Part shown: in pieces, positions 1 to 64,000 of the stretch
Layout: each line of letters opens with the position of its first letter
Numbering within the stretch: position 1 is the stretch's first letter
Source: Oscillospiraceae bacterium
Lineage (GTDB): Bacteria; Bacillota; Clostridia; Oscillospirales; CAG-272
Assembly: GCA_015064315.1 (NCBI GenBank)
Contig: SVSL01000002.1
Coordinates: 7,159 to 71,158, forward strand
Direction: 5' to 3'
Length of the DNA: 64,000 nt
Notes under the pieces: model-generated
Databases searched by the model: none
What the model was told of the DNA's origin: nothing
The model's input: the letters and a program-made list of their open reading frames with translations, nothing else
Program-made: the position numbers and the translations under genes

Positions 1-70
1 AGGTGCGCGCGATGTTTCCCGTGTTTTGCGGGATCTCCGGCTGGTGAAGAACGATGTTGATCTTACTCAT
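1..70 (-). CDS. trmL: tRNA 2'-O-methyltransferase TrmL (SpoU family), 5' fragment; the gene continues past the left edge
   Basis: The reverse complement of 1..70 reads ATG then MSKINIVLHQPEIPQNTGNIART. This is the characteristic TrmL/YibK N-terminus (PEIPxNTGNIxRT). It is absent from the ORF track because it is truncated. Confidence 0.6.
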   Translation of the reverse strand, partial: MSKINIVLHQPEIPQNTGNIART

Positions 71-355
71 GGTTATGCTCCTCGGCGTGATTTGTTATAC
101 ATCATAGCACATTTTTTGCTTTCTTGCAAGAGAAAATCAAAAAGATTTATTAAAATTTACAATTTGTAATACAATTTCATCCTCTTTTATAGTATAATAG
201 AGTATTATATAGCTTTGCGAAGCCCACGCAGCCGTTCGTTTGAAGGATCAACCGACGGTTTCACGGATTCAACTAACGGATGATTGCTTTTTTGTGCTTT
301 TCATGTTAGAATGATACCGTGACAGAGGGGCAAAAATCGAAAGGAAGTTTACGTC

Positions 356-3118
356 ATGTCTCTTGCTACAAAACTGTTTGGAACTTATAGCCAACGTCAG
401 ATCAAAAAGCTCAACGCGGTTGCCGATTACGTGGATGAATTGGGAGAAAAATACAAGGCGATGAGCAATGCCGAGCTGCAGGCGGTGACACCTGCGCTCA
501 AGGCACGTCTTGCCGCCGGTGAAACGCTGGAGGGGATTCTCCCCGACGCCTTTGCGGCAATCCGCGAGGCGGCAGACCGTGTGCTTGGAAAGCGCCCCTT
601 CCGCGTGCAGATTCTTGGCGGTATCGTTCTGCATCAGGGACGCATTGCCGAAATGAAGACCGGTGAAGGTAAGACCCTTGTGGCGACGCTCCCCGCATAC
701 CTTAACGCATTGACGGGAGAGGGCGTTCACATCGTAACGGTCAACGACTATCTGGCACGCGTGGGTGCCGAGGAAATGGGACGCGTTTATGAGTTTATGG
801 GACTTACCACGGGTCTTGTGGTTCACGGCCAATCCAACGAGGAAAAGCACGCCGCCTACAACGCTGATATCACCTACGGAACCAACAACGAATTTGGATT
901 CGACTATCTGCGTGACAACATGGTGATCTACAAGTCTCAGATGGTACAAAGAGGACACGTGTTTGCCATTGTGGACGAGGTGGACTCGATCCTCATCGAC
1001 GAGGCGCGCACGCCTCTGATCATTTCGGGTATGGGAGACACGGCAACCGATCTCTACCAGCGCACCGAAACGCTGGTTCGCTCCATGAAGAAGTTTGTCA
1101 TCAAGGAGCTGGATCAAAAGGAGAGCCATGATGATATCAATGCCGATTACATCGTGGACGAAAAGGCGAACAACGCCATTCTGACGCCTCGCGGCGCGAA
1201 GAAGGCAGAGGCTTTCTTTGGTGTTGAAAACTTTACCGATGCCGAGAACGCAACCCTTGCTCATCACGTGAATCAAGCCATCAAGGCACACGGCTGCATG
1301 AAGCGTGACGTGGATTACGTGGTCAATGAGAACGGCGTTATGATCGTTGACTCCTTTACGGGTCGTCTTATGCCAGGCAGACGTTATTCCGACGGTCTGC
1401 ATCAGGCAATCGAAGCCAAGGAAGGCGTACAGGTGCAAAAGGAGAACAAGACCCTTGCTACCATCACCTTCCAGAACTATTTCCGTATGTACCGCAAGCT
1501 GTCGGGTATGACGGGTACCGCGCTTACCGAGGAGAACGAATTCCGTGAGATCTATAGCCTTGACGTGGTGGAGATCCCCACCAACAGACCCATGATCCGT
1601 AAGGATCAGAACGACGTGGTCTACCGCAGCATTGACGGAAAGTACAAGGCGATCGTAGAGCAGGTTAAGGAATGCCATGAAAAGGGTCAGCCTGTATTGG
1701 TCGGTACGGTTTCCATTGATAAATCCGAGGAGCTTTCCAAGCGCTTGCGCAACGCGGGCATTCCTCATACCGTTCTGAACGCGAAATATCATGCCAAGGA
1801 AGCCGAGATCGTGGCGCAAGCCGGAAAATTCGGCGCCGTTACCATTTCTACCAACATGGCGGGACGCGGAACCGATATTCTGCTTGGCGGTAATCCCGAA
1901 TTCATGGCAAAGGCGGAGATGCGCTCCAAGGGATATTCCGAGGAGGCAATTCTCAACTGCACCGGTGTTGCCGATACCGAGGATGAGGAGATCCTGGAGG
2001 CTCGCCGTACCTTTGGAGAGCTGGTCAAGCGCTTCAAGGAGGAGATCGCGCCTGAGGCAAAGAAGGTCTGCGAGGCGGGAGGTCTCTTTATTCTGGGTAC
2101 CGAGCGCCACGAGAGCCGTCGTATTGACAATCAGCTTCGCGGTCGTGCGGGACGTCAGGGTGACCCCGGCGAATCTCGCTTCTTCCTCTCCATGGAGGAT
2201 GATCTGATGCGCCTGTTCGGCACCGATCGCCTGCAGGGCATTGTCAGCGCGTTGAAGATGCCCGAGGATATGCCCATTGATGCCAAGATCCTTTCGGGTG
2301 CCATTGAGGGGGCGCAGAAGAGAATTGAGGATTCCAACTTCAAGCGCAGAAGATACGTGCTTTCCTATGATGACGTCATGAATCAGCAACGCAATATCAT
2401 TTACGGTCAGCGTCAGGACGTGCTCAACGGCGAGGATATTTCGGGCACCATTCAGAAGATGATCCTTTCCAACGTGGAGGAGATCGTTTTGGGCTTCACG
2501 CAGAGCGATGATGCGCATGAGTGGGAGCTGGATGCTTTGCGCGCACATTTTATGGGTCTTTTGACAAACGAAGATGATTTCCGATATACCGAGGACGAGC
2601 TGAAGCATATGAAGCGCGACCGTATTGTTGACGAGCTTTGCGAAAGAGCCATGGCTTCCTACGGTGAAAAGGAAAAGCTGTTTGGCACCGAGACCTTCCG
2701 CGAGGTGGAGAGAGCAATTTTGCTCCGCAACGTAGATACCGCTTGGATGGAGCATATCGATATTATGGACGATCTCAAGGGGAACGTGGGCTTGCAGGCT
2801 TATGCGCAGAGAGATCCGATCAATGAATTCCGTATTCAGGGCGCAAATCTTTTTGACGATATGGTAAGTGACATCCGTCAAAAGACGGTCAGAACCATTC
2901 TTTCGGTTGTTCCCAGAGAACAGCCCATCCGCCGCGTACAGGTGGCAAATCCCATCACCGCAGGCTTGGATAGTGGGGAAGGACGCAAAAAGACGGTTGT
3001 GAAGCGCGCTTCCACAACCGTGGTAAAGGATGCCTCTGCAACGGGACGCAACGATCCTTGTCCTTGCGGAAGCGGAAAGAAATATAAAAACTGTTGTATG
3101 CGTAAAAATGAAGGTTGA
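356..3118 (+). CDS. secA: Preprotein translocase ATPase SecA
   Basis: 920-aa ORF with the SecA motor motifs MKTGEGKTL and IVDEVDSILIDEARTPLIISG. The C-terminal zinc motif is CPCGSGKKYKNCC. An SD (aaagga) lies upstream. Confidence 0.97.
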   Translation: MSLATKLFGTYSQRQIKKLNAVADYVDELGEKYKAMSNAELQAVTPALKARLAAGETLEGILPDAFAAIREAADRVLGKRPFRVQILGGIVLHQGRIAEMKTGEGKTLVATLPAYLNALTGEGVHIVTVNDYLARVGAEEMGRVYEFMGLTTGLVVHGQSNEEKHAAYNADITYGTNNEFGFDYLRDNMVIYKSQMVQRGHVFAIVDEVDSILIDEARTPLIISGMGDTATDLYQRTETLVRSMKKFVIKELDQKESHDDINADYIVDEKANNAILTPRGAKKAEAFFGVENFTDAENATLAHHVNQAIKAHGCMKRDVDYVVNENGVMIVDSFTGRLMPGRRYSDGLHQAIEAKEGVQVQKENKTLATITFQNYFRMYRKLSGMTGTALTEENEFREIYSLDVVEIPTNRPMIRKDQNDVVYRSIDGKYKAIVEQVKECHEKGQPVLVGTVSIDKSEELSKRLRNAGIPHTVLNAKYHAKEAEIVAQAGKFGAVTISTNMAGRGTDILLGGNPEFMAKAEMRSKGYSEEAILNCTGVADTEDEEILEARRTFGELVKRFKEEIAPEAKKVCEAGGLFILGTERHESRRIDNQLRGRAGRQGDPGESRFFLSMEDDLMRLFGTDRLQGIVSALKMPEDMPIDAKILSGAIEGAQKRIEDSNFKRRRYVLSYDDVMNQQRNIIYGQRQDVLNGEDISGTIQKMILSNVEEIVLGFTQSDDAHEWELDALRAHFMGLLTNEDDFRYTEDELKHMKRDRIVDELCERAMASYGEKEKLFGTETFREVERAILLRNVDTAWMEHIDIMDDLKGNVGLQAYAQRDPINEFRIQGANLFDDMVSDIRQKTVRTILSVVPREQPIRRVQVANPITAGLDSGEGRKKTVVKRASTTVVKDASATGRNDPCPCGSGKKYKNCCMRKNEG

Positions 3119-3130
3119 TGAGGTGACGTC

Positions 3131-3871
3131 ATGGGCTTTGGATATGTTTTTATCGGCTATTTGACAGCGTTTTTGTTGGAAAATACCGTAAAAGGGCTTG
3201 GCGTTAACGGAGCGGCTGCGCTGATTGGGTACATGGCTATGTTCCTTGGACTTCTTACGCTTTCCCTGTACCACAGTGATTTCAAGGTCGCAAAATGGAG
3301 CTTGATCCCCATGATGATCATCTCCGCTTATAAGCTGTTGATCTCGCTTTCCGAGCTCCTTACTTTTGAAATCGGCATGCTTGCGCATGAAACGGTCAGG
3401 ACGTACGTCGATTGGGGCGAATTTTTCCTCGTCATGCTCTTCCAGATCGCTTTGCTTTACGGCATCCGTATGATCTCCGAGAGCGTCGGTCTCAAGCTGA
3501 TCACCATCAAGGCAACGCGTAATTCGCTTTTCGTAGCTCTTTATGCAGTGGCTTACGTGATCTCCAAGCTGATGACCGAGGGGGATGCCGTGAAGTATCT
3601 GGCACTTTCCATGACGGTTTTGCAGCTGGTGTATATGGTGCTCAATCTGCTTCTGATTGCCAACTGCGCAAAGGATATTTGTCCTGCCGGTGAGGAGGAT
3701 CAGCCCATCAAGCGCTCGCGCTTTGCTTTGATCAACAAGATCGGTGATGCCTACGAGCGCAATCAGCAGCGCGCCGTGGAGAATACCATGCGCGAGGCAG
3801 AGGAAAAGCTTCGCAAGCGTCAGGAAGCAAGGAACAAGAAAAAGATTCAACATCACAAACGCAAGAAATAA
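3131..3871 (+). CDS. Polytopic membrane protein of unknown function with a Lys/Arg-rich C-terminal tail
   Basis: The ORF starts 12 nt after the secA stop and has a GAGGTGA SD. It has several hydrophobic segments and ends in ...RKRQEARNKKKIQHHKRKK. No family was recognised. Confidence 0.6.
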   Translation: MGFGYVFIGYLTAFLLENTVKGLGVNGAAALIGYMAMFLGLLTLSLYHSDFKVAKWSLIPMMIISAYKLLISLSELLTFEIGMLAHETVRTYVDWGEFFLVMLFQIALLYGIRMISESVGLKLITIKATRNSLFVALYAVAYVISKLMTEGDAVKYLALSMTVLQLVYMVLNLLLIANCAKDICPAGEEDQPIKRSRFALINKIGDAYERNQQRAVENTMREAEEKLRKRQEARNKKKIQHHKRKK

Positions 3872-3887
3872 GCGTTGAAAGGAGGGA

Positions 3888-5321
3888 ATGTCGTTGAAGG
3901 TGAAAATCAAAAAGGATATGGGGCTTGGGCTTTTTATGCTCGCCGTCATCTTTTTGTGTAATCCCATCATTGGGTTTATCGACGTTCTGCCCGACTGCAT
4001 CGGCTTTTTGCTGATTTTTAACGGCCTTCGTTTTGTTGCGGATATGGACGAGCATCTCGAAGCTGCCAAAAAACGCTTTCTGATCCTGTTTTGGGCGGGC
4101 GTTTCGCAGATCGTTTTGCAAATGCTGGTTTACAATTTTTTGCAGGGCGCTCCCGGTGAGGAGACCAATCCTTACGGACTTCCCAGTACTGTTCTCAGTG
4201 TTTCCTTCGTGTGGTTCGTGCTATACGTGGCAGTTCTGATCCCTTCGTTCAAGGAGTTGTTTTTGGGACTTGACCGTCTGTGTGAACGCTTTGGATACGA
4301 GACGGTTTCCTGCAACCGAAAGGGGCGTTCGATTCAAAAGAGCGATGGCGAACGCATGATCAAGAAAACCGCAGCTTTTGTTTTTGTGATCGCGTTGCTG
4401 GGACTTTTGCCGGAGCTGTCGATCCTGACCTCCTTTGAGCATTATGTGGGAAGCTCGACCTTTCGCTTTGACTGGTATGAATTTATTGGAATGTTCCGCA
4501 CCCTTGCCGTGCTTTTTTCGCTTGGATTTTCCGTAGCATGGGTGATTTCCTTCCTGCGTTATTTTGGAAGATTAAAGAAGGACAAGCCTTGGATTGAGCG
4601 TATGAAGGAGCATTACCGCAGGGAGGTGCTTCCCAAAACCGGAATGCTGGCAATGAGACGCTTCTCCGCGGCATTTGTGATTCTTTACGTGGGCATTATT
4701 TTTGCCATTCACTTAAAGATGAACTTTTATGCTTGTCTGCCAGGCGTGATCTTTGCTTTTTTGGTGTGCGCGGGCGTTTCTTCCTTGGGCGATCTGTTAC
4801 CGCCCCAAAGAAATACTTATATTGCCGCAGGGGCATTGGCGCTTTTCAGCGTGGCGCAGATCATTGCCAATCGGATTTATCTTGGTCAGTATCTTCCGGA
4901 TGAATCCTTGTTCAATCCCAATGCGTTTTGGTATTATTTGGTGGTTCAGCTGTTTGAGATTGGCGAGGCGGTCTTTACGGTCGTTTTGGTTGCCTACCTG
5001 TTGCAGACGCTTTACGAGATCGTAAAGGCTTATACCGGCATTCGGTACGGTGGGGAAGAGAGCAAAAGCCTATCCTATTCGGCAACTCAAAAGCTGCATA
5101 ATTCCTTTCGGGTCCGTATGTATGTGATTTTTATTCTGTTTTTTATTTCCGCAGTTGGGAACGTTGCCGATGTGGTGTTGCATTTCCATTTTGGATGGCT
5201 TTGGTTGATTCCTCTTTGTTTTTCGGTGCTCGGAGTTTTCTTCTATCAATCGCTCCAGCACGATCTGTTGGATGAGATCCGCTACCGTTATCAGTCCGAG
5301 GAAGCCTATCCCAAAGAATAA
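3888..5321 (+). CDS. Large polytopic membrane protein of unknown function
   Basis: 477-aa ORF with roughly 10 or more hydrophobic helices, on the same strand and closely spaced after 3131..3871. The ATG sits too close to GGAGGG, so the in-frame TTG at 3894 or GTG at 3900 may be the true start. Confidence 0.6.
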   Translation: MSLKVKIKKDMGLGLFMLAVIFLCNPIIGFIDVLPDCIGFLLIFNGLRFVADMDEHLEAAKKRFLILFWAGVSQIVLQMLVYNFLQGAPGEETNPYGLPSTVLSVSFVWFVLYVAVLIPSFKELFLGLDRLCERFGYETVSCNRKGRSIQKSDGERMIKKTAAFVFVIALLGLLPELSILTSFEHYVGSSTFRFDWYEFIGMFRTLAVLFSLGFSVAWVISFLRYFGRLKKDKPWIERMKEHYRREVLPKTGMLAMRRFSAAFVILYVGIIFAIHLKMNFYACLPGVIFAFLVCAGVSSLGDLLPPQRNTYIAAGALALFSVAQIIANRIYLGQYLPDESLFNPNAFWYYLVVQLFEIGEAVFTVVLVAYLLQTLYEIVKAYTGIRYGGEESKSLSYSATQKLHNSFRVRMYVIFILFFISAVGNVADVVLHFHFGWLWLIPLCFSVLGVFFYQSLQHDLLDEIRYRYQSEEAYPKE

Positions 5322-5402
5322 AAACGGATCGCCAACGTATAAAAGCATTCTTTGCGACGCATACTTTTGATGCAATCTTATAAAAAAGGAGTTACTCAAA
5401 AG

Positions 5403-5561
5403 ATGCAAAACAAGTACCAAAATCAGAACAACAACCAAAACAACAACCAAAACAACAATCAGAATCAGAACAATAACAACCAGAACCAAAATAAGAATCA
5501 GAACAACAATCAGAACAACAATCAGAACAACAATCAGAATCAGAACAAAAACCGTATTTGA
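5403..5561 (+). CDS. Candidate 52-aa Asn/Gln-rich micro-protein (MQNKYQNQNNNQNNNQ...NQNKNRI)
   Basis: The ATG at 5403 is preceded by AAGGAG (5386-5391, 11-nt spacer). The frame stays open through a repeat whose units are multiples of 3 nt. It is on the same strand as all neighbours, and 45 of 52 residues are N or Q. Coding status is unproven. Confidence 0.4.
   Translation: MQNKYQNQNNNQNNNQNNNQNQNNNNQNQNKNQNNNQNNNQNNNQNQNKNRI
5412..5552. repeat. Degenerate tandem repeat built from AAC/AAT/CAA/CAG triplets
   Basis: CAGAACAACAAT occurs three times in tandem at 5499-5534. CAAAACAACAAC-type units occur earlier. The whole stretch contains only A, C and sparse G/T. Confidence 0.9.
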
Positions 5562-5573
5562 GAAATTCTCAAA

Positions 5574-5604
5574 GCCCCTCCACAAGAGGGGTACATACAT
5601 TTTT
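5574..5604 (+). terminator. Weak hairpin or partial terminator between the micro-ORF and the ABC genes
   Basis: gcccctc-cacaa-gaggggt stem-loop at 5574-5592. The T-run (ttttt, 5600-5604) is displaced 8 nt downstream, so this is not a canonical intrinsic terminator. Confidence 0.3.
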
Positions 5605-5622
5605 ACATACGGAGGTTGAATC

Positions 5623-7923
5623 GTGTTTGAGATAGACAACATTCCCTCTGTGGTAACGGATGCGTTACAGGAAAAAAATATCCGAGCGGAGGATATTTTG
5701 CTGGGAGCCTTCTGCGACCGTGATCGTGAGCAGACACCCATTCAATCCTATCTGTTTGCCACAGAGGATCAATTATTGATCCTTTCCGGTGCGATCTCCA
5801 CCGAGGGGAGAGCTCCTCGCGGGAACAAAAAGGAGGCGCGCGTCAAGCGTGTTTGGACGGAGATCGCCTTTGAAGCCTACCCGCTTCGGGAATTGAAATC
5901 GATCCGTGTGGAGGAGCTTCTCTCCACCGGTCGTCTTTGCGCCGAACGCAAGGAGGGGGACGAGCCTCTTTTGCTGGCGTGCTTTACCAATTTTTGCAAG
6001 GATTCCATGCATTTGTTTGCCAAGTACGCGGAGAAGATCTCCAAGGGCGAATTTGAAGGTGTGGATGAAAAGGATGATCCCAAGAGCAAGTGCTGTCCCA
6101 AGTGCGGCATGCGTTACCCGGATAAGAATCGTCGCGTTTGCCCGCGTTGTATGGAAAAGGGAAAGCTTTTTAAGCGTTTCTCGGTTTTCTTTTGGCGCTA
6201 TCGCGTAAGCCTTGCCATTATGGTGGTGTCCTTGGTGGTGATGACAGCCATGAGCATTCTGGCACCCTATCTTTCCAGCGGCTTTTTCTACGATGAGGTG
6301 ATTTACGGAACGGGAAGCTTTGCGGGGGAGATCCTTTTGGTGCTTGGTTTGATCATTTCCACCAAAATATTGAAAACGATCACCACTATGATCAACAACC
6401 GCTTGTCGGCAAAGATTGCCCTGAACATGGTGTTTGATCTGAAAAAGACCATTTTTGGTGCGATCAAGCGACTTTCCTTGAACTTTTTTACCGCCAGACA
6501 AACGGGGGGACTGATGACGCAGGTCAACCAGGACGCTCTTACCATCAATTTCTTCTTCTGCGACGGCGTACCCTATTTCATCATCAACGTGGTGCAGGTC
6601 GTTGTGCTTACCGTACTGCTCTTTATCATTCAGCCCGTGCTGGCGTGCTTTGCGCTGATCACCGTTCCGGTGTTTTTGGTCTTTGTGCGCTGGATGTATG
6701 CGGGAATGAGACGGCTTTACGCCAAGCGCTACTCGGCATCCAGACGAATGAATTCCTTTTTGTCCGACGTGTTTTCCGGTATGCGCGTGGTAAAGGCGTT
6801 CTCAAGGGAGAACGTTGAGGTCAAGCGCTTTTCCGAGCGAAACGAGAGCCTTGCGGGAAGCGACAAGCGATTGGCTCTTTTCAACGGCTTTACAAGACCC
6901 GTTGCATCCTTTGTGCTGGTTCTTGGAAATCTGATCGCATGGGGCGTGGGCGGTTGGATGGTGATGAAGGGGAGTTTCGGACTTACCTACGGTATGCTCC
7001 TTACCTTTATTACATACCTCAATATGATTTTTTCGCCCCTGGAATTCTTTGTGGATTTCTTTGAATGGACTGCCGATTGCACTAACGCCATGAGTCGTTT
7101 GTTTGAGATCATGGATGCTCAGCCCGAGGTTGCCGAAAAGGAGGATGCAATCCATCCCGAAAATCTTTCCGGCAGCGTGGAATTTGATCACGTTTCCTTC
7201 TCCTATCAAAAGGGAAAAAAGATGATCCAGGACGTTAGCTTTACGGTTCCGGAGGGAAGCATCCTCGGCATTGTAGGACACACCGGTGCGGGAAAAAGCA
7301 CCCTTGCCAACCTTCTCATGCGCCTCTATGATGCCGAGGAGGGCGAGATCCGCGTGGGCGGTTATCCCATAAAGGATCTTGCGCTGTCATCGCTTTACGG
7401 TCACATTGCCATCGTTTCCCAGGAGACTTATCTGTTTATGGGAACCATTCTTGAAAATATCCGCTACGCAAAGCCCGAGGCGACCTTTGAGGAGGTTGTG
7501 GAGGCTGCAAAATTTGCGGGCGCTCACGAATTTATTATGAAGCTTCCCGATGCTTATCATACACGCATCGGCTTTGGATATCAGGATCTTTCGGGCGGAG
7601 AGCGTCAGCGGATTTCCATTGCCCGTGCCATTCTCAAGGATCCCAAGATCCTCATTCTCGACGAGGCTACTGCCGCCATGGATACCGGTACCGAGCGTAA
7701 GATTCAGGAGGCGTTGACGCAGCTGATCAAGGGGAAGACCACCATTATGATCGCGCACCGCCTTTCTACCTTGCGGGATGCCGATCAGCTTGTGGTGATC
7801 GAGCACGGTAAGGTGGCAGAGTCGGGCACTCACGAGGAGCTTTTGGCAAAGGAGAACGGCGTTTACAAAAAGCTGTTTGATCTCCAGCTGGAGGCACTCA
7901 GAAACGCCGGCATCAGCGAATAG
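5623..7923 (+). CDS. ABC exporter half-transporter (TMD-NBD) with an N-terminal soluble domain and a zinc ribbon
   Basis: The GTG start lies 7 nt after GGAGG. Motifs present: Walker A GHTGAGKST, signature LSGGERQR, Walker B ILILDEAT and IAHRLS. The exporter membrane domain has six TM segments. The N-terminal extension of about 180 aa contains CPKC-x11-CPRC (nt 6091-6150). Confidence 0.9.
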   Translation: MFEIDNIPSVVTDALQEKNIRAEDILLGAFCDRDREQTPIQSYLFATEDQLLILSGAISTEGRAPRGNKKEARVKRVWTEIAFEAYPLRELKSIRVEELLSTGRLCAERKEGDEPLLLACFTNFCKDSMHLFAKYAEKISKGEFEGVDEKDDPKSKCCPKCGMRYPDKNRRVCPRCMEKGKLFKRFSVFFWRYRVSLAIMVVSLVVMTAMSILAPYLSSGFFYDEVIYGTGSFAGEILLVLGLIISTKILKTITTMINNRLSAKIALNMVFDLKKTIFGAIKRLSLNFFTARQTGGLMTQVNQDALTINFFFCDGVPYFIINVVQVVVLTVLLFIIQPVLACFALITVPVFLVFVRWMYAGMRRLYAKRYSASRRMNSFLSDVFSGMRVVKAFSRENVEVKRFSERNESLAGSDKRLALFNGFTRPVASFVLVLGNLIAWGVGGWMVMKGSFGLTYGMLLTFITYLNMIFSPLEFFVDFFEWTADCTNAMSRLFEIMDAQPEVAEKEDAIHPENLSGSVEFDHVSFSYQKGKKMIQDVSFTVPEGSILGIVGHTGAGKSTLANLLMRLYDAEEGEIRVGGYPIKDLALSSLYGHIAIVSQETYLFMGTILENIRYAKPEATFEEVVEAAKFAGAHEFIMKLPDAYHTRIGFGYQDLSGGERQRISIARAILKDPKILILDEATAAMDTGTERKIQEALTQLIKGKTTIMIAHRLSTLRDADQLVVIEHGKVAESGTHEELLAKENGVYKKLFDLQLEALRNAGISE

Positions 7924-7944
7924 GAGAGAAAGGAGATTTTTGCC

Positions 7945-8505
7945 ATGAAAAAAGAGACCGAAGCTCTTTCCAAGGAAGAAAAGAAAGAGAAAAAAGAAAA
8001 AAAGGAAAGAACGCTGGCAGATCTTGCGGTCACCAACTGGCTGACCCCCGAGAACGCTTCTTTCTACATGAAAAACGGATTTTTGTACATCAAGCAGGGC
8101 GAGACGGAGGAGCGTGCGTTCCTCTACCGTCAATTTCCCTTTGAGGTTCAGTGGGAGTTTATCTCGGTTATGAACGGTGATAAGCAGGAGATTGGGATTC
8201 TGCGCGAGCTGGAGCAATTTGACGGGGAGACCAAGGAACTTCTCATCAAGGAGCTGACACGCAGATATTATACCCCGGTCATTAAACGGATCCTTTCCAT
8301 GAAGGAACGCTACGGCTTTTCCTATTGGAAGGTCACAACGACCGACGGCGATATCAGCTTTACGCTTCAGGATACCTTCCGCAGTATCATTCGCATGGGA
8401 GAAAATCGACTGTTGCTTTTGGACGTGAACGGAAACCGTTTTGAAATTCCCGACGTTACGGCGTTGGACCGAAAGAGCTATAAGAAAATCGAGCTTTATT
8501 TGTAA
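7945..8505 (+). CDS. DUF1854-type accessory protein of ABC exporters
   Basis: 186-aa soluble ORF lying 21 nt after the first ABC gene and 12 nt before the second. It has a Lys/Glu-rich N-terminus followed by ...FLYIKQGETEERAFLYRQFPFE.... I recognise this as the DUF1854 family from memory, and it needs HMM confirmation. Confidence 0.6.
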   Translation: MKKETEALSKEEKKEKKEKKERTLADLAVTNWLTPENASFYMKNGFLYIKQGETEERAFLYRQFPFEVQWEFISVMNGDKQEIGILRELEQFDGETKELLIKELTRRYYTPVIKRILSMKERYGFSYWKVTTTDGDISFTLQDTFRSIIRMGENRLLLLDVNGNRFEIPDVTALDRKSYKKIELYL

Positions 8506-8517
8506 GGAGGCGATCTT

Positions 8518-10731
8518 GTGGGAAAATTCAATCCTCTCTTTCTGGGAGAACTGAAAAAATGGGTTCCCGATATTTGTGAAGATCGGATCATTGAGTTGGT
8601 CGGCTCCAATCTGGATCCCTCCGAGCCCCAAAAAAAGATCAAATCGGTCACCGTTGTGCTGGAGGATTCCATCCGTGTTTATATCGACGGATCGCTTTCC
8701 CGTGAGGAGCATCTGGATAATATTGAGAAGCTTCAAATCATCGGTGGCGTTGGCTGCGTCTTTGTGGAATGCGTAAAAAAGGGAAGCGGAGAGCCGGTTC
8801 TCCTGGCTCGTGCCGACAGTCGCTATCAGTCTACCTTTGGTTCCTTTGTCAAGCGCGTCAACTATTATCTGCGTTGCAAGGATAGGGATTTTTCAAGGCT
8901 CAAGCAGGAGACGGGCAAGGTCTGTCCCAAGTGCGGAAAGCCCTTTCCCAAGGGCTCTCATACCTGTCCCAAGTGTGTTTCCAAAAAGAAAGCACTCAAG
9001 CGCTTGGTTTCCATGGCGAGAGATGAGTGGAAGCGGATCGCTCTTGCTATGCTCTTCTTCTTTGGAACTACGGGCATCAGCGTTTGGATTCCTTACATCA
9101 ACCGCGTTATGGTGGACGGTTACATTAAGGCAGAGGGCACGGAGATCTTCCTTGCAGGCTTTGTAAGTGTGATCTTTACACTTCTGTTGGCTAACACCTT
9201 GAGCCGTCTGTTCAACGTGGGAAGAAGATACTTTTTGGTGCTGGCGGGGAACAACCTTGTGCTTCGTCTGCGCGATATGGTGTTTACCAAGATTCAGGAG
9301 CTTTCGATCTCCAAGATCTCCAAGAGAACCTCGGGAGAGCTTCTCAAGCGTGTCAATCAGGATACGGTAAACATCAAAAACTTTTTGATCAATCAGTTTC
9401 CCAACGTATTGGAGCAAGGGCTGCTGTTGCTTGCAATCTGTTGCGTGCTCTTTGTGTATGATCCTTTGTTGGCACTGCTGGTGCTGGTTCCCGCTCCCTT
9501 TGTGGCACTGTCCTTCCGCCTGTTCTGGCGCTTTTTGAGGAATCTCTACAACCGCTACTGGGAGCAGAACTCCAAGTCGGGTGCCATTCTGCACGATATT
9601 TTCTCGGGCATTCGCGTGGTAAAATCCTACGGAACCGAGGAAAAGGAGGAGGCACGCTACGTAGATGCATCGGCAAGAGAGCGCGATTCTCAGCTTCGCG
9701 CCGAGCGCTTTTGGGCAACGCTGAATCCCATTTTGAATTTTGTTATGGGAATTGGAGAATACGTGCTTCTTTACTACGTTGGAACCAAGATGCTCAGCGG
9801 TGCCATGACGGCGGGTGAGATGTCTCAGTTCTCGGCGTACGCAGGTATGATCTATGCACCCTTAACCACGCTTATGATGTTCCCACGTCACTTGATGCAA
9901 ATGATGACCTCCTTGACCCGTGTTTACGAGATCATGGATGAGGACGTAGAGATTCAAACCAAAAACGAAAAAAGCCTGCCCGAAATCAAGGGGTATATCG
10001 ATATTGAAAAGGTTGCCTTTGGATATGAGGAGGGCGAGCCTGTTCTGCAGGACATCAATCTGAAGATCGCGCCGGGTGAATTTATCGGCATTGTGGGAAA
10101 ATCGGGTGTTGGAAAATCCACGCTGATCAATCTGATCATGCGTATGTATGACGTAGATGAGGGCATTATTCGGATAGACGGCGTTGACGTACGGGAGCTT
10201 TCCCAGGAAACGCTGCGCGCGGGCATGGGTGTTGTGTTGCAGGAGACCTTCCTGTTTGCGGGCTCGATCTGGCAGAATCTGACCTATGCCAAGCCGGAGG
10301 CAACCCGTGAAGAGGTCATTCGGGCAACCAAAATGGCGGGGGCGCACGAGTTTATCGTTCAGCTTCCCGACGGCTATAATACCTACGTGGGAGAGAAGGG
10401 ACATAAGCTTTCGGGCGGTGAACGGCAAAGAATTTCCATCGCCAGAGCGTTGTTGCATGATCCTAAAATTCTGATTTTGGATGAAGCAACCTCGGCACTT
10501 GATACCGAGACCGAAAAGCTGATTCAGGACGCGCTCCAGTCGCTTTCTTCGGGAAGAACAACCATTGCCATTGCGCACCGTCTCTCCACGCTTCGAAACG
10601 CCACACGCCTTGTGGTATTGGACAAGCACGGCGTTGCCGAGGTGGGAAGTCATGAGGAGCTGATGGCAAAGGAAGGAATTTACTACGGACTTGTCATGGC
10701 ACAGCGCGAGATGACAAAAATGGAAGCGTAA
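8518..10731 (+). CDS. ABC exporter half-transporter (TMD-NBD) with an N-terminal soluble domain and a zinc ribbon
   Basis: GTG start. Motifs present: Walker A GKSGVGKST, LSGGERQR, ILILDEAT and IAHRLS. The N-terminal extension contains CPKC-x10-CPKC (nt 8923-8976). That extension is homologous to the one at 5623..7923 (GDEPLLLACF... versus SGEPVLLARA...). Confidence 0.9.
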   Translation: MGKFNPLFLGELKKWVPDICEDRIIELVGSNLDPSEPQKKIKSVTVVLEDSIRVYIDGSLSREEHLDNIEKLQIIGGVGCVFVECVKKGSGEPVLLARADSRYQSTFGSFVKRVNYYLRCKDRDFSRLKQETGKVCPKCGKPFPKGSHTCPKCVSKKKALKRLVSMARDEWKRIALAMLFFFGTTGISVWIPYINRVMVDGYIKAEGTEIFLAGFVSVIFTLLLANTLSRLFNVGRRYFLVLAGNNLVLRLRDMVFTKIQELSISKISKRTSGELLKRVNQDTVNIKNFLINQFPNVLEQGLLLLAICCVLFVYDPLLALLVLVPAPFVALSFRLFWRFLRNLYNRYWEQNSKSGAILHDIFSGIRVVKSYGTEEKEEARYVDASARERDSQLRAERFWATLNPILNFVMGIGEYVLLYYVGTKMLSGAMTAGEMSQFSAYAGMIYAPLTTLMMFPRHLMQMMTSLTRVYEIMDEDVEIQTKNEKSLPEIKGYIDIEKVAFGYEEGEPVLQDINLKIAPGEFIGIVGKSGVGKSTLINLIMRMYDVDEGIIRIDGVDVRELSQETLRAGMGVVLQETFLFAGSIWQNLTYAKPEATREEVIRATKMAGAHEFIVQLPDGYNTYVGEKGHKLSGGERQRISIARALLHDPKILILDEATSALDTETEKLIQDALQSLSSGRTTIAIAHRLSTLRNATRLVVLDKHGVAEVGSHEELMAKEGIYYGLVMAQREMTKMEA

Positions 10732-10760
10732 GCCCATAGCTTGCGGAAAGGATATCTATC

Positions 10761-11204
10761 ATGTGGAAACGAAGGGAAGGCAGGATATTTTTGATAGCGC
10801 ACGCGTGCCTTCTTGTGGGGTGCCTGCTCCTTCCTTTCTATTTGCGCATCACAAGTCATATGCGCTTTTTGGGATGTGTTCTCCATGACCGTTTGTATCT
10901 GTACTGCGCGTTCTGCGGCGGCACGAGAGCAATTTCCGCATTGCTTCATTTTCAGATCCTCGACGCCATCAGATACAATGCTTTGGTGGTTGGACTTGTG
11001 GTTTGGGCATTGGTGCTGGATGTGGTTGTCTTGGTTCGCCTGTTGCAAAACCGAAGATCGATCCTTCGCTTTCCAAGGAACGGATGGGTTTTGATGGTCT
11101 GTATTCTGGTGGCTTTTATGATCCTTCGCAACGTCCTTATGATTTTTTGGGGAGTTGATCCAACGTCAGATCTTGGCGCGGTTTGGCAAAATTGGAAAAC
11201 ATAA
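10761..11204 (+). CDS. DUF2752-like small membrane protein
   Basis: 147 aa with four hydrophobic segments and a CAFCGGTRA motif, matching the CxxCGxTRA signature of DUF2752. Confidence 0.6.
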   Translation: MWKRREGRIFLIAHACLLVGCLLLPFYLRITSHMRFLGCVLHDRLYLYCAFCGGTRAISALLHFQILDAIRYNALVVGLVVWALVLDVVVLVRLLQNRRSILRFPRNGWVLMVCILVAFMILRNVLMIFWGVDPTSDLGAVWQNWKT

Positions 11205-11290
11205 TTTCATAGCCCTTTCGTAGAGAACAAAAAGTCTGCACATACTGTATGTGCAGACTTTTTTTGCGTGCAAAGGAGATATTATTATAT

Positions 11291-12400
11291 ATGAAGGTTT
11301 TACACGTGATCAGCGACGAAAACATTGGCGGCGCAGGGGTGCTTTTGACAACGCTTTTGTGTAATTTTGACCGGGAACGGGTGCAGAGCATTGTCGCTTT
11401 GCCGCAAGGAAGTGCCTTGATTGAGCGCATCCGCGGGCTTGACATAGAGGTGATCGAATTAAAGCACCCATGTGACCGTGTGTCCCTTGCTTCTATTGTT
11501 GAATTGATCCAAATCATTCAAAAAAACAAGCCTGAGATCCTTCATGCAAACGCGGCATTGGCGGCAAGAATCGCCGGACGGCTGAGCGGCAGATGCGTGA
11601 TGCATACCAGACATTGTTGCTTTCCTCCCACGGGACTTTTGCAAAGCGGGTGGATTCGTTCTCTCAGCGGAAAATGGAACGCCATGCTTTCTCATCGGGT
11701 CATTGCTACGGCGAATGCCGCCGCCGAGAATCTGGTGGAGCTGGGGATTCCGCGAAAGAAGATTTGCGTGATCATCAACGGATCCGAGCCGATCCGATCT
11801 GTTTCCGAGGAGGAGCTGCGGCGATGCCGTGAACGGTGGAGAATAAAAGAGAATGATTTTACCGTTGGGATCTGCGCAAGGCTGGAGGCGTGTAAGGGGC
11901 AGAGGATCTTTCTGAGAGCCGCAAAGCGCTTGCTTGAGAGACAGCCGACTGTTCCGTTCCGCTTTCTGATCGTGGGGACGGGAGGTGAGGAAGCCGATCT
12001 GCGCGAGCTTGCAAAAACGCTGGGGATTGAGGATCGCGTGTTTTTTACCGGCTTTGTGGAGGATATGGCGCCTGTTTACCGCCTTCTGCGTGTAAACGTC
12101 AACTGCTCGGTAGGAACCGAGACCTCTTGTTTGGCGCTTTCCGAGGGCATGAGCGCATCACTTCCCATGGTAGTAAGCGATTACGGTGGAAACAGAGCCA
12201 TGGTGGGGGATGAAAAAGCCGGGATTCTCTTTCCGTCCGGGGATGAAAAGGCACTTGCCGATGCGATTGAAAAAATTGCCTTGGATGAAGGCTTGGAGCG
12301 TGAGATGAAAAAGGCTTCCTATGAACGGTATTTGAAAAAATATACCGCCGCACAGATGACCGAGCATCTGACGGCGGTATATGAGGAAGTCTTGCGCTGA
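11291..12400 (+). CDS. Glycosyltransferase family 4 (GT-B, retaining type)
   Basis: The likely start is MKVLHVISDENIGGAGV, preceded by GGAGA. The C-terminal half carries the GT4 E-x7-E region (ETSCLALSEGMSASLPMVVSDYGGN). Confidence 0.8.
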   Translation: MKVLHVISDENIGGAGVLLTTLLCNFDRERVQSIVALPQGSALIERIRGLDIEVIELKHPCDRVSLASIVELIQIIQKNKPEILHANAALAARIAGRLSGRCVMHTRHCCFPPTGLLQSGWIRSLSGKWNAMLSHRVIATANAAAENLVELGIPRKKICVIINGSEPIRSVSEEELRRCRERWRIKENDFTVGICARLEACKGQRIFLRAAKRLLERQPTVPFRFLIVGTGGEEADLRELAKTLGIEDRVFFTGFVEDMAPVYRLLRVNVNCSVGTETSCLALSEGMSASLPMVVSDYGGNRAMVGDEKAGILFPSGDEKALADAIEKIALDEGLEREMKKASYERYLKKYTAAQMTEHLTAVYEEVLR

Positions 12401-14116
12401 TTAAGCCAACTGCTTCAGTGTGATCTGATACTGCGCCATCTTTTCCTTGGCGTCTGCCTGATCCTTGGCGGTGAGCATATAATAATATTTGATCTTGGGC
12501 TCGGTTCCGGAGGGACGTGCAACAATGACGTCGCCGTTTACCAGCTGATAGTAAAGCACGTTGGAGGAGGGAAGACCCGTGGGAGCGGTTTCTCCGTTTC
12601 TTGTAACAATGCCGGTCTTGTAGTCGGCAATCATCTCTACGGCAACGCCGCCAAAGGTTTTGGGGGGATCGTTGCGGAGTGCCTCCATGAGCGCCGCCAT
12701 ACGAGCTGCGCCGTCAAGTCCTTCCATGTAGATTTCTTCGTTTGCCTCGTAGCAGTAGCCGTATTTATCCCAAAGTGCAAAGAGGGCGTCGGAAAGCGTC
12801 ATGCCCTTTGCCTTATAAAAGGCGGTCATTTCGCAGATCAGCATGGAGGACACAACCGCATCCTTATCACGGGCGTAGGTGCCCTTGAGATAGCCGTAGC
12901 TCTCCTCAAAGCCAAAGAGGAAGGAGCCGTCTCCGGTCTTTTCGTAGTTCTTGATGACTTCACCAATGAACTTAAAGCCGGTGAGCACGTTGTGCATCTT
13001 GATGCCGTTTGCCGCGCAGATCTTGGAGACAAGCTCGGTGGATACAATGCTTTTGACCATATAGGGATTTTGGGGCATGGTATTCGATTCGCGGTACGCG
13101 GTAATGATATAATCCGCAAGGAGCGCCCCCATTTGATTTCCGGTGATCACGTCAAAGGAGCCGTCGGGCGTTCTGGTCATAACGCCAACGCGGTCGGCGT
13201 CGGGATCGGTGGCGATCACAAGATCAGATCCCACGCGGTTGGCAACGGCAATGCCAAGATCAAACGCGGCGGGATATTCGGGGTTTGGCTTTTTCACGGT
13301 GGGGAAATTGCCGTCAATTACCATCTGTTCGTCTACGGTATAAAGCTTCTTCAAGCCAATGCGACGCATGATCTCAGGTACCAGCTTATGTCCCGTGCCG
13401 TGCAGAGGGGTGTAAACGATGGAGAGACTGTCGGCAACCTCGGCAACTGCCTTGGGATTGACCGCCTGCGCCTGTACCTGCGCCAGATACTTTTCATCAA
13501 TTTCTGCACCGATCAGCTCGATCAACCCTTTTTCCAACGCCTCGGCGTAGTCCATGATCTTCACGTCTTTAAAAACGTCAAGGCGTTCGATCTCCTCGGA
13601 AACAATGTCGGCGTGCTCGGGCGGAAGCTGTGCGCCATCCTCCCAATATGCCTTGTAGCCATTGTACTCCTTGGGATTATGAGAGGCGGTGACGTTGATG
13701 CCCGCCACGCATCCCAGCTCACGCAAAGCAAAGGAAAGCTCGGGAGTTGGACGAAGCTCGTCAAACAAATAGGATTTGATGCCGTTTGCCGCCAGTACGC
13801 AGGCTGCGGTCTTGGCGAAAAGAGGAGAGTTGTTACGGCTGTCGTAAGCGATGGCAACGCCGTCTTTCTCCCTGTTCAGCTTTAAAATCAGGCAAGCCAG
13901 ACCTTGTGTTGTGTGGGCGACCGTGTGACGGTTCATTGCCGCCATACCGGTCTTCATAGTGGCGCGAAGTCCTCCCGTTCCAAAGGTCATCCCCTTGGTA
14001 AAGCGAAATTCAATTTCCTTAGGATCGTTTGCGATCGCCTTCAGCTCGTTTTTTTCCTCCGCGGAAAGTTGGTCAGCGTTTAACCATTTTTGGTAATTTT
14101 CAAGATAATTGCTCAT
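12401..14116 (-). CDS. Alpha-D-phosphohexomutase (phosphoglucomutase/phosphomannomutase, PgcA-like)
   Basis: 571 aa with the active-site loop TASHNPKEYNGYK and a metal-binding DPDADR. A GGAGG SD lies upstream. Confidence 0.9.
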   Translation of the reverse strand: MSNYLENYQKWLNADQLSAEEKNELKAIANDPKEIEFRFTKGMTFGTGGLRATMKTGMAAMNRHTVAHTTQGLACLILKLNREKDGVAIAYDSRNNSPLFAKTAACVLAANGIKSYLFDELRPTPELSFALRELGCVAGINVTASHNPKEYNGYKAYWEDGAQLPPEHADIVSEEIERLDVFKDVKIMDYAEALEKGLIELIGAEIDEKYLAQVQAQAVNPKAVAEVADSLSIVYTPLHGTGHKLVPEIMRRIGLKKLYTVDEQMVIDGNFPTVKKPNPEYPAAFDLGIAVANRVGSDLVIATDPDADRVGVMTRTPDGSFDVITGNQMGALLADYIITAYRESNTMPQNPYMVKSIVSTELVSKICAANGIKMHNVLTGFKFIGEVIKNYEKTGDGSFLFGFEESYGYLKGTYARDKDAVVSSMLICEMTAFYKAKGMTLSDALFALWDKYGYCYEANEEIYMEGLDGAARMAALMEALRNDPPKTFGGVAVEMIADYKTGIVTRNGETAPTGLPSSNVLYYQLVNGDVIVARPSGTEPKIKYYYMLTAKDQADAKEKMAQYQITLKQLA

Positions 14117-14160
14117 TACAAATGAACCTCCGTGTTATGCTATTTGAATAGAGTATGAAA

Positions 14161-14412
14161 TTATTTTGCAAGATATTCCTTGAGTGCCTGCGCCAGCTGA
14201 TCGGGGCAGGAGGTGCTTTTAAAGCCGCAACGGATTCCCTCCAGACGTTCAATGGCATCGGCAACCGTCATGCCTCTGACCAGTGCGGCAACGCCTTGCG
14301 TGTTTCCGGAGCAGCCTCCGTGATAACGTACCTTTTGGATCACGTCATTTTCAATTTCAATTTCGATCATTCTGGAGCATACGCCCTTGGTTTGATAATT
14401 GATGGTTTCCAT
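14161..14412 (-). CDS. TSCPD-domain small protein (TIGR03905-type, four Cys)
   Basis: 83 aa with GGCSGNTQG and KSTSCPDQL motifs typical of the stand-alone TSCPD family. Confidence 0.7.
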   Translation of the reverse strand: METINYQTKGVCSRMIEIEIENDVIQKVRYHGGCSGNTQGVAALVRGMTVADAIERLEGIRCGFKSTSCPDQLAQALKEYLAK

Positions 14413-14441
14413 GATCTATAGTTTTTCCTTTCCTGTATTTT

Positions 14442-15377
14442 TTAAAGATGGGAATATATGCCGATCATGTCATAGTGAGGAACCTCCATGGCAAGATAAA
14501 TCAAGAAGGTATACAGATCGGCGTTTTTTGTTTTGAAGAGATAGTGCGTAGAAAATTTGTGGGGCTCGGATGCCGGGAGCGAATCCAATCGGTAGAGTGT
14601 CAAGCCGCAAAGCTCAGCGGCAGAGAGAATGCTTGCCTCTGACGGGCTCACACCGGGCGGTGTGGCAAATTCAAAAAAGGCTTCCTTTCCGGTTTGAAAA
14701 GAGACGGTCAGCGAACGGGAAAGCAGGGCAAAGCGCGTGATTTTTGCGGCATCGTTTCCCGCCATGACCTCGCAGGTGGCAGTGATCTTGAGATCGTATC
14801 GCTCGATCAGTCGCGAAAAGCTGTTGAGCTGACCCTCCGAGGAGCTTTCTACGGGAAGGATGCAGTATTCGCAAATGCCGTTGTAAACGTCCTCGCACGC
14901 CGATAAAAAGCTATGGGAATAAGAGACGCGAGGATCCTGCAAAAGCTTTGAAAATTGCAGATAAGCCGAATCCGAATAGCTGTTTCGCTGATACGCCACA
15001 CGGCAGGTCTCCGGGGGCGTGGCGTCGTTCATTTCCAAAAAGAAGAAGCGAGGCGTCAGCAGATTCTTTTCCGCAAGCAGCTTTTTGATCTCGCCGCAAA
15101 GAATGACGCTTTGCCACACGCGATGCAACGGATGCATCCCCTCCAAGGAGCCCGCGTTTTGCTTGAGGGGCTTGGAGAGAAGCCTTGCGGTAGGAAGAAT
15201 ACTGTCGGGAAGTGACGCGATCCAATCGGGATACTCGGTGCAGTCGGCGGTGATCTCCTCGGCAAATTCCCGCAAATGGGAGATTTCCTGTTCGGAGAGC
15301 ATTTCCATGCGAAGTGCCGATTCCCGCAGGTTTTCTTCAATGGCAGATTCGGGAGAATAGCTTTGAAATTCTTTCAT
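14442..15377 (-). CDS. Divergent prephenate dehydratase-like protein (PDT plus ACT-like) with an N-terminal extension
   Basis: The internal ATG (MKEFQSY...) lies 8 nt after the htpG stop. The segment CEYCILPVESSSEGQLNSFSRLIERYDLKITATCEV resembles the PDT core (DYGVVPIENSxxG...L.I.GE). A TRF motif (KITRFALLS) is present. The usual N-terminal GPxGTFS motif is degenerate. Confidence 0.45.
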   Translation of the reverse strand: MKEFQSYSPESAIEENLRESALRMEMLSEQEISHLREFAEEITADCTEYPDWIASLPDSILPTARLLSKPLKQNAGSLEGMHPLHRVWQSVILCGEIKKLLAEKNLLTPRFFFLEMNDATPPETCRVAYQRNSYSDSAYLQFSKLLQDPRVSYSHSFLSACEDVYNGICEYCILPVESSSEGQLNSFSRLIERYDLKITATCEVMAGNDAAKITRFALLSRSLTVSFQTGKEAFFEFATPPGVSPSEASILSAAELCGLTLYRLDSLPASEPHKFSTHYLFKTKNADLYTFLIYLAMEVPHYDMIGIYSHL

Positions 15378-15384
15378 GGAAGAC

Positions 15385-17226
15385 TCAGAGCAGCTCCAGG
15401 ATGGAGTAGCTTTCACCAAGGAAGGACTGAAGCTCCTCGGCACTCAGCTTTCTTTGAGAAAGCTGGGCAAGACGGTAGAGATATGCGGCGGTCTTTCTTT
15501 GCTTATCCTCCTCCATTTCGCCAAGCTTGGCGATCAAGGGGCAGGCGGTGTTTACCGTCAGGGTCTCGTCGCGAGGAAAGCTCATGCCACCAAGATTCAT
15601 GCCCGACATCGCGTACATCTTCATCATTTCTTCCATGCGTCGGGATTCCTCGGAGATGGTAAGAAGAAGCGGAACGGTGGTATCCTTCAAAGCCGAAAAG
15701 GTCACCTTAAGCTGATCGTTTTCGGCCACGTTCTTGAAGAGCTCGGCAATCGCCGTATCCTCGGCAACCGCTTCGTCACTCTTGAGTGCGCCTGCAACGT
15801 CGGCGTCGATACGAACGTACTTGATTTTATCGTCATAGCTTTCAAGCATGGAGAGGAATTGGGTATCCAGCTGCTTGTCGAACACGGCGATCTGTATCTC
15901 TTGCGCTTCAAACATGGAAACATACTGCGCCTGTGCCGCCTTGTCGGTGGTGTAATACACGGTACTCTCGTGCGTTTCCTTGGCTTTTTCCAAATAATCG
16001 GCGGTGGTGACAAAGCTGCCGTCGGTAAGCTCCATGAGCAGCGAATCCTTTACGCGGTCATAGAATTTGCGATCTCTCATGCAGGCGTATTCCACAAAGG
16101 TGCGGATGTCGTTCCAAACCTTTTCATATTCCTCGCGGGAAAGGTTGCAAAGGCTGTTCAGCTTGTCGGCAACCTTCTTTACAATGTGTGCCGAGACCTT
16201 TGCCACGTAGGTGTTGTTCTGCAGATAGCTGCGGGAGACGTTCAAAGGAAGCTCGGGGCAATCCAAGGCGCCCTTGAGCATCAGCAGATACTCGGGAATG
16301 ACCTCCTTGATATTATCTGCCACAAAGACCTGGTTATAATAGAGCTTCACCTGTCCCTCGATGGATTCGTACTCGTTGGTGATCTTGGGGAAATAGAGAA
16401 TGCCACGGAAATTCAATGGATAGTCGGCATTGATGTGGATCCAGAACAGAGGCTCCTTGAAATCATGGAAGACCTTTCTGTAAAAATCCTTGTATTCCTC
16501 GGGAGTGCAGTCCGAGGGATTCTTGAGCCAAAGAGGAGTTGTGTCGTTGATGGGGGAGGGCTCTTTTTCTTTCTCCTTCTGTTCCTCGGTATCCTCCTCG
16601 CAATGGAAGTAGATCTCTACGGGAATAAAAGTGCAGTATTTTTCAAGGATCTCCTGAATCTTGTATTTTTCCAGATATGCGGCTTCCTCATCGGAGATAT
16701 GCATAATCACGGTAGTGCCGTGCTCCTCTCTTTCGCCAAGAGCTGTTTCATATTCTCCGTCAGCTCCGCAGGTCCAATGCACCGCGTTGGTGCCTGTGTA
16801 GGATTTGGTGATCAGTTCAACCGTATCGCTCACCATGAAGGAGGAATAGAAGCCCAGACCAAAGTGACCGATGATACCGTTGCTCTTGTTTTCACCCTCG
16901 TATTTCTCTACGAATTCCAAGGCTCCCGAAAGCGCGATCTGACAGATATAGCGATCCAGCTCCTCGGCAGTCATACCAATACCGTTGTCCGCAACCGTCA
17001 AAGTTTTTGCAACCTTGTCGAGGGTTACGTCAATGCGATAAGGAGATTCGTCTCCCTCGTACTGTCCAAGAGAAGCCAAACGCTTCAGCTTTGTAATGGC
17101 GTCTGACGCGTTGGAGACGATCTCTCGCAAAAAGATATCCTTTTCGGAATAGAGCCATTTTTTAATCACGGGGAAGATATGCTCGGTCTGAACCGAGATT
17201 CCGCCCTTCTTGAATGTGTTTTCCAT
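15385..17226 (-). CDS. htpG: Molecular chaperone HtpG (Hsp90)
   Basis: Hsp90 N-terminal ATPase signature IFLREIVSNASDAITKL and GxxGxGF (GHFGLGFYS). The ATG at 17226 (MENTFKKG...) has AAGGAG 11 nt upstream. Confidence 0.95.
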   Translation of the reverse strand: MENTFKKGGISVQTEHIFPVIKKWLYSEKDIFLREIVSNASDAITKLKRLASLGQYEGDESPYRIDVTLDKVAKTLTVADNGIGMTAEELDRYICQIALSGALEFVEKYEGENKSNGIIGHFGLGFYSSFMVSDTVELITKSYTGTNAVHWTCGADGEYETALGEREEHGTTVIMHISDEEAAYLEKYKIQEILEKYCTFIPVEIYFHCEEDTEEQKEKEKEPSPINDTTPLWLKNPSDCTPEEYKDFYRKVFHDFKEPLFWIHINADYPLNFRGILYFPKITNEYESIEGQVKLYYNQVFVADNIKEVIPEYLLMLKGALDCPELPLNVSRSYLQNNTYVAKVSAHIVKKVADKLNSLCNLSREEYEKVWNDIRTFVEYACMRDRKFYDRVKDSLLMELTDGSFVTTADYLEKAKETHESTVYYTTDKAAQAQYVSMFEAQEIQIAVFDKQLDTQFLSMLESYDDKIKYVRIDADVAGALKSDEAVAEDTAIAELFKNVAENDQLKVTFSALKDTTVPLLLTISEESRRMEEMMKMYAMSGMNLGGMSFPRDETLTVNTACPLIAKLGEMEEDKQRKTAAYLYRLAQLSQRKLSAEELQSFLGESYSILELL

Positions 17227-17268
17227 GCTTGTCAAAACTCCTTTGGGTAAATGAAATGCTTGATATGA

Positions 17269-18753
17269 TCAGTCTTTTCCCGAATCCATGCTTGCAAACT
17301 CTTGATCCAGGATCTTATCTGCGGATTCAACCGCCTGCAAAAGCGCGTTTTTCTCAGCGGTATAACGGGAGAGGGCATCGTCGGAGCTCTCCGAGAAGAT
17401 GTGATACTTAACGGCTAAGGAATAGGTCTCCAGCTGGAGCTTTTCCACACGCGTTAAATCCCCCTCGCCTCCGTCTGCGCGATTTTCGCGTAAGCGGATC
17501 GCTTTCTTCTTAAAGCGGGAAATAAAGCCCTTCTTTTTGGGCTCGGTTTGAGAATCGTCCTCGCCGGTTTGATCCTCCGAGACAATTCCTTTCTTGCGCA
17601 ATCGCTTTTCGAGATACGTGTTGGAAAGCTCCAAAACAGTAGCAAAGAGCGGAACGCCCAAAACCATGCCCACAAGTCCCGCCAAGGAGCCCATGGTGGT
17701 AATGGCAATGATGACGCACAGGGAGCTGACGCCGGTGTTTTCTCCGAGGATCTTAGGAGCAATGATATTTCCGTCGATCTGTTGGATCACCAGGATGCAG
17801 ATAATAAATACGATCACCTTGGAGGGCTCGGTCAGGAAGATAATAACTGCCGAGGGAATTACGCCGATGAAGGGACCGATCACGGGAACGATATCGGTGA
17901 TGCCCACAATGGTGGCAATGAGGATGGCATAGGGGACGTTGAAGATCGAAATCAGAATATAGGTCAGCACACCGATGATCATGGAGTCTATGATCTTGCC
18001 CTCCAAAAAGCCGCCAAACGAGCGGTCTGCCGTGGTACAAAAGCGCGTGATCGTTTCGTTGGTAGAATCGCTGAACAACGCGCGGCGCATCCGCATGATC
18101 TGCGCATAGCGCTTTTCCTTGGTTGCCAACAAATAAAGGGAAATAAACAAGCCGAAGATGATATCTGTGATGACCGACACAATGCTGCTGGCAATATTGA
18201 ACACCGTAAAAAGATTATCGGCGGTTAAAAAGCTTGTCAGAGTCTGAGAGGAGACGTTCAGGGATTGGAAAAATCCCGTGATATCGCTTTGCAGGTCCGC
18301 AGCGTTGAGATAGGGGATCAGAGGTGCACCGTCAGCAGAAGATGCCTTGCTGTTCACCCATTTGATCAATCCGTTGATCTGCTCGGTTGTGGTAGTCAGA
18401 TAGGTTTCGTACTGGTTGATAAAGTTTTGAATGCTTTCGATCAATTGCGGAACGATCAAAAGGATCAGCAAGAAAAGGATCAAAAACAGTACAAGATAAG
18501 AGAAGAACAGAGAAAGTCCTCTGCGAAGCACGAAGGGGGATATCTTTTTGAAGAACTTTTTTTCAAAGAATCGGAAAAAGGGATTGAGCAGGTAAGCGAT
18601 CACAAGACCGATGATAACGGGGCGCAATAGCCAAAGAACCTTTCCCAGCCATTCGTTTACCGCGGACAGATTGATGATCAGCACGATCAAAAGCAACAGT
18701 GTTGCGTAAATCACTGCGCTGACTGTCCAAAATTTCTTTTTTTGAGCATTCAT
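17269..18753 (-). CDS. AI-2E family transporter (PerM/UPF0118) with a long C-terminal cytoplasmic tail
   Basis: The start MNAQKKKFW is preceded by AAGGAG. The eight-TM topology includes the typical ...ITDIVPVIGPFIGVIPS... segment. A polar tail of about 120 aa follows. Confidence 0.85.
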   Translation of the reverse strand: MNAQKKKFWTVSAVIYATLLLLIVLIINLSAVNEWLGKVLWLLRPVIIGLVIAYLLNPFFRFFEKKFFKKISPFVLRRGLSLFFSYLVLFLILFLLILLIVPQLIESIQNFINQYETYLTTTTEQINGLIKWVNSKASSADGAPLIPYLNAADLQSDITGFFQSLNVSSQTLTSFLTADNLFTVFNIASSIVSVITDIIFGLFISLYLLATKEKRYAQIMRMRRALFSDSTNETITRFCTTADRSFGGFLEGKIIDSMIIGVLTYILISIFNVPYAILIATIVGITDIVPVIGPFIGVIPSAVIIFLTEPSKVIVFIICILVIQQIDGNIIAPKILGENTGVSSLCVIIAITTMGSLAGLVGMVLGVPLFATVLELSNTYLEKRLRKKGIVSEDQTGEDDSQTEPKKKGFISRFKKKAIRLRENRADGGEGDLTRVEKLQLETYSLAVKYHIFSESSDDALSRYTAEKNALLQAVESADKILDQEFASMDSGKD

Positions 18754-18781
18754 ACAGCCGGACTCCTTTCGTTGTTTGGCG

Positions 18782-20299
18782 TTATTGCTGTGCGGCAGAG
18801 CCGGTGGCACTGTCGGCGTTTTCGGTGAGGCTGCTCATCATCCGATCACTTTCCTCCAACGCCTGACTTTCGGCAAGCGCGGTAGAAAACTGACGGTAGG
18901 TCTCATCGGAATCGTCGGAAATAATGTGAAAGCGATAGGCAAGCTCGTAAAGCTTCAAATGGAAATTCTCCCTTTTTGTCAGCTTAACCGAGGGGTTTTC
19001 CGCAAGCTTTTTGCGAATGGCGATCACCTTTCTTTCAAGCTTGAGGACAGTTTTGTTGGTGGACATACTGATATCCTTTACGGGATCCACGTCCGTACCT
19101 GCGGGATAATAGCTTTCAAGTCCCGAGGGGAGTCCTTTCTTTTGCAGGCGCTCGGCAATATAAAGATCACTTAATTCAAGCACGGTTGCAAACAACGGCA
19201 CACCCAAAATCGCCCCCAAAAGTCCCCACAGAGCAGACATGGTCGCAATGGCTATGATAACACACAAAGAGCTGACGCCGGTATTGTTTCCAAGGATCTT
19301 GGGACCGATGATATTTCCGTCGATCTGCTGCAGAATAATGACAACGATCAAAAAGGGAATTACCTTGGAGGGCTCTGCCAAGAGGATGATAAAGGACGTG
19401 GGAATCGCACCGATCAGCGGACCGATAATGGGGATGACGTTGGTGACTCCGATAAAGCTTGCGATCAGAATCGCGTAAGGAACGTCCAGAATAGAAATTA
19501 CGATATATGCTAAAAGACCAATGATCAAAGAGTCGATGATCTTTCCTTCCAAAAACTTACCAAAGGAGCGGTCCGCAATCTGACACAGCTTTGTGATTCT
19601 GCCGTTGATCTTGTCGCTGAACAGAGCGTTCCGAAGCTTCATCACCTGACGGTAGCGCTTCTCCTTGGTGCTCAGCAGATAGATGGAGATAAAGAGTCCA
19701 AAGATGGTATCCGTGGCGGCGGAAAGGGCATTGCTCAGTGTGTTGGTGATGGGGGCAAGGGTGTTTTGCGATTCGGCAAGGGTTTGCAGATCCAATCCGT
19801 TGATCCAGCTTGAGAACCCGCCGGAAATCGTTGAGGACTCCAAATGAGGGAGAAAGCCCGGAGCTTGCGTGAGTTGCTCGGCAAAGCCATTGATCTTATC
19901 AATGACCTTATTGAGCTGGAGAATGGCTGAGGCACTGTAGCTTTCGTAGTTCTTCACAAGATCTCCGATACTGCTTGCGAGCTGCGGAAGGATCAACGCC
20001 ATCAACAGAATGATGATCAAAAGGATCGACAGATAGGTGCAGAGTAAGGAGATCGCCCGACGAAGTCCGGAGGGGCGGAGACGCGGGAAGGCTTTTTGCT
20101 CAAAGAAACGGAAAAAAGGATTGCACAGATATGCAATCGCAAGTCCTATCCAAACCGGACGCAGGATGGTCATCAGATGACCGAGCCATGCGTTGATGGT
20201 GGTGATGTTCGCGGTTGTGATAATAAAAATAAACAGGAGCGCGTAGATCACAGCGCCCTTGAACAGCCGCGTTTTGAAAATGCTTTTTTCCTCGCCCAT
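18782..20299 (-). CDS. AI-2E family transporter paralogue with a long C-terminal cytoplasmic tail
   Basis: Same architecture as 17269..18753 (VTNVIPIIGPLIGAIPT). The tail shares the motif ...LKLYELAYRFHIISDDSD.... The start could be the ATG at 20299 or the TTG at 20320. Confidence 0.85.
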   Translation of the reverse strand: MGEEKSIFKTRLFKGAVIYALLFIFIITTANITTINAWLGHLMTILRPVWIGLAIAYLCNPFFRFFEQKAFPRLRPSGLRRAISLLCTYLSILLIIILLMALILPQLASSIGDLVKNYESYSASAILQLNKVIDKINGFAEQLTQAPGFLPHLESSTISGGFSSWINGLDLQTLAESQNTLAPITNTLSNALSAATDTIFGLFISIYLLSTKEKRYRQVMKLRNALFSDKINGRITKLCQIADRSFGKFLEGKIIDSLIIGLLAYIVISILDVPYAILIASFIGVTNVIPIIGPLIGAIPTSFIILLAEPSKVIPFLIVVIILQQIDGNIIGPKILGNNTGVSSLCVIIAIATMSALWGLLGAILGVPLFATVLELSDLYIAERLQKKGLPSGLESYYPAGTDVDPVKDISMSTNKTVLKLERKVIAIRKKLAENPSVKLTKRENFHLKLYELAYRFHIISDDSDETYRQFSTALAESQALEESDRMMSSLTENADSATGSAAQQ

Positions 20300-20446
20300 T
20301 TCACCCGTGTCCTCTCTCAAGTACGTTTAGATAAATAAACAAAAATATAACATATAATATTTTAACGCAAAAACAGCTTTTCGTCAATAGCTTTTGCAGG
20401 ATTTCTGCTCACTTTGCAATATTTTTTTCAATTCTTTCGAGAATCC

Positions 20447-20475
20447 TTGAAAAAAAACAAAAAATGTGTTACAAT
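20447..20475 (+). promoter_or_regulatory. Sigma-A type promoter upstream of ispE
   Basis: TTGAAA (20447-20452), a 17-nt spacer, then TGtTACAAT with an extended -10 (20467-20475). Confidence 0.5.
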
Positions 20476-20515
20476 ATAGAAAGCAATGAAAACATCCGGA
20501 GGTTGAACGCCAAGC

Positions 20516-21406
20516 ATGAGAATGGAAAAAGCAAACGCCAAGATCAATCTTTATCTGGACGTGGTTTCCAGAAGAGAGAACGGATATCACAATATTGTCA
20601 GTCTGATGCAGACCCTGTCCCTTTGCGATCTGGTAACCCTTGACTACCGCCCGGCAGAGCACACGGAGATCCGGCTGTCTGCCTCCGGAAACACGGATAT
20701 GCCCACCGACCGCAAAAATTTGGCGTGGCGTGCCGCAGAGCTGTTCCTTGCCGAAACAGGGAAGACGGGAGAGGTGGATCTCTTTATTGAAAAGCATATT
20801 CCCATGGCGGCAGGTCTTGCGGGGGGGAGCGCCGACGCGGCGGCTGTCCTTCGCGGCTTGAATGCGTTGTGCGGAGCCCCTCTGTCCTTGGAAAGACTCT
20901 GCGCGCTGGGCGCTCGTCTCGGTGCCGACGTTCCGTTCTGTATTGTAGGCGGTATGGCGTTGGTGACGGGAATTGGAGAACAGCTGGAATATCTTCCTTC
21001 CATGCAGGACTGTCCCATGGTGGTAGCCTGTCAGGGGGAGGGGGTCTCTACGGTTTGGGCTTACGGACGGCTGGATGAAGCCTACGGTGGCTTTTCTTCT
21101 CCAAAGGCTGAATCCGACGTGCCCACAAGACTTTCTGCGCTTCTTACAAAAGGAGATTTTGCTTCCTCCAAGGGCTTGCTCTTCAATCTGTTTGAGGAGG
21201 TTGTCCCCGAGGTGCAGCCTTGTGTGGAGCCGCTGAAGGCGGCAATGCTGGCGCACGGGGCTATTGCTTCTATGATGAGCGGTAGCGGACCTTCGGTGTT
21301 TGGTATTTTCGGCTCGCTTTCGGATGCCGAGGCGGCGTGTGCTTCCTTGAAAAACACAGGAGCGGCGGCGTTTGTATGTCATCCCTGCGAAAAATATGAA
21401 AATTGA
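20516..21406 (+). CDS. ispE: 4-diphosphocytidyl-2-C-methyl-D-erythritol kinase
   Basis: AKINLYLDV N-terminus and the GHMP kinase motif IPMAAGLAGGSADAAAVL. Confidence 0.93.
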   Translation: MRMEKANAKINLYLDVVSRRENGYHNIVSLMQTLSLCDLVTLDYRPAEHTEIRLSASGNTDMPTDRKNLAWRAAELFLAETGKTGEVDLFIEKHIPMAAGLAGGSADAAAVLRGLNALCGAPLSLERLCALGARLGADVPFCIVGGMALVTGIGEQLEYLPSMQDCPMVVACQGEGVSTVWAYGRLDEAYGGFSSPKAESDVPTRLSALLTKGDFASSKGLLFNLFEEVVPEVQPCVEPLKAAMLAHGAIASMMSGSGPSVFGIFGSLSDAEAACASLKNTGAAAFVCHPCEKYEN

Positions 21407-21491
21407 CGGCATAAGTCATGTGAATATTCACACGGAGTTCACACATAAGAGTTACAATATATAAGATTTTTTCTGAAAAGAGGATTTTACA

Positions 21492-22607
21492 TTGAAAAAG
21501 CAAACGAAAAATGCCTGCGCGCTGAGGACGTCTATCGGCGGTCAGGCTTTGATGGAAGGAATCATGATGAGAGGCCCCAAAAAGGCGGCAATGGCGGTTC
21601 GTAATCCCGAGGGGGAGATCGTCCTTGAGGAGGTTGAGCTGAAGGCGTCAAGTCGTCCCAAGTTTTGCAAATGGCCGATCTTTCGCGGCGTGCTTGGCTT
21701 CGTTGATTCCATGACTCTGGGCTACAAGTGCTTGATGCGCTCCGCCGAGATATCGGGTCTTGAGGATCTTGTAGAGGAAAGCCCCAAAAAGAAAAAGCAG
21801 CGCGAGGAGCAGGAAGCAGCAAATGCCGAGAGTGCGGAGTCTTTTGTGGAAGCCGCAACCGAGGCGCCTGTGGCGGAAGAAGCCCAAGCGACTGACGCGG
21901 AGCCTGCTAAAAAAGAAGAGGAAAAGCTTCCCGCGTGGGTGGCGACTCTGATGATGGTGGCATCCGTGGTGCTTGCGGTTCTGTTGGCGATCGGACTTTT
22001 CTTCTATTTGCCCTCCAAGCTTTATGAGTTGATTTTCTATAACACCGGATTTTTACAGACCGACAGCGACGTGCTCAATTCCTTTATCAAGTCCTTGTTT
22101 GAGGGACTCTTTAAGATCGCGCTTTTGGTGGGATATATGTCGGCAATCTCCTTGATGAAGGATATTCGCCGCACCTTTATGTATCACGGCGCGGAGCACA
22201 AGACCATCTTCTGCTATGAGGCAGGTCTGGAGCTGACGGTGGAGAACGTACGCAAAATGGGAAGATTTCATCCCCGTTGCGGTACCTCCTTCCTGATTCT
22301 GATGCTTCTGGTAAGTATGTTTATTTCTTTCTTTATTGATCCGATCTCCATTGCATTGACCTATGACGTGCTTCCCACCGCATGGAGAACGCTGGTTCGT
22401 CTTTTGATGTTTCCCATCGTGATGGGCGTTGGTTACGAGCTGATCAAGTTTGCGGGACGTCACGACAATCTGCTCACGCGCATTATCTCTGCGCCCGGTG
22501 TATGGCTTCAGCATCTGACGGTGTTTGAGCCCACCGACGATATGATCGAATGCGCTATCATGGCGGTCAAAGAGGTCATCCCCGATGACGGAAGCGACAA
22601 ATGGTGA
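21492..22607 (+). CDS. DUF1385 family membrane protein
   Basis: The TTG start lies 7 nt after AAGAGGA. Motifs GGQALMEGIMMRG, YHGAEHKTI and HPRCGTSF are typical of DUF1385. Confidence 0.8.
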   Translation: MKKQTKNACALRTSIGGQALMEGIMMRGPKKAAMAVRNPEGEIVLEEVELKASSRPKFCKWPIFRGVLGFVDSMTLGYKCLMRSAEISGLEDLVEESPKKKKQREEQEAANAESAESFVEAATEAPVAEEAQATDAEPAKKEEEKLPAWVATLMMVASVVLAVLLAIGLFFYLPSKLYELIFYNTGFLQTDSDVLNSFIKSLFEGLFKIALLVGYMSAISLMKDIRRTFMYHGAEHKTIFCYEAGLELTVENVRKMGRFHPRCGTSFLILMLLVSMFISFFIDPISIALTYDVLPTAWRTLVRLLMFPIVMGVGYELIKFAGRHDNLLTRIISAPGVWLQHLTVFEPTDDMIECAIMAVKEVIPDDGSDKW

Positions 22608-22626
22608 TCCCATAGAGGTATATGAT

Positions 22627-23163
22627 ATGGAAACGATCAAACAGCAGGCGAAAGAGGCGATTTTAGAACTGATCGAGAAGGCAGAGCTGAAAAAAGGGCA
22701 GATTCTTGTCATTGGATGCTCTTCCTCCGAGATCGTGGGAGAGACCATTGGACACGGCTCAAGCCTGGAAGCGGCAGAAGCGTTTTTTGAGGCGATCTAT
22801 CCCGTTTTGAAGGAGCAGGGGATCTATCTTGCGGCGCAGTGCTGTGAGCATCTCAACCGTGCGCTGATTTTGGAGAGAGAATGCGCCGAGCAATACGGAT
22901 GGGAGCCGGTATGTGTGGTTCCTCAGCCCAAGGCGGGAGGCTCCTTTGCCACCACGGCGTGGAGACGCTTTGACGATCCCGTGGCGGTAGAGCATATCAA
23001 GGCGCACGCGGGATTGGACGTTGGCGGTACCCTCATCGGTATGCATCTGAAGGAGGTTGCCGTTCCCGTCAGACTTTCCGTGAACAAGATCGGATGCGCA
23101 AACCTGCTTTCCGCGCGTACACGCCCCAAATATATCGGCGGAATCCGCGCAAAATACGAGTGA
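22627..23163 (+). CDS. TIGR01440/UPF0340 family protein
   Basis: KGQILVIGCSSSEIVGETIG and AAQCCEHLNRALILE are hallmark segments of this family. The start was chosen at METIKQQ. Confidence 0.75.
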   Translation: METIKQQAKEAILELIEKAELKKGQILVIGCSSSEIVGETIGHGSSLEAAEAFFEAIYPVLKEQGIYLAAQCCEHLNRALILERECAEQYGWEPVCVVPQPKAGGSFATTAWRRFDDPVAVEHIKAHAGLDVGGTLIGMHLKEVAVPVRLSVNKIGCANLLSARTRPKYIGGIRAKYE

Positions 23164-23227
23164 TTTTCGTCTTTCTCGTGAAAATGCATGATTTTTGCAA
23201 AATGGCAAAAAAATATTCTGTTTTTTC

Positions 23228-23257
23228 TTGACAATCGATACGGTTTTGTGCTATAAT
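23228..23257 (+). promoter_or_regulatory. Sigma-A type promoter upstream of the MGS-like gene
   Basis: TTGACA (23228-23233), an 18-nt spacer, then TGcTATAAT (23249-23257). Confidence 0.55.
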
Positions 23258-23344
23258 ATATAGCGTGAATCTGATATCTCCGTTGGAGTTTCGTATTTTC
23301 CGACGTACCAACGATTACAAAACGGAAAGGAAGGACGATCTGAC

Positions 23345-23785
23345 ATGGAAATTGCCATTATCGCACATGATTTAAAAAAAGAATTGATGACACAGTTCTG
23401 TATTGCTTATTGCGGCATTTTGAGTAAACACAATCTGTGCGCGACCAGCATTACCGCAAAATATATTTCCGAAGCCACAGGGCTTGAAATCGAAAAGCTG
23501 CTTGCCGGTGTTCAAGGCGGAAAGCAACAGATCGCTTCCCGTGTTTCTTGTAATGAGGTGGACGTGTTGCTCTATTTCAGAGACACGCGCGCCGATGCGA
23601 TCCAGGATGAGATCGATACCGAGCTGCTTCGTCTGTGTGATCTTTACAACGTTCCGGTTGCCACCAACATTGCAACCGCCGAGGTCATCGTAACAGCGCT
23701 TGACCGAGGAGATCTGGACTGGAGAGAAATTGTAAACCCTCGCTCCGCTTATAACCTTCGTTTAAAGAATAAGTCTGATCTGTAA
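23345..23785 (+). CDS. Methylglyoxal synthase-like protein, probably catalytically inactive
   Basis: Aligns along its length with MgsA (IAIIAHDLKK..., ...VPVATNIATAE...). The TGTTG phosphate loop is TSITA, GGDQQ is GGKQQ, and the PHDPD segment is IQDEI. Confidence 0.7.
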   Translation: MEIAIIAHDLKKELMTQFCIAYCGILSKHNLCATSITAKYISEATGLEIEKLLAGVQGGKQQIASRVSCNEVDVLLYFRDTRADAIQDEIDTELLRLCDLYNVPVATNIATAEVIVTALDRGDLDWREIVNPRSAYNLRLKNKSDL

Positions 23786-23789
23786 GGAT

Positions 23790-23990
23790 CAGCCAAGAGA
23801 GACACGTCTTGCCGACACCGCGCAAAAGAGAGAGGATCAGTAGCTGAAAGATCCTTGGCGTAAGGGCGGCAGGGTACCACTCTGCTTGTAACAACCGAAT
23901 ACCAAATGAGTAAAAAGCTCGGGTGGAACCGTGCGGAATTTTCCACACCCCGAATTGGCAGACAAGCCGTCGGGGTGTGTTATTTTTATT
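23790..23990 (+). promoter_or_regulatory. T-box leader (Thr specifier) controlling thrS
   Basis: AGAGA and AGTA elements lie at about 23829-23845. The candidate specifier is ACC followed by A at 23876-23879. The T-box sequence is AAAGCTCGGGTGGAACCGTGCGG (23914-23936). A terminator stem cacaccccga/tcggggtgtg with a T-run lies at 23944-23988, and its 5' arm can alternatively pair with the T-box. Confidence 0.85.
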
Positions 23991-24024
23991 TATCAATTAT
24001 CTTAACATAAAGAGGAGAAAAACC

Positions 24025-25953
24025 ATGAAAATCAAAATTCAAGACAAAGTTTTGGAATACGCCGCGCCTGTGACCGTATACGATGCGGCAAAGGACGCCG
24101 AGCTGATCACGCGCGCCGTGATCGGTGCCGTTGTTGACGGAAAGACGGTTGCGCTGACTCATGAGCTCTGCGCAGATACTGAGGTTAAGCTTTTGACCTT
24201 CGCAGATCCCGAAGGTAAGCACCTCTTCCGTCATACCGCCTCCCATATTCTGGCGCAGGCCGTTAAGAGACTCTATCCCGCTGCCAAGCTGACCATTGGT
24301 CCTGCCATTGACAACGGCTACTATTATGACATCGACTCCGACGTTCCCTTTGGCGCCGACGCGCTCAAGGCAATCGAGGGTGAAATGAAGAAGATCGTCA
24401 AGGAAAACCTCAAGATCGAGCGCTTTGAGCTGCCTCGTGAAGAAGCAATTGCTTTGATGACCGAGAAGGAAGAGCCCTACAAGGTTCAGCTCATTGAGGA
24501 GCTTCCCGAGGACGCCGTTATCAGCTTCTACAAGCAGGGCGAGTTCACCGACCTTTGCGCAGGTCCTCACCTCTTCACCACGGGTGCCGTCAAGGCGTTC
24601 AAGCTGACCCAGTGCACCGGTGCTTACTGGAAGGGTGACCAGAACAACAAAATGCTTCAGAGAATCTACGGTATCGCTTATCCCTCCAAGGACGAGATGA
24701 ACGAATACCTCAAGCAGCAGGAAGAAGCCCTCAAACGCGACCACAACAAGCTGGGACGCGAGCTTGAGCTCTTTACCACCGTTGACGTCATCGGTCAGGG
24801 ACTTCCCATTCTTATGCCCAAGGGCGCGCGCGTGATCCAGACCCTCCAGAGATGGGTTGAGGACGAGGAGCAGAAGCGCGGCTATCTCTTGACCAAGACT
24901 CCCCTGATGGCAAAAAGAGATCTTTACAAGATCTCGGGACACTGGGATCACTACCGCGACGGTATGTTCATTCTGGGAGATCCCGATGATGAGACCAAGG
25001 AGTGCTTTGCCCTCCGTCCCATGACTTGTCCCTTCCAGTATCAGGTATTCCTGAACAAGAAGCGCTCCTACCGCGATCTGCCCATGAGACTGGGCGAGAC
25101 CTCCACCCTGTTCCGTAACGAGGAATCCGGCGAGATGCACGGTCTGATCCGTGTTCGTCAGTTCACCATTTCCGAGGGACACCTGATTCTCCGTCCCGAT
25201 CAGCTTGCCGAGGAATTCAAGGGCTGCCTTGACCTTGCCATCTACATGATGGATACTCTCGGACTCAAAGAGGACTGCTCCTTCCGCTTCTCCCAGTGGG
25301 ATCCCGCCCGTACCGATAAGTACGAGGGAACTCCCGAGCAGTGGGAAGAGGCACAGGGCATTATGAAAGAACTGCTGGATGCCAACGGCATCAACTACAC
25401 CATCGGTATCGACGAGGCTGCCTTCTACGGCCCCAAGCTGGATATTCAGATCAAGAACGTATTCGGCAAAGAGGACACCCTCATTACCATTCAGATCGAT
25501 ATGCTGCTGGCAAAGAAGTTCGGTATGGAATACGTGGATTCCAACAACCAGCTGGTAACGCCTTATATCATTCACCGTACCTCCATGGGATGCTACGAGA
25601 GAACCCTGGCGCTTCTCATCGAGAAGTACGCCGGCGCGTTCCCGTTGTGGCTGGCTCCCGAGCAGGTTCGCATTCTGCCCATCGGTGATGAGCACATCGA
25701 TTACGCCAAGAAGGTATACGACAAGCTCTTTGCCGCAGGTCTGCGCGTAGAGCTGGACGATTCCTCCAACACCATCGGATACAAGATCCGCGCAACCCAG
25801 ATGCAGAAGGTTCCTTACATGCTGGTCATTGGCGCCAAGGAAATGGAAGAGGGCACCGTTGCCGTTCGTAACCGCGCAGGCGAGACGGTCACCAAGCCCG
25901 TGGATCAGTTCCTCGCAGAAGCTCTTTTGGAGATCGCAGAGAAGAGAAGATAA
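24025..25953 (+). CDS. thrS: Threonine--tRNA ligase
   Basis: The start MKIKIQDK lies after AGAGGAG. It has a TGS domain, an editing domain (HTASHILAQAV) and class II motifs (FRNEESGEMHGLIRVRQFT). Codons upstream of 24025 in the track ORF overlap the T-box terminator. Confidence 0.96.
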   Translation: MKIKIQDKVLEYAAPVTVYDAAKDAELITRAVIGAVVDGKTVALTHELCADTEVKLLTFADPEGKHLFRHTASHILAQAVKRLYPAAKLTIGPAIDNGYYYDIDSDVPFGADALKAIEGEMKKIVKENLKIERFELPREEAIALMTEKEEPYKVQLIEELPEDAVISFYKQGEFTDLCAGPHLFTTGAVKAFKLTQCTGAYWKGDQNNKMLQRIYGIAYPSKDEMNEYLKQQEEALKRDHNKLGRELELFTTVDVIGQGLPILMPKGARVIQTLQRWVEDEEQKRGYLLTKTPLMAKRDLYKISGHWDHYRDGMFILGDPDDETKECFALRPMTCPFQYQVFLNKKRSYRDLPMRLGETSTLFRNEESGEMHGLIRVRQFTISEGHLILRPDQLAEEFKGCLDLAIYMMDTLGLKEDCSFRFSQWDPARTDKYEGTPEQWEEAQGIMKELLDANGINYTIGIDEAAFYGPKLDIQIKNVFGKEDTLITIQIDMLLAKKFGMEYVDSNNQLVTPYIIHRTSMGCYERTLALLIEKYAGAFPLWLAPEQVRILPIGDEHIDYAKKVYDKLFAAGLRVELDDSSNTIGYKIRATQMQKVPYMLVIGAKEMEEGTVAVRNRAGETVTKPVDQFLAEALLEIAEKRR

Positions 25954-25969
25954 TACACGCTTTGGAGAA

Positions 25970-26206
25970 GGATCCCTTGTGTAGAAGGGCAGGCGGCAAG
26001 CCGCCGACGAATTTGCCTGCGGCAAAGTTCGCGCTGTCAGCAAAACTGACTGAGGGGTTGTTTTGCGATAAAACGTTGCTTTTACAATCCCTCCGTCTTG
26101 CTTCGCAATCCACCTCCCTTTACACAAGGGAGGCTTAAAGATAGCTGCCACGTTTGTAGCGGCAGGGCAAACTACCGCAAGTGGCGGCTATAACGATTAT
26201 GGTAGT
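25970..26206. repeat. Hairpin-array intergenic element (copy H1)
   Basis: At least seven short GC stem-loops are present: ccctt/aaggg (25974-25989), ggcgg-caag-ccgcc (25992-26005), tttgcc-tgc-ggcaaa (26012-26026), gtcag-caaaa-ctgac (26036-26050), cctccctt-tacac-aagggagg (26113-26133), ctgcc/ggcag (26145-26165) and ctacc...ggtag (26172-26205). Confidence 0.6.
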
Positions 26207-26229
26207 AAAAACAAGGAGGATGGGTACGA

Positions 26230-26637
26230 ATGAAAAAAAGAATACTGAAAATATCGCTTGTAATCGTTCTAATTGCTTTGATCATCCTTTTGGCCGTCTG
26301 GATTGTTGCCGTGCTTCCTAAAGACAAGGGAGACTATCGAATAGAAGATTATACCGAAGAATTAGAACTGTTCAAATATGATTCCGAAAAAACATATGAC
26401 GAGGTCCACAACATTTACGATGCTTGTTGGATTGCTACAAACGCGGTGTCAGAGAGGTTTCCGGAAGAACGTTTTTTGCTTTTTTCTATAGAATATGAAA
26501 GATGGGTTTATCATGATACGGAATCGGATACGTGGTTCGTATATTTTGCGCTTTCCGATCCCGATGTGCTTGGGGGTGGGTATGCTTGTGTGATAGCATC
26601 CGATGGCGAAGTGATTGCTTGTTGGGGCTACGAATAA
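26230..26637 (+). CDS. Small N-terminally anchored hypothetical protein
   Basis: AAGGAGG SD, an N-terminal TM helix (ISLVIVLIALIILLAVWIVAVL) and AT-rich codon usage. Confidence 0.6.
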   Translation: MKKRILKISLVIVLIALIILLAVWIVAVLPKDKGDYRIEDYTEELELFKYDSEKTYDEVHNIYDACWIATNAVSERFPEERFLLFSIEYERWVYHDTESDTWFVYFALSDPDVLGGGYACVIASDGEVIACWGYE

Positions 26638-26744
26638 AAAGTGATGTTGCGATGTGTTTTTAAATCCCACACGGTTTGAGAAGATAATATTTTTGAGAAG
26701 GGAATGTTGCATTAAGAAAAAATGAAACAACTCCCGATAACGTA

Positions 26745-26789
26745 AAATAGCGTAGCCTTGAAAAGTATTATTTCATGGCTACGCTATTT
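26745..26789 (+). terminator. Long-stem hairpin, a possible terminator
   Basis: 13-bp perfect stem aaatagcgtagcc/ggctacgctattt with a 19-nt loop, followed by a T-rich tail. Confidence 0.4.
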
Positions 26790-26965
26790 CTTTCAAAGAT
26801 CCGTAAAACGTGTAGGGACAGGCGTCCTCGACTGTCCGAGAGCAATGCTTTTTGATGATAAACGTCGGGGTGTCCTTGTTTAATCGTAGGACAAGTTCAC
26901 AATTTGTCTTGTGGGTTAAAAAGACTTATCAACGCTCTGTTGAGCCGGTTTTTCTAATTTGTTTG

Positions 26966-26994
26966 TTTACAATGGCGCTTCTTTGTGTTATAAT
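26966..26994 (+). promoter_or_regulatory. Sigma-A type promoter for the HTH-TPR-GNAT gene
   Basis: TTTACA (26966-26971), a 17-nt spacer, then TGtTATAAT (26986-26994). Confidence 0.55.
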
Positions 26995-27021
26995 GTAATA
27001 AATCAAGGGTAGAGGTGCTAT

Positions 27022-28614
27022 ATGGTAATCAGTGATATCATCAAAGAACGAAGAAAAAAACTGAATATGACGCAAAATCAGCTTGCAGAGATGATTGGTG
27101 TCACTCCTCAAGCTATATCGAAATGGGAAAAAGGAATTGGTTGCCCTGATGTATCTTTACTGGTGGCACTGTCAAAAGCACTTGGAGTGAGTGTGGATAA
27201 TATGCTTGGCGGAGATAGGCGTAACGAACTTGAAAAAGCATGGGAAGAAGCCTGCCGTTTTGGTGAGGAAATCTCACTTCTCTTTGCTGTTGACGCTTTG
27301 GAGGAATTTCCGGAGGATGAGACCTTTTTATATCGTCGCGCTTGTGGTGAATATTTTGTCGGATTAAATTATAACCGGCAGAATGGCAGTAACTTTTATT
27401 TTGAAAAAGCAGAATGCCATTTTAATGAGCTTTTAGAGAAAAATCCGGACAATATCTCATATAAAACTATGCTGGCAGAGGTTTTATTTGCACAAGGAAA
27501 AAAGGAAGAAGCCAAATCTCTTGCTTATGCTTGCAATAATGATGATTTGATTGAAAAATTTAGCGAACCCGAGACAAGGCTACACTTGAAGCAAAAGAAA
27601 ATCAAGCAAAACACGCTGGATCTATACTATAAGCTTCTGGATTATAATACCCGAGAATCCATAACAGCGGCTTACGGCTTGCTTGATATTATTATGGACG
27701 AAGACAAGCAGCTTTACGGAAATTATCGTTCGGAGCTTTGCGTGAAAGATGCATTGCTTTATTTTGACGAGGAAAATTATCAGCGTTATGCCGAAAAGCT
27801 TACCGAGGCTTATGAGATTGCCAAAGCCTATGACAACCTACCTTTTTTTGAATCGTACGCTTATCATAATCCGCTTTTTAACAGCCTTCGTTTGGAGGCA
27901 TTCAGACAAAAAGCAATTGAAGAGCTTCTGAACAGATTTTTGTTTGAAGACAAACTGGCACACAGTTCTTCACTTGCGTTAAGGCGCCGCTTTGCGGATG
28001 AGATTTTTACATATTGTCCGTTGCAAAAATTCAGAGGGCTTGCTTTATATCGCTTTTTTAGAAACTGTATTTCTCAAGGTAGCTACATCAATTTTGGAAC
28101 AGGATGGTACGTGACAGCGGAAGAGTTTTCAAAAAAGATAAAAACTCTTGTTATGAACAGAGCTTACGGACAAGAGCGTTTTATAAAAATGAATAAGGAT
28201 GAGATCGAGCAATTTGTACGGAACGGTGTTATGCGCGGTTATACCGTTATGTTTAGCGAAACTATAGTTGCGTTTTGCCATTGTGTGTCAAAACAAAATT
28301 TCAAAACAAACAACCCGGGATTTTTTGCCGATGAAAAAGTAGGCAAAAAAACTTTGCTTATTGCCGAAACCTTTATAGCGCACAATTTTAGGGGATGCGG
28401 AATTGAAGAAAAATTGATTTCTTTCGCAATTAACGATGCTAAGAAAAACGGATTTACACATATCGAACTTTTTTACATTGAAGGGATTTATCCGAAGGAA
28501 GATCAAGAATATTTGGAGACCAAGTTTGAGCTTTACAAGCGTATGGGATTTTTCGTAATACGCGATTTGTCGGAAGAAGGTAATAAAAAATATATTATGC
28601 AAAAAGAATTATAA
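27022..28614 (+). CDS. HTH (XRE/Cro-C1) - helical repeat (TPR-like) - GNAT acetyltransferase fusion protein
   Basis: The N-terminus MTQNQLAEMIGVTPQAISKWEKG is a canonical XRE HTH. The middle has TPR-like helices (EKAECHFNELLEKNPDNISYKTMLAEVLFAQGKKEEA). The C-terminal 170 aa or so carries a GNAT motif A (FRGCGIEEKLISFAINDAKKNGFTHIEL...LYKRMGF). Confidence 0.75.
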   Translation: MVISDIIKERRKKLNMTQNQLAEMIGVTPQAISKWEKGIGCPDVSLLVALSKALGVSVDNMLGGDRRNELEKAWEEACRFGEEISLLFAVDALEEFPEDETFLYRRACGEYFVGLNYNRQNGSNFYFEKAECHFNELLEKNPDNISYKTMLAEVLFAQGKKEEAKSLAYACNNDDLIEKFSEPETRLHLKQKKIKQNTLDLYYKLLDYNTRESITAAYGLLDIIMDEDKQLYGNYRSELCVKDALLYFDEENYQRYAEKLTEAYEIAKAYDNLPFFESYAYHNPLFNSLRLEAFRQKAIEELLNRFLFEDKLAHSSSLALRRRFADEIFTYCPLQKFRGLALYRFFRNCISQGSYINFGTGWYVTAEEFSKKIKTLVMNRAYGQERFIKMNKDEIEQFVRNGVMRGYTVMFSETIVAFCHCVSKQNFKTNNPGFFADEKVGKKTLLIAETFIAHNFRGCGIEEKLISFAINDAKKNGFTHIELFYIEGIYPKEDQEYLETKFELYKRMGFFVIRDLSEEGNKKYIMQKEL

Positions 28615-28626
28615 GGGTGATGCGGT

Positions 28627-29652
28627 ATGGCAATCAGTGATGTAATAAAAGAACGCAGAAAAAATTTGAACATGACGCAAAGTCAGCTTGCAGAGATGCT
28701 TGGTGTAACTCCTCAAGCTATATCTAAATGGGAAAAAGGTATTGGAAGCCCCGATATTTCTTTCATAGTACCGCTTGCAAACGCTTTGCAGATAAGCACA
28801 GATGTTCTTTTTGAACACAATACTTTGCCAAATTTTAATCTAAAATGGGTGAGTTTGTTCAGAAAATGCACTCTGGGGGAAGCTTCGTGGGAGGAGCTCG
28901 TTGATCTTGATAACGAAATTTTGCAGGATTATCCCTATGATGTAACCGCATTATACCGCAGAGTGCATGATGAGTTGTATGCTGCACGAAGCAAAGAAAA
29001 CGACGAAGAGAAAAAGAAATGGATCTGGCAAGCCGAGGTTCATTGTTCTCAGCTGATTGATAAACATCCTGATTTTGAGGGCGCGATACACAAAATGGTT
29101 GAGATCAAAATGCTGAAAGGAGAAAAGGAGTCGGCAATATTTTGGGCGAATAAATGTAAGTCTCGCGACGATGCAATGAAAATAATTCTTCATGGCGATG
29201 AACTGCGGTTGCACAAACAAAAGCTTATTAACAAAAAGCTTTTGGAGCTGCTTAGAGAAATGACATATCCCGATCTCGGTTCATTGAGGGCGGCAGAGGA
29301 TATCATCAAAGCGGTTTTCTTTGACGAAAATTATCTGTGTTATTATGACAACTTAATGATGATCGAATATAACCGCGCTCTCTATTACGACAAAAGACAA
29401 GATATTGACAACACGATTTTGCACCTGTATAAAGCACTTGATATTGCAAAAGAAAACATGATCAGAGGTCAGGAAAAAGGAATTTTCACGGTGCCTGTAT
29501 TTGATATGCTTTCGATAGAGGATGAGCCTGTGACACTGATTATACAATTATATGATATACTTAGCGCACAGCCCCCCAATTTTGAATTTGCATATAATAC
29601 GGAACAGTATCGAATGCTTTTAGAAGATATAAAATCAGAATATCGCAAATAA
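28627..29652 (+). CDS. HTH (XRE) - TPR-like regulator, tandem paralogue lacking the GNAT domain
   Basis: The first 60 codons or so are near-identical at the DNA level to 27022.. (MTQSQLAEMLGVTPQAISKWEKG). Helical repeats follow. Confidence 0.75.
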   Translation: MAISDVIKERRKNLNMTQSQLAEMLGVTPQAISKWEKGIGSPDISFIVPLANALQISTDVLFEHNTLPNFNLKWVSLFRKCTLGEASWEELVDLDNEILQDYPYDVTALYRRVHDELYAARSKENDEEKKKWIWQAEVHCSQLIDKHPDFEGAIHKMVEIKMLKGEKESAIFWANKCKSRDDAMKIILHGDELRLHKQKLINKKLLELLREMTYPDLGSLRAAEDIIKAVFFDENYLCYYDNLMMIEYNRALYYDKRQDIDNTILHLYKALDIAKENMIRGQEKGIFTVPVFDMLSIEDEPVTLIIQLYDILSAQPPNFEFAYNTEQYRMLLEDIKSEYRK

Positions 29653-29658
29653 AAATAT

Positions 29659-29707
29659 TGGACACATCACCGCGCAATTGCACGTAAATGATGTGTCCAG
29701 CTTTTTT
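29659..29707 (+). terminator. Rho-independent terminator
   Basis: 11-bp stem tggacacatca/tgatgtgtcca followed by gcTTTTTT. Confidence 0.8.
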
Positions 29708-29747
29708 ATTGATTTACTTGTAGGTGCGACCATCGGTCGTCATATTT

Positions 29748-29777
29748 CAAAATCTTTTGAAAATCTTTTGAAAATCT
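29748..29777. repeat. 11-nt direct tandem repeat (GAAAATCTTTT, about 2.7 copies) abutting a -35 box
   Basis: caaaatctttt gaaaatctttt gaaaatct lies directly upstream of TTGACA at 29780. Confidence 0.8.
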
Positions 29778-29779
29778 CA

Positions 29780-29809
29780 TTGACACCGAGCCCTTGTATA
29801 AGGTATAAT
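29780..29809 (+). promoter_or_regulatory. Sigma-A type promoter for the ACP-MBOAT-SGNH operon
   Basis: TTGACA (29780-29785), an 18-nt spacer, then TATAAT (29804-29809). Confidence 0.6.
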
Positions 29810-29840
29810 ATTAAGAGTATATTTGTATAAGGAGTTTATC

Positions 29841-30068
29841 ATGGAACAATTACTGGAAATTTTGTGCCGTATGCATCCCGACGTGGATTTTGAAGCGAAT
29901 GACGACTTGATCGGAGAGGGCGTGTTGGATTCTCTTGACATCGTCACTCTGATCACCGAGATCAACACCACCTTTGACGTATCGATCCCTGCCGAGGAGG
30001 TCATTCCCGAGAATTTCAACAGTGCCGAGGCGATCTTTGCCATGATTCAGCGCTTGGACGAGGAGTAA
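29841..30068 (+). CDS. Acyl/D-alanyl carrier protein (DltC-like)
   Basis: 75 aa, with AAGGAG 8 nt upstream of the ATG. The phosphopantetheine attachment motif is GVLDSLDIVTLI. Confidence 0.75.
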   Translation: MEQLLEILCRMHPDVDFEANDDLIGEGVLDSLDIVTLITEINTTFDVSIPAEEVIPENFNSAEAIFAMIQRLDEE

Positions 30069-30074
30069 TTTTTA

Positions 30075-30245
30075 GGCGTTTCATACGTGAAAGCGTTAGC
30101 CGCTTTTCTCTTTGACACGAAAGGCGCAAAGAGAAAAGCTAACAAAAGAGAAACGCCGAGGATAATTTCGCACTCTGCGGAGTGCGACAAGGGCTCCTCG
30201 CCCTTGACCTCGCGAGCTTTTGAAAAAGCTCGACCAAAACTTTTG
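30075..30245. repeat. Hairpin-array element (copy H2) inside the ACP-MBOAT operon
   Basis: Outer stem ggcgtttc/gaaacgcc (30075-30157) encloses the long stem gttagc-gcttttctcttt / aaagagaaaagc-taac (30095-30143). Then come tcgcactc-tgcg-gagtgcga (30168-30187), aagggc-tcctc-gccctt (30189-30205) and cgagcttt-tgaa-aaagctcg (30213-30232). Confidence 0.6.
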
Positions 30246-30274
30246 GCAACTGACAAGAAAGGAGAATTCGTCAC

Positions 30275-31864
30275 ATGGCGTTTACGTCGGCGTGGTTTTT
30301 GCTGTTTGCGGCATTGACCTTGTTGGTTTATTATCTTGTGCCCAAGCGTGTGCAATGGTGGGTATTGCTGGCGGCAAGCTACGGCTTTTACGCCTATGCC
30401 GGTGCGCATTACCTCCTGTTCATTCTCTTTACCACCCTGGTTTCCTACGTGATCGCGCGGATCATGCAAAGACGTGCCGATGCTGAGGATGCCTTTGTGG
30501 AATCTCACCGCGACACCTTGGAAAAATCCGAGCGAAAGGCATACCGCGCAAAAGAAAAGAAGAAGCGCTTTTCCATTCTGCTTTTGGGCTTGTTCCTGAC
30601 GCTCGGCGTTCTTGCCGTGCTGAAATATACGGGCTTTGTTCTGTCGGGGATCAATTCGATGGTTTCAGCCTTTGGCTATCAGACCTTCTCGGTTCCGTCG
30701 CTCTTGTTGCCCCTTGGAATCTCCTTTTACACCTTCCAAAGCGTGGGGTATCTGATCGACGTTTACCGCAAAAAGGCGAAAGCAGAGAAGAATCTCGCTA
30801 AATTTGCTTTGTTCGTTTCCTTCTTTCCCCAACTGATCCAAGGTCCCATCAGCCGATTCTCGGATCTCGGCGCGCAGCTGTACGCGCCGCACGCCTTTGA
30901 CGGACAAGGTTTTGGAGCCGGGCTTATTCGCGTGGTGTGGGGATACTTTAAAAAGGTTGTGGTTGCCGATACCGCCATGATCGCGGTGCGAACCCTTGTC
31001 ACCGAAAATGTCACCTACAACGGCGTGTACGTATTCTTGCTGATTCTTCTGTATTCGGCACAGATTTACGGCGATTTTACGGGTGGAATTGATATTACCA
31101 TTGGACTTTCCGAGATGATGGGCATTCGCCTTGCCGAAAACTTCAACTGTCCCTTCGCGTCGCGCTCCACCAAGGAATACTGGAGACGCTGGCACATCAC
31201 CATGGGCTCCTGGTTTACCGATTATATCTTCTATCCGCTCTCGGTTACGCCCTCCATGCAAAAGCTCTCCAAGTGGTCACGGGCAAAGCTGGGCGAATCG
31301 GTGGGCAAGAGAATCCCCGTTTATACCGCCACCATTGTGACCTGGTTTCTCACGGGGCTTTGGCACGGCGCAGGCATGAACTTTATTGTTTGGGGACTCC
31401 TCAACTGTCTTGTAATTCTGGTGTCGCAGGAGCTTCAGCCCCTGTATAACCGCTTTCACAAGCGATTTCCCGGCGTGGCGGAGAACAGAGCTTGGATCTT
31501 TTGGCAGTGTGCCAGAACCTTCCTGCTTATGGGACTCATCCGATCTCTTGATTGCTACCGAGACGTACCGCTCACGTTCCGTTTGTGGGGCAGTATGCTC
31601 ACGGCAGGGAACTGGGGCGAGCTTTTCTCGGGAGGACTTCTTTCCTTTGGTCTTTCTGCGGGACATTGGATTCTACTTCTTTCGGCGATTGCTCTGATCT
31701 GCCTTGTCAGTACCCTTGGAAAGGATCAGCCTCTGCGTTACCGTCTTGCCAAGCGACCTTTGCTTCTTTGCCTCTGTGCTTGCGTGCTGGTGATCTTGAT
31801 CCTGATCTTTGGTGCTTACGGCACGGGCTTTGACGCATCCGACTTTATTTACGGTCAGTTCTGA
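30275..31864 (+). CDS. MBOAT family O-acyltransferase (DltB/AlgI-like)
   Basis: 529 aa and polytopic. The conserved MBOAT His region is YWRRWHITMGSWFTDYIFYPL. AAAGGAG SD. Confidence 0.9.
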   Translation: MAFTSAWFLLFAALTLLVYYLVPKRVQWWVLLAASYGFYAYAGAHYLLFILFTTLVSYVIARIMQRRADAEDAFVESHRDTLEKSERKAYRAKEKKKRFSILLLGLFLTLGVLAVLKYTGFVLSGINSMVSAFGYQTFSVPSLLLPLGISFYTFQSVGYLIDVYRKKAKAEKNLAKFALFVSFFPQLIQGPISRFSDLGAQLYAPHAFDGQGFGAGLIRVVWGYFKKVVVADTAMIAVRTLVTENVTYNGVYVFLLILLYSAQIYGDFTGGIDITIGLSEMMGIRLAENFNCPFASRSTKEYWRRWHITMGSWFTDYIFYPLSVTPSMQKLSKWSRAKLGESVGKRIPVYTATIVTWFLTGLWHGAGMNFIVWGLLNCLVILVSQELQPLYNRFHKRFPGVAENRAWIFWQCARTFLLMGLIRSLDCYRDVPLTFRLWGSMLTAGNWGELFSGGLLSFGLSAGHWILLLSAIALICLVSTLGKDQPLRYRLAKRPLLLCLCACVLVILILIFGAYGTGFDASDFIYGQF

Positions 31865-31878
31865 ACATAAGGAAAAAC

Positions 31879-32910
31879 ATGAAGAAAAAAATCATTACGT
31901 TTACAGGCATCCTCTGTATTCTGCTTGCCACCGTGCTTTTGCTTGGCTTTTTGCAGGCACTTCTGATGCCAAAATACATGAGCACCTCGAGAGAGGGGGC
32001 TCTGATTGCCGAATATTACCGCGACGAGTCCTCCCATGACGTTCTGTTCATTGGAGATTGCGAGGTCTACGAAAGCTTTACGCCCCCCACCCTTTGGGAG
32101 GAGTACGGCATTACCTCTTATATCCGCGGAAGCGCTCAGCAGCTCCCGTGGCAGTCCTATTATCTTCTTGAGGACACGCTCCGCTACGAAACACCCAAGG
32201 CGGTGGTCTTTAACGTGCTTGCGCTCAAATACGGCGAGCCCCAGGACGAAGCCTACAATCGCATGACTTTGGATGGCATGAAGTGGTCAATGTCCAAGGT
32301 GAATGCCATCAAGGCTTCCATGACCAAGGATGAGAGCTTTCTCTCCTACGTCTTTCCGCTTCTGCGCTTTCACAGCAGATGGAATGATCTGACAAGAGAG
32401 GATCTTACCTATCTGACCCACCGCGATATCATCTCCCACAACGGATATCTGATGCAAACGGATATCAAGGGGGGAAAATCCGACCGCATAGGAAAACCCT
32501 TGGCGGATTATACCTTGCCGTCTTATTCCATGGAATATCTTGATAAAATGCGCGCGCTTTGCGCCGAAAAGGGCATTGAGCTGATTCTCATCAAAGCTCC
32601 CACCAACGATTGGAAATACTACTGGTACAACGAGTGGGACGAGCAAATTGCCGATTACGCCAAAGAATACGGCTTGTCCTACTACAATTTCATCCCGCTT
32701 TGCGAGGAGATCGGCATTGATTGGCAGACCGACACCTACGACGTGGGAGTGCATCTGAATGTCTTTGGCGCCGAGAAGCTGACCTCTTACTTTGGTAAAA
32801 TCCTTGCCGAAAAGCACGGACTTGCCGATCATCGAGAGGATAACGAGCTCTCTGCGCTTTGGCAAGAAAAGCTGGATGCCTATTACAAAGAAAGGAACTC
32901 TGAATCATGA
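31879..32910 (+). CDS. SGNH/GDSL-like membrane-anchored protein (DltD/AlgX-like partner of MBOAT)
   Basis: N-terminal TM anchor, then HDVLFIGDCEVYESF, a GDS-like block I with Cys in place of Ser. Its position directly downstream of the MBOAT gene supports the assignment. Confidence 0.55.
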   Translation: MKKKIITFTGILCILLATVLLLGFLQALLMPKYMSTSREGALIAEYYRDESSHDVLFIGDCEVYESFTPPTLWEEYGITSYIRGSAQQLPWQSYYLLEDTLRYETPKAVVFNVLALKYGEPQDEAYNRMTLDGMKWSMSKVNAIKASMTKDESFLSYVFPLLRFHSRWNDLTREDLTYLTHRDIISHNGYLMQTDIKGGKSDRIGKPLADYTLPSYSMEYLDKMRALCAEKGIELILIKAPTNDWKYYWYNEWDEQIADYAKEYGLSYYNFIPLCEEIGIDWQTDTYDVGVHLNVFGAEKLTSYFGKILAEKHGLADHREDNELSALWQEKLDAYYKERNSES

Positions 32911-33395
32911 AAAAAATCTTATCTGTTTGCTGCGCGATTCTTCTTTTGATCGGTCTTTTTACGGCTTGTAAGAAGGAGGAAAAGGAAGAACAGAATGCGG
33001 GCGAATACGTTTTCACCGTAGGAGACGTTTCGATTGCCATTGATGCCGATGCGGCGCCGATTTTGGAATCCCTCGGTGCATGGAAGGACTATGCCGAGTC
33101 TCCCTCCTGCGCCTTTGAGGGCATGGACAAGGTCTATACCTATGCGGGCTTTGAGATCGAGACCTACTGCATTGACAATGTGGATTATATCGCCGGTGTG
33201 CGTATTTTGGATGACTCTGTCAAGACAAAGGAGGGAATTACCATTGGAAGCACCAAGGAGGCTTTGAAGGAAGCCTACGGAGAGCCTGCCGAGGAGAGCG
33301 AAACGTCTGTCAGCTACCAATCGGGAAATACCAAGCTTCAATTTTTGCTTCGCGATGGCGCGGTTTGCGATATTCAGTATTTGAAGGTGAATTGA
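32907..33395 (+). CDS. Lipoprotein of unknown function
   Basis: ATGA overlap with the upstream stop. Signal peptide with a lipobox (LIGLFTAC). Confidence 0.65.
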   Translation: MKKILSVCCAILLLIGLFTACKKEEKEEQNAGEYVFTVGDVSIAIDADAAPILESLGAWKDYAESPSCAFEGMDKVYTYAGFEIETYCIDNVDYIAGVRILDDSVKTKEGITIGSTKEALKEAYGEPAEESETSVSYQSGNTKLQFLLRDGAVCDIQYLKVN

Positions 33396-33484
33396 GACAT
33401 TTGAACGGAATCTTCGGGTTCCGTTCTTTTTTGCATAATTCCGCATCCCCTTGAATAATCAATAATAAGATAGGAGGCGCGGTT

Positions 33485-34033
33485 ATGGAGCTTGAGTTTC
33501 TGGAGGTTCACAAGACGGTGCGGCATGGCTATCAGGTGCTGTTGCGGGTGGAGGGGGAGTTGTTTCTTCCCGAGGATTTTTTCAAAATACGGGAATTTTA
33601 CGAGAAGCTTTCAAGTGCCTGCCTTTCTTGGGCGCAGGATCAATACGGAGAAAGGCTGAAAAAAGAGTATTCTGCTTTGGAAAGCACTAAGGAGCGCGCT
33701 CGCTTTCGCACACAAAAATATCGGCTTCGCATTGGGCGTTGCTTTGAGAACGAGAGCTACGTTGCTTTTCTGTGTGAATCGGAGCTGACCGATCAATGGT
33801 CCGGTATGGGAGAGCGATACCGCCGCTCGTCGCAGGTCTGGAACAAATCGGAAGAGAACCAGCTTCCGCCGTCGCAGATTCTGCGTGTCTTTGGACTGCG
33901 CCTTGGCAAAAAGGAGCTTCCGTTTTCACCGGACGGAATTTATCCGGAGGGAGGCGCTTTGGTGATCTTTCGAAACGCTACCGAACGCCTGCCGTTTGCG
34001 GAAAAGAAAATTTCCATTCAAAAGATCGATTGA
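33485..34033 (+). CDS. Hypothetical protein
   Basis: 182-aa ORF with a GGAGG SD and no recognised motif. Confidence 0.5.
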   Translation: MELEFLEVHKTVRHGYQVLLRVEGELFLPEDFFKIREFYEKLSSACLSWAQDQYGERLKKEYSALESTKERARFRTQKYRLRIGRCFENESYVAFLCESELTDQWSGMGERYRRSSQVWNKSEENQLPPSQILRVFGLRLGKKELPFSPDGIYPEGGALVIFRNATERLPFAEKKISIQKID

Positions 34034-34100
34034 ATTTCCTTTACAAACCTCATTTTTTGTGATATAATAAGGATAATGACAGGAAAAGGAGCAAAAAAAC

Positions 34101-34454
34101 ATGAAACTGGAATTTGATAAGATCCCCGTAAAGCATCTGGAGCGCTTCAATGGCGGCGAAAAGGAGCTTGCGGCAAATATGTTTGTGGACGAAAACAACA
34201 AGATCCTGCGCGGTCTTTTGGTGCCCGGCGCGTCCATTGGATACCATCAGCACGCCACCTCCTCCGAGGTTTTTTATATCATCTCGGGATGCGGCAAGGT
34301 GATCTGCAATCCCACCGATTCGGGAATCGAAAATGGCGAGACCGAGCGTCTTGCGGCAGGAGATTGCCATTATTGCCCCAAGGGCGGCTTCCACACCTTG
34401 ATCAATGACGGTGATGAGGATCTGATCTTCTTCGCAGTGGTTCCGCAGCAGTAA
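34101..34454 (+). CDS. Cupin domain protein
   Basis: Cupin motifs GYHQHATSSEVFYIISG and CPKGGFHTLIN. AAGGAG SD. Confidence 0.75.
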   Translation: MKLEFDKIPVKHLERFNGGEKELAANMFVDENNKILRGLLVPGASIGYHQHATSSEVFYIISGCGKVICNPTDSGIENGETERLAAGDCHYCPKGGFHTLINDGDEDLIFFAVVPQQ

Positions 34455-34560
34455 AAAGTGTTTGTTTGGGTTGCCGTTCTTTGCTTTCGTGTTGGTTGAA
34501 ACAGCGTAATACAAAGGAGATTTTCGCAATAAAGCGAAAAAACTCAATAAGGGGGATGTC

Positions 34561-35430
34561 ATGAAAAAATTATTGATTTTATTATTATGTTGTTCCGTTT
34601 TGTTAGTATGTTGTGTTGGATTCTCCGATTGCAAAAAAAATCCTTATCCATATCGAGGAGAATATAAAGAACTGTATACTGTTGCTGTATATAGCATTCC
34701 GGATGCCGAAGGATATATGCATCACGGAGAAGGCGCCTATAATTCCGATATCTACGTTTGGGAACAAGACGACTATGGTAGAATATTATTCTCCTATTGC
34801 GAGGACTACGGCAATGAGATTTTTGCTTTGGTTATTTCCCAAGCTTACGATAAAACCAACGTGTATTTTTACCCGGATACCAATTATGTATTGACGATGA
34901 TAGATTCCGAGTATCTGTACGAGGGTGCAAAAGACGATCATTTAAAGAACAGAACCGAGGATTTTTACTTGAAGAGCAAGGAAAAATTGAAGGAACAAAA
35001 TGATTGGAATAAACCTTTGGATAAAACAAAATGTGTTTCTTATCCAATTACGGATCACAAGGATCTTGGCAAAAAGATATATTCGCTCAAATCGCATGAA
35101 TGTAATAAAATACTAAATGAAACTATGAATTTCTCAAGTTCAGCCGGTACTCCACATAGATACAATAAAGTTCTTCAAGTGGATGCAGAAGGCAAAATAT
35201 TACATGAAATTTATGGCATTTATAGGCTGAGTTCGAGTGAAAACAATGGACACTCTTCCCATTACGTAACTCTCTGGGTAATCACCGACAAAGAAGGAAA
35301 TTATGACAAAGAAAACGGTGTTTTAGTGATGTATTCAGACGTCTCTTCTAAGGAATTCATATACAATGCAGAGGATATTTTAGCGTTTAAGAATAAAAAC
35401 AACTGGAAAAATGTGTATTGTGATGAATAA
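34561..35430 (+). CDS. Lipoprotein of unknown function (AT-rich gene)
   Basis: Signal peptide MKKLLILLLCCSVLLVCCVGFSDC, and a composition clearly more AT-rich than the flanks. Confidence 0.6.
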   Translation: MKKLLILLLCCSVLLVCCVGFSDCKKNPYPYRGEYKELYTVAVYSIPDAEGYMHHGEGAYNSDIYVWEQDDYGRILFSYCEDYGNEIFALVISQAYDKTNVYFYPDTNYVLTMIDSEYLYEGAKDDHLKNRTEDFYLKSKEKLKEQNDWNKPLDKTKCVSYPITDHKDLGKKIYSLKSHECNKILNETMNFSSSAGTPHRYNKVLQVDAEGKILHEIYGIYRLSSSENNGHSSHYVTLWVITDKEGNYDKENGVLVMYSDVSSKEFIYNAEDILAFKNKNNWKNVYCDE

Positions 35431-35466
35431 CTCAAAAACAATATAAGAAACGCAAATTTTTATAGT

Positions 35467-35507
35467 CCCCGACAGACCTTTAATATCTGTCGGGGGCTTT
35501 TCTTTTT
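35467..35507. terminator. Bidirectional terminator between convergent genes
   Basis: Stem ccccgacaga/tctgtcgggg (35467-35495), flanked by an A-run upstream and a T-run downstream. Confidence 0.75.
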
Positions 35508-36490
35508 CAAGAATGCACGATATTCGCCTCCAACCAATCGGCGGCGCCCTTGAGCTTCTTTGCCGATTGACGGAGCTTGATTTCTTCTTCCTCATTCAAA
35601 GGAATTTCCAACACCTGCTTAATTCCCGAACGGCTGACAATGCAAGGAAGGCTCATATAAACGCCCTCCAAGCCGTAATGTCCGTCCACAAGGGCGGAGA
35701 CGGGCAGGATGGTGTTTTCGTCTCTTACAATGGCTGAGACGATGCGCTTGACCGATTCGGCAATGGCAAAATAGGTGGCGCCCTTGGCTTCAATAATGCG
35801 GTAGGCACTGTCTCTCACGTCATAGAAAAGTCCATCCAGCACGGTCTGATCGTAGCCTCTCCCACAACTGTCGCAATAGTGCAAAAGATCCACGCCCGAT
35901 ACGTTTGCCGAGCTCCACACGGGCAGCTCACTGTCTCCGTGCTCTCCGATGATAAAGGAATGCACGTTTCGGCTATCCACGCCAAGGTGGGTTCCCACAA
36001 GCTGCTTCAGTCGCGCGGTATCCAGAACCGTTCCCGATCCGATGACGCGATTGGCGGGAAAGCCCGAAAATCGGTAGGTCACGTAGCTCAGCACGTCCAC
36101 GGGATTGGTTACCACCAATAGGATCGCCGTTTGATTGTAGATGGCAATGTTTGTGACGATGGAACGGAAGATCCTCGCATTGGTTCTGAGCAGATCCATG
36201 CGCGTGTCACCCGGATTCTGCTTGGCGCCGGCGGTAATGATGATGAGACCGCAATCGGCAAGATCGGCGTAATCTCCGGCGTAAATGTCCATGGGCGTGT
36301 GGAAGGGAAGCCCGTGGGCAATATCCGAGGCCTCGCCCTCGGCACGCTTGGTGTCCAGATCGATCAGCACCATCTCCGAGAACCATCCCGTTTGCATCAG
36401 GGTGTACGCCGTGGTGGAGCCCACGTTTCCACAACCGACGATTCCGCACTTTCGATAGTTACAGGTCTTTTCAAAATGGTATTTTTCCAT
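35507..36490 (-). CDS. ldh: L-lactate dehydrogenase
   Basis: Start MEKYHFEK.... Rossmann motif GIVGCGNVGSTTAY and catalytic segment IIGEHGDSELPVWS. Confidence 0.92.
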   Translation of the reverse strand: MEKYHFEKTCNYRKCGIVGCGNVGSTTAYTLMQTGWFSEMVLIDLDTKRAEGEASDIAHGLPFHTPMDIYAGDYADLADCGLIIITAGAKQNPGDTRMDLLRTNARIFRSIVTNIAIYNQTAILLVVTNPVDVLSYVTYRFSGFPANRVIGSGTVLDTARLKQLVGTHLGVDSRNVHSFIIGEHGDSELPVWSSANVSGVDLLHYCDSCGRGYDQTVLDGLFYDVRDSAYRIIEAKGATYFAIAESVKRIVSAIVRDENTILPVSALVDGHYGLEGVYMSLPCIVSRSGIKQVLEIPLNEEEEIKLRQSAKKLKGAADWLEANIVHS

Positions 36491-36570
36491 ATTTTTCACG
36501 CATCCTTTTCTTTGATTGGCATTAGTATGTGCAAATTTAAAAAATAATTCTCTTTTTTTGAAAAAAACTC

Positions 36571-36599
36571 TTGACAAATCATACTTGTTATGGTATACT
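36571..36599 (+). promoter_or_regulatory. Sigma-A type promoter for ylxM-ffh
   Basis: TTGACA (36571-36576), a 17-nt spacer, then TGgTATACT (36591-36599). Confidence 0.6.
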
Positions 36600-36640
36600 T
36601 GTAAAGCATTTTGCTTTACACCTACAAAAGAGGTGAAATA

Positions 36641-36976
36641 ATGTTTGAAAAAGACATGAAAATCGGCTTTTTGCTGGATTTTTACGGCGAGGTACTTTCC
36701 GAGCGAAAGCGTCTGGTCATGGATTATTATTATAATGACGATCTTTCTCTTGGAGAGATCGCCGAGGAGATCGGCATTTCCCGTCAGGGGGTGCGGGATC
36801 TGATCAAAAAAGCGGGCGAGGAGCTCTGCTTTTATGAGGAAAAATTAAAGATGGCGGAGCGCTTTGGAAAAATTCAGGAGCAGGCGAGTGAGCTGATCAC
36901 GCTCTTGGAGAGGGCTGACGCCGAGAAAAATATTTGCGATAAAGCAAAGGAGCTGGCAAGGATCGCCGGCTCGTAA
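36641..36976 (+). CDS. ylxM: YlxM/p13-like putative DNA-binding protein (UPF0122)
   Basis: MFEKDMKIGFLLDFYGEVLSERKRLVMDYYYNDDLSLGEIAEE.GISRQGV is the typical family sequence. Its position upstream of ffh is the conserved one. Confidence 0.85.
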   Translation: MFEKDMKIGFLLDFYGEVLSERKRLVMDYYYNDDLSLGEIAEEIGISRQGVRDLIKKAGEELCFYEEKLKMAERFGKIQEQASELITLLERADAEKNICDKAKELARIAGS

Positions 36977-36998
36977 GGAGAGAAAGGAGGAGCTCTCG

Positions 36999-38342
36999 AT
37001 GTTTGAAAGTCTGGGCGAAAAGTTAAACAACGCCTTTAAAAAGTTTCGTAACAAAGGAAAATTGACAGAAGCCGACGTCAAGGCGGGAATGCGCGAGATC
37101 AAGCTGGCGCTTCTGGAAGCCGACGTAAACTTCAAGGTCGTTCGTGATTTTATCAAGATCGTATCCGAGCGTGCGGTAGGCACCGAGGTTTTGGAATCTC
37201 TCTTGCCCGCACAGCAGGTTGTAAAAATAGTAAACGAGGAGCTGACCCGTCTCATGGGCGGCTCGCAATCCAAGCTGACCATCGCGTCTCAGCCTCCCAC
37301 AATCATTATGATGGTAGGTCTGCAGGGCGCCGGTAAAACCACCCATGCGGGTAAGCTTGCGGGGCTTTACAAAAAGCAGGGCAAGCGTCCTCTTTTGGTA
37401 GCCTGCGACGTTTACCGTCCCGCGGCTATCAAGCAGCTGCAGGTGGTTGGTGAAAAGCTGGATATTCCCGTGTTCACCATGGGCGACAAGATCTCTCCCG
37501 TGGAGATTGCAAAGGAAGGCATTAAGTTTGCCAACCAAAAGGGATATGATATGGTGTTCATCGATACCGCAGGCCGTTTGCAGATCGACGAGGTATTGAT
37601 GGATGAGCTCAAGAACATCAAGGCTGAGGTCAATCCCACCGAGATTCTGCTTACGGTAGACTCTATGATCGGTCAGGAATCGGTTAACGTGGCGGAAACC
37701 TTCAACAATCTGTTGGATATCACCGGCGTTATTCTGACCAAGCTGGATGGCGATACCCGTGGCGGTGCGGCTCTTTCGATCCGCTACGTAACAGGAAAGC
37801 CCATCAAGTTTGTGGGTACCGGTGAAAAGCTGGACACCATCGAGCCCTTCCATCCCGACCGCATGGCGTCCCGTATTCTCGGTATGGGAGACGTGCTGAC
37901 CCTCATTGATAAGGCGCAGGCGGCGTTTGATGAGAAGCAGGCGATTGAGCTGGAGCAAAAGATGCGTCAGCAAACCTTCACCCTGGATGATTATCTGACC
38001 CAGCTTGCTCAGCTGAAGAGCATGGGAAATCTGGAGCAGCTTATGGGCATGATGCCCGGTGTTAAGCCCGGCGCGCTCAAGGATGCCAAGATCGATGAAA
38101 AGGCTTTGGCACACACCGAGGCAATTATCCATGCAATGACCAAAAAGGAGCGCGAAAAGCCCGATATCATCAATGCTTCCCGCAAAAAGAGAATTGCGGC
38201 AGGCTCGGGAACCTCGGTGGAAGAGGTCAACAAGGTGCTCAAGCAATTTGAGCAGATGCTCAAGATGATGAAGCAGTTTTCCGATATGGGAAAAACGCGT
38301 CAAGGGAAGAAAATGCTCGGACGAATGAAGATGCCTTTCTGA
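36999..38342 (+). CDS. ffh: Signal recognition particle protein Ffh
   Basis: NG domain motifs [14 protein letters not shown] and TKLDGD, plus a Met-rich M domain. Confidence 0.97.
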
Positions 38343-38400
38343 GTTCAACCGTCATTCATATAAAAAACAATATTATTTTATTTTTTGGAGGAAACAAATC

Positions 38401-38646
38401 ATGGCAGTAAAAATGAGACTGAGAAGAATGGGCGCAAAGAAGGCTCCCTTTTATCGCGTAATCGTAGCAGACAGCCGCTCTCCCAGAGACGGTCGTTTCA
38501 TTGAGGAGATCGGTTACTACAACCCTCTCACCAATCCCGCTGAGATCAAGATCGATGCAGAGAAGGCAAAGAAGTGGCTCGGAAACGGCGCTCAGCCCAC
38601 CGAGACCGTAAAGTCTCTCTTGAAGAAGAGCGGTATCGTTGACTGA
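38401..38646 (+). CDS. rpsP: 30S ribosomal protein S16
   Basis: [35 protein letters not shown]. Confidence 0.97.
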
Positions 38647-38671
38647 TCCTCTGCCCATAAGGAGACATAGG

Positions 38672-38908
38672 ATGATTAACTTGCAGGAAACTTTGGTTGA
38701 TATTGCCAAGGCAATTGTAGACTCTCCCGAGGAAGTAAAGGTTGTAGAGACCCAGGATGATAACACCATCACCCTGACTCTTACCGTTGCTCCCGACGAC
38801 ATGGGTATGGTCATTGGCAGACATGGCAAGATCGCAAAGGCGATCCGCACCGTGATCAAGGCTGCTTCCGCAAACTGCGGCAAGAAGGTCAATGTAGAAA
38901 TTCGCTAA
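38672..38908 (+). CDS. khpA: KH-domain RNA-binding protein (YlqC/KhpA-like)
   Basis: The start MINLQETL lies after AAGGAG. KH GxxG motif VIGRHGKIAKAIRTV. It occupies the conserved position after rpsP. Confidence 0.8.
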   Translation: MINLQETLVDIAKAIVDSPEEVKVVETQDDNTITLTLTVAPDDMGMVIGRHGKIAKAIRTVIKAASANCGKKVNVEIR

Positions 38909-38926
38909 AAACCAAAAAGGCAAAAA

Positions 38927-38972
38927 GAAATCGGATCCACACCCAAGCGGGTAAAGATCCGATTCTTTTTTT
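38927..38972. terminator. Bidirectional terminator
   Basis: Stem gaaatcggatc/gatccgattc with A-rich and T-rich flanks, between the convergent khpA and ABC-F genes. Confidence 0.7.
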
Positions 38973-38976
38973 GTTT

Positions 38977-40578
38977 TCAAGCGTTTTCCAATTCTTTTTT
39001 GCGTTCAAGGAACTCCTCGTAGCTGCCGCTGAAATCGGTGATCCCCTCGGGGGTAATCTCAATCACGCGATTTGCCACGGTGTTCATCAGCTCGTAGTCG
39101 TGGGTGGAGAAGATCAGATTGCCCTTAAAGGCAGCAAGCCCGTTGTTCACGGCACTGATGGACTCCAGATCCAAATGGTCGGTGGGCTGATCGAGCAGCA
39201 GGAAATTGGATCCAAAGAGCATCATACGTGCGAACATACAACGCACCTTTTCACCACCGGACAAAACGTTTACAGGCTTGAACACACTATCGTTGGAGAA
39301 AAGCATTCTACCAAGGAATCCGCGCAGGTAGGTCTCGGTGGTCTCCTTGGCGTATTGCGCCAGCCAGTCGATGATCGAAAGGGTACAATCCTTGAAATAA
39401 GGGGTATTGTCGTGAGGGAAGTAGGACTTGGAAATGCTCACGCCCCACTTGAAGTCGCCGCTGTCGGGAGTGTCTTCTTCCATGAGAATACGGAACAGCG
39501 CCGTGATTGCCATTTCATTGCCCACAAGAGCGATCTTGTCCTCCTTGCCCACGGTAAAGGAAAGGTTTTGGAACAGAGGCGTGCCGTCCTCGGCGTTCTT
39601 GGAAAGCCCGTTGACAAAAAGAATATCCTTTCCCGCAATGCGGTCCATATCAAAGCCGATAAAGGGATAACGGCGACTGGAGGCGGGGAGCTCTTCGATG
39701 GTAAGCTTGTCCAGAAGCTTTCTACGGGAGGTTGCCTGACGGGATTTGGATTTGTTTGCAGAGAAGCGCGCGATAAAGGTCTGCAGCTCGCGGATCTTTT
39801 CCTCGGCTTTTCGGTTTTGCTGCTTGATCATACGCTGAATCAGCTGGCTGGATTCGTACCAGAATTCGTAGTTACCAACGTACATTTTGATGCCGTTGTA
39901 GTCGATGTCCACAATGTTGGTACAAACGTCGTTGAGGAAGTGACGGTCATGGGATACCACCAGAACCGTTCCAAAGTAGTCGGCAAGAAAATCCTCCAGC
40001 CACATAATGGCATCAATATCAAGACCGTTGGTGGGCTCGTCCAGCATGATAATGTCGGGATTGCCAAAGAGCGCCTGTGCCAGCATGACCTTCACCTTTT
40101 CACTTTCCTTGAGCGTTCCCATCATGTCCCAAAGCTGGTCGTCGCGCATGCCAAGGCCTTGGAGAAGCTTGGAAATATCCGATTCCGCCTCCCAACCGTT
40201 GAGCTCGGCGAATTCGGCTTCCAATTCCGAGGCGCGAATGCCGTCCTCCTCGGTGAATTCTTCTTTCTCGTAGATGGCGTCCTTTTCCTTCATGATATCG
40301 TAGAGCTTACGGTTGCCCATCATGACGGTGTCAAGAACGGTGAATTCGTCAAAGGCGAAGTGGTCTTGACGGAGCACCGACATACGAACCGTATCGGGGA
40401 TCGATACCTCGCCCGTAGAGGGCTCCAGCTCGCCGCAAAGGATCTTGAGGAAGGTGGATTTTCCCGCACCGTTGGCACCAATGATGCCATAACAGTTGCC
40501 GGGGGTGAATTTGAGGTCAACGTCCTTGAAGAGAAGCTGACCGCCAAAGTGAAAGCTTAAATTGGAAATTGTGATCAT
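38977..40578 (-). CDS. ABC-F family ATPase (two NBDs, no TMD; YbiT/EttA-like)
   Basis: Two Walker A sites (GANGAGKST and a second NBD), LSGGEK signatures, an inter-domain linker and no membrane domain. Confidence 0.88.
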   Translation of the reverse strand: MITISNLSFHFGGQLLFKDVDLKFTPGNCYGIIGANGAGKSTFLKILCGELEPSTGEVSIPDTVRMSVLRQDHFAFDEFTVLDTVMMGNRKLYDIMKEKDAIYEKEEFTEEDGIRASELEAEFAELNGWEAESDISKLLQGLGMRDDQLWDMMGTLKESEKVKVMLAQALFGNPDIIMLDEPTNGLDIDAIMWLEDFLADYFGTVLVVSHDRHFLNDVCTNIVDIDYNGIKMYVGNYEFWYESSQLIQRMIKQQNRKAEEKIRELQTFIARFSANKSKSRQATSRRKLLDKLTIEELPASSRRYPFIGFDMDRIAGKDILFVNGLSKNAEDGTPLFQNLSFTVGKEDKIALVGNEMAITALFRILMEEDTPDSGDFKWGVSISKSYFPHDNTPYFKDCTLSIIDWLAQYAKETTETYLRGFLGRMLFSNDSVFKPVNVLSGGEKVRCMFARMMLFGSNFLLLDQPTDHLDLESISAVNNGLAAFKGNLIFSTHDYELMNTVANRVIEITPEGITDFSGSYEEFLERKKELENA

Positions 40579-40707
40579 GTTACACCTCGTTTAGTTTCAA
40601 TCTTTTCTATTATAGCATATCAACCGTCTGTTTGCAAGTGTTTTTGAGAAAAAGAAAGAAAACGGGAATGCTTTGGGAATATTTCTTCTCTTTTTCTCGT
40701 TTTTCCC

Positions 40708-40736
40708 TTGACGAAAAAGGCTTTTTGGTTTATAAT
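40708..40736 (+). promoter_or_regulatory. Sigma-A type promoter for proBAC
   Basis: TTGACG (40708-40713), a 17-nt spacer, then TATAAT (40731-40736). Confidence 0.6.
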
Positions 40737-40775
40737 GTATACAAATTTGAAGTCTACTTTTGAAAGGTGATCGAA

Positions 40776-41546
40776 ATGAGAGTTGTAGTAAAGGTTGGAA
40801 CGTCTACTCTGGCGCATGGAACGGGGTGTCTGAACATTCGCAGTGTGGAGGAGCTTTGCCGTGTGCTGAGTGATCTGAAAAACAGCGGGGAAGAGGTAAT
40901 CCTCGTTTCCTCGGGGGCCATCGGTATGGGAATCGGAAAGCTTTCTCTCAAGGAGCGCCCCGCGGATATCCCCACCAAGCAGGCGGCTGCGGCTGTGGGA
41001 CAGTGCGAGCTGATGTATACCTACGATAAGCTTTTTCAAGAATACAACCACACCGTGGCGCAGATTCTTCTGACCGGCTCGGACTTCCGTCACGACGATC
41101 GATATCACAATTTCCAAAACACCATGCGACGTCTCTTGGAGCTCGGTGTTTTGCCCATTATCAACGAGAATGACACCATTGCAACCGAGGAGATCAAGGT
41201 TGGCGACAACGATACGCTCTCTGCCATGGTTGCCGTCAGCATTGGAGCGCAACGCTTGATTCTGATGTCGGATATCGACGGACTTTACACCTCGGACCCT
41301 CATAAGGAGCCCAATGCCAAGCTGATTTCCGAGGTTCGTGAGTTAACCCCCGAGATCATGGCTTTGGCAGGTGGTGAGGGATCGTCCTTGGGAACCGGAG
41401 GAATGAAGACCAAGCTTCATGCCGCAAAGATCTGCACTGAGGCGGGATGTGAAATGGTGATCCTCAATGGCTCCTCTCCCTCGCTTCTTTACGATCTGTT
41501 TGACGGCAAGACCGTTGGAACTACATTCTATGCAAAGGAAAAATAA
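40776..41546 (+). CDS. proB: Glutamate 5-kinase (short form without a PUA domain)
   Basis: [12 protein letters not shown]..., VSSGAIGMG and [11 protein letters not shown]. Confidence 0.93.
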
Positions 41547-41551
41547 ACACC

Positions 41552-42808
41552 ATGACCACACTTGAAATTTTGCAGCGTGCCAAGGCGGCGTCTCCCGCGC
41601 TGGCATTGCTTTCCACCAATGATAAAAATCGCGCCCTGCTTGCCATGGCAGATGCTTTGGAGGCGCACACCGAGGAGATCCTTGCGGCAAATGAAGCTGA
41701 TATTCTGGCTGTCAAGGACACTATGAACCCCGTTATGATCGACCGTCTTCGTCTTACCAAGGAACGCATTGTCGGTATGGCACAGGGCATTCGCGAGGTG
41801 GTGGAGCTTCCCGATCCCGTGGGAAGCGTGATGGAAACCGTGGAGCGTCCCAACGGCTTGCGCATCGAAAAGACCCGCGTCCCCATGGGCGTTGTGGGAA
41901 TCATCTACGAGAGCCGCCCCAACGTGACCTCGGATGCCGCCGCCCTTTCCCTCAAGAGCGGAAACGTTTGCGTGCTTCGCGGAGGCAAGGAGGCGTATCG
42001 CTCCTCTTACGCCATTGTGGCGGCTTTGAGAGAGGGCTTGAACAAGATCGGCATCGATCCCGATTTTGTCAATATGCTGGAGGATACCACCCGTGCGGGT
42101 GCCAATGAATTGATGACCGCCGTGGACTACGTGGATCTTCTGATTCCTCGCGGTGGCGCGGGACTCATCAAGGCTTGTGTGGACAATGCCAAGGTGCCTT
42201 GTATCCAAACGGGAACCGGCATTTGCCACGTCTACGTGGACGCCGACGCAAATCTCAATATGGCACTTGATATCATCGAGAACGCCAAGACCAGCCGTCC
42301 TTCGGTCTGCAATGCCGAGGAGGTATGTCTTGTGAACCGTAGCGTTGCGGCACAGTTCCTTCCCATGCTCAAAAATCGTCTGGTCGATGAGCGCAAGGCG
42401 GATGGAAAGACGCCTGTGGAGCTTCGTCTTGATGCGGGCGCGGCAAGGATTATTGACGGTGTTGCGGCAACCGATGCCGACTTTGACACCGAATTTTTGA
42501 ATTATATTCTCGCGATCAAGCTCGTGGATGACGTTAAGGAAGCCGTGGCGCACATCGCCAAGCATTCCACTCATCACAGTGAGGCGATCATCACAGAAAA
42601 CCAAGAAAGCGCCGCATATTTCACAGCGGCGGTGGATAGCGCGGCGGTTTACGTCAATGCTTCCACTCGCTTTACCGACGGCGGCGAGTTCGGTTTGGGA
42701 TGCGAGATCGGCATTTCCACCCAAAAGCTCCACGCCAGAGGTCCTATGGGGCTCGCGGAGCTGACCACCTATAAATACGTGATTCGCGGCAACGGACAGA
42801 TTCGTTGA
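41552..42808 (+). CDS. proA: Gamma-glutamyl phosphate reductase
   Basis: Aldehyde dehydrogenase-fold ProA with the catalytic Cys region [11 protein letters not shown] and C-terminal [14 protein letters not shown]. Confidence 0.95.
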
Positions 42809-42825
42809 CGGGGAAAGGAAAGAAC

Positions 42826-43626
42826 ATGAAATTTGGATTTATCGGATGCGGCAATATGGGCGGCGCGCTGGCGTCTGCGGTTGCCAAGAGCATCGAAGCG
42901 AATGAGATCGCGGTTTGCGATGCCTTTGCAGAGAAGGCAGATGCATTTGCCAAGGCACACGGTGTTACGGCAACCGACACCGCAAGCATTGCCCAAAACG
43001 CAGAATATATCTTCCTGGGTGTCAAGCCTCAGGTTTTTGAAGATTTGTTTGCTGAGATTTCTCCCATTCTTAAAAAGAGAACCGACTCCTTCGTGCTGGT
43101 TTCCATGGCGGCAGGCATTTCGATTTCTGCCGTGGAAAAAATGGCGGATTGTGATCCTGCAGTGATTCGAATCATGCCCAACACCCCCGTTTCGGTGGGC
43201 GCGGGCGTGGTGCTTTACAGCGTGAATGAGAAGGTAGAAAAGGGCGAGATCGAAGCATTCTGCAAGGCTCTTTCCGCGGCAGGCGTGGTGGATCCCATCC
43301 CCGAGGATAAGATCGACGCCGCCAGTGCGCTTTCGGGCTGCGGTCCCGCCTTTGTGGCTCTTTTTGCTGAGGCGCTTGCCGACGGTGCCGTGGAGTGTGG
43401 CTTGCCGAGAGATAAAGCAGCTCTTTATGCGGCACAGACCATTCTGGGAACCGCGCAGCTGATTCTGGAATCGGGGAAGCATCCCGGACAGATCAAGGAT
43501 GCGGTTTGCAGTCCCGGAGGCACCACCATCGAGGGCGTTCACGCCCTGGAGAAGGGCAAGTTCCGTGCCGCTTCCATGAACGCGGTCACTGCCGCTTATG
43601 AAAAAACGCTGAAATTGAAGAAATAA
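42826..43626 (+). CDS. proC: Pyrroline-5-carboxylate reductase
   Basis: MKFGFIGCGNMGGAL Rossmann motif and C-terminal SPGGTTIEG. Confidence 0.93.
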   Translation: MKFGFIGCGNMGGALASAVAKSIEANEIAVCDAFAEKADAFAKAHGVTATDTASIAQNAEYIFLGVKPQVFEDLFAEISPILKKRTDSFVLVSMAAGISISAVEKMADCDPAVIRIMPNTPVSVGAGVVLYSVNEKVEKGEIEAFCKALSAAGVVDPIPEDKIDAASALSGCGPAFVALFAEALADGAVECGLPRDKAALYAAQTILGTAQLILESGKHPGQIKDAVCSPGGTTIEGVHALEKGKFRAASMNAVTAAYEKTLKLKK

Positions 43627-43633
43627 AAGAAAG

Positions 43634-43675
43634 AGGGCTTCAACGGAGTTTTCCATTGAAGCCCTTTGCTTTTTG
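43634..43675 (+). terminator. Rho-independent terminator after proC
   Basis: Stem agggcttcaa/ttgaagccct followed by ttgcTTTTT. Confidence 0.75.
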
Positions 43676-43692
43676 ATGAAACAAAAGCATCA

Positions 43693-44865
43693 TCAAATTC
43701 CTTTTCTGCCCAAAGCCCCCAAAAAGTCTTCAGGAGTATGGATAATATATCCGTACGCGCGGTCTCCGGGCTCTAGCCGACGCTCGCCAATGCTGTCCTT
43801 GACAAAGATTTTTCCGTTGCAGGGGCAAACGATCAAAAGCTTTTGCTCGCCATTTTCTGCGGTCATTTCATAGGAGTCCAAAACAACGTGACTCCACAGG
43901 ATACGAAATTTTGCGTATTCTACAATGCCGTCCTCGCGTAAATACAGAGGATTTTTGCGTTGCAGACCTCCTATAAAACAGCAACGGCAGATTTCTCCTT
44001 TGCATTGTACCACGATTTGAAAACGATGCTTGGAGGAGATCAACTCCAAACAGGGATGACCTATTGTGGAATAGGAATAGCCGTTTTTCTTGCAGGATTT
44101 GTAAAACTGCTTAAGAAACTTATGGCGAGAGAAGAAAACAGAAAGGTATCGCACCGAGGTGACCGCCAAAAACAGGGAAACGAACAGAATCAAAAAGATC
44201 CACCAAAACTTGTAAAACAGAATAAAAACGCCCGAAAAGAGAGGGACAAGGGCGGACAACAGAAATCCGCTGAGGATCCAAGCGGGAACCGTGTATCCCA
44301 GTTGTACGAGGAGTGGGCGCAGAGTGCTTTTGGGAATCTGCTTCTTTTGATGTGGACGTCCCCACCAGCTTACCGTGGAAAGGGATGCACCCAAATAGAC
44401 CATCCACAGTATGAGAATCCCCAGAGCAGAATACAGCCAACGGTTGTCTGTCATGCTTCCCAAGAATCCGTTTTGGTAAAAGGAAAGAGGCGGCATTGCC
44501 GAGAATAGGAGGGCAAAGATCAAAAGCGCAAGGCTTTCCATCCAAAAAATCGGCGTTTTCAGTAGGAATACCAAACCAAAGGAAGATTTCTTCTTTTCAC
44601 AATAGCTGTAAAAATCGGCTTTCATTTTGGGGTGATTCAGCAAAAAAACCGATGCGAGAGAGAAAAAGATCAACAGGCTACCAACAAAAGCGGTTTGAAA
44701 ATACAATTTCTGTGTCCAAAAATCCAAGATGTATTTTTCAAAAAAATGAGAGCGCAGAGTTACCCATGACAAAAGAGAAGTGAAGGAAAACAGAACATAG
44801 AGCAATCCGATCCGAACAAAGGAAGGATAAATTTTCTTGAGCCTTTGAACGATGTCTTCTTTCAT
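43693..44865 (-). CDS. Polytopic membrane protein with a Cys-containing cytoplasmic C-terminal domain, function unknown
   Basis: The start MKEDIVQRL lies after GGGGGAGG. There are about 8 TM segments, then a soluble domain of about 130 aa (…CKGEICRCCF…CPCNGK…). Confidence 0.55.
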   Translation of the reverse strand: MKEDIVQRLKKIYPSFVRIGLLYVLFSFTSLLSWVTLRSHFFEKYILDFWTQKLYFQTAFVGSLLIFFSLASVFLLNHPKMKADFYSYCEKKKSSFGLVFLLKTPIFWMESLALLIFALLFSAMPPLSFYQNGFLGSMTDNRWLYSALGILILWMVYLGASLSTVSWWGRPHQKKQIPKSTLRPLLVQLGYTVPAWILSGFLLSALVPLFSGVFILFYKFWWIFLILFVSLFLAVTSVRYLSVFFSRHKFLKQFYKSCKKNGYSYSTIGHPCLELISSKHRFQIVVQCKGEICRCCFIGGLQRKNPLYLREDGIVEYAKFRILWSHVVLDSYEMTAENGEQKLLIVCPCNGKIFVKDSIGERRLEPGDRAYGYIIHTPEDFLGALGRKGI

Positions 44866-44976
44866 AAAAACAAAAACCTCCCCCTTGAAAAAACAATCAA
44901 TGCTTTTTTTGTCACAATCGCTTGATTGTATTATATCACAAGGTTCGGTTTTTGTCAATAGATTTCCAATCGATTT

Positions 44977-45813
44977 TTATTTCTTATAGTAAAGCCCTTT
45001 TTCTTTGAGGTAATCGATCATCATACCCGTCCAGTCGGTTTGAATGATATCAAAGCCGCGGCGCGCCAGCCAGCCCCAGCCATCGTCGGGGTTCGCGCAG
45101 ATCGAGGTGTCGTCGGAGTGTCCGGCGGTGAGCTGTTCTTTGTAATTATAGATGATGGCGTTTACCCAGATCAGCTTGTTGTCCTTGTGCATCATCTCAA
45201 TAAATTCGGGGGAGGCTACCTCGGCGTCATCCTTGGTAAAGATAACCTCGGCACCAAGATAGTTGATGGAGCTCTTCATCAAAAGCTCGTGATAAGGATG
45301 CGTTCCCGATACAACCGGCATATACTGCAGCTCGGGGCAGATTTCTTCCATGGTTTTGAGCACCTTTTCGTCAAAGGAGGATTTGACCACGATCTGATCC
45401 TCCATGCCGTGGCGGACGATGGCATCGTGGATTTCCTTGGGATGCATCCAGAATTTGTCCACGTTGATGTAGCATCTGCCCTTAAAGGTTTCCAATACCT
45501 CGTCAAGGGTGTTGAGCGGAAACTGGGTATAAACGCAATCGTAGTTGAGGTAGCGGAGGCGGTCGATGTCCTCGGAGTTCATCTTCTTAATGCGATCCAG
45601 ATAATAAAGATGCTGACGCTCCATGCCGGGATGGAAAATGTAGAGCTTTCCGTCACGGCTCATATCCACGTCGATCTCGATCATATCCGCGCCTTGACGC
45701 AGAGCAGCCTCGTAGGCGGGAATGGTGTTGCAGGGGATATTTCCCGCAGCCGCGCCGCGGTGGGCAACTACCAGAATGTTCTTTTTTGCAGATTCTCTAA
45801 AATCAAAATTCAT
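44977..45813 (-). CDS. Glycerophosphodiester phosphodiesterase
   Basis: GDPD signature VVAHRGAAAGNIPCNTIPAYEAALRQGADMIEIDV. Confidence 0.88.
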   Translation of the reverse strand: MNFDFRESAKKNILVVAHRGAAAGNIPCNTIPAYEAALRQGADMIEIDVDMSRDGKLYIFHPGMERQHLYYLDRIKKMNSEDIDRLRYLNYDCVYTQFPLNTLDEVLETFKGRCYINVDKFWMHPKEIHDAIVRHGMEDQIVVKSSFDEKVLKTMEEICPELQYMPVVSGTHPYHELLMKSSINYLGAEVIFTKDDAEVASPEFIEMMHKDNKLIWVNAIIYNYKEQLTAGHSDDTSICANPDDGWGWLARRGFDIIQTDWTGMMIDYLKEKGLYYKK

Positions 45814-45935
45814 GATGCTTACCGTCCTTTTTGGTTTGATTAAGCTGATAAATAGAGTATAGCACAAAATTCTTTCGGTTTCAATATCTAAAACGAAAAT
45901 ATATAATAAAATTTTGAGTTTTTTTCAAAAATCTA

Positions 45936-45964
45936 TTGACAAGCCATTCTATTTATGATATAAT
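45936..45964 (+). promoter_or_regulatory. Sigma-A type promoter for rplU-prp-rpmA
   Basis: TTGACA (45936-45941), a 17-nt spacer, then TGaTATAAT (45956-45964). Confidence 0.65.
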
Positions 45965-46053
45965 AGTTTGCCGCTTGAAAATGGCTCTTTTTAAGTGCGT
46001 CCAAAAGACGCCGCCATGAGTCAGCGAGTCTATCAGAAAGAGAGGTGCTTTTC
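45965..46053 (+). promoter_or_regulatory. Possible L21 ribosomal-protein leader RNA
   Basis: About 90 nt of structured 5' UTR (for example gcgtc-caaaa-gacgc) precedes rplU in a Firmicute, where an autoregulatory L21 leader is known. It has not been verified against a covariance model. Confidence 0.3.
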
Positions 46054-46365
46054 ATGTTCGCAGTTATCCAAACCGGTGGAAAGCAGTACAAAGTAATCGA
46101 GCAGGACATTATCTTTGTTGAAAAGCTCGACGCAAACGAAGGAGACGAAATCGTTTTCGACAGCGTTATGGCACTGTCCAACGACAACGGCTTCAAGGCC
46201 GGTACTCCCACTGTTGAAGGCGCTAAGGTTACCGCCAAGGTGCTCAAGAACGGCAAGGGCAAGAAGATCTACGTGATCAAGTACAAGTCCAAGAAGAACG
46301 AAAAGAAGAAGATTGGCCACAGACAGCCTTTCACCAAGGTTCAGATCGTTAAGATCGAAGGCTGA
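46054..46365 (+). CDS. rplU: 50S ribosomal protein L21
   Basis: [14 protein letters not shown].... Confidence 0.97.
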
Positions 46366-46385
46366 TTTTCGTCAGTTGTAAGGAC

Positions 46386-46748
46386 ATGACCAAAATCGTG
46401 TTTTTCAGAAGTGGTGGAGTTTTCTACGGCTTCGAGGAGCAGGGACACACAGGCTACGGAGAGGCAGGCGACGACATTCTGTGCGCGGCGATCTCTTCCA
46501 TGACAATGTTTCTTATCAATACCGTTGAGGTTGCGTATGCTTCCAGCGTTGATTACGATATCAACGAGGGTGCTACCAAAATTCGGGTGCGTGCAAAGGC
46601 CGCATTGCCCGAGTTTGAGGCAGACGACTACAAGCGTTACGCTGTTTCGGGCATTATGATGGGTTACTACTGTCAGCTCAGTGACATGCTTGAGGAGTAC
46701 GGAGATTTCCTTGACGTCAGCGTTAAGGATCAGCCCTGGGAGGACTGA
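46386..46748 (+). CDS. prp: Ribosomal-processing cysteine protease Prp
   Basis: GHTGYGEAGDDILCAAISSM contains the His/Cys dyad region, and the gene sits between rplU and rpmA. Confidence 0.88.
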   Translation: MTKIVFFRSGGVFYGFEEQGHTGYGEAGDDILCAAISSMTMFLINTVEVAYASSVDYDINEGATKIRVRAKAALPEFEADDYKRYAVSGIMMGYYCQLSDMLEEYGDFLDVSVKDQPWED

Positions 46749-46811
46749 TTTCACCGTTACCTACCCAAATTCCCAATCAGGGAAACAAACAAATTTAGGA
46801 GGAAAAGAATC

Positions 46812-47090
46812 ATGTTAAAGCTCAGTTTACAATTCTTTGCTCATAAGAAAGGTGTTGGTTCTACCAAGAACGGCCGTGACAGTGAGTCTAAGCGCCTTGG
46901 CGTTAAGAAGGCTGACGGTCAGCCCGTAGTAGCCGGCAACATCATCATCAGACAGAGAGGAACCGCCGTATGCCCCGGTAACAACGTTGGCATGGGTAAG
47001 GATCACACCCTCTACGCTCTGATCGACGGTAAGGTTAAGTTTGAGCAGAAGACCAGATCTCAGAAGAAGGTTAGCGTTTACGCCGACTGA
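46812..47090 (+). CDS. rpmA: 50S ribosomal protein L27 with a cleavable N-terminal extension
   Basis: [24 protein letters not shown]. The FF|AHKKG junction is the Prp cleavage motif. Confidence 0.97.
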
Positions 47091-47108
47091 TTCATCTGAC
47101 AGAAATAG

Positions 47109-47148
47109 AACCCCGAACGACAAAAACGTTCGGGGTTTTATTGTTTTT
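47109..47148 (+). terminator. Rho-independent terminator after rpmA
   Basis: Stem aaccccgaacg/cgttcggggtt followed by a T-rich tail. Confidence 0.85.
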
Positions 47149-47195
47149 CTTTTTGTATTATATTGAAATTAAATACAAAAAGTGAAGAAAACCTC

Positions 47196-47224
47196 TTGAC
47201 AAAGCGAAGCGTTTGTGATATAAT
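47196..47224 (+). promoter_or_regulatory. Sigma-A type promoter for the collagen-like lipoprotein gene
   Basis: TTGACA (47196-47201), a 17-nt spacer, then TGaTATAAT (47216-47224). Confidence 0.6.
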
Positions 47225-47259
47225 AGCGTTATACATTTCATTATAGGAGGAAATGCAAA

Positions 47260-50127
47260 ATGTTTCGCACAAAACGGTTATTGACATTGATAGCGGCTAT
47301 GCTTGTGATGATGCTGCTCATGTCATCCTGTGACCTGCTCGCAAAATTCGGGCTGGGAAGCGATGACTCTGAGACAGAAGAAGCCACAGAAATCCATAGC
47401 GAGACTGTAAAAGATGATGAATTTGAGGGTGTTCCAGATGAGGTGGCATCCGTTTATGCCCAGGCAAAGGAGCTTGGCTATGAGGGCTCCCTGGAGGAAT
47501 TCTTAGAGCTGTGCAAGGGTGCACAGGGCGAACAGGGTCCTCAGGGTGAACAAGGCATCCAGGGTGAGCAAGGTCCTCAAGGTGAACAAGGCATCCAGGG
47601 TGAGCAAGGTCCTCAAGGCCCTCAGGGTGAGCAAGGCATCCAAGGTGAGCAAGGTCCTCAGGGTCCCCAAGGTCCTCAAGGTGAGCAGGGTATCCAGGGT
47701 GAGCAAGGCCCTCAGGGTGAAAAGGGCGATGTCGGTATCAGCATTTCTCATGCTTACATCAATGAGGAAGGTCATTTGATCCTTGTGCTTACCGATTCCA
47801 CCGAGCTGGATTGCGGTGTTCTGCAGATTGGTTGCTTCCACGTATGGGGTGAGGCTACCGTTGTAGTTCCCGCTACCTGTACGGAAAAGGGTATGGAATA
47901 TTATACCTGTGAAGCCTGCGGTGTGATTGAGTTCAGAGAGCTGAAGCCAGAGCACAGCTTGGTTGAGGTTGCCGGTGAGGCACCCACCTGCCAGCACGGC
48001 GGATACAGCGATTACGTATACTGTACCGAATGCAGCTATAGCACCTATGAAGAGCTTCTTCCTTTGGAGCATTCCTTTGAATGGGTAGTGATCACGCCCG
48101 TTACCTGCACCTCCGACGGTCTGAAGGGAAGCAAGTGCTCTATGTGCGACTACGTTGAGCAAACCGAGACTGTCTATGCGGAAGGACATCATTTCGAGGA
48201 GGGCGTTTGCAAGGACTGCTTGACACAAGAACCTGTTTTTAAGCTCTATACTGCAAATCCCAATTTGTTAATTCAGGACGGAAATGTTCCCGGCTTCAAT
48301 CTGTATGCAGAGTGGAACGACGGTGTAACATTCTTCGATTCCGTTAGACTCGTTGATGCAAACGGCAATTATCTCGCTACCATGTATGATGACGGTCAGT
48401 ATGCAAGTACCGGTGACGAGTTTGCAAACGACGGTGTTTACACCTGCAAATGGAACGTGCAAGCGGTACCTGCCGAATATACCTACTATGCTTACGGCTA
48501 CGTGGGCGGACTGCTGACCTTGGAATCCAAGCCTTTGGTGATCACTGTTAAAACCGCGATTACTGACGAGCAGTTGGATAAGATGGAAAGTGTTGACACC
48601 ACTCTGGAAGAGGGTGTTATGCAGGATGAAAAGTTTGAGGAAATCCCCGTAGAGGAAAAGAAGGCAATCATTGAAGAAAAGCTGGAGCAGCTGGAGGCTG
48701 AATCTTTGATCGTTCCCGGTTCTATCGTTTATGATGAGGAAACCAAGATCTTTACCTTCCAGTATGAGTCCGGTGCACTGGGCGCAGTTGCTCTCGTTCC
48801 GTGGGAAACCGAAAACGATCAGTTCTCCTCCGCGGAGCAGGATTGGAACGTGATTGAAAACATTGATGAAATCGATGCAATCATTCTTTGGGCGTTCGGT
48901 CAGGCTTGGGATGATCCCAATTACCGCCTGCCTTACTACCAAAATCTTGAAAGTCTTTGGGATTCCAAGGGCATGGAGACCTTGGTGGATTGGGAAGTAA
49001 CCGTTAACGATTACAAGAGCCTTTCTCAGTACGAGATCATTATGATCAGCGGTCACGGCGCATACTACAACTACAAGGTTGGAGAAAATGAGTATCAAAC
49101 CATTCCCGGTATCATTTTGTGTGAAAAGGCGACCAGAGAAAAGGACGCTCTCTACGCAAACGATCTGAAAATGCACCGCATTGCAAAGATCAGCGTTCAG
49201 GGGGGCACCGTATATGCAATTCTTCCCGAATTCTGGAGCTTCTACTACGGCGAAGGTTCTCTTGACGGCTCCTTCGTATTCTCCGAGACCTGTGAGTTCA
49301 TGGGTGTTGACGGAAGCAACGATAACTCCATGGCAAGCGCTATTCTCGGTGCGTCCGCAGAGAGTGTTGTAGGCTTCTGCAACAGCGTTATGGCGGATTA
49401 TAGCCGTGAATTTATGCTGGTTTACGTAAGCTCGCTGATCAATGGATACACCTCCGAGGAAGCATTTGGGATTGCTGTTACTCTTTGCGGCGCGAACGAT
49501 TACTTTGACGGCAGAGAGCTTTACGGTCCTACCGCATACCCCATTTTGAACGGTAGCAACTCCGTTTTGGTAAATACCGATCTGGAAAACGGAAGCTTTG
49601 AGGAGTCCACCGAATTGGTGGGCTGGGACACCGACGGAGACGTGCGTGTGCTCAGCAAGCTGGGTGATCTTTATCCTACCCATATCTCCCGTATGGCGAT
49701 CCTGACCACCGGTGTAGGCTCGGGTACCTCCGATTACGTAGGTTCTAAAGAGGGTAGCTTGCTGAGTCAGACCTTCAAGGTCACCCATAGCGGTATTCTT
49801 ACCTTTGATTACAACGTGCTTTCTGAGGAGCCTATGGAATATGTTGGATCCAGCTATGATGATAAATTCTATGCCGAATTGATCGATGCTTACGGCAACG
49901 TAAGTCTTCTCGCTCAAGAGACTGTAAACAAGAGCCAGTGGACTAAGGTGTACGGTATTAACTTTGAGGGCGGCGACAGCACCTGCTATCAGACCGGCTG
50001 GAAGACCGTTTCTCTGGATCTTTCCGCTTATGAAGGTCAAAACATCACCATTCGCTTCACAGTTCGTGACGTCGGTGACTCCGCATATGACACCGCGGCA
50101 CTTATCGACAACGTAGCAATCAACTAA
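47260..50127 (+). CDS. Large surface lipoprotein: collagen-like stalk, Cys-rich repeats, possible clan-CD-like peptidase region, C-terminal jelly-roll-like domain
   Basis: Signal peptide with a lipobox-like LLMSSC, then 24 G-X-Y triplets. Three H..ATCT..G...C..C repeats follow. ISGHG and FSETCEFMG segments are reminiscent of a His/Cys dyad. The C-terminal LENGSFE...GW... segment is lectin or CBM-like. Confidence 0.8.
47518..47733 (+). repeat. Collagen-like G-X-Y repeat (24 triplets; 9/18/36-nt DNA periodicity)
   Basis: [21 protein letters not shown]...GEKGDV, encoded by near-identical ggtgagcaaggtcctcaaggtgaacaaggcatccag units. Confidence 0.95.
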
Positions 50128-50143
50128 TAATAGTAGCTTTACT

Positions 50144-50181
50144 AAGCCCCTTGCTCTGTGTTTTGAGCGAGGGGCTTTTTA
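50144..50181 (+). terminator. Rho-independent terminator
   Basis: Stem aagccccttgctc/gagcgaggggctt followed by TTTT. Confidence 0.8.
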
Positions 50182-50277
50182 TCTGATTATTGAAAAGAAA
50201 TTATTTCTCCGTCATACTGTGACATTTTTCTCGCCCTTCTTGTGTTACAATAAGAAAAAAAGAAGGGAAGTGAAAAA

Positions 50278-50622
50278 ATGATTCGGAACGGAGGACAGGT
50301 TGTTTATGAGACCAAGGGGGATACGCTGGTTGTGCGCGTGGGCGGCGAGATCGATCACCATAGCGCCGTGGCGGTGCGCGTTGGCATTGACGAGAAGATT
50401 TCCGCCGAGCGCCCGGGACGTGTTCTGCTCGAGCTTTCAAGAGTGGATTTCATGGATAGCTCAGGGCTTGGGCTGATCATGGGACGGTATGCGCTGGTGC
50501 AAAAATACGGTGGCAATTTTGCAGTGCTTGATCCCAGCGTGGCGGTGCTCAAGATCATTCGCCTTGCAGGCATGGAGCGCATGATCACGATTTTAAAGAC
50601 CAAAGAAAAAAAGGATGCTTAA
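50278..50622 (+). CDS. spoIIAA: Anti-sigma F factor antagonist SpoIIAA (STAS)
   Basis: STAS domain with the phosphorylatable Ser motif FMDSSGLGLIMG. It is the first gene of a three-gene set that ends in sigF. Confidence 0.9.
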   Translation: MIRNGGQVVYETKGDTLVVRVGGEIDHHSAVAVRVGIDEKISAERPGRVLLELSRVDFMDSSGLGLIMGRYALVQKYGGNFAVLDPSVAVLKIIRLAGMERMITILKTKEKKDA

Positions 50623-51097
50623 AAAGGTAAGAAAGGAAATGAACATGAAAAGTAAAGTGGATTTCAGTGCGACGGTGGAGAATGAGATGGTGCTCTCGCT
50701 TCCGTCACTGTCTGTGAATGAAGGCATGGCAAGAGCGGCGGTTTCCGCCTTCTGTGCCCAGCTCAATCCTACGGCGGTGGAGATTGCCGACATCAAATGC
50801 GCGGTTTCCGAGGCGGTCACCAACTGTATTGTACACGCCTACCGCGGGGAGATCGGGGAGATCGTGATTGGCGTCAAGCTCTGTGAAGGGCGGCTGATCC
50901 AGATCGAGATCAAGGACAAAGGATGCGGCATTCCCGACGTTAAGAAGGCGCGGGAGCCTCTTTATACCACGGATGCGGAAAACGAGCGAAGCGGCATGGG
51001 CTTTACGGTTATGGAGAACTTTTGCGATGATCTTCGTGTGCGAAGCCGCGTTGGCAAGGGAACCACCGTCACGCTTCTCAAGCGGTTACATAAGTAA
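50615..51097 (+). CDS. spoIIAB: Anti-sigma F factor / Ser kinase SpoIIAB
   Basis: HATPase_c motifs EAVTNCIVHAY, DKGCGI and SGMGF. An alternative start at 50639 (MNMKSK) has the better SD. Confidence 0.9.
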   Translation: MLKKVRKEMNMKSKVDFSATVENEMVLSLPSLSVNEGMARAAVSAFCAQLNPTAVEIADIKCAVSEAVTNCIVHAYRGEIGEIVIGVKLCEGRLIQIEIKDKGCGIPDVKKAREPLYTTDAENERSGMGFTVMENFCDDLRVRSRVGKGTTVTLLKRLHK

Positions 51098-51131
51098 GCC
51101 TTGGCTTGCAATTCTTTTTTTGAGGTGACGT

Positions 51132-51866
51132 ATGGAACAAACCTCTATTTATGAGCGTAATATGGAGCTTTTACGGCGCGCCGCCGAGGGGGATTCTGAT
51201 GCTGAGGCAGCTTTGATCGAGGAGAATCTCGGGCTGGTCCGAACTGTAGCAAGACGGTTTCTGGATCGCGGTACCGAGTACGAGGATCTGGTACAGATTG
51301 GAACTGTTGGGATGCTCAAGGCGATCCGTTCCTTTTCCTTGGAGCGCGGTACGGCGTTTTCTACCTATGCAGTTCCATTGATCGTAGGCGAGATCCGACG
51401 GCATTTGCGGGATGACGGCCCCGTAAAGGTCAGCCGTATCTACAAGCGGCAGGGCGTTGCCTTGATGCATGAGAAGAACAAGATCCTGACGGAGGAGGGG
51501 CGGGAGCCCGGCATTGCAGAGCTTGCCGCAAGATGCAATCTGACGGTGGAGGAGGCGGCGATCTCTCTGGATTCGATCTCTCCCGTTACGTCGCTTTCGG
51601 ATTTTGTGTACGGTGAGGATTCTGTGACCTACGAGGGGGTTATCGCGGATGAGGAAAGCGAGAACGAAAGCGAGAGGATCTGTGATCGCATCGCGCTTTC
51701 CCAGTGTATCAACCGATTGCCAAGCCTTTGGAGAAAGATCGTTTTGATGCGCTATTACCGCAACATGACCCAACAGCAGACCGCCGATGCCTTGGGGCTG
51801 ACACAGGTCAAGATTTCAAGAGAGGAAAAGAAGATTTTGGCGGAGCTGAGAAAGGAACTGTCATAG
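51132..51866 (+). CDS. sigF: Sporulation sigma factor SigF
   Basis: Sigma-70 regions 2-4 (DLVQIGTVGMLKAIRSF, STYAVPLIVGEIRRHLRD, QQQTADALGLTQVKISREEKK), positioned after spoIIAB. Confidence 0.9.
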   Translation: MEQTSIYERNMELLRRAAEGDSDAEAALIEENLGLVRTVARRFLDRGTEYEDLVQIGTVGMLKAIRSFSLERGTAFSTYAVPLIVGEIRRHLRDDGPVKVSRIYKRQGVALMHEKNKILTEEGREPGIAELAARCNLTVEEAAISLDSISPVTSLSDFVYGEDSVTYEGVIADEESENESERICDRIALSQCINRLPSLWRKIVLMRYYRNMTQQQTADALGLTQVKISREEKKILAELRKELS

Positions 51867-51892
51867 AGGGTGATTTCAAAAGTTTTAAATAA

Positions 51893-51931
51893 AAAATCTC
51901 CATCCGATCACTGATAGAATGGAGATTTTTG
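51893..51931 (+). terminator. Rho-independent terminator after sigF
   Basis: Stem aaaatctccat/atggagatttt with a T tail. Confidence 0.8.
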
Positions 51932-51973
51932 CAATATGATATTTTACAATTCCGAAAACGAAAAGATGAACTC

Positions 51974-52112
51974 AAATCCGCCTCTCCTAACCCCGCGTTA
52001 GCGGAATTTCATCGCGTAGCGATTTCATCCGCGAAGTGGATTTCTTCCGCAGGGGGGCGGATTTAGTTGAAAAAAGCACACATTGTCTTGGTAGACAAAT
52101 GTGTGTTTTTTT
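51974..52112. repeat. Hairpin-array element (copy H3) ending in a terminator hairpin
   Basis: Outer stem aaatccgcc/ggcggattt (51974-51982 and 52056-52064). The word ATTTCAT/ATTTCTT/ATTTAGT recurs at 52006, 52022, 52040 and 52061. Mini-hairpins lie between the words (ccgc-gtta-gcgg, cgc-gta-gcg, ccgc-gaa-gtgg, ccgc-agggg-gcgg). The terminal hairpin is aaaaaagcacacattgtc-ttggta-gacaaatgtgtgttttttt (52070-52112). Confidence 0.65.
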
Positions 52113-52205
52113 CTGCTAAAGAGCAGTAAAAGGGTGTATAAATGTAGGTAAGAACAGCGAAAAGGCGCGTGATTTCACACAGTTGTCAGCCCGACAAATT
52201 GAAAT

Positions 52206-52514
52206 TTAGAAAACTCCTTTATTGTACTTCTTTTGCACAGCAACAATGTAACCCACTCCAACACATAATCCTATAATCAGAACCACAACAGCAAGAATAG
52301 CTAAATTATCCAGTAAACCTATTATACCGCTGAGTAGTAATGCTATTGCGATAACAAACATTGCTTTTCCGAAGGCTTTTCCGTATGCAGATTTATCCGT
52401 AACTTTTGTTTGGTGATAATCGTGAATTAATTCAGTTTTACCTCTGTATATTGCAATGCCCACTCCTGCAAAAATTACTGCGACTGTAAACATAATAATA
52501 GAATATACTAACAT
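52206..52514 (-). CDS. Small three-TM membrane protein, function unknown
   Basis: 102 aa with a GGAGA SD and the promoter-like ttgatt-17-tataat upstream on the minus strand (about 52545-52580). Confidence 0.6.
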   Translation of the reverse strand: MLVYSIIMFTVAVIFAGVGIAIYRGKTELIHDYHQTKVTDKSAYGKAFGKAMFVIAIALLLSGIIGLLDNLAILAVVVLIIGLCVGVGYIVAVQKKYNKGVF

Positions 52515-52595
52515 ATTGTTTTCTCCGTCAAATTCTTATTTATCGGTTAGATTATATCACATTTTTGTGAATAAATCAAGGTGAAGCCTTGCATT

Positions 52596-52823
52596 TTAAA
52601 AATGATGCATCGCCTGCGGCGATATGATGTTTTTCACTTCGCTCAAAATGATGTTGCTCGTTTCACTCGCAATGATGCGATGTTTGCCCCAAAATGTGGC
52701 GAAGCCACGCATCATTAGGCGCGCTTGCGCGCCTTTCATCATTGGCGCAAGCCAACATCATTTGCCGAAGGCAAACATCATTCAAAAAACGCACCTTTGT
52801 CGGTAGACAAAAGTGCGTTTTTT
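52596..52823. repeat. Hairpin-array element (copy H4): four AATGATG, four CATCATT, interleaved mini-hairpins and a terminator hairpin
   Basis: AATGATG at 52601, 52623 (tATGATG), 52647 and 52671. CATCATT at 52710, 52737, 52756 and 52776. Mini-hairpins are atcgcc-tgc-ggcgat, gtggc-gaa-gccac, aggcgcg-cttg-cgcgcct, ttggc-gcaa-gccaa and tttgcc-gaa-ggcaaa. The terminal hairpin is aaaaaacgcacctttgtc-ggta-gacaaaagtgcgtttttt (52784-52823). Confidence 0.7.
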
Positions 52824-52825
52824 GT

Positions 52826-52916
52826 TGGCGGAGAAGGTGGGATTTGAACCCACGCGACGCGTTAACGTCCTACGAGATTTCGAGTCACGCCTCTTCGACC
52901 ACTTGAGTACTTCTCC
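52826..52916 (-). tRNA. tRNA-Ser (anticodon CGA) with encoded CCA
   Basis: The reverse complement is GGAGAAGTACTCAAGTGGTCGAAGAGGCGTGACTCGAAATCTCGTAGGACGTTAACGCGTCGCGTGGGTTCAAATCCCACCTTCTCCGCCA. It has a 7-bp acceptor stem, a 3-bp D stem, the anticodon loop CU-CGA-AA and a long variable arm (GACG-TTAACG-CGTC), which marks a class II tRNA. The T arm is GTGGG-TTCAAAT-CCCAC. There is one U-U mismatch in the anticodon stem. Confidence 0.9.
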
Positions 52917-53090
52917 GTGTAAATAAGTGTGTCTCTCTCGCAACGACAAATATTATAACACAAAGCGTTTGGATTTGCAAGCGTTTTTTTGAAAAAAGTT
53001 CGGTTTTTCTCAATATTTTTTGTTTTTTTGAAAATCTGTATTTTTAGAGCAAATGTTGTCGATAGTATTGTTAAATATTTGTACTTTTTA

Positions 53091-53119
53091 TTGACATTTT
53101 TCGATTTATCATGTATAAT
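53091..53119 (+). promoter_or_regulatory. Sigma-A type promoter for the GT2 gene pair
   Basis: TTGACA (53091-53096), a 17-nt spacer, then TATAAT (53114-53119). Confidence 0.6.
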
Positions 53120-53168
53120 GAGGGATAGAGTCACGGAAATACCGAAATTTTACAAAATAGGAGACATT

Positions 53169-54068
53169 ATGGCGACTGCAATTCAAGTGCAATCTGTAAT
53201 CTATCATAATGACAAGGAGTCTTTGCTACGCGCATATCAAAGTCTGGCAAACGCCGTTCGCGTCAGCGCAAAAAGAGGGCAGGAGATCAAGCTGGTGGTT
53301 CATTACAGCGACGCATCCAAAGCGCCCGTTTATTCCGAGGACGAGCTTGCGGCACTGCAAGCCGAATTTGGTTCGTATTTTACCTTCCGCTATACCTTCT
53401 TCAATGAAAATACCGGAACCTCTAAGGGTCACAACCGTGTGGGGCTTGGCTGTGATGCGGATTATATTGTGGTAATGAATCCCGATGTAATCGTTTGTCC
53501 CAGATTCTTTGAAAAAATGATGCTTCCGTTCCTTGATTCCGACAAGAATGCGGGAATTACCGAGGCTCGTCAAGTTCCTCTGGAGCATCCCAAGGAGTAC
53601 GACTGTGAAACGTTGGAAACCGAGTGGGCAACCGGTGCCTGCTTTATGATTCCCGCGGCTCTTTATCAAAAGATCGGCGGCTTTGACGAAAAAACCTTCT
53701 TTATGTACTGCGATGACGTGGATATCTCCTGGCGCGTGCGTTTGGAAGGAAAAAAGATCTACTATCGTCCCGACTGTCCCGTCTATCACGCCAAGAGACT
53801 CTCGGCAACTGCCAACTGGGTTCCCACCGAGGCAGAGCTTTACTATTCCAAGGAGGCTGCGCTCTTGATGACCTACAAGTGGTCGGATGAAAAGAGCTTC
53901 CGCAAGATTTACAAGGCTTTCTCCCACGGAGACAAGTATTGTCAGCGTGTCATCGCTCGCTTTGAGGAGATGAAAGAGAAGGGGGAATTGCCCATCCAGC
54001 CGGATCCCTCGGGCAAGATCGCGCGCTTTTTGGACGATAACTATACAGAACACCGATTTGTTCTGTGA
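53169..54068 (+). CDS. Glycosyltransferase family 2
   Basis: The start MATAIQVQS lies after AGGAGA. GT-A features include VVMNPDV and CDDVDISWR (a DxD-like motif). Confidence 0.75.
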   Translation: MATAIQVQSVIYHNDKESLLRAYQSLANAVRVSAKRGQEIKLVVHYSDASKAPVYSEDELAALQAEFGSYFTFRYTFFNENTGTSKGHNRVGLGCDADYIVVMNPDVIVCPRFFEKMMLPFLDSDKNAGITEARQVPLEHPKEYDCETLETEWATGACFMIPAALYQKIGGFDEKTFFMYCDDVDISWRVRLEGKKIYYRPDCPVYHAKRLSATANWVPTEAELYYSKEAALLMTYKWSDEKSFRKIYKAFSHGDKYCQRVIARFEEMKEKGELPIQPDPSGKIARFLDDNYTEHRFVL

Positions 54069-54085
54069 TACGAGGTGAATATCCT

Positions 54086-55561
54086 ATGAATAAGCAAATC
54101 AAATCCTCCAGCGTGAATGAATATTTCAGCTGGATCGAACAGAATATTCCTTCTGATACTCCCTTGTATCAAGCTGCAAAGACTTATTTTGAGGCATCTG
54201 AGGCGGATGACGCAAAAAGAGACCCCAACGCTCCCTTTTTGACCGTGATCACGCGCACGCAGGGAAAGCGCCCCGATATGCTCTGTGACATGCTTCTTTC
54301 TCTTACGGGACAGACCAATACGGATTTCGAGCTTCTGATCATGGGGCACAATCTGACAGATGAGCAAAACGCATCCGTAAATGAGCTGATCTCGGAGCTT
54401 CCGGATTGGATGCGCGAAAAGACGCGTCTTGTTCCCGTAATCGGCGGCACACGATCCACTCCTCTGAACGCGGGATTTGAGGAAGCCAAGGGCGCCTATA
54501 TTGCCGTTCTTGACGATGACGATCTGGTGTTTGACCACTGGGTAGAGACCTTCTATTCGCTCTCCAAGGAGTACAACGGAAGAATTCTGCATTCCTATTC
54601 GGTGATCCAGAACTGGGAAACCGTAGGGAAGCATCTTCCCAACACCCCTCGTGTGGCGGGTGCCCCCGAGAATACCTATTGTTGCGATTTTGATTATCTG
54701 AATCAGTTAGGACTCAACAAATGTCCTTTCTGCGCCTTGGCGTTTCCTGCTTCGGTCTACAAAAAGCTGGGACTGCGCTTTGATGAGACACTGACCACCA
54801 CCGAGGACTGGGATTTTCTCATGCGCGCCTCGTTCCTTACCGGCGTTGCCAACAGCTCCGAGATCACCTTCCTGTATCGAAACTGGCTCAACGCAGAAAA
54901 CTCCAGTAGTCTGCACGGACAGGAAGAATGGAAAAAGAACCGCGATTACGTTGTGAAACGCTTTTCCAAGACGCCCTTCATTATGCCTGTTGGCGGCTTG
55001 AAAAAGCTTTACGATGAAATTTTGGAGGTTGATACCCTCTACAACGAGGATATGGATGATACCGAAATGTTCTACGATAACGGCGAGGGCATCAAGCCCG
55101 AAAATCTGTTGCGCAGAAGGAACTCCGATGATATCCGAAAATTCCCCTTTGTATATGACGTAAAAGAGGGAGACTCCCTCAGGCTTTGCGGTGTCCGCTT
55201 CGATCCTCGTCTCAAGGGCAACTTCTCTATGAAAAATTTGGTGATTCGCGTTCTGGATACCGGGGATCAGATTACCGATTTTGCGCTGAAGGACGTTGTT
55301 ACAAACGGATATATCTTCAAGGAAAAGATTCTGTTTGTTAAGAGCGATCCGCAGATCATTCTGCATTTCCCCGGTCCCATTGACGTAAAAGAGGTCCGCA
55401 TTGGCTGTGTAATGAAGGATGGGCTAACCGATCTCGAGCTGGATGCGGTTCTGTCCGGCAAAGCGCATTGCGGTATATACGGTACTCAAAGGCGGTCGGT
55501 GGCTTACCGTGGTGCGCGCAAGATCTACCGCATCGCCAAACGAATTCTTCCCAAGCACTGA
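54086..55561 (+). CDS. Glycosyltransferase family 2 with an extra C-terminal domain
   Basis: The start MNKQIKSS lies after GAGGTGA. GT-A motifs are LTVITRTQGKRPDML and AVLDDDDLVFDHW. A C-terminal domain of about 200 aa is of unknown function. Confidence 0.75.
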   Translation: MNKQIKSSSVNEYFSWIEQNIPSDTPLYQAAKTYFEASEADDAKRDPNAPFLTVITRTQGKRPDMLCDMLLSLTGQTNTDFELLIMGHNLTDEQNASVNELISELPDWMREKTRLVPVIGGTRSTPLNAGFEEAKGAYIAVLDDDDLVFDHWVETFYSLSKEYNGRILHSYSVIQNWETVGKHLPNTPRVAGAPENTYCCDFDYLNQLGLNKCPFCALAFPASVYKKLGLRFDETLTTTEDWDFLMRASFLTGVANSSEITFLYRNWLNAENSSSLHGQEEWKKNRDYVVKRFSKTPFIMPVGGLKKLYDEILEVDTLYNEDMDDTEMFYDNGEGIKPENLLRRRNSDDIRKFPFVYDVKEGDSLRLCGVRFDPRLKGNFSMKNLVIRVLDTGDQITDFALKDVVTNGYIFKEKILFVKSDPQIILHFPGPIDVKEVRIGCVMKDGLTDLELDAVLSGKAHCGIYGTQRRSVAYRGARKIYRIAKRILPKH

Positions 55562-55575
55562 TCTATAAAAAATGA

Positions 55576-55607
55576 AAAAGGAGTCGCACGGCTCCTTTTC
55601 TTTTTTT
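55576..55607 (+). terminator. Rho-independent terminator
   Basis: Stem aaaaggagtcg/cggctcctttt followed by cTTTTTTT. Confidence 0.8.
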
Positions 55608-55721
55608 GCAAAAAAACACCCACTAAAAGAAAGAAAAACCACTTTACTTTTGGTTTGCTTTATGCTATAATGATGGTATCATAAAAGACTTTAAAGGTCG
55701 AGAAAGGACGGTTGTGGAAGC

Positions 55722-58559
55722 ATGGCTGACGGCGCAATTAGTAAATTAAAACAGGCATTGAACTGTGATCTGACCGATTATCAATCGATCCCTTTTTGGA
55801 GCTGGAATAACGAATTGGATGAGGCTGAGCTGGTAAAACAGATCGAGGACATGAAATCGGTTGGCATCGGTGGCTTCATTATGCATGCCCGTATCGGATT
55901 GAAGATCGAATATCTGGGAGAAAAGTGGTTCTCCTGCATCGAGGCTTGCTTGAAGAAGGCAAGAGAACTGCACATGAACGCTTGGGTGTACGATGAAAAC
56001 GGTTGGCCCAGTGGCTTTGTAGGCGGCAAAATGCTGGAGAACGAGGCATGGCGCGCGCAATTCTTGCGTTACGAGGTTCGTTCAGAGCTTGATCCCGAAG
56101 CCTTCTGCGTTTACAAGGAAACACCTGCGGGATACGTGCGAATTTCCTCGCCCGAGGATTCCGTAAAAGAATATCATTGCGTTTATCTCGGAACCAGCCC
56201 CGCAAACACCGATATTCTCAATCCCGAGGTGGTGGACGAGTTTATCCGTCAGACCCACGAGGAATATTACAAGCGTTTTCCCGAAAGCTTCGGCAGGGAA
56301 CTGGTGGGCTTTTTCACCGACGAGCCCCAGTTTTATCGCTACGAGACTCCCTATACCCGCGCGGCGGTACAGCCTTACTTCGATCTCTATGGCGAAGATA
56401 TTCGCGACGGCCTGATTTATCTGTTCCTTCACGATGAAAGAGGCTATTCCTTCCGTCAACGCTACTACACGCTGCTCAACAAGCTTTATGCAGAGAATTT
56501 CTACAAAAAGCTTTACGATTGGTGCGAGGCACACAACTGCAAGCTGACGGGACACTCGATTTCCGAGGATTCGCTTTGCGGACAGATGCTGGGCGGAGCC
56601 GGCGTTATGAGTACCTACGAATACGAGCATATTCCGGGCATTGACAAGCTTGGGAGAGATTATACCAGAGATCTGGCGCCCAAGCAGATCGGTAGCGTGG
56701 CAAGTCAGCTGGGCTTCAAGCAGGTTCTGACCGAGACCTTTGCCTGCTGTGGCTACGACGTGACCCCCAAGGAGCTGAAGAGCGTTGCGGAATGCCAATA
56801 TTTTAACGGCGTTAATCTGATGTGTCAGCATCTGTTCCCCTATTCCTTGGCTTCTCAAGGCAAAACCGACCATCCCCCTGTATTCTCCAAGCACGGAAAC
56901 TGGTGGGAGGGCTTTAAGACCTTCAACGATTATTTCACACGACTCGGCTTTCTGATCGCAAACACCGAGGAGGTGTATGACGTTCTCGTCGTGCATCCCT
57001 TGCGCGAGATCTATTTGGAGTATACTCGCGCGGAGGATTCTTTAAGCGTTCGTGACTTTGAGCATGAATTTAAGCACTTTCTCTTGGATTTGAGAAACAA
57101 GGGCATTTGCTATCATCTTGCGGACGAAACGATCATGGCGCGCCACGGAAGAATCGAGGGCGACTCCTTGGTGATCGGCAACTGCAAGTATAACAAAGTC
57201 CTTCTGCCCAATATGCGTTCGATTTCTGCGGATACGTATAAATTGCTGAAGGAGTTCAGCGGACAGCTTTACATGGCGGGCTCTCCCACCATGATCGATG
57301 GAGTCAATGCCGAGATTGATCTGGCTTCCAATATCACCATGGAGGAGATCTGTGCCGAGACTCACGTAAAATTCTCCTGCGAGGACGAGCTTTCGGGCAT
57401 TACCGCCAGAAGGAGCGAGCTTGGCGACTATCTGTTCATCAAGAATTATTCCCGCAATTTGGATTCCCACGTTCACATGGAGGGAGTAGCCGAGCATTAT
57501 CGTGCTTTGGATCTTGACACCATGACGCTTCACAACATTTCCAATGATATGGTCATTGAAAAATGTGGCGGACTGGTGCTTGTGCGTGATGAAAATGCCA
57601 AGGATGAGACTCCCGTGGAAATCAGAGAGGACATTACAGGGAATTTCAAGGTGACCGACGTTACCGAGAATTATTTTGTGATTGATCAGGCCTCTTTGAG
57701 CTATGACGGCGTAAATTACGGGGAAACGCTTCCCATTCAGCGCCTTTTCGAGGATCTTTTGCGCGCGGATTACCGCGGACCGCTCTATATGAAGCATCGC
57801 TTTGTGCTTGCTGATCTTGTTCCCATGAAAATACTTATGGAAAAGGAAAAATACACCTCCATTACGGTCAACGGACGTTCCGTCTCGCTTTCCGACAGTG
57901 ATTTCGACGTTTTCTTTGTAGAGGGCGATATCAGCGATCTTTTGGTGATCGGTGAGAATGAAATCGTTTACTCCTTGGACTACTATCAGCACAAGGGCGT
58001 TCACTTTGCGCTTTTCGATCCCATGGCAACCGAAAGCCTTCGCAACTGCCTGTACTATGACACCAACGTTGAACAGCTCTATCTCTACGGCGATTTTGTG
58101 GTGGATTCCGATCACGTGATCCGTAAAAGAGAAGGGCTTCCCGCACTTTCCTCGAGCAATTATCAAAACGGCTATCCCTTCTTCAAGGGAAGCGTTACAC
58201 TGGAGGGCAGCTATTTCTATGATGGTGAAAAGAAGTGCGTAATTTCACTGGAAAAAGGCAGATTTCTTATGGCTGAGCTCTTCATCAACGGGAAAAAGAC
58301 CGAGCTTGTTCTTGACAGCAAGAAGGACATCACGCAATACCTGCAAAAGGGAGAAAATGAGATCCGCATCCTGCTCAAATCCAGCTTGCGAAACCTCTTT
58401 GGTCCCTATCACTGGAAGGAAACGCCCGAGCCCGTTCGCCTCTCTCCCAGATACTTCACCTTCCGCGGTACTTGGAACGGCGGTATTGCTCCCGAGTTCA
58501 CCCCCGAATATCAAAGCGTGCCCTTTGGCGTGGATGCCATTGAGATGATCCGTTCTTAA
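55722..58559 (+). CDS. Large glycoside hydrolase-like protein (possibly GH106-type alpha-L-rhamnosidase)
   Basis: The N-terminal block SIPFWSWNNELDEAELVKQIEDMKSVGIGGFIMHAR is typical of a family of large (beta/alpha)8 glycosidases. The rhamnosidase guess rests only on this block and the rhaB neighbour. Confidence 0.55.
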   Translation: MADGAISKLKQALNCDLTDYQSIPFWSWNNELDEAELVKQIEDMKSVGIGGFIMHARIGLKIEYLGEKWFSCIEACLKKARELHMNAWVYDENGWPSGFVGGKMLENEAWRAQFLRYEVRSELDPEAFCVYKETPAGYVRISSPEDSVKEYHCVYLGTSPANTDILNPEVVDEFIRQTHEEYYKRFPESFGRELVGFFTDEPQFYRYETPYTRAAVQPYFDLYGEDIRDGLIYLFLHDERGYSFRQRYYTLLNKLYAENFYKKLYDWCEAHNCKLTGHSISEDSLCGQMLGGAGVMSTYEYEHIPGIDKLGRDYTRDLAPKQIGSVASQLGFKQVLTETFACCGYDVTPKELKSVAECQYFNGVNLMCQHLFPYSLASQGKTDHPPVFSKHGNWWEGFKTFNDYFTRLGFLIANTEEVYDVLVVHPLREIYLEYTRAEDSLSVRDFEHEFKHFLLDLRNKGICYHLADETIMARHGRIEGDSLVIGNCKYNKVLLPNMRSISADTYKLLKEFSGQLYMAGSPTMIDGVNAEIDLASNITMEEICAETHVKFSCEDELSGITARRSELGDYLFIKNYSRNLDSHVHMEGVAEHYRALDLDTMTLHNISNDMVIEKCGGLVLVRDENAKDETPVEIREDITGNFKVTDVTENYFVIDQASLSYDGVNYGETLPIQRLFEDLLRADYRGPLYMKHRFVLADLVPMKILMEKEKYTSITVNGRSVSLSDSDFDVFFVEGDISDLLVIGENEIVYSLDYYQHKGVHFALFDPMATESLRNCLYYDTNVEQLYLYGDFVVDSDHVIRKREGLPALSSSNYQNGYPFFKGSVTLEGSYFYDGEKKCVISLEKGRFLMAELFINGKKTELVLDSKKDITQYLQKGENEIRILLKSSLRNLFGPYHWKETPEPVRLSPRYFTFRGTWNGGIAPEFTPEYQSVPFGVDAIEMIRS

Positions 58560-58700
58560 CGTAAGAAAGCATAAAAACTTTGCGGATTTTTTTCGCAAAC
58601 CGTCGATCTGTTCATAAAATATTCATACATAACAGAGAGGGTTGTGCTATAATAAAGCGTAAGGTTCTTTATAAAATTCAATTTATAAAAGGAGACTGAA

Positions 58701-60173
58701 ATGGCTGACTTGAAAATGCTTGCCATTGACCTTGGAGCTTCCAGCGGTCGCGGCATCGTTGGTAGCTTTGACGGCGAAAAGCTGACGCTTCGCGAGAATC
58801 ACAGATTCTCCAATGATCCCGTCATTACCAATGGCAGAATGTATTGGGACATTTTAAGGATCTTCCATGAAATCAAGCAATCGATTACCAAGACCGTATT
58901 GGATAAGGATAACGTTTCCTCCATTGGTATCGACACGTGGGGCGTTGACTACGCACTTTTGGATCGGTACGGCAGAATGCTGGCAAATCCTACCCATTAC
59001 CGTGACACCAGAACCGAGGGGATTCAAGAGTATGTGAGTTCTATCGTTCCCGCGAAGGAGCTCTATGCAAAATGCGGTATTCAAGCCATTAACTTTAACA
59101 CTGTGTATCAGTTGACGGCGGACAAGAGATACGAGCCCGAGACGTTTGAGCGTGCCGAGCGTATGCTGAATATTCCCGATCTGCTCAATTATTTCCTGAC
59201 CGGCAACATGGCAAACGAGTACACGATTCTTTCCACCGGTAGCTTTTTGGATGCCGCAAAGCGCGATTATGCCTTTGATTTGCTGGACAAGCTGGGAATT
59301 CCTCGCAAGCTCTTCGGAGAGATCGTTCAGCCCGGATATACCGTTGGAAAGCTTCTGCCTCAGGTGCTGAGCGAAACGGGCAAGACCGACGCAAACGTCA
59401 TCACCGTGGCTTCCCACGATACCGCCAGCGCGGTAATCGCCGTTCCTACCCAAGAGGAGGACTTTATTTACATCAGTAGCGGAACCTGGTCTCTTATGGG
59501 CACCGAGCTCAAGGCGCCTTTGATCAACGAGCAGTCTCAGCTGCTGAACCTCACAAACGAGGGCGGCGCCATGGGAACCATCCGTTTTCTGAAGAATATT
59601 ATGGGACTTTGGCTGATTCAGGAGTCCCGCAGACAGTGGAAACGCGAGGGCAACGAATATAGCTTTGCGCAAATGGAAGCTTGGGCAAAGGAATGCAAGC
59701 CCATGCAATGCTTCATCAATCCCGATGATGCATCCTTCTCCACGCCCGGCAATATGCCCGAGAAGATTCGCGAATTCTGCCGTCGCACCGGTCAGCACGT
59801 TCCCGAAAGTGTTGGGGAAGTGGTAAGATGTATTTACGAAAGCCTTGCGCTGAAGTACCGTCAGACCGCAGAATCCATTGAGGGGCTCATGGGCAGAAAA
59901 GCCAAGGTCATCCACGTGGTTGGCGGAGGAACCAAGGACAGATTCCTGAGCCAAATGACCGCCGATGCTTGCGGAATTCCCGTAGCGGCAGGTCCTGAGG
60001 AGGCAACGGCTATCGGCAACCTGATGATGCAAGCCATCGCCGCAGGCGAAGTGGCAGATCTGAAGCAGGCAAGACAGATCGTTGCAAGCTCTTTTGAACT
60101 GAAGCACTATACGCCTTCTGCCGACAGATCCCTTTGGGATGAGGCATACGGTCGTTTTTGCGCAATAAACTAA
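58701..60173 (+). CDS. rhaB: Rhamnulokinase (FGGY family)
   Basis: LAIDLGASSGRGIVG N-terminus, GIDTWGVDYALLD, and the overall FGGY pattern typical of RhaB. Confidence 0.85.
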   Translation: MADLKMLAIDLGASSGRGIVGSFDGEKLTLRENHRFSNDPVITNGRMYWDILRIFHEIKQSITKTVLDKDNVSSIGIDTWGVDYALLDRYGRMLANPTHYRDTRTEGIQEYVSSIVPAKELYAKCGIQAINFNTVYQLTADKRYEPETFERAERMLNIPDLLNYFLTGNMANEYTILSTGSFLDAAKRDYAFDLLDKLGIPRKLFGEIVQPGYTVGKLLPQVLSETGKTDANVITVASHDTASAVIAVPTQEEDFIYISSGTWSLMGTELKAPLINEQSQLLNLTNEGGAMGTIRFLKNIMGLWLIQESRRQWKREGNEYSFAQMEAWAKECKPMQCFINPDDASFSTPGNMPEKIREFCRRTGQHVPESVGEVVRCIYESLALKYRQTAESIEGLMGRKAKVIHVVGGGTKDRFLSQMTADACGIPVAAGPEEATAIGNLMMQAIAAGEVADLKQARQIVASSFELKHYTPSADRSLWDEAYGRFCAIN

Positions 60174-60262
60174 CTGACGAAAATGCACCTGTCAGGTTGG
60201 TGAGCGCAAAGACGTTCACCGATAATTAGGGACAACAAAGTAAAAAATTTTGGAGGCTTATT

Positions 60263-61411
60263 ATGAAGGACAATCACTACGGAGAGCTTGGCGTTATTGG
60301 CATGAAGGGATGCGATCAGTTCGCGTCTCAGGTAGACTACTACCTCAAGGATTGGAGACGTAAGGGTGGCGAGCGCAACACCTTTATCATCGATGCGGAG
60401 TGCCCCAGATTCGGCTCCGGCGAAGGCAAGGGTATCATTCACGAGTCCATGCGCGGCAAGGACGTTTACATCATCTGCGATCCCTTTAACTACGGCGTTA
60501 CCTATCCTATGTACGGTATGACCGTTCCCATGAGTCCCGATGATCACTATGCCGATCTGAAGCGCATTATCGCTGCAATCGGCGGCAAGGCAAGAAGAAT
60601 TACCGTTATTATGCCTATGCTCTATGAGGGCAGACAGCATAAGAGATCCGGCCGTGAGTCTCTTGACTGCGCACTGATGCTGCAGGAGCTTGCCGGCATG
60701 GGTGTTTCCAACATTTTAACCTTTGACGCGCATGATTCCCGTATCTGCAACGCCATTCCGCTTTCGGGCTTTGATAACGTTCAGCCCACCTACCAGATGA
60801 TCAAGGCATTGGTTCGCGCGGTTCCCGACGTTGTGATCGACAAGGATCATATGGCAATCATTTCTCCCGACGAGGGTGCAATGTCCCGTTGCATGTACTA
60901 TAGCTCGGTGCTGGGTCTTGACATCGGTATGTTCTATAAGCGCAGAAATTACTCCATTGTCATCAACGGACGCAATCCCATCGAGGCACACGAGTATCTG
61001 GGTCAGGATCTCCACGGCAAGGATGCCATTGTGGTTGATGATATGATCGCCTCCGGCGAATCCATGATCGACGTTTGTAAGCAGCTCAAGGAGAGAGGCG
61101 CAAGCCGTGTGTTCTGCTTTGCAACCTTTGGACTGTTTACCGAGGGCTGTGACAAGTTCGACGCCGCATTCAAGGCAGGCGTATTTGACCGTGTGCTTTC
61201 CACCAATCTGGTTTACCGTCGTCCCGAGCTGGCAGAGAAGCCTTGGTTTGTTGAGGTCAATATGTGCAAGTACGTTGCATATCTGATTGATACGCTCAAC
61301 AATGATGAGACCATCAGCACTCTGCTCAATCCTGTAAAGCGCATTCAAACGCTTATGGAAAAGCACCGCAAGGATCTTTCCACGCAAATGAAGATCGAGT
61401 TTGAAAATTGA
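60263..61411 (+). CDS. prs: Ribose-phosphate pyrophosphokinase family protein (long form)
   Basis: PRPP-binding loop AIVVDDMIASGESM and the flexible-loop region YEGRQHKR. At 382 aa it carries insertions relative to the classical enzyme of about 315 aa. Confidence 0.75.
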   Translation: MKDNHYGELGVIGMKGCDQFASQVDYYLKDWRRKGGERNTFIIDAECPRFGSGEGKGIIHESMRGKDVYIICDPFNYGVTYPMYGMTVPMSPDDHYADLKRIIAAIGGKARRITVIMPMLYEGRQHKRSGRESLDCALMLQELAGMGVSNILTFDAHDSRICNAIPLSGFDNVQPTYQMIKALVRAVPDVVIDKDHMAIISPDEGAMSRCMYYSSVLGLDIGMFYKRRNYSIVINGRNPIEAHEYLGQDLHGKDAIVVDDMIASGESMIDVCKQLKERGASRVFCFATFGLFTEGCDKFDAAFKAGVFDRVLSTNLVYRRPELAEKPWFVEVNMCKYVAYLIDTLNNDETISTLLNPVKRIQTLMEKHRKDLSTQMKIEFEN

Positions 61412-61420
61412 TCAATCACA

Positions 61421-61455
61421 AAAGACCGCTTTTTTCCCCAAAAGCGGTCTTTTCT
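61421..61455 (+). terminator. Rho-independent terminator after prs
   Basis: Stem aaaagaccgctttt/aaaagcggtctttt. Confidence 0.8.
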
Positions 61456-61550
61456 CTTTGAAAAAACGAAAAAATTAAAGATAAATATTGCTTTTTTGAA
61501 AAAAGTATGATAAAATAATAGTGTATGTAATTTTCTTTTTTGAAAGGAGA

Positions 61551-63044
61551 ATGATCTTGCAGCCTGTAAGCAACATGCCCTCCAAGAGCCGAAAGTATTG
61601 GCTGATCAGCTTGGATAAGGTATTGGATTTTGTTTTGAATTTTTCCATTGCATATGGTTTCTATTTCTTCTATAAAACGGTTTATCCCGGCATCAGCCAC
61701 GTAAAATCTTTATTTGTAATTGGACTGTTGTGCTTTGTAGCCACCTTTCTTTACAACTACTACAACGTGTATTCTCCCATGCGCACCAAAACGCCTCTGT
61801 TTTTTGTAGCGCGCATCTTTCTTGTGCATTGTGAGCTTTTTGCCGTGACGTTGATGGGGCTTTATCTGATCGTTCCCGAAGAAAACCTGGGTTGGTATAC
61901 CTCGTGGTTGCTGTCGGCTATGTTTTTCAGTACGTTGATCATCACCGCCAAGAAGATCTTTATGATCACGGTTTTATATACGCTCCGCGTGAATAAGAAG
62001 AGCATCAAGCACATTTTGTTGGTGACCGACAGCCAGGAAATGGCTGACACTTATATGGAGGAGATCCTCAACAACCCGCATTTCGGCTATTCTGTGATAG
62101 GCTACGTTGGAAATTTGAACGTTATTGGTCTTCCTCATCTGGGAACGACCGGAAATCTGGATCGCATTTTGAAGGAATACCATCCCGACGAGGTTGTGAT
62201 GGCATTCGATAACGTGCGTAAAAAGGTTGTTACAAAATATATCAACATTTGCAACAACAACTGCGCCAAGGTGTTGTTTGTTCCCTCGATCTGCGGATAC
62301 TTTAAATCCCCCAGACAGGTAAACGTGGTGGGAACCCTTCCTTTGATCGATATCAGAAGCACCCCCTTGGACAATTTTGGCAATCAGCTTTGCAAGCGAA
62401 TTTTGGATATCGTTGGATCTCTGATTCTGATTGTTCTGACGTCTCCTTTGATGCTGTTTACCGCTATTGGTGTAAAGCTTTCCTCGCCGGGGCCCATTTT
62501 GTTCCGTCAGATTCGCGTAGGAAGAAACAACAAGGAATTTACCATGTATAAATTCCGTTCTATGCGCGTCAATGATTCCGAGCAAACCGGATGGTCTACC
62601 GAGAATGACCCGAGAAAGACTCGCTTTGGAGCATTCATCCGCAAATGTGCGTTGGATGAGCTTCCGCAGTTCTTCAACGTGCTCAAGGGGGACATGAGCT
62701 TGGTAGGACCGCGCCCCGAGGTGCCTTTCTACGTGGAAAAGTTCAAAAAAGAGATTCCCTTGTATATGTTAAAGCATACGTTGCGTCCCGGTATTACCGG
62801 TCTTGCCCAAATCAAGGGCTTGCGCGGAGATACCTCGATTCAAGCGCGTATCAACGAGGATATCAACTATATTGAAAACTGGACGCTGCTTGGCGATATC
62901 CGTATTCTTCTTCTGACGCCTCTCCATGCCATCAACCGACATGAGAAGTACGCCAAGAGAGACAAGCTGGAGGAGCAGAAGAGCGCGACCAGAGCAAATT
63001 GGAAGCCTTCTGTCGAGGTTTTTGAAAATGATGAAGAAGAATAA
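61551..63044 (+). CDS. Polyprenyl-phosphate hexose-1-phosphate transferase (bacterial sugar transferase, WcaJ/EpsL-like priming enzyme)
   Basis: TM segments lead to a C-terminal catalytic domain with ILDIVGSLILIVLTSPLML, FRQIRVG, YKFRSM and DELPQFFNVLKGDMSLVGPRPE. The start is uncertain (ATG 61551, TTG 61557 or ATG 61575). Confidence 0.9.
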   Translation: MILQPVSNMPSKSRKYWLISLDKVLDFVLNFSIAYGFYFFYKTVYPGISHVKSLFVIGLLCFVATFLYNYYNVYSPMRTKTPLFFVARIFLVHCELFAVTLMGLYLIVPEENLGWYTSWLLSAMFFSTLIITAKKIFMITVLYTLRVNKKSIKHILLVTDSQEMADTYMEEILNNPHFGYSVIGYVGNLNVIGLPHLGTTGNLDRILKEYHPDEVVMAFDNVRKKVVTKYINICNNNCAKVLFVPSICGYFKSPRQVNVVGTLPLIDIRSTPLDNFGNQLCKRILDIVGSLILIVLTSPLMLFTAIGVKLSSPGPILFRQIRVGRNNKEFTMYKFRSMRVNDSEQTGWSTENDPRKTRFGAFIRKCALDELPQFFNVLKGDMSLVGPRPEVPFYVEKFKKEIPLYMLKHTLRPGITGLAQIKGLRGDTSIQARINEDINYIENWTLLGDIRILLLTPLHAINRHEKYAKRDKLEEQKSATRANWKPSVEVFENDEEE

Positions 63045-64000
63045 GAGGATTCTTTACGCGGCATCCACCGCGTCCCATTTACAACGCTTCCATATGCCGT
63101 ACATTGAAGCGTTAAGAGCGGAAAACGAGGTTCTTCTCATGGCAACGGGAGAAGGTGTGGATTTTCCCATCACCTTTGACAAGCACTATTTCAGTTTTGC
63201 CAATTTTCGCTCCTTGCTTGCGATCCGCAAGATCTTAAAGCGCGAGCAATTTGATCTTTTGATCCTGAATACCACGCTCACCGCTTTTTGGGTTCGTGCG
63301 GCTCTCTTTGGTATGAAAAAGCGCCCCTACGTTCTGAACGTGGTACACGGCTATCTGTTTCCCTTTGAGGGGGGCGGACTGCGCAAAAAGATCCTCTTGC
63401 TCTGCGAAAAGCTGATGCGCCGTAAGACCGATGCCATTGCCGTGATGAATGGCGAGGATCTGAAAACGGCTACGCAGAATCGGCTTTGCAAGGGAGAGGT
63501 GTATTTTACCTACGGCATGGGGTTGCCCAATGAATATGCCGGGAAGGCATCGCGGGATGCAGGTGAACGCTATGCGCCCGACGGGGGCTTTGTATGTACC
63601 TTTGTGGGCGAATTGAGCAAACGAAAAAATCAAAAGCTTTTGATACAGGCAACCGACGTGCTGAAGCGCCGTGGAATCCCCATGCGCTTGCTATTGGTTG
63701 GAGAGGGAAGTGAGCGAGAGGCGCTCCAAGAGGAGATCGCAAGACTTTCTCTGGAAAATGACGTGTTCCTGCTGGGACACAGTGACGAGGTTCCTTCCAT
63801 CCTTGCCGCCACAGACCTGTATCTTTCTGCCAGTGAAAGCGAGGGCTTGCCCTTCAATCTCATGGAAGCCATGTCGCTGGGACTGCCGATTCTGGCATCC
63901 GACGTCAGAGGACAACACGATCTCTTGCTCCAAAAGCCCGAAATGCTTTATCCCGCAGGAGATATAGACGCGCTTTGTGAAGCCGTGGCGTCGATTTACA
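63028..64000 (+). CDS. Glycosyltransferase family 4, 3'-truncated by the window edge
   Basis: My own translation from the ATG at 63028 gives MMKKNKRILYAASTASHLQRFHMPYIEAL...FVGELSKRKNQKLLI...LSASESEGLPFNLMEAMSLGLPILASDVRG, which contains the GT4 E-x7-E region. It overlaps the upstream stop by 17 nt. It is absent from the ORF track because the frame is open-ended. Confidence 0.8.
   Translation, partial: MMKKNKRILYAASTASHLQRFHMPYIEALRAENEVLLMATGEGVDFPITFDKHYFSFANFRSLLAIRKILKREQFDLLILNTTLTAFWVRAALFGMKKRPYVLNVVHGYLFPFEGGGLRKKILLLCEKLMRRKTDAIAVMNGEDLKTATQNRLCKGEVYFTYGMGLPNEYAGKASRDAGERYAPDGGFVCTFVGELSKRKNQKLLIQATDVLKRRGIPMRLLLVGEGSEREALQEEIARLSLENDVFLLGHSDEVPSILAATDLYLSASESEGLPFNLMEAMSLGLPILASDVRGQHDLLLQKPEMLYPAGDIDALCEAVASIY

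Follow-up and report, generated by a model that had tools for sequence, protein, structure and literature searches.

An open reading frame (ORF) of 52 codons, nearly all of them for Asn or Gln, in the window (the entire 64,000-nucleotide stretch of the Oscillospiraceae bacterium contig analyzed here) is a real gene and belongs to a widespread, undescribed class of N/Q microprotein genes in spore-forming Clostridia. We give about an even chance to the interpretation that this ORF encodes a basic, disordered small spore protein, driven by sigma-F or sigma-G, that is analogous, not homologous, to the gamma-type SASP. Under this scenario, the gene, inserted in this clade between the membrane protein gene p477 and an ABC-DUF1854-ABC operon, would have a forespore-type (sigma-F/sigma-G-like) promoter of its own and a strong Shine-Dalgarno (SD) sequence for translation, and its peptide would most probably build up inside the developing spore, as a small protein similar to a SASP. 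There, it could serve as a reserve of amide nitrogen and amino acids for germination and/or as a "polar zipper" filler of the dehydrated core. Transcription from the sporulation promoter probably extends into the exporter genes via the terminator-less junction, where a hairpin may stabilize or process the short upstream transcript.

The N/Q ORF and its orthologs

The makeup of the locus (Table 1) is as described in the initial annotation. Translation of the ORF yields MQNKYQNQNNNQNNNQNNNQNQNNNNQNQNKNQNNNQNNNQNNNQNQNKNRI, followed by a stop codon, with 31 N, 14 Q, 3 K and a single M, Y, R and I; the AAGGAG SD, the GC hairpin 3' of the stop codon, and the GTG start of the downstream ABC gene are all present, there are three copies of CAGAACAACAAT (starting at 5499, 5511, and 5523), and the synonymous codons are mixed (21 AAC and 10 AAT; 9 CAG and 5 CAA). 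According to Tandem Repeats Finder, positions 5421-5539 form a degenerate 12-nt array. Public pipelines call a gene of the size of the N/Q ORF on contigs L001/L002 and L206-L216. An antisense ORF of 223 aa (5070-5741), which is open because the antisense of N/Q codons contains no stops, overlaps two conserved genes and was rejected as a composition artifact.

Table 1. Features of the N/Q ORF locus and of the sporulation sigma factor operon in the window
Feature	Position	Strand	Description	Basis
Two polytopic membrane proteins (p246, p477)	3131..5321	+	246 aa and 477 aa; no family	
Forespore-type (sigma-F/G-like) promoter, predicted	5337..5366	+	-35 GTATAA (5337-5342), 16-nt spacer, -10 GCATACTT (5359-5366)	
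Shine-Dalgarno AAGGAG	5386..5391	+	11 nt 5' of ATG	Direct sequence reading
N/Q microprotein gene	5403..5561	+	52 aa, 87% N+Q, net charge +4	Translation, orthologs, residue spectrum
Small A/U-rich hairpin UUUGAGA-AAU-UCUCAAA	5557..5573	+	Includes UGA stop	Fold
Conserved hairpin CCCCTC-CACAA-GAGGGG	5575..5591	+	36 loci, 24 distinct stems	
TACAT abutting the hairpin	5592..5596	+	Invariant in 31/31 aligned sequences	
SD GGAGG (5611-5615) and ABC exporter subunit 1 (ABC1)	5611..7923	+	GTG at 5623; 766 aa	Pfam ABC_membrane and ABC_tran
DUF1854 protein	7945..8505	+	186 aa	PF08909, 121.6 bits (cut-off 26.8)
ABC exporter subunit 2 (ABC2)	8518..10731	+	737 aa	NF052233, 517 bits, below the cut-off of 880
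spoIIAA-spoIIAB-sigF operon	50278..51866	+	STAS domain; anti-sigma F factor; SigF/SigG-family sigma factor	TIGR01925 (anti-sigma F factor)

A search for a syntenic N/Q micro-ORF in relatives was positive. Some 40 genomes and metagenome contigs of related Oscillospiraceae/Clostridia carry an equivalent ORF at this position; it is in frame in the species-level genomes (about 34) as well as in the closer metagenome contigs (7). The orthologs vary in length between 44 and 74 aa, with a core of variable length between the MQN start and the basic C-terminus (ending in R/K), both of which are kept, and an AAAGGAG or GGAG motif is located 10-15 nt 5' of the ATG in all of them. In a six-frame scan of about 0.92 Mb (the window and loci L006-L085, from the set that then comprised L001-L085), all ORFs that reach 20 aa and 50% N+Q fall at this single position. 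The occurrence of the ORF at this position exceeds chance expectation, and the alternative of a generic microsatellite is not borne out, there being no scatter over unrelated sites of these genomes.

Across the family, the composition is 53.5% N, 28.9% Q, 5.5% K, and 3.9% R. Compared with single-nucleotide neighbors, K, R, E, and Y are enriched among the remaining residues whereas H, I, T, D, S, L, and P are depleted (nominal chi-square p ~7e-28), a residue spectrum that argues for selection at the peptide level. Codons 2 and 3 differ synonymously among the orthologs (CAA/CAG and AAC/AAT), and a C-terminal tail, ...QYEQKKNER, is present, with synonymous differences, in seven of the eight loci of one sub-clade, the eighth having H for Q. 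The original proposal that the peptide, and not merely a DNA repeat, is maintained is thus supported by the orthologous ORFs, the conserved MQN, SD, and basic end, and the residue bias.

Searches of Pfam (E up to 1) and NCBIfam with the window peptide and 7 other members of the class yielded no match, nor did Rfam detect anything in the window or, at E up to 5, in positions 5300-5660, which bears out the earlier statement that the locus fits no described class. Literature searches for such N/Q sequences or for N/Q-rich clostridial SASPs found nothing. HMMER rejects N/Q peptides as low complexity. A protein homology search with the peptide, in which none of the 1202 word candidates was significant, and an exact look-up of 11 peptides in a collection of 15 billion proteins, with 0 present, are to be read as uninformative rather than negative. 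If the class is real as described, it consists of microproteins of spore-forming gut Clostridia that are invisible to current annotation, being absent from the protein collection, Pfam, and NCBIfam. At 80-90% N/Q, these peptides are among the most extreme natural prion-like or polar-zipper sequences known from bacteria and could be convenient as minimal systems in which to study gel or amyloid formation in vivo.

A predicted forespore promoter

A conserved promoter motif, G[ATC]ATAA-N16/17-[GA]CATA[CA]T, lies at a fixed distance 5' of the N/Q ATG. A regular expression search (G[ACT]ATA[AG]-N16/17-[GAC]CAT[AT][ACT]T) on both strands of 1.85 Mb produced 36 matches, of which 28 sit 33-53 nt 5' of an N/Q ATG (27 of them at 33-42 nt). 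When position weight matrices (PWMs) were trained on TSS-mapped promoters of C. difficile, a distant species, the sigma-F/G PWM scored above sigma-E in 28 of 32 loci and above sigma-K in 29 of 32, with a median score near the 99th percentile of the background. In the window itself, the best sigma-G and sigma-E PWM matches fall on an adjacent AT-rich site. At position 6 of the -10 element, every locus has T (CATA[C/A]T); sigma-F/G sites share this base, whereas sigma-E and sigma-K sites carry A. The motif thus appears to fit forespore sigma-F/G better than sigma-E/K; it does not separate sigma-F from sigma-G, and sigma-E seems less likely.

The window also encodes the spoIIAA-spoIIAB-sigF operon, in which the anti-sigma F factor exceeds the TIGR01925 cut-off of 135 with 181.8 bits, so that the organism possesses forespore sigma machinery, on which, we infer, expression of the ORF depends. 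A scan for sigma-70 promoters and terminators around the ORF revealed nothing relevant. In a tblastn search with B. subtilis SspA, aimed at genes for promoter calibration, no alpha/beta SASP gene was detected in any of the retrieved sequences, and the regions upstream of ABC1 in clades that lack the ORF showed no consistent forespore promoter signal.

N/Q ORFs in other genomic contexts

About 15-20 similar small N/Q ORFs occur elsewhere in Clostridia, in at least four further contexts, for example, 3' of spoVAD-spoVAE and 5' of spoIVB-spo0A. Because these ORFs were found solely via a DNA pattern derived from the peptide, they constitute an independent sample. The forespore PWM is the best model in all 15 of these ORFs and ranks in the top 3.5% or better of the windows from the same locus in 13 of the 15; spoVA and spoIVB themselves are listed as sigma-G promoters in a C. 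difficile promoter study. Like ssp genes, the ORFs in the other contexts have strong SDs and canonical terminators, and the DNA examined around them contains neither a DUF1854 locus nor a strong homolog of ABC1 or ABC2. Some members are found near aspS-gatCA, with an oppositely oriented gene separating the ORF from aspS.

Comparison with known spore proteins

The gamma-type SASP SspE of Bacillales is a small, hydrophilic, low-complexity, repeat-containing, Q/N-rich, fast-evolving protein that serves as an amino acid reserve at germination; its gene is monocistronic and has a sigma-G promoter as well as a strong ribosome-binding site. The N/Q ORF product is likewise small, hydrophilic, low in complexity, repetitive, Q/N-rich, and very fast-evolving, but has no sequence similarity to SspE (Pfam, NCBIfam), and the N/Q peptides are shorter and more extreme, with 80-90% N+Q and next to no G, S, T, A, E, or F. 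The germination protease GPR cleaves at motifs resembling E-[FIY]-[AG]-[ST]-E-[FT], of which a relaxed regular expression found 0 in 49 N/Q peptides. Furthermore, unlike the SspE gene, the N/Q ORF in this clade lacks a terminator of its own and runs into the ABC operon. The lack of SASP-family homology and of GPR sites is a counter-point to the small spore protein reading, as are the expectation that a protein with more than 80% N/Q should aggregate and the probable co-transcription of the ORF with secA-p246-p477 in vegetative cells too, there being no terminator 5' of it.

SASP genes depend on sigma-G, and all clostridia lack the gamma-type SspE (Galperin 2012, PMC3533761). If the favored reading is correct, the N/Q class could fill this missing niche, and amino acid and nitrogen storage or core filling in clostridial spores would become testable. 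No relationship to alpha/beta-type SASPs was detected, the window peptide and 7 other members being without a Pfam match. The minor SASPs of B. subtilis (SspG-SspP, Tlp) are hydrophilic, lineage-restricted forespore proteins of 34-71 aa that are sigma-G dependent and mostly of unknown function (PMC3533761); they are not homologous to the N/Q ORF product and are not near-homopolymeric. The N/Q peptide, for which a spore role is inferred here, also resembles GerG (CD0311), an Asn-rich (~30% N), low-complexity protein of C. difficile with a strain-variable number of repeats that forms gels in vitro (PMC5241399). However, GerG is much larger, with a predicted prion-like domain spanning aa 43-270 (PMC5241399), is rich in M, P, S, and G, includes non-repeat functional domains, and has a sigma-E promoter that drives its expression in the mother cell.

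The junction with the ABC-DUF1854-ABC module

In 36 loci, the ORF is followed by a hairpin (5575-5591 in the window) with an all-pyrimidine, anti-SD-like 5' arm, which begins 3-20 nt 3' of the stop codon, and an all-purine, SD-like 3' arm. Across these loci, the changes in the stem are C-G to T-A swaps, such that both the pairing and the purine/pyrimidine asymmetry are kept, and a compensatory stem change is seen at the strain level in L172. This element is confined to this one site. The smaller A/U-rich hairpin that precedes it is found only in the window and its closest relatives (L206-L212, where it is conserved). No U-tract follows the conserved hairpin in any locus, whereas canonical U-tract terminators are present elsewhere in the same genome; lacking a U-tract, the hairpin is not a canonical terminator, so that read-through from the N/Q ORF into the ABC operon is likely.

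Next to the hairpin, the invariant TACAT matches no -10 model for sigma-F, G, E, or K beyond CATA. On inspection, it was rejected as the -10 element of a second sporulation promoter, being unconserved beyond CATA and having no usable -35, and also as the place where a mini-ORF, antisense or downstream, might begin, the antisense ATG opening only 18 codons in the window. In the subclade of the window, a second copy, TACATAC (5604-5610), abuts the ABC1 SD. The spacer between the ORF and ABC1 is 41-150 nt, and the adjacency is conserved. A functional link to the exporter is suggested by the hairpin, the unvarying TACAT, and the short, conserved distance to ABC1; a pure storage-protein model leaves this link unexplained.

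Upstream, p246 and p477 are syntenic between secA and the ORF throughout the clade. The ORF had been described as the first gene ahead of the exporter operon; this does not hold, inasmuch as it is part of a same-strand array, secA-p246-p477-ORF-ABC, with no preceding terminator. By contrast, the description of the downstream neighbors as ABC-DUF1854-ABC, without a Peptidase_C39 domain, was corroborated with Pfam. Among NCBIfam families, ABC1, which carries an N-terminal extension of ~190 aa, best matches NF052233 ("cyanophycin metabolism-associated ABC transporter"), with 490 bits against a cut-off of 880, and the DUF1854 protein matches NF052234, "cyanophycin metabolism-associated DUF1854 family protein", at 82.9 bits (below the cut-off of 150). 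A comparison of the AF2 model of the DUF1854 protein (pLDDT 77) with the PDB gave no significant fold match, PDB sequence searches gave none either, and hhalign found no relation between DUF1854 and the N-terminal extensions of the two ABC proteins.

Alternative functions of the N/Q ORF

The exporter brings up an alternative that we consider unlikely, namely, that the N/Q peptide is exported cargo, a gene-encoded amino acid polymer that the adjacent ABC-DUF1854-ABC exporter would move, after its synthesis in the forespore or the cell, across the membrane, for example, to the intermembrane/cortex space or the wall. Apart from the conserved adjacency of the ORF and the exporter, and the co-transcription that the hairpin without a U-tract makes likely in about 36 loci, this possibility is compatible with the unexplained extensions of ~170-190 aa at the N-termini of both ABC subunits and with the best family matches of both ABC proteins and the DUF1854 protein. 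Price et al. proposed DUF1854 as a subunit of an amino acid polymer exporter (bioRxiv 10.1101/072470), and a parallel lies in the export of a cyanophycin-like polymer proposed for DUF1854-ABC systems of beta-proteobacteria; the N/Q peptide, too, is a nitrogen-rich amino acid polymer. However, the NCBIfam scores are far below the equivalog cut-offs, and there are two ABC half-transporter genes here. Unlike in the cyanophycin-associated system, none of the window's ten next-largest ORFs that were scanned resembles cphA, and 12 related loci contain no ORF matching cphA in size. The "polymer" would be ribosomal, and its association with the exporter is limited to one clade. The ~15-20 ORFs of the same class in other contexts stand alone, ABC-DUF1854-ABC modules of other Clostridia clades, which often follow a MarR-type regulator, lack the ORF, and within the same clade, L043 and L044 keep the exporter without it.

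The peptides also differ from bacteriocins and RiPPs with double-glycine leaders: they contain neither a leader nor a GG motif (no G[GAS] in the first 30 residues of 49 peptides), and neither ABC protein includes a Peptidase_C39 domain. There is no obligate co-occurrence of precursor and exporter as in RiPP loci, and the neighborhood consists of secA, membrane proteins, DUF2752, and a GT4 glycosyltransferase. The layout of structural gene, hairpin, and dedicated exporter that the initial annotation had proposed is therefore unsupported, given that the ORF has its own sporulation-type promoter and that the ORF and the exporter each occur alone. Still, the junction points to a concrete candidate substrate of DUF1854 ABC exporters, a family about whose function there have so far been only guesses, or at the very least to a developmental setting in which such a transporter is expressed. 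A variant that unites the forespore and the exporter, to which we assign a still lower probability, posits that a forespore peptide is pumped by the co-transcribed ABC-DUF1854-ABC over the inner forespore membrane to form a hydrogen-bonded gel or cross-linked layer in the germ-cell-wall/cortex space, with the hairpin-TACAT element setting the ratio of peptide to pump; if true, this would be a gene-encoded counterpart of non-ribosomal polymer export and would give a DUF1854 transporter its first assigned substrate.

It is improbable that the product is instead a mother-cell peptide of the coat or crust, transcribed from a sigma-E/K-type promoter and displayed on the spore surface, perhaps cross-linked between Gln and Lys by a transglutaminase or forming a GerG-like gel. 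The sigma-E and sigma-G consensus sequences are alike (ATA at -35, CATA at -10), 4 of the 32 loci favor the sigma-E PWM, the peptides contain both Q and K, and GerG provides the precedent of a sigma-E-dependent, Asn-rich spore protein. Nevertheless, the T at position 6 of the -10 element and the promoter spacing both match the forespore model, which prevails in the remaining 28 loci as well as in all 15 from other contexts, some of which adjoin spoVA and spoIVB.

Even less probable, in our estimate, is a regulatory leader peptide, in which the run of N/Q codons would sense the supply of Asn-tRNA and Gln-tRNA, or ribosome-targeting drugs, and attenuate the ABC genes. In B. subtilis, BmrB is reportedly such a leader, an ORF of ~50 codons located directly 5' of the heterodimeric ABC exporter bmrCD, with a hairpin in between. 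The N/Q locus shares this succession of a small ORF of ~50 codons, a hairpin, and a heterodimeric ABC exporter; moreover, the 5' arm of the hairpin is close enough to the stop codon to be melted by a terminating ribosome, and some other-context members lie near aspS-gatCA. However, the hairpin has no U-tract and folding reveals no alternative antiterminator pairing, which makes the leader peptide option of the initial annotation unlikely; ABC1 has its own, free SD; the length and repeat pattern of the ORF vary freely; and a dedicated sporulation promoter would be unexpected. Elsewhere, ORFs of the same class precede a strong terminator and no regulated gene, and near aspS, the intervening gene is in the opposite orientation.

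The last possibility, an A/C-rich unstructured RNA or slippage-prone DNA repeat, acting for instance as a spacer or to enhance translation, that is open by chance, would be in line with the composition of the repeat region (58% A and nearly G-free) and with repeat units in multiples of 3 nt, for which slippage alone would yield in-frame length changes, but this non-coding option, also raised in the initial annotation, is contradicted by the promoter, the SD and ATG conserved at a fixed distance, the MQN kept through synonymous changes, the retained basic tail, and the strongly non-neutral residue spectrum, and we consider it highly unlikely. The open frame alone is weak evidence here, frame +1 being stop-free as well in 29 of 31 orthologs because of the base composition. 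In the divergent member L038, the repeat has been lost, and the sequence is still an ORF.

An Asn/Gln-rich microprotein gene maintained downstream of secA

The window comes from an Oscillospiraceae/Ruminococcaceae MAG. Conceptual translation of its 52-codon N/Q ORF gives MQNKYQNQNNNQNNNQNNNQNQNNNNQNQNKNQNNNQNNNQNNNQNQNKNRI* (31 N, 14 Q and 3 K, with M, Y, R and I occurring once apiece), and the Shine-Dalgarno (SD) sequence AAGGAG precedes the frame. The initial annotation was correct on its composition, SD, internal repeats, mixed synonymous codons (AAC 21/AAT 10; CAG 9/CAA 5), hairpin, GTG start and downstream ABC exporters, none of which carries a C39 domain. However, the gene does not head an isolated operon, as had been proposed, but sits within a same-strand array that consists of secA, two membrane protein genes (p246 and p477), the N/Q ORF, ABC1-DUF1854-ABC2, DUF2752 and a GT4 glycosyltransferase gene, with no terminator 5' of the ORF. 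The p246 and p477 products, polytopic proteins of 246 and 477 aa, match no family in Pfam or NCBIfam; their genes invariably lie in the interval from secA to the N/Q ORF and evolve much faster (~28-55% identity) than secA (~55-84%) or the ABC genes (~62-75%). A 223-aa antisense ORF encoding V/L/I runs covers the whole N/Q region, but is open only because antisense N/Q codons (GTT, ATT, TTG, CTG) contain no stops; two conserved genes lie within its span, and it is almost certainly not a genuine gene. Hydrophobic antisense ORFs of this type accompany every N/Q locus and might be called as genes in error.

Coordinates of the features discussed
Feature	Locus	Position	Strand	Remark
secA	window	356-3118	+	
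p246 and p477	window	3131-5321	+	
Promoter blocks	window	5337-5342; 5359-5366	+	GTATAA; GCATACTT
SD of N/Q ORF	window	5386-5391	+	
N/Q ORF	window	5403-5561	+	
Degenerate 12-nt array	window	5421-5539		Tandem Repeats Finder
CAGAACAACAAT, three copies	window	5499, 5511, 5523	+	
Hairpin CCCCTC-CACAA-GAGGGG	window	5575-5591	+	3' of N/Q ORF stop
Hairpin plus TACAT	window	5575-5596	+	
Second TACATAC	window	5604-5610	+	
ABC1 start codon GTG	window	5623	+	
ABC1, DUF1854, ABC2	window		+	766, 186, 737 aa
Antisense ORF	window	5070-5741	-	
AI-2E-family paralogues	window	17269-20320	-	
XRE-type HTH proteins	window	27022-29652	+	
TTTGAAAATCT region	window	29745-29809		three copies
Sigma-A promoter	window	29780-29809		TTGACA-N18-TATAAT
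Small ORFs	window	45933-47123		three
Collagen-like gene	window	47260-50127		repeat 47524-47725
spoIIAA (STAS domain)-spoIIAB-sigF-type operon	window	50278-51866	+	complete
5' UTR palindrome	L009	3359-3395		example
N/Q ORF without stop	L025	2682-2879		
Extra 5' sequence	L029	3195-3573		
MarR-like gene	L050, L053, L070, L075, L076, L080, L083	~3200-3670		putative, by eye
N/Q ORF right after spoVAD-spoVAE	L096; L163	5122-5295; 800-934		
N/Q ORF right before spoIVB-spo0A	L139; L170	106-279 (L139)		
N/Q ORF beside rsmF-ksgA + LUD-domain gene, near aspS-gatCA	L090, L099, L196, L198, L205			
aspS + gatC/gatA by N/Q gene	L099; L196; L205	7474-10432; 1606-6875; 3613-7909		
N/Q ORF between HAAS/DUF1700-like gene and metallophosphoesterase	L104, L138, L175, L202, L157			

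We aligned DUF1854 homologues and fetched 80 species-level genome loci. Every secA-p246-p477 locus covering the site encodes an N/Q-rich ORF between p477 and ABC1, except two (L043 and L044), in which the ORF is absent and ABC1 directly adjoins p477. The orthologous ORFs span 44-74 aa, start with MQN and end in a basic residue; the L038 member has diverged but is still hydrophilic, with N, Q, K and E abundant. In nearer metagenome relatives (DUF1854 80-85% identical), the ORFs of 46, 49 and 53 aa have conserved ends (MQNK... and mostly ...NKYRI), a repeat core rearranged in frame and nearly unchanged flanks, and in strain-level contigs, the peptide is identical or differs by one residue. Across ~0.9 Mb (the window and the loci of this comparison), an N+Q content of 50% or more is reached by no further ORF of 20 aa or longer. 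In one locus (L025), the stop is lost and the frame crosses the hairpin, ending 18 nt before ABC1; another (L029) carries ~180 nt of extra sequence between the conserved promoter and the ORF.

On its own, the open frame says little, as frame +1 likewise lacks stops in 29 of 31 loci. Nevertheless, the proposal that the peptide is maintained is supported by synonymous variation in codons 2-3, the fixed SD-ATG distance, a non-repetitive tail, ...QYEQKKNER, kept in one sub-clade with synonymous differences, and a skewed residue spectrum. Among 198 non-N/Q residues in repeat bodies, when observed counts are set against those that single-nucleotide neighbours would predict, K (75 vs 32), R (30 vs 14), E (16 vs 7) and Y (22 vs 13) are over-represented, whereas H (1 vs 26), I (1 vs 13), T (5 vs 13) and L (2 vs 7) are depleted (chi-square p ~7e-28, a nominal value because the sequences are related). 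The encoded product is therefore a basic, fully hydrophilic peptide, with a family average of 53.5% N, 28.9% Q, 5.5% K and 3.9% R.

A putative forespore-type promoter

Alignment of the upstream regions revealed a conserved two-block motif, G[ATC]ATAA-N16/17-[GA]CATA[CA]T, that ends 33-53 nt before the ATG (33-42 nt in all but one locus); the corresponding regular expression matches 36 times in 1.85 Mb (both strands), 28 of these at the N/Q ORF position. We built two-block PWMs for sigma-F, -G, -E and -K from C. difficile promoters with mapped TSSs (Saujet et al. 2013, Tables S6/S7; PMC3789822). The forespore (sigma-F/sigma-G-like) models, which derive from this distant species, choose the conserved element in 30 of 32 loci, outscore sigma-E in 28 and sigma-K in 29, and reach a median at about the 99th percentile of random windows. 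Forespore and mother-cell promoters are separated here by the invariant T at -10 position 6 (CATA[C/A]T; A in mother-cell promoters) and by spacing. By sequence, the element fits a sporulation-type promoter, sigma-F or sigma-G alike. The window encodes the complete spoIIAA-spoIIAB-sigF operon (spoIIAB matches TIGR01925 at 181.8 bits; cut-off 135), and this uncultured Oscillospiraceae lineage therefore has the machinery to read a forespore promoter; elsewhere, it uses ordinary sigma-A promoters and U-tract terminators. Many orthologues also share a 5' UTR palindrome, TTGTAAT-N5-ATTACAA, between the -10 and the SD, weaker in the window itself; it might act as a stem-loop that stabilises the 5' end, or as an operator.

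Stand-alone N/Q genes and the likeness to SASP

In a scan of metagenome contigs for DNA encoding (QNNN)3QN, most matches lay inside long, mostly eukaryote-like proteins; ~20 others stand alone as 39-75-aa ORFs whose residues are N, Q, S, K and R. Their contexts are varied but recurrent, and include spoVAD-spoVAE and spoIVB-spo0A. These ORFs have AGGAGG-type SDs and strong canonical terminators, and the forespore PWM is the best model at all 15 tested, with scores in the top 3.5% or better of same-locus windows at 13. Because this set was gathered by peptide pattern alone, it independently confirms the association between N/Q microproteins and forespore-type promoters. In three loci, aspS and gatC/gatA lie within 1-2 kb of the N/Q gene, separated from it by a LUD-domain gene in the opposite orientation; these enzymes make Asn-tRNA and Gln-tRNA by transamidation, and the proximity could be chance, or could point to a connection with the supply of amide amino acids.

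The best-supported reading is that the ORF encodes a putative forespore-expressed microprotein resembling small acid-soluble spore proteins (SASP). With ssp genes, the N/Q genes share a promoter motif of forespore type, a strong RBS, small size, a product predicted to be acid-soluble, basic and hydrophilic, lineage-specific, fast-evolving repeats and, outside the window's clade, a monocistronic layout. In composition they resemble gamma-type SASP, the Q/N-rich protein that serves Bacillales as an amino-acid reserve. However, the N/Q peptides do not belong to that family: they show no similarity to gamma-type SASP and no germination protease (GPR) sites. Gamma-type SASP were missing from all clostridial genomes in the survey of Galperin et al. 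(2012, PMC3533761). Gel formation by Asn-rich repeats has a precedent in a clostridial spore protein, GerG of C. difficile (PMC5241399). Our literature search found no published description of such N/Q sequences.

The exporter and the cargo question

For both ABC proteins, the best NCBIfam match is NF052233 ('cyanophycin metabolism-associated ABC transporter'), with scores of 490 and 517 bits that fall short of the cut-off of 880, and the DUF1854 protein scores 82.9 bits against NF052234 (cut-off 150). DUF1854 has been proposed to be part of an amino-acid-polymer exporter, from co-fitness with cyanophycin-synthetase-like genes (Price et al., bioRxiv 10.1101/072470), which makes it an attractive idea that, in the window's clade, the N/Q peptide is the cargo of the adjacent exporter. 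Such a role is possible, but the large ORFs scanned in the window include no cphA-like gene, an ORF of cphA size is absent from the 12 related loci checked, and the ABC-DUF1854-ABC modules of other Clostridia clades lie in unrelated contexts without an N/Q ORF. Those modules have no consistent forespore promoter. They often follow a putative MarR-like gene, recognised by eye; in seven loci, this small regulator gene directly precedes the module in place of the N/Q ORF, so that the transporter may be regulated differently there (efflux?). Conversely, the stand-alone contig DNA examined contains no DUF1854 locus or strong ABC1/ABC2 homologue, only weak ABC matches (26-27%) ~2.8 kb from the ORF in L202. 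With N/Q ORFs found elsewhere without the exporter, and exporter modules without the ORF, the initial framing as a secreted-peptide locus is unsupported, though it is a possibility. A leader peptide and a non-coding region are both poorly supported readings. The predicted DUF1854 structure (pLDDT 77) has no PDB fold match, and DUF1854 is unrelated to the extensions at the N-termini of the ABC subunits.

The account best supported is that of a probable small forespore protein tied to the DUF1854 exporter by an unexplained conserved RNA/DNA element.

The hairpin and TACAT element

A hairpin of 5-8 bp follows the N/Q ORF in all 36 loci of the clade, with an all-pyrimidine, anti-SD-like 5' arm (CCCTCC-like) and an all-purine, SD-like 3' arm (GGAGGG-like). 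The 24 distinct stems differ by C-G to T-A swaps, one of which separates the window from a strain-level variant. Directly 3' of the hairpin lies TACAT, invariant in 31 of 31 aligned sequences, and in the window's subclade, a second TACATAC adjoins the ABC1 SD. The hairpin is followed by no U-tract in the clade loci, where the N/Q ORF has no terminator, and ABC1, with its own SD, starts 41-150 nt after the stop. Transcription thus probably reads through into the ABC operon, and the hairpin possibly serves in RNA processing or stabilisation; for instance, a cut behind the G-run would yield a short mRNA protected at its 3' end. The hairpin motif does not recur elsewhere in the sequence data analysed, and Rfam returned nothing for the region. 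Considered as a sporulation -10, TACAT fits no model beyond CATA, and it starts no ORF; together with the purine/pyrimidine asymmetry, it matches no described element or sigma -10 model.

Other features of the window

Just upstream of the spoIIA operon, next to three small ORFs that lie on the other strand and belong to no family, is a gene for a 955-aa collagen-like G-X-X repeat protein (Pfam Collagen), which may be a BclA-like exosporium or surface fibre. The window also encodes two tandem AI-2E-family transporter paralogues and two adjoining large proteins that begin with XRE-type HTH domains. The 11-mer TTTGAAAATCT is present in three perfect or near-perfect copies, which may form an operator array, directly 5' of a perfect sigma-A promoter that precedes an MBOAT gene.
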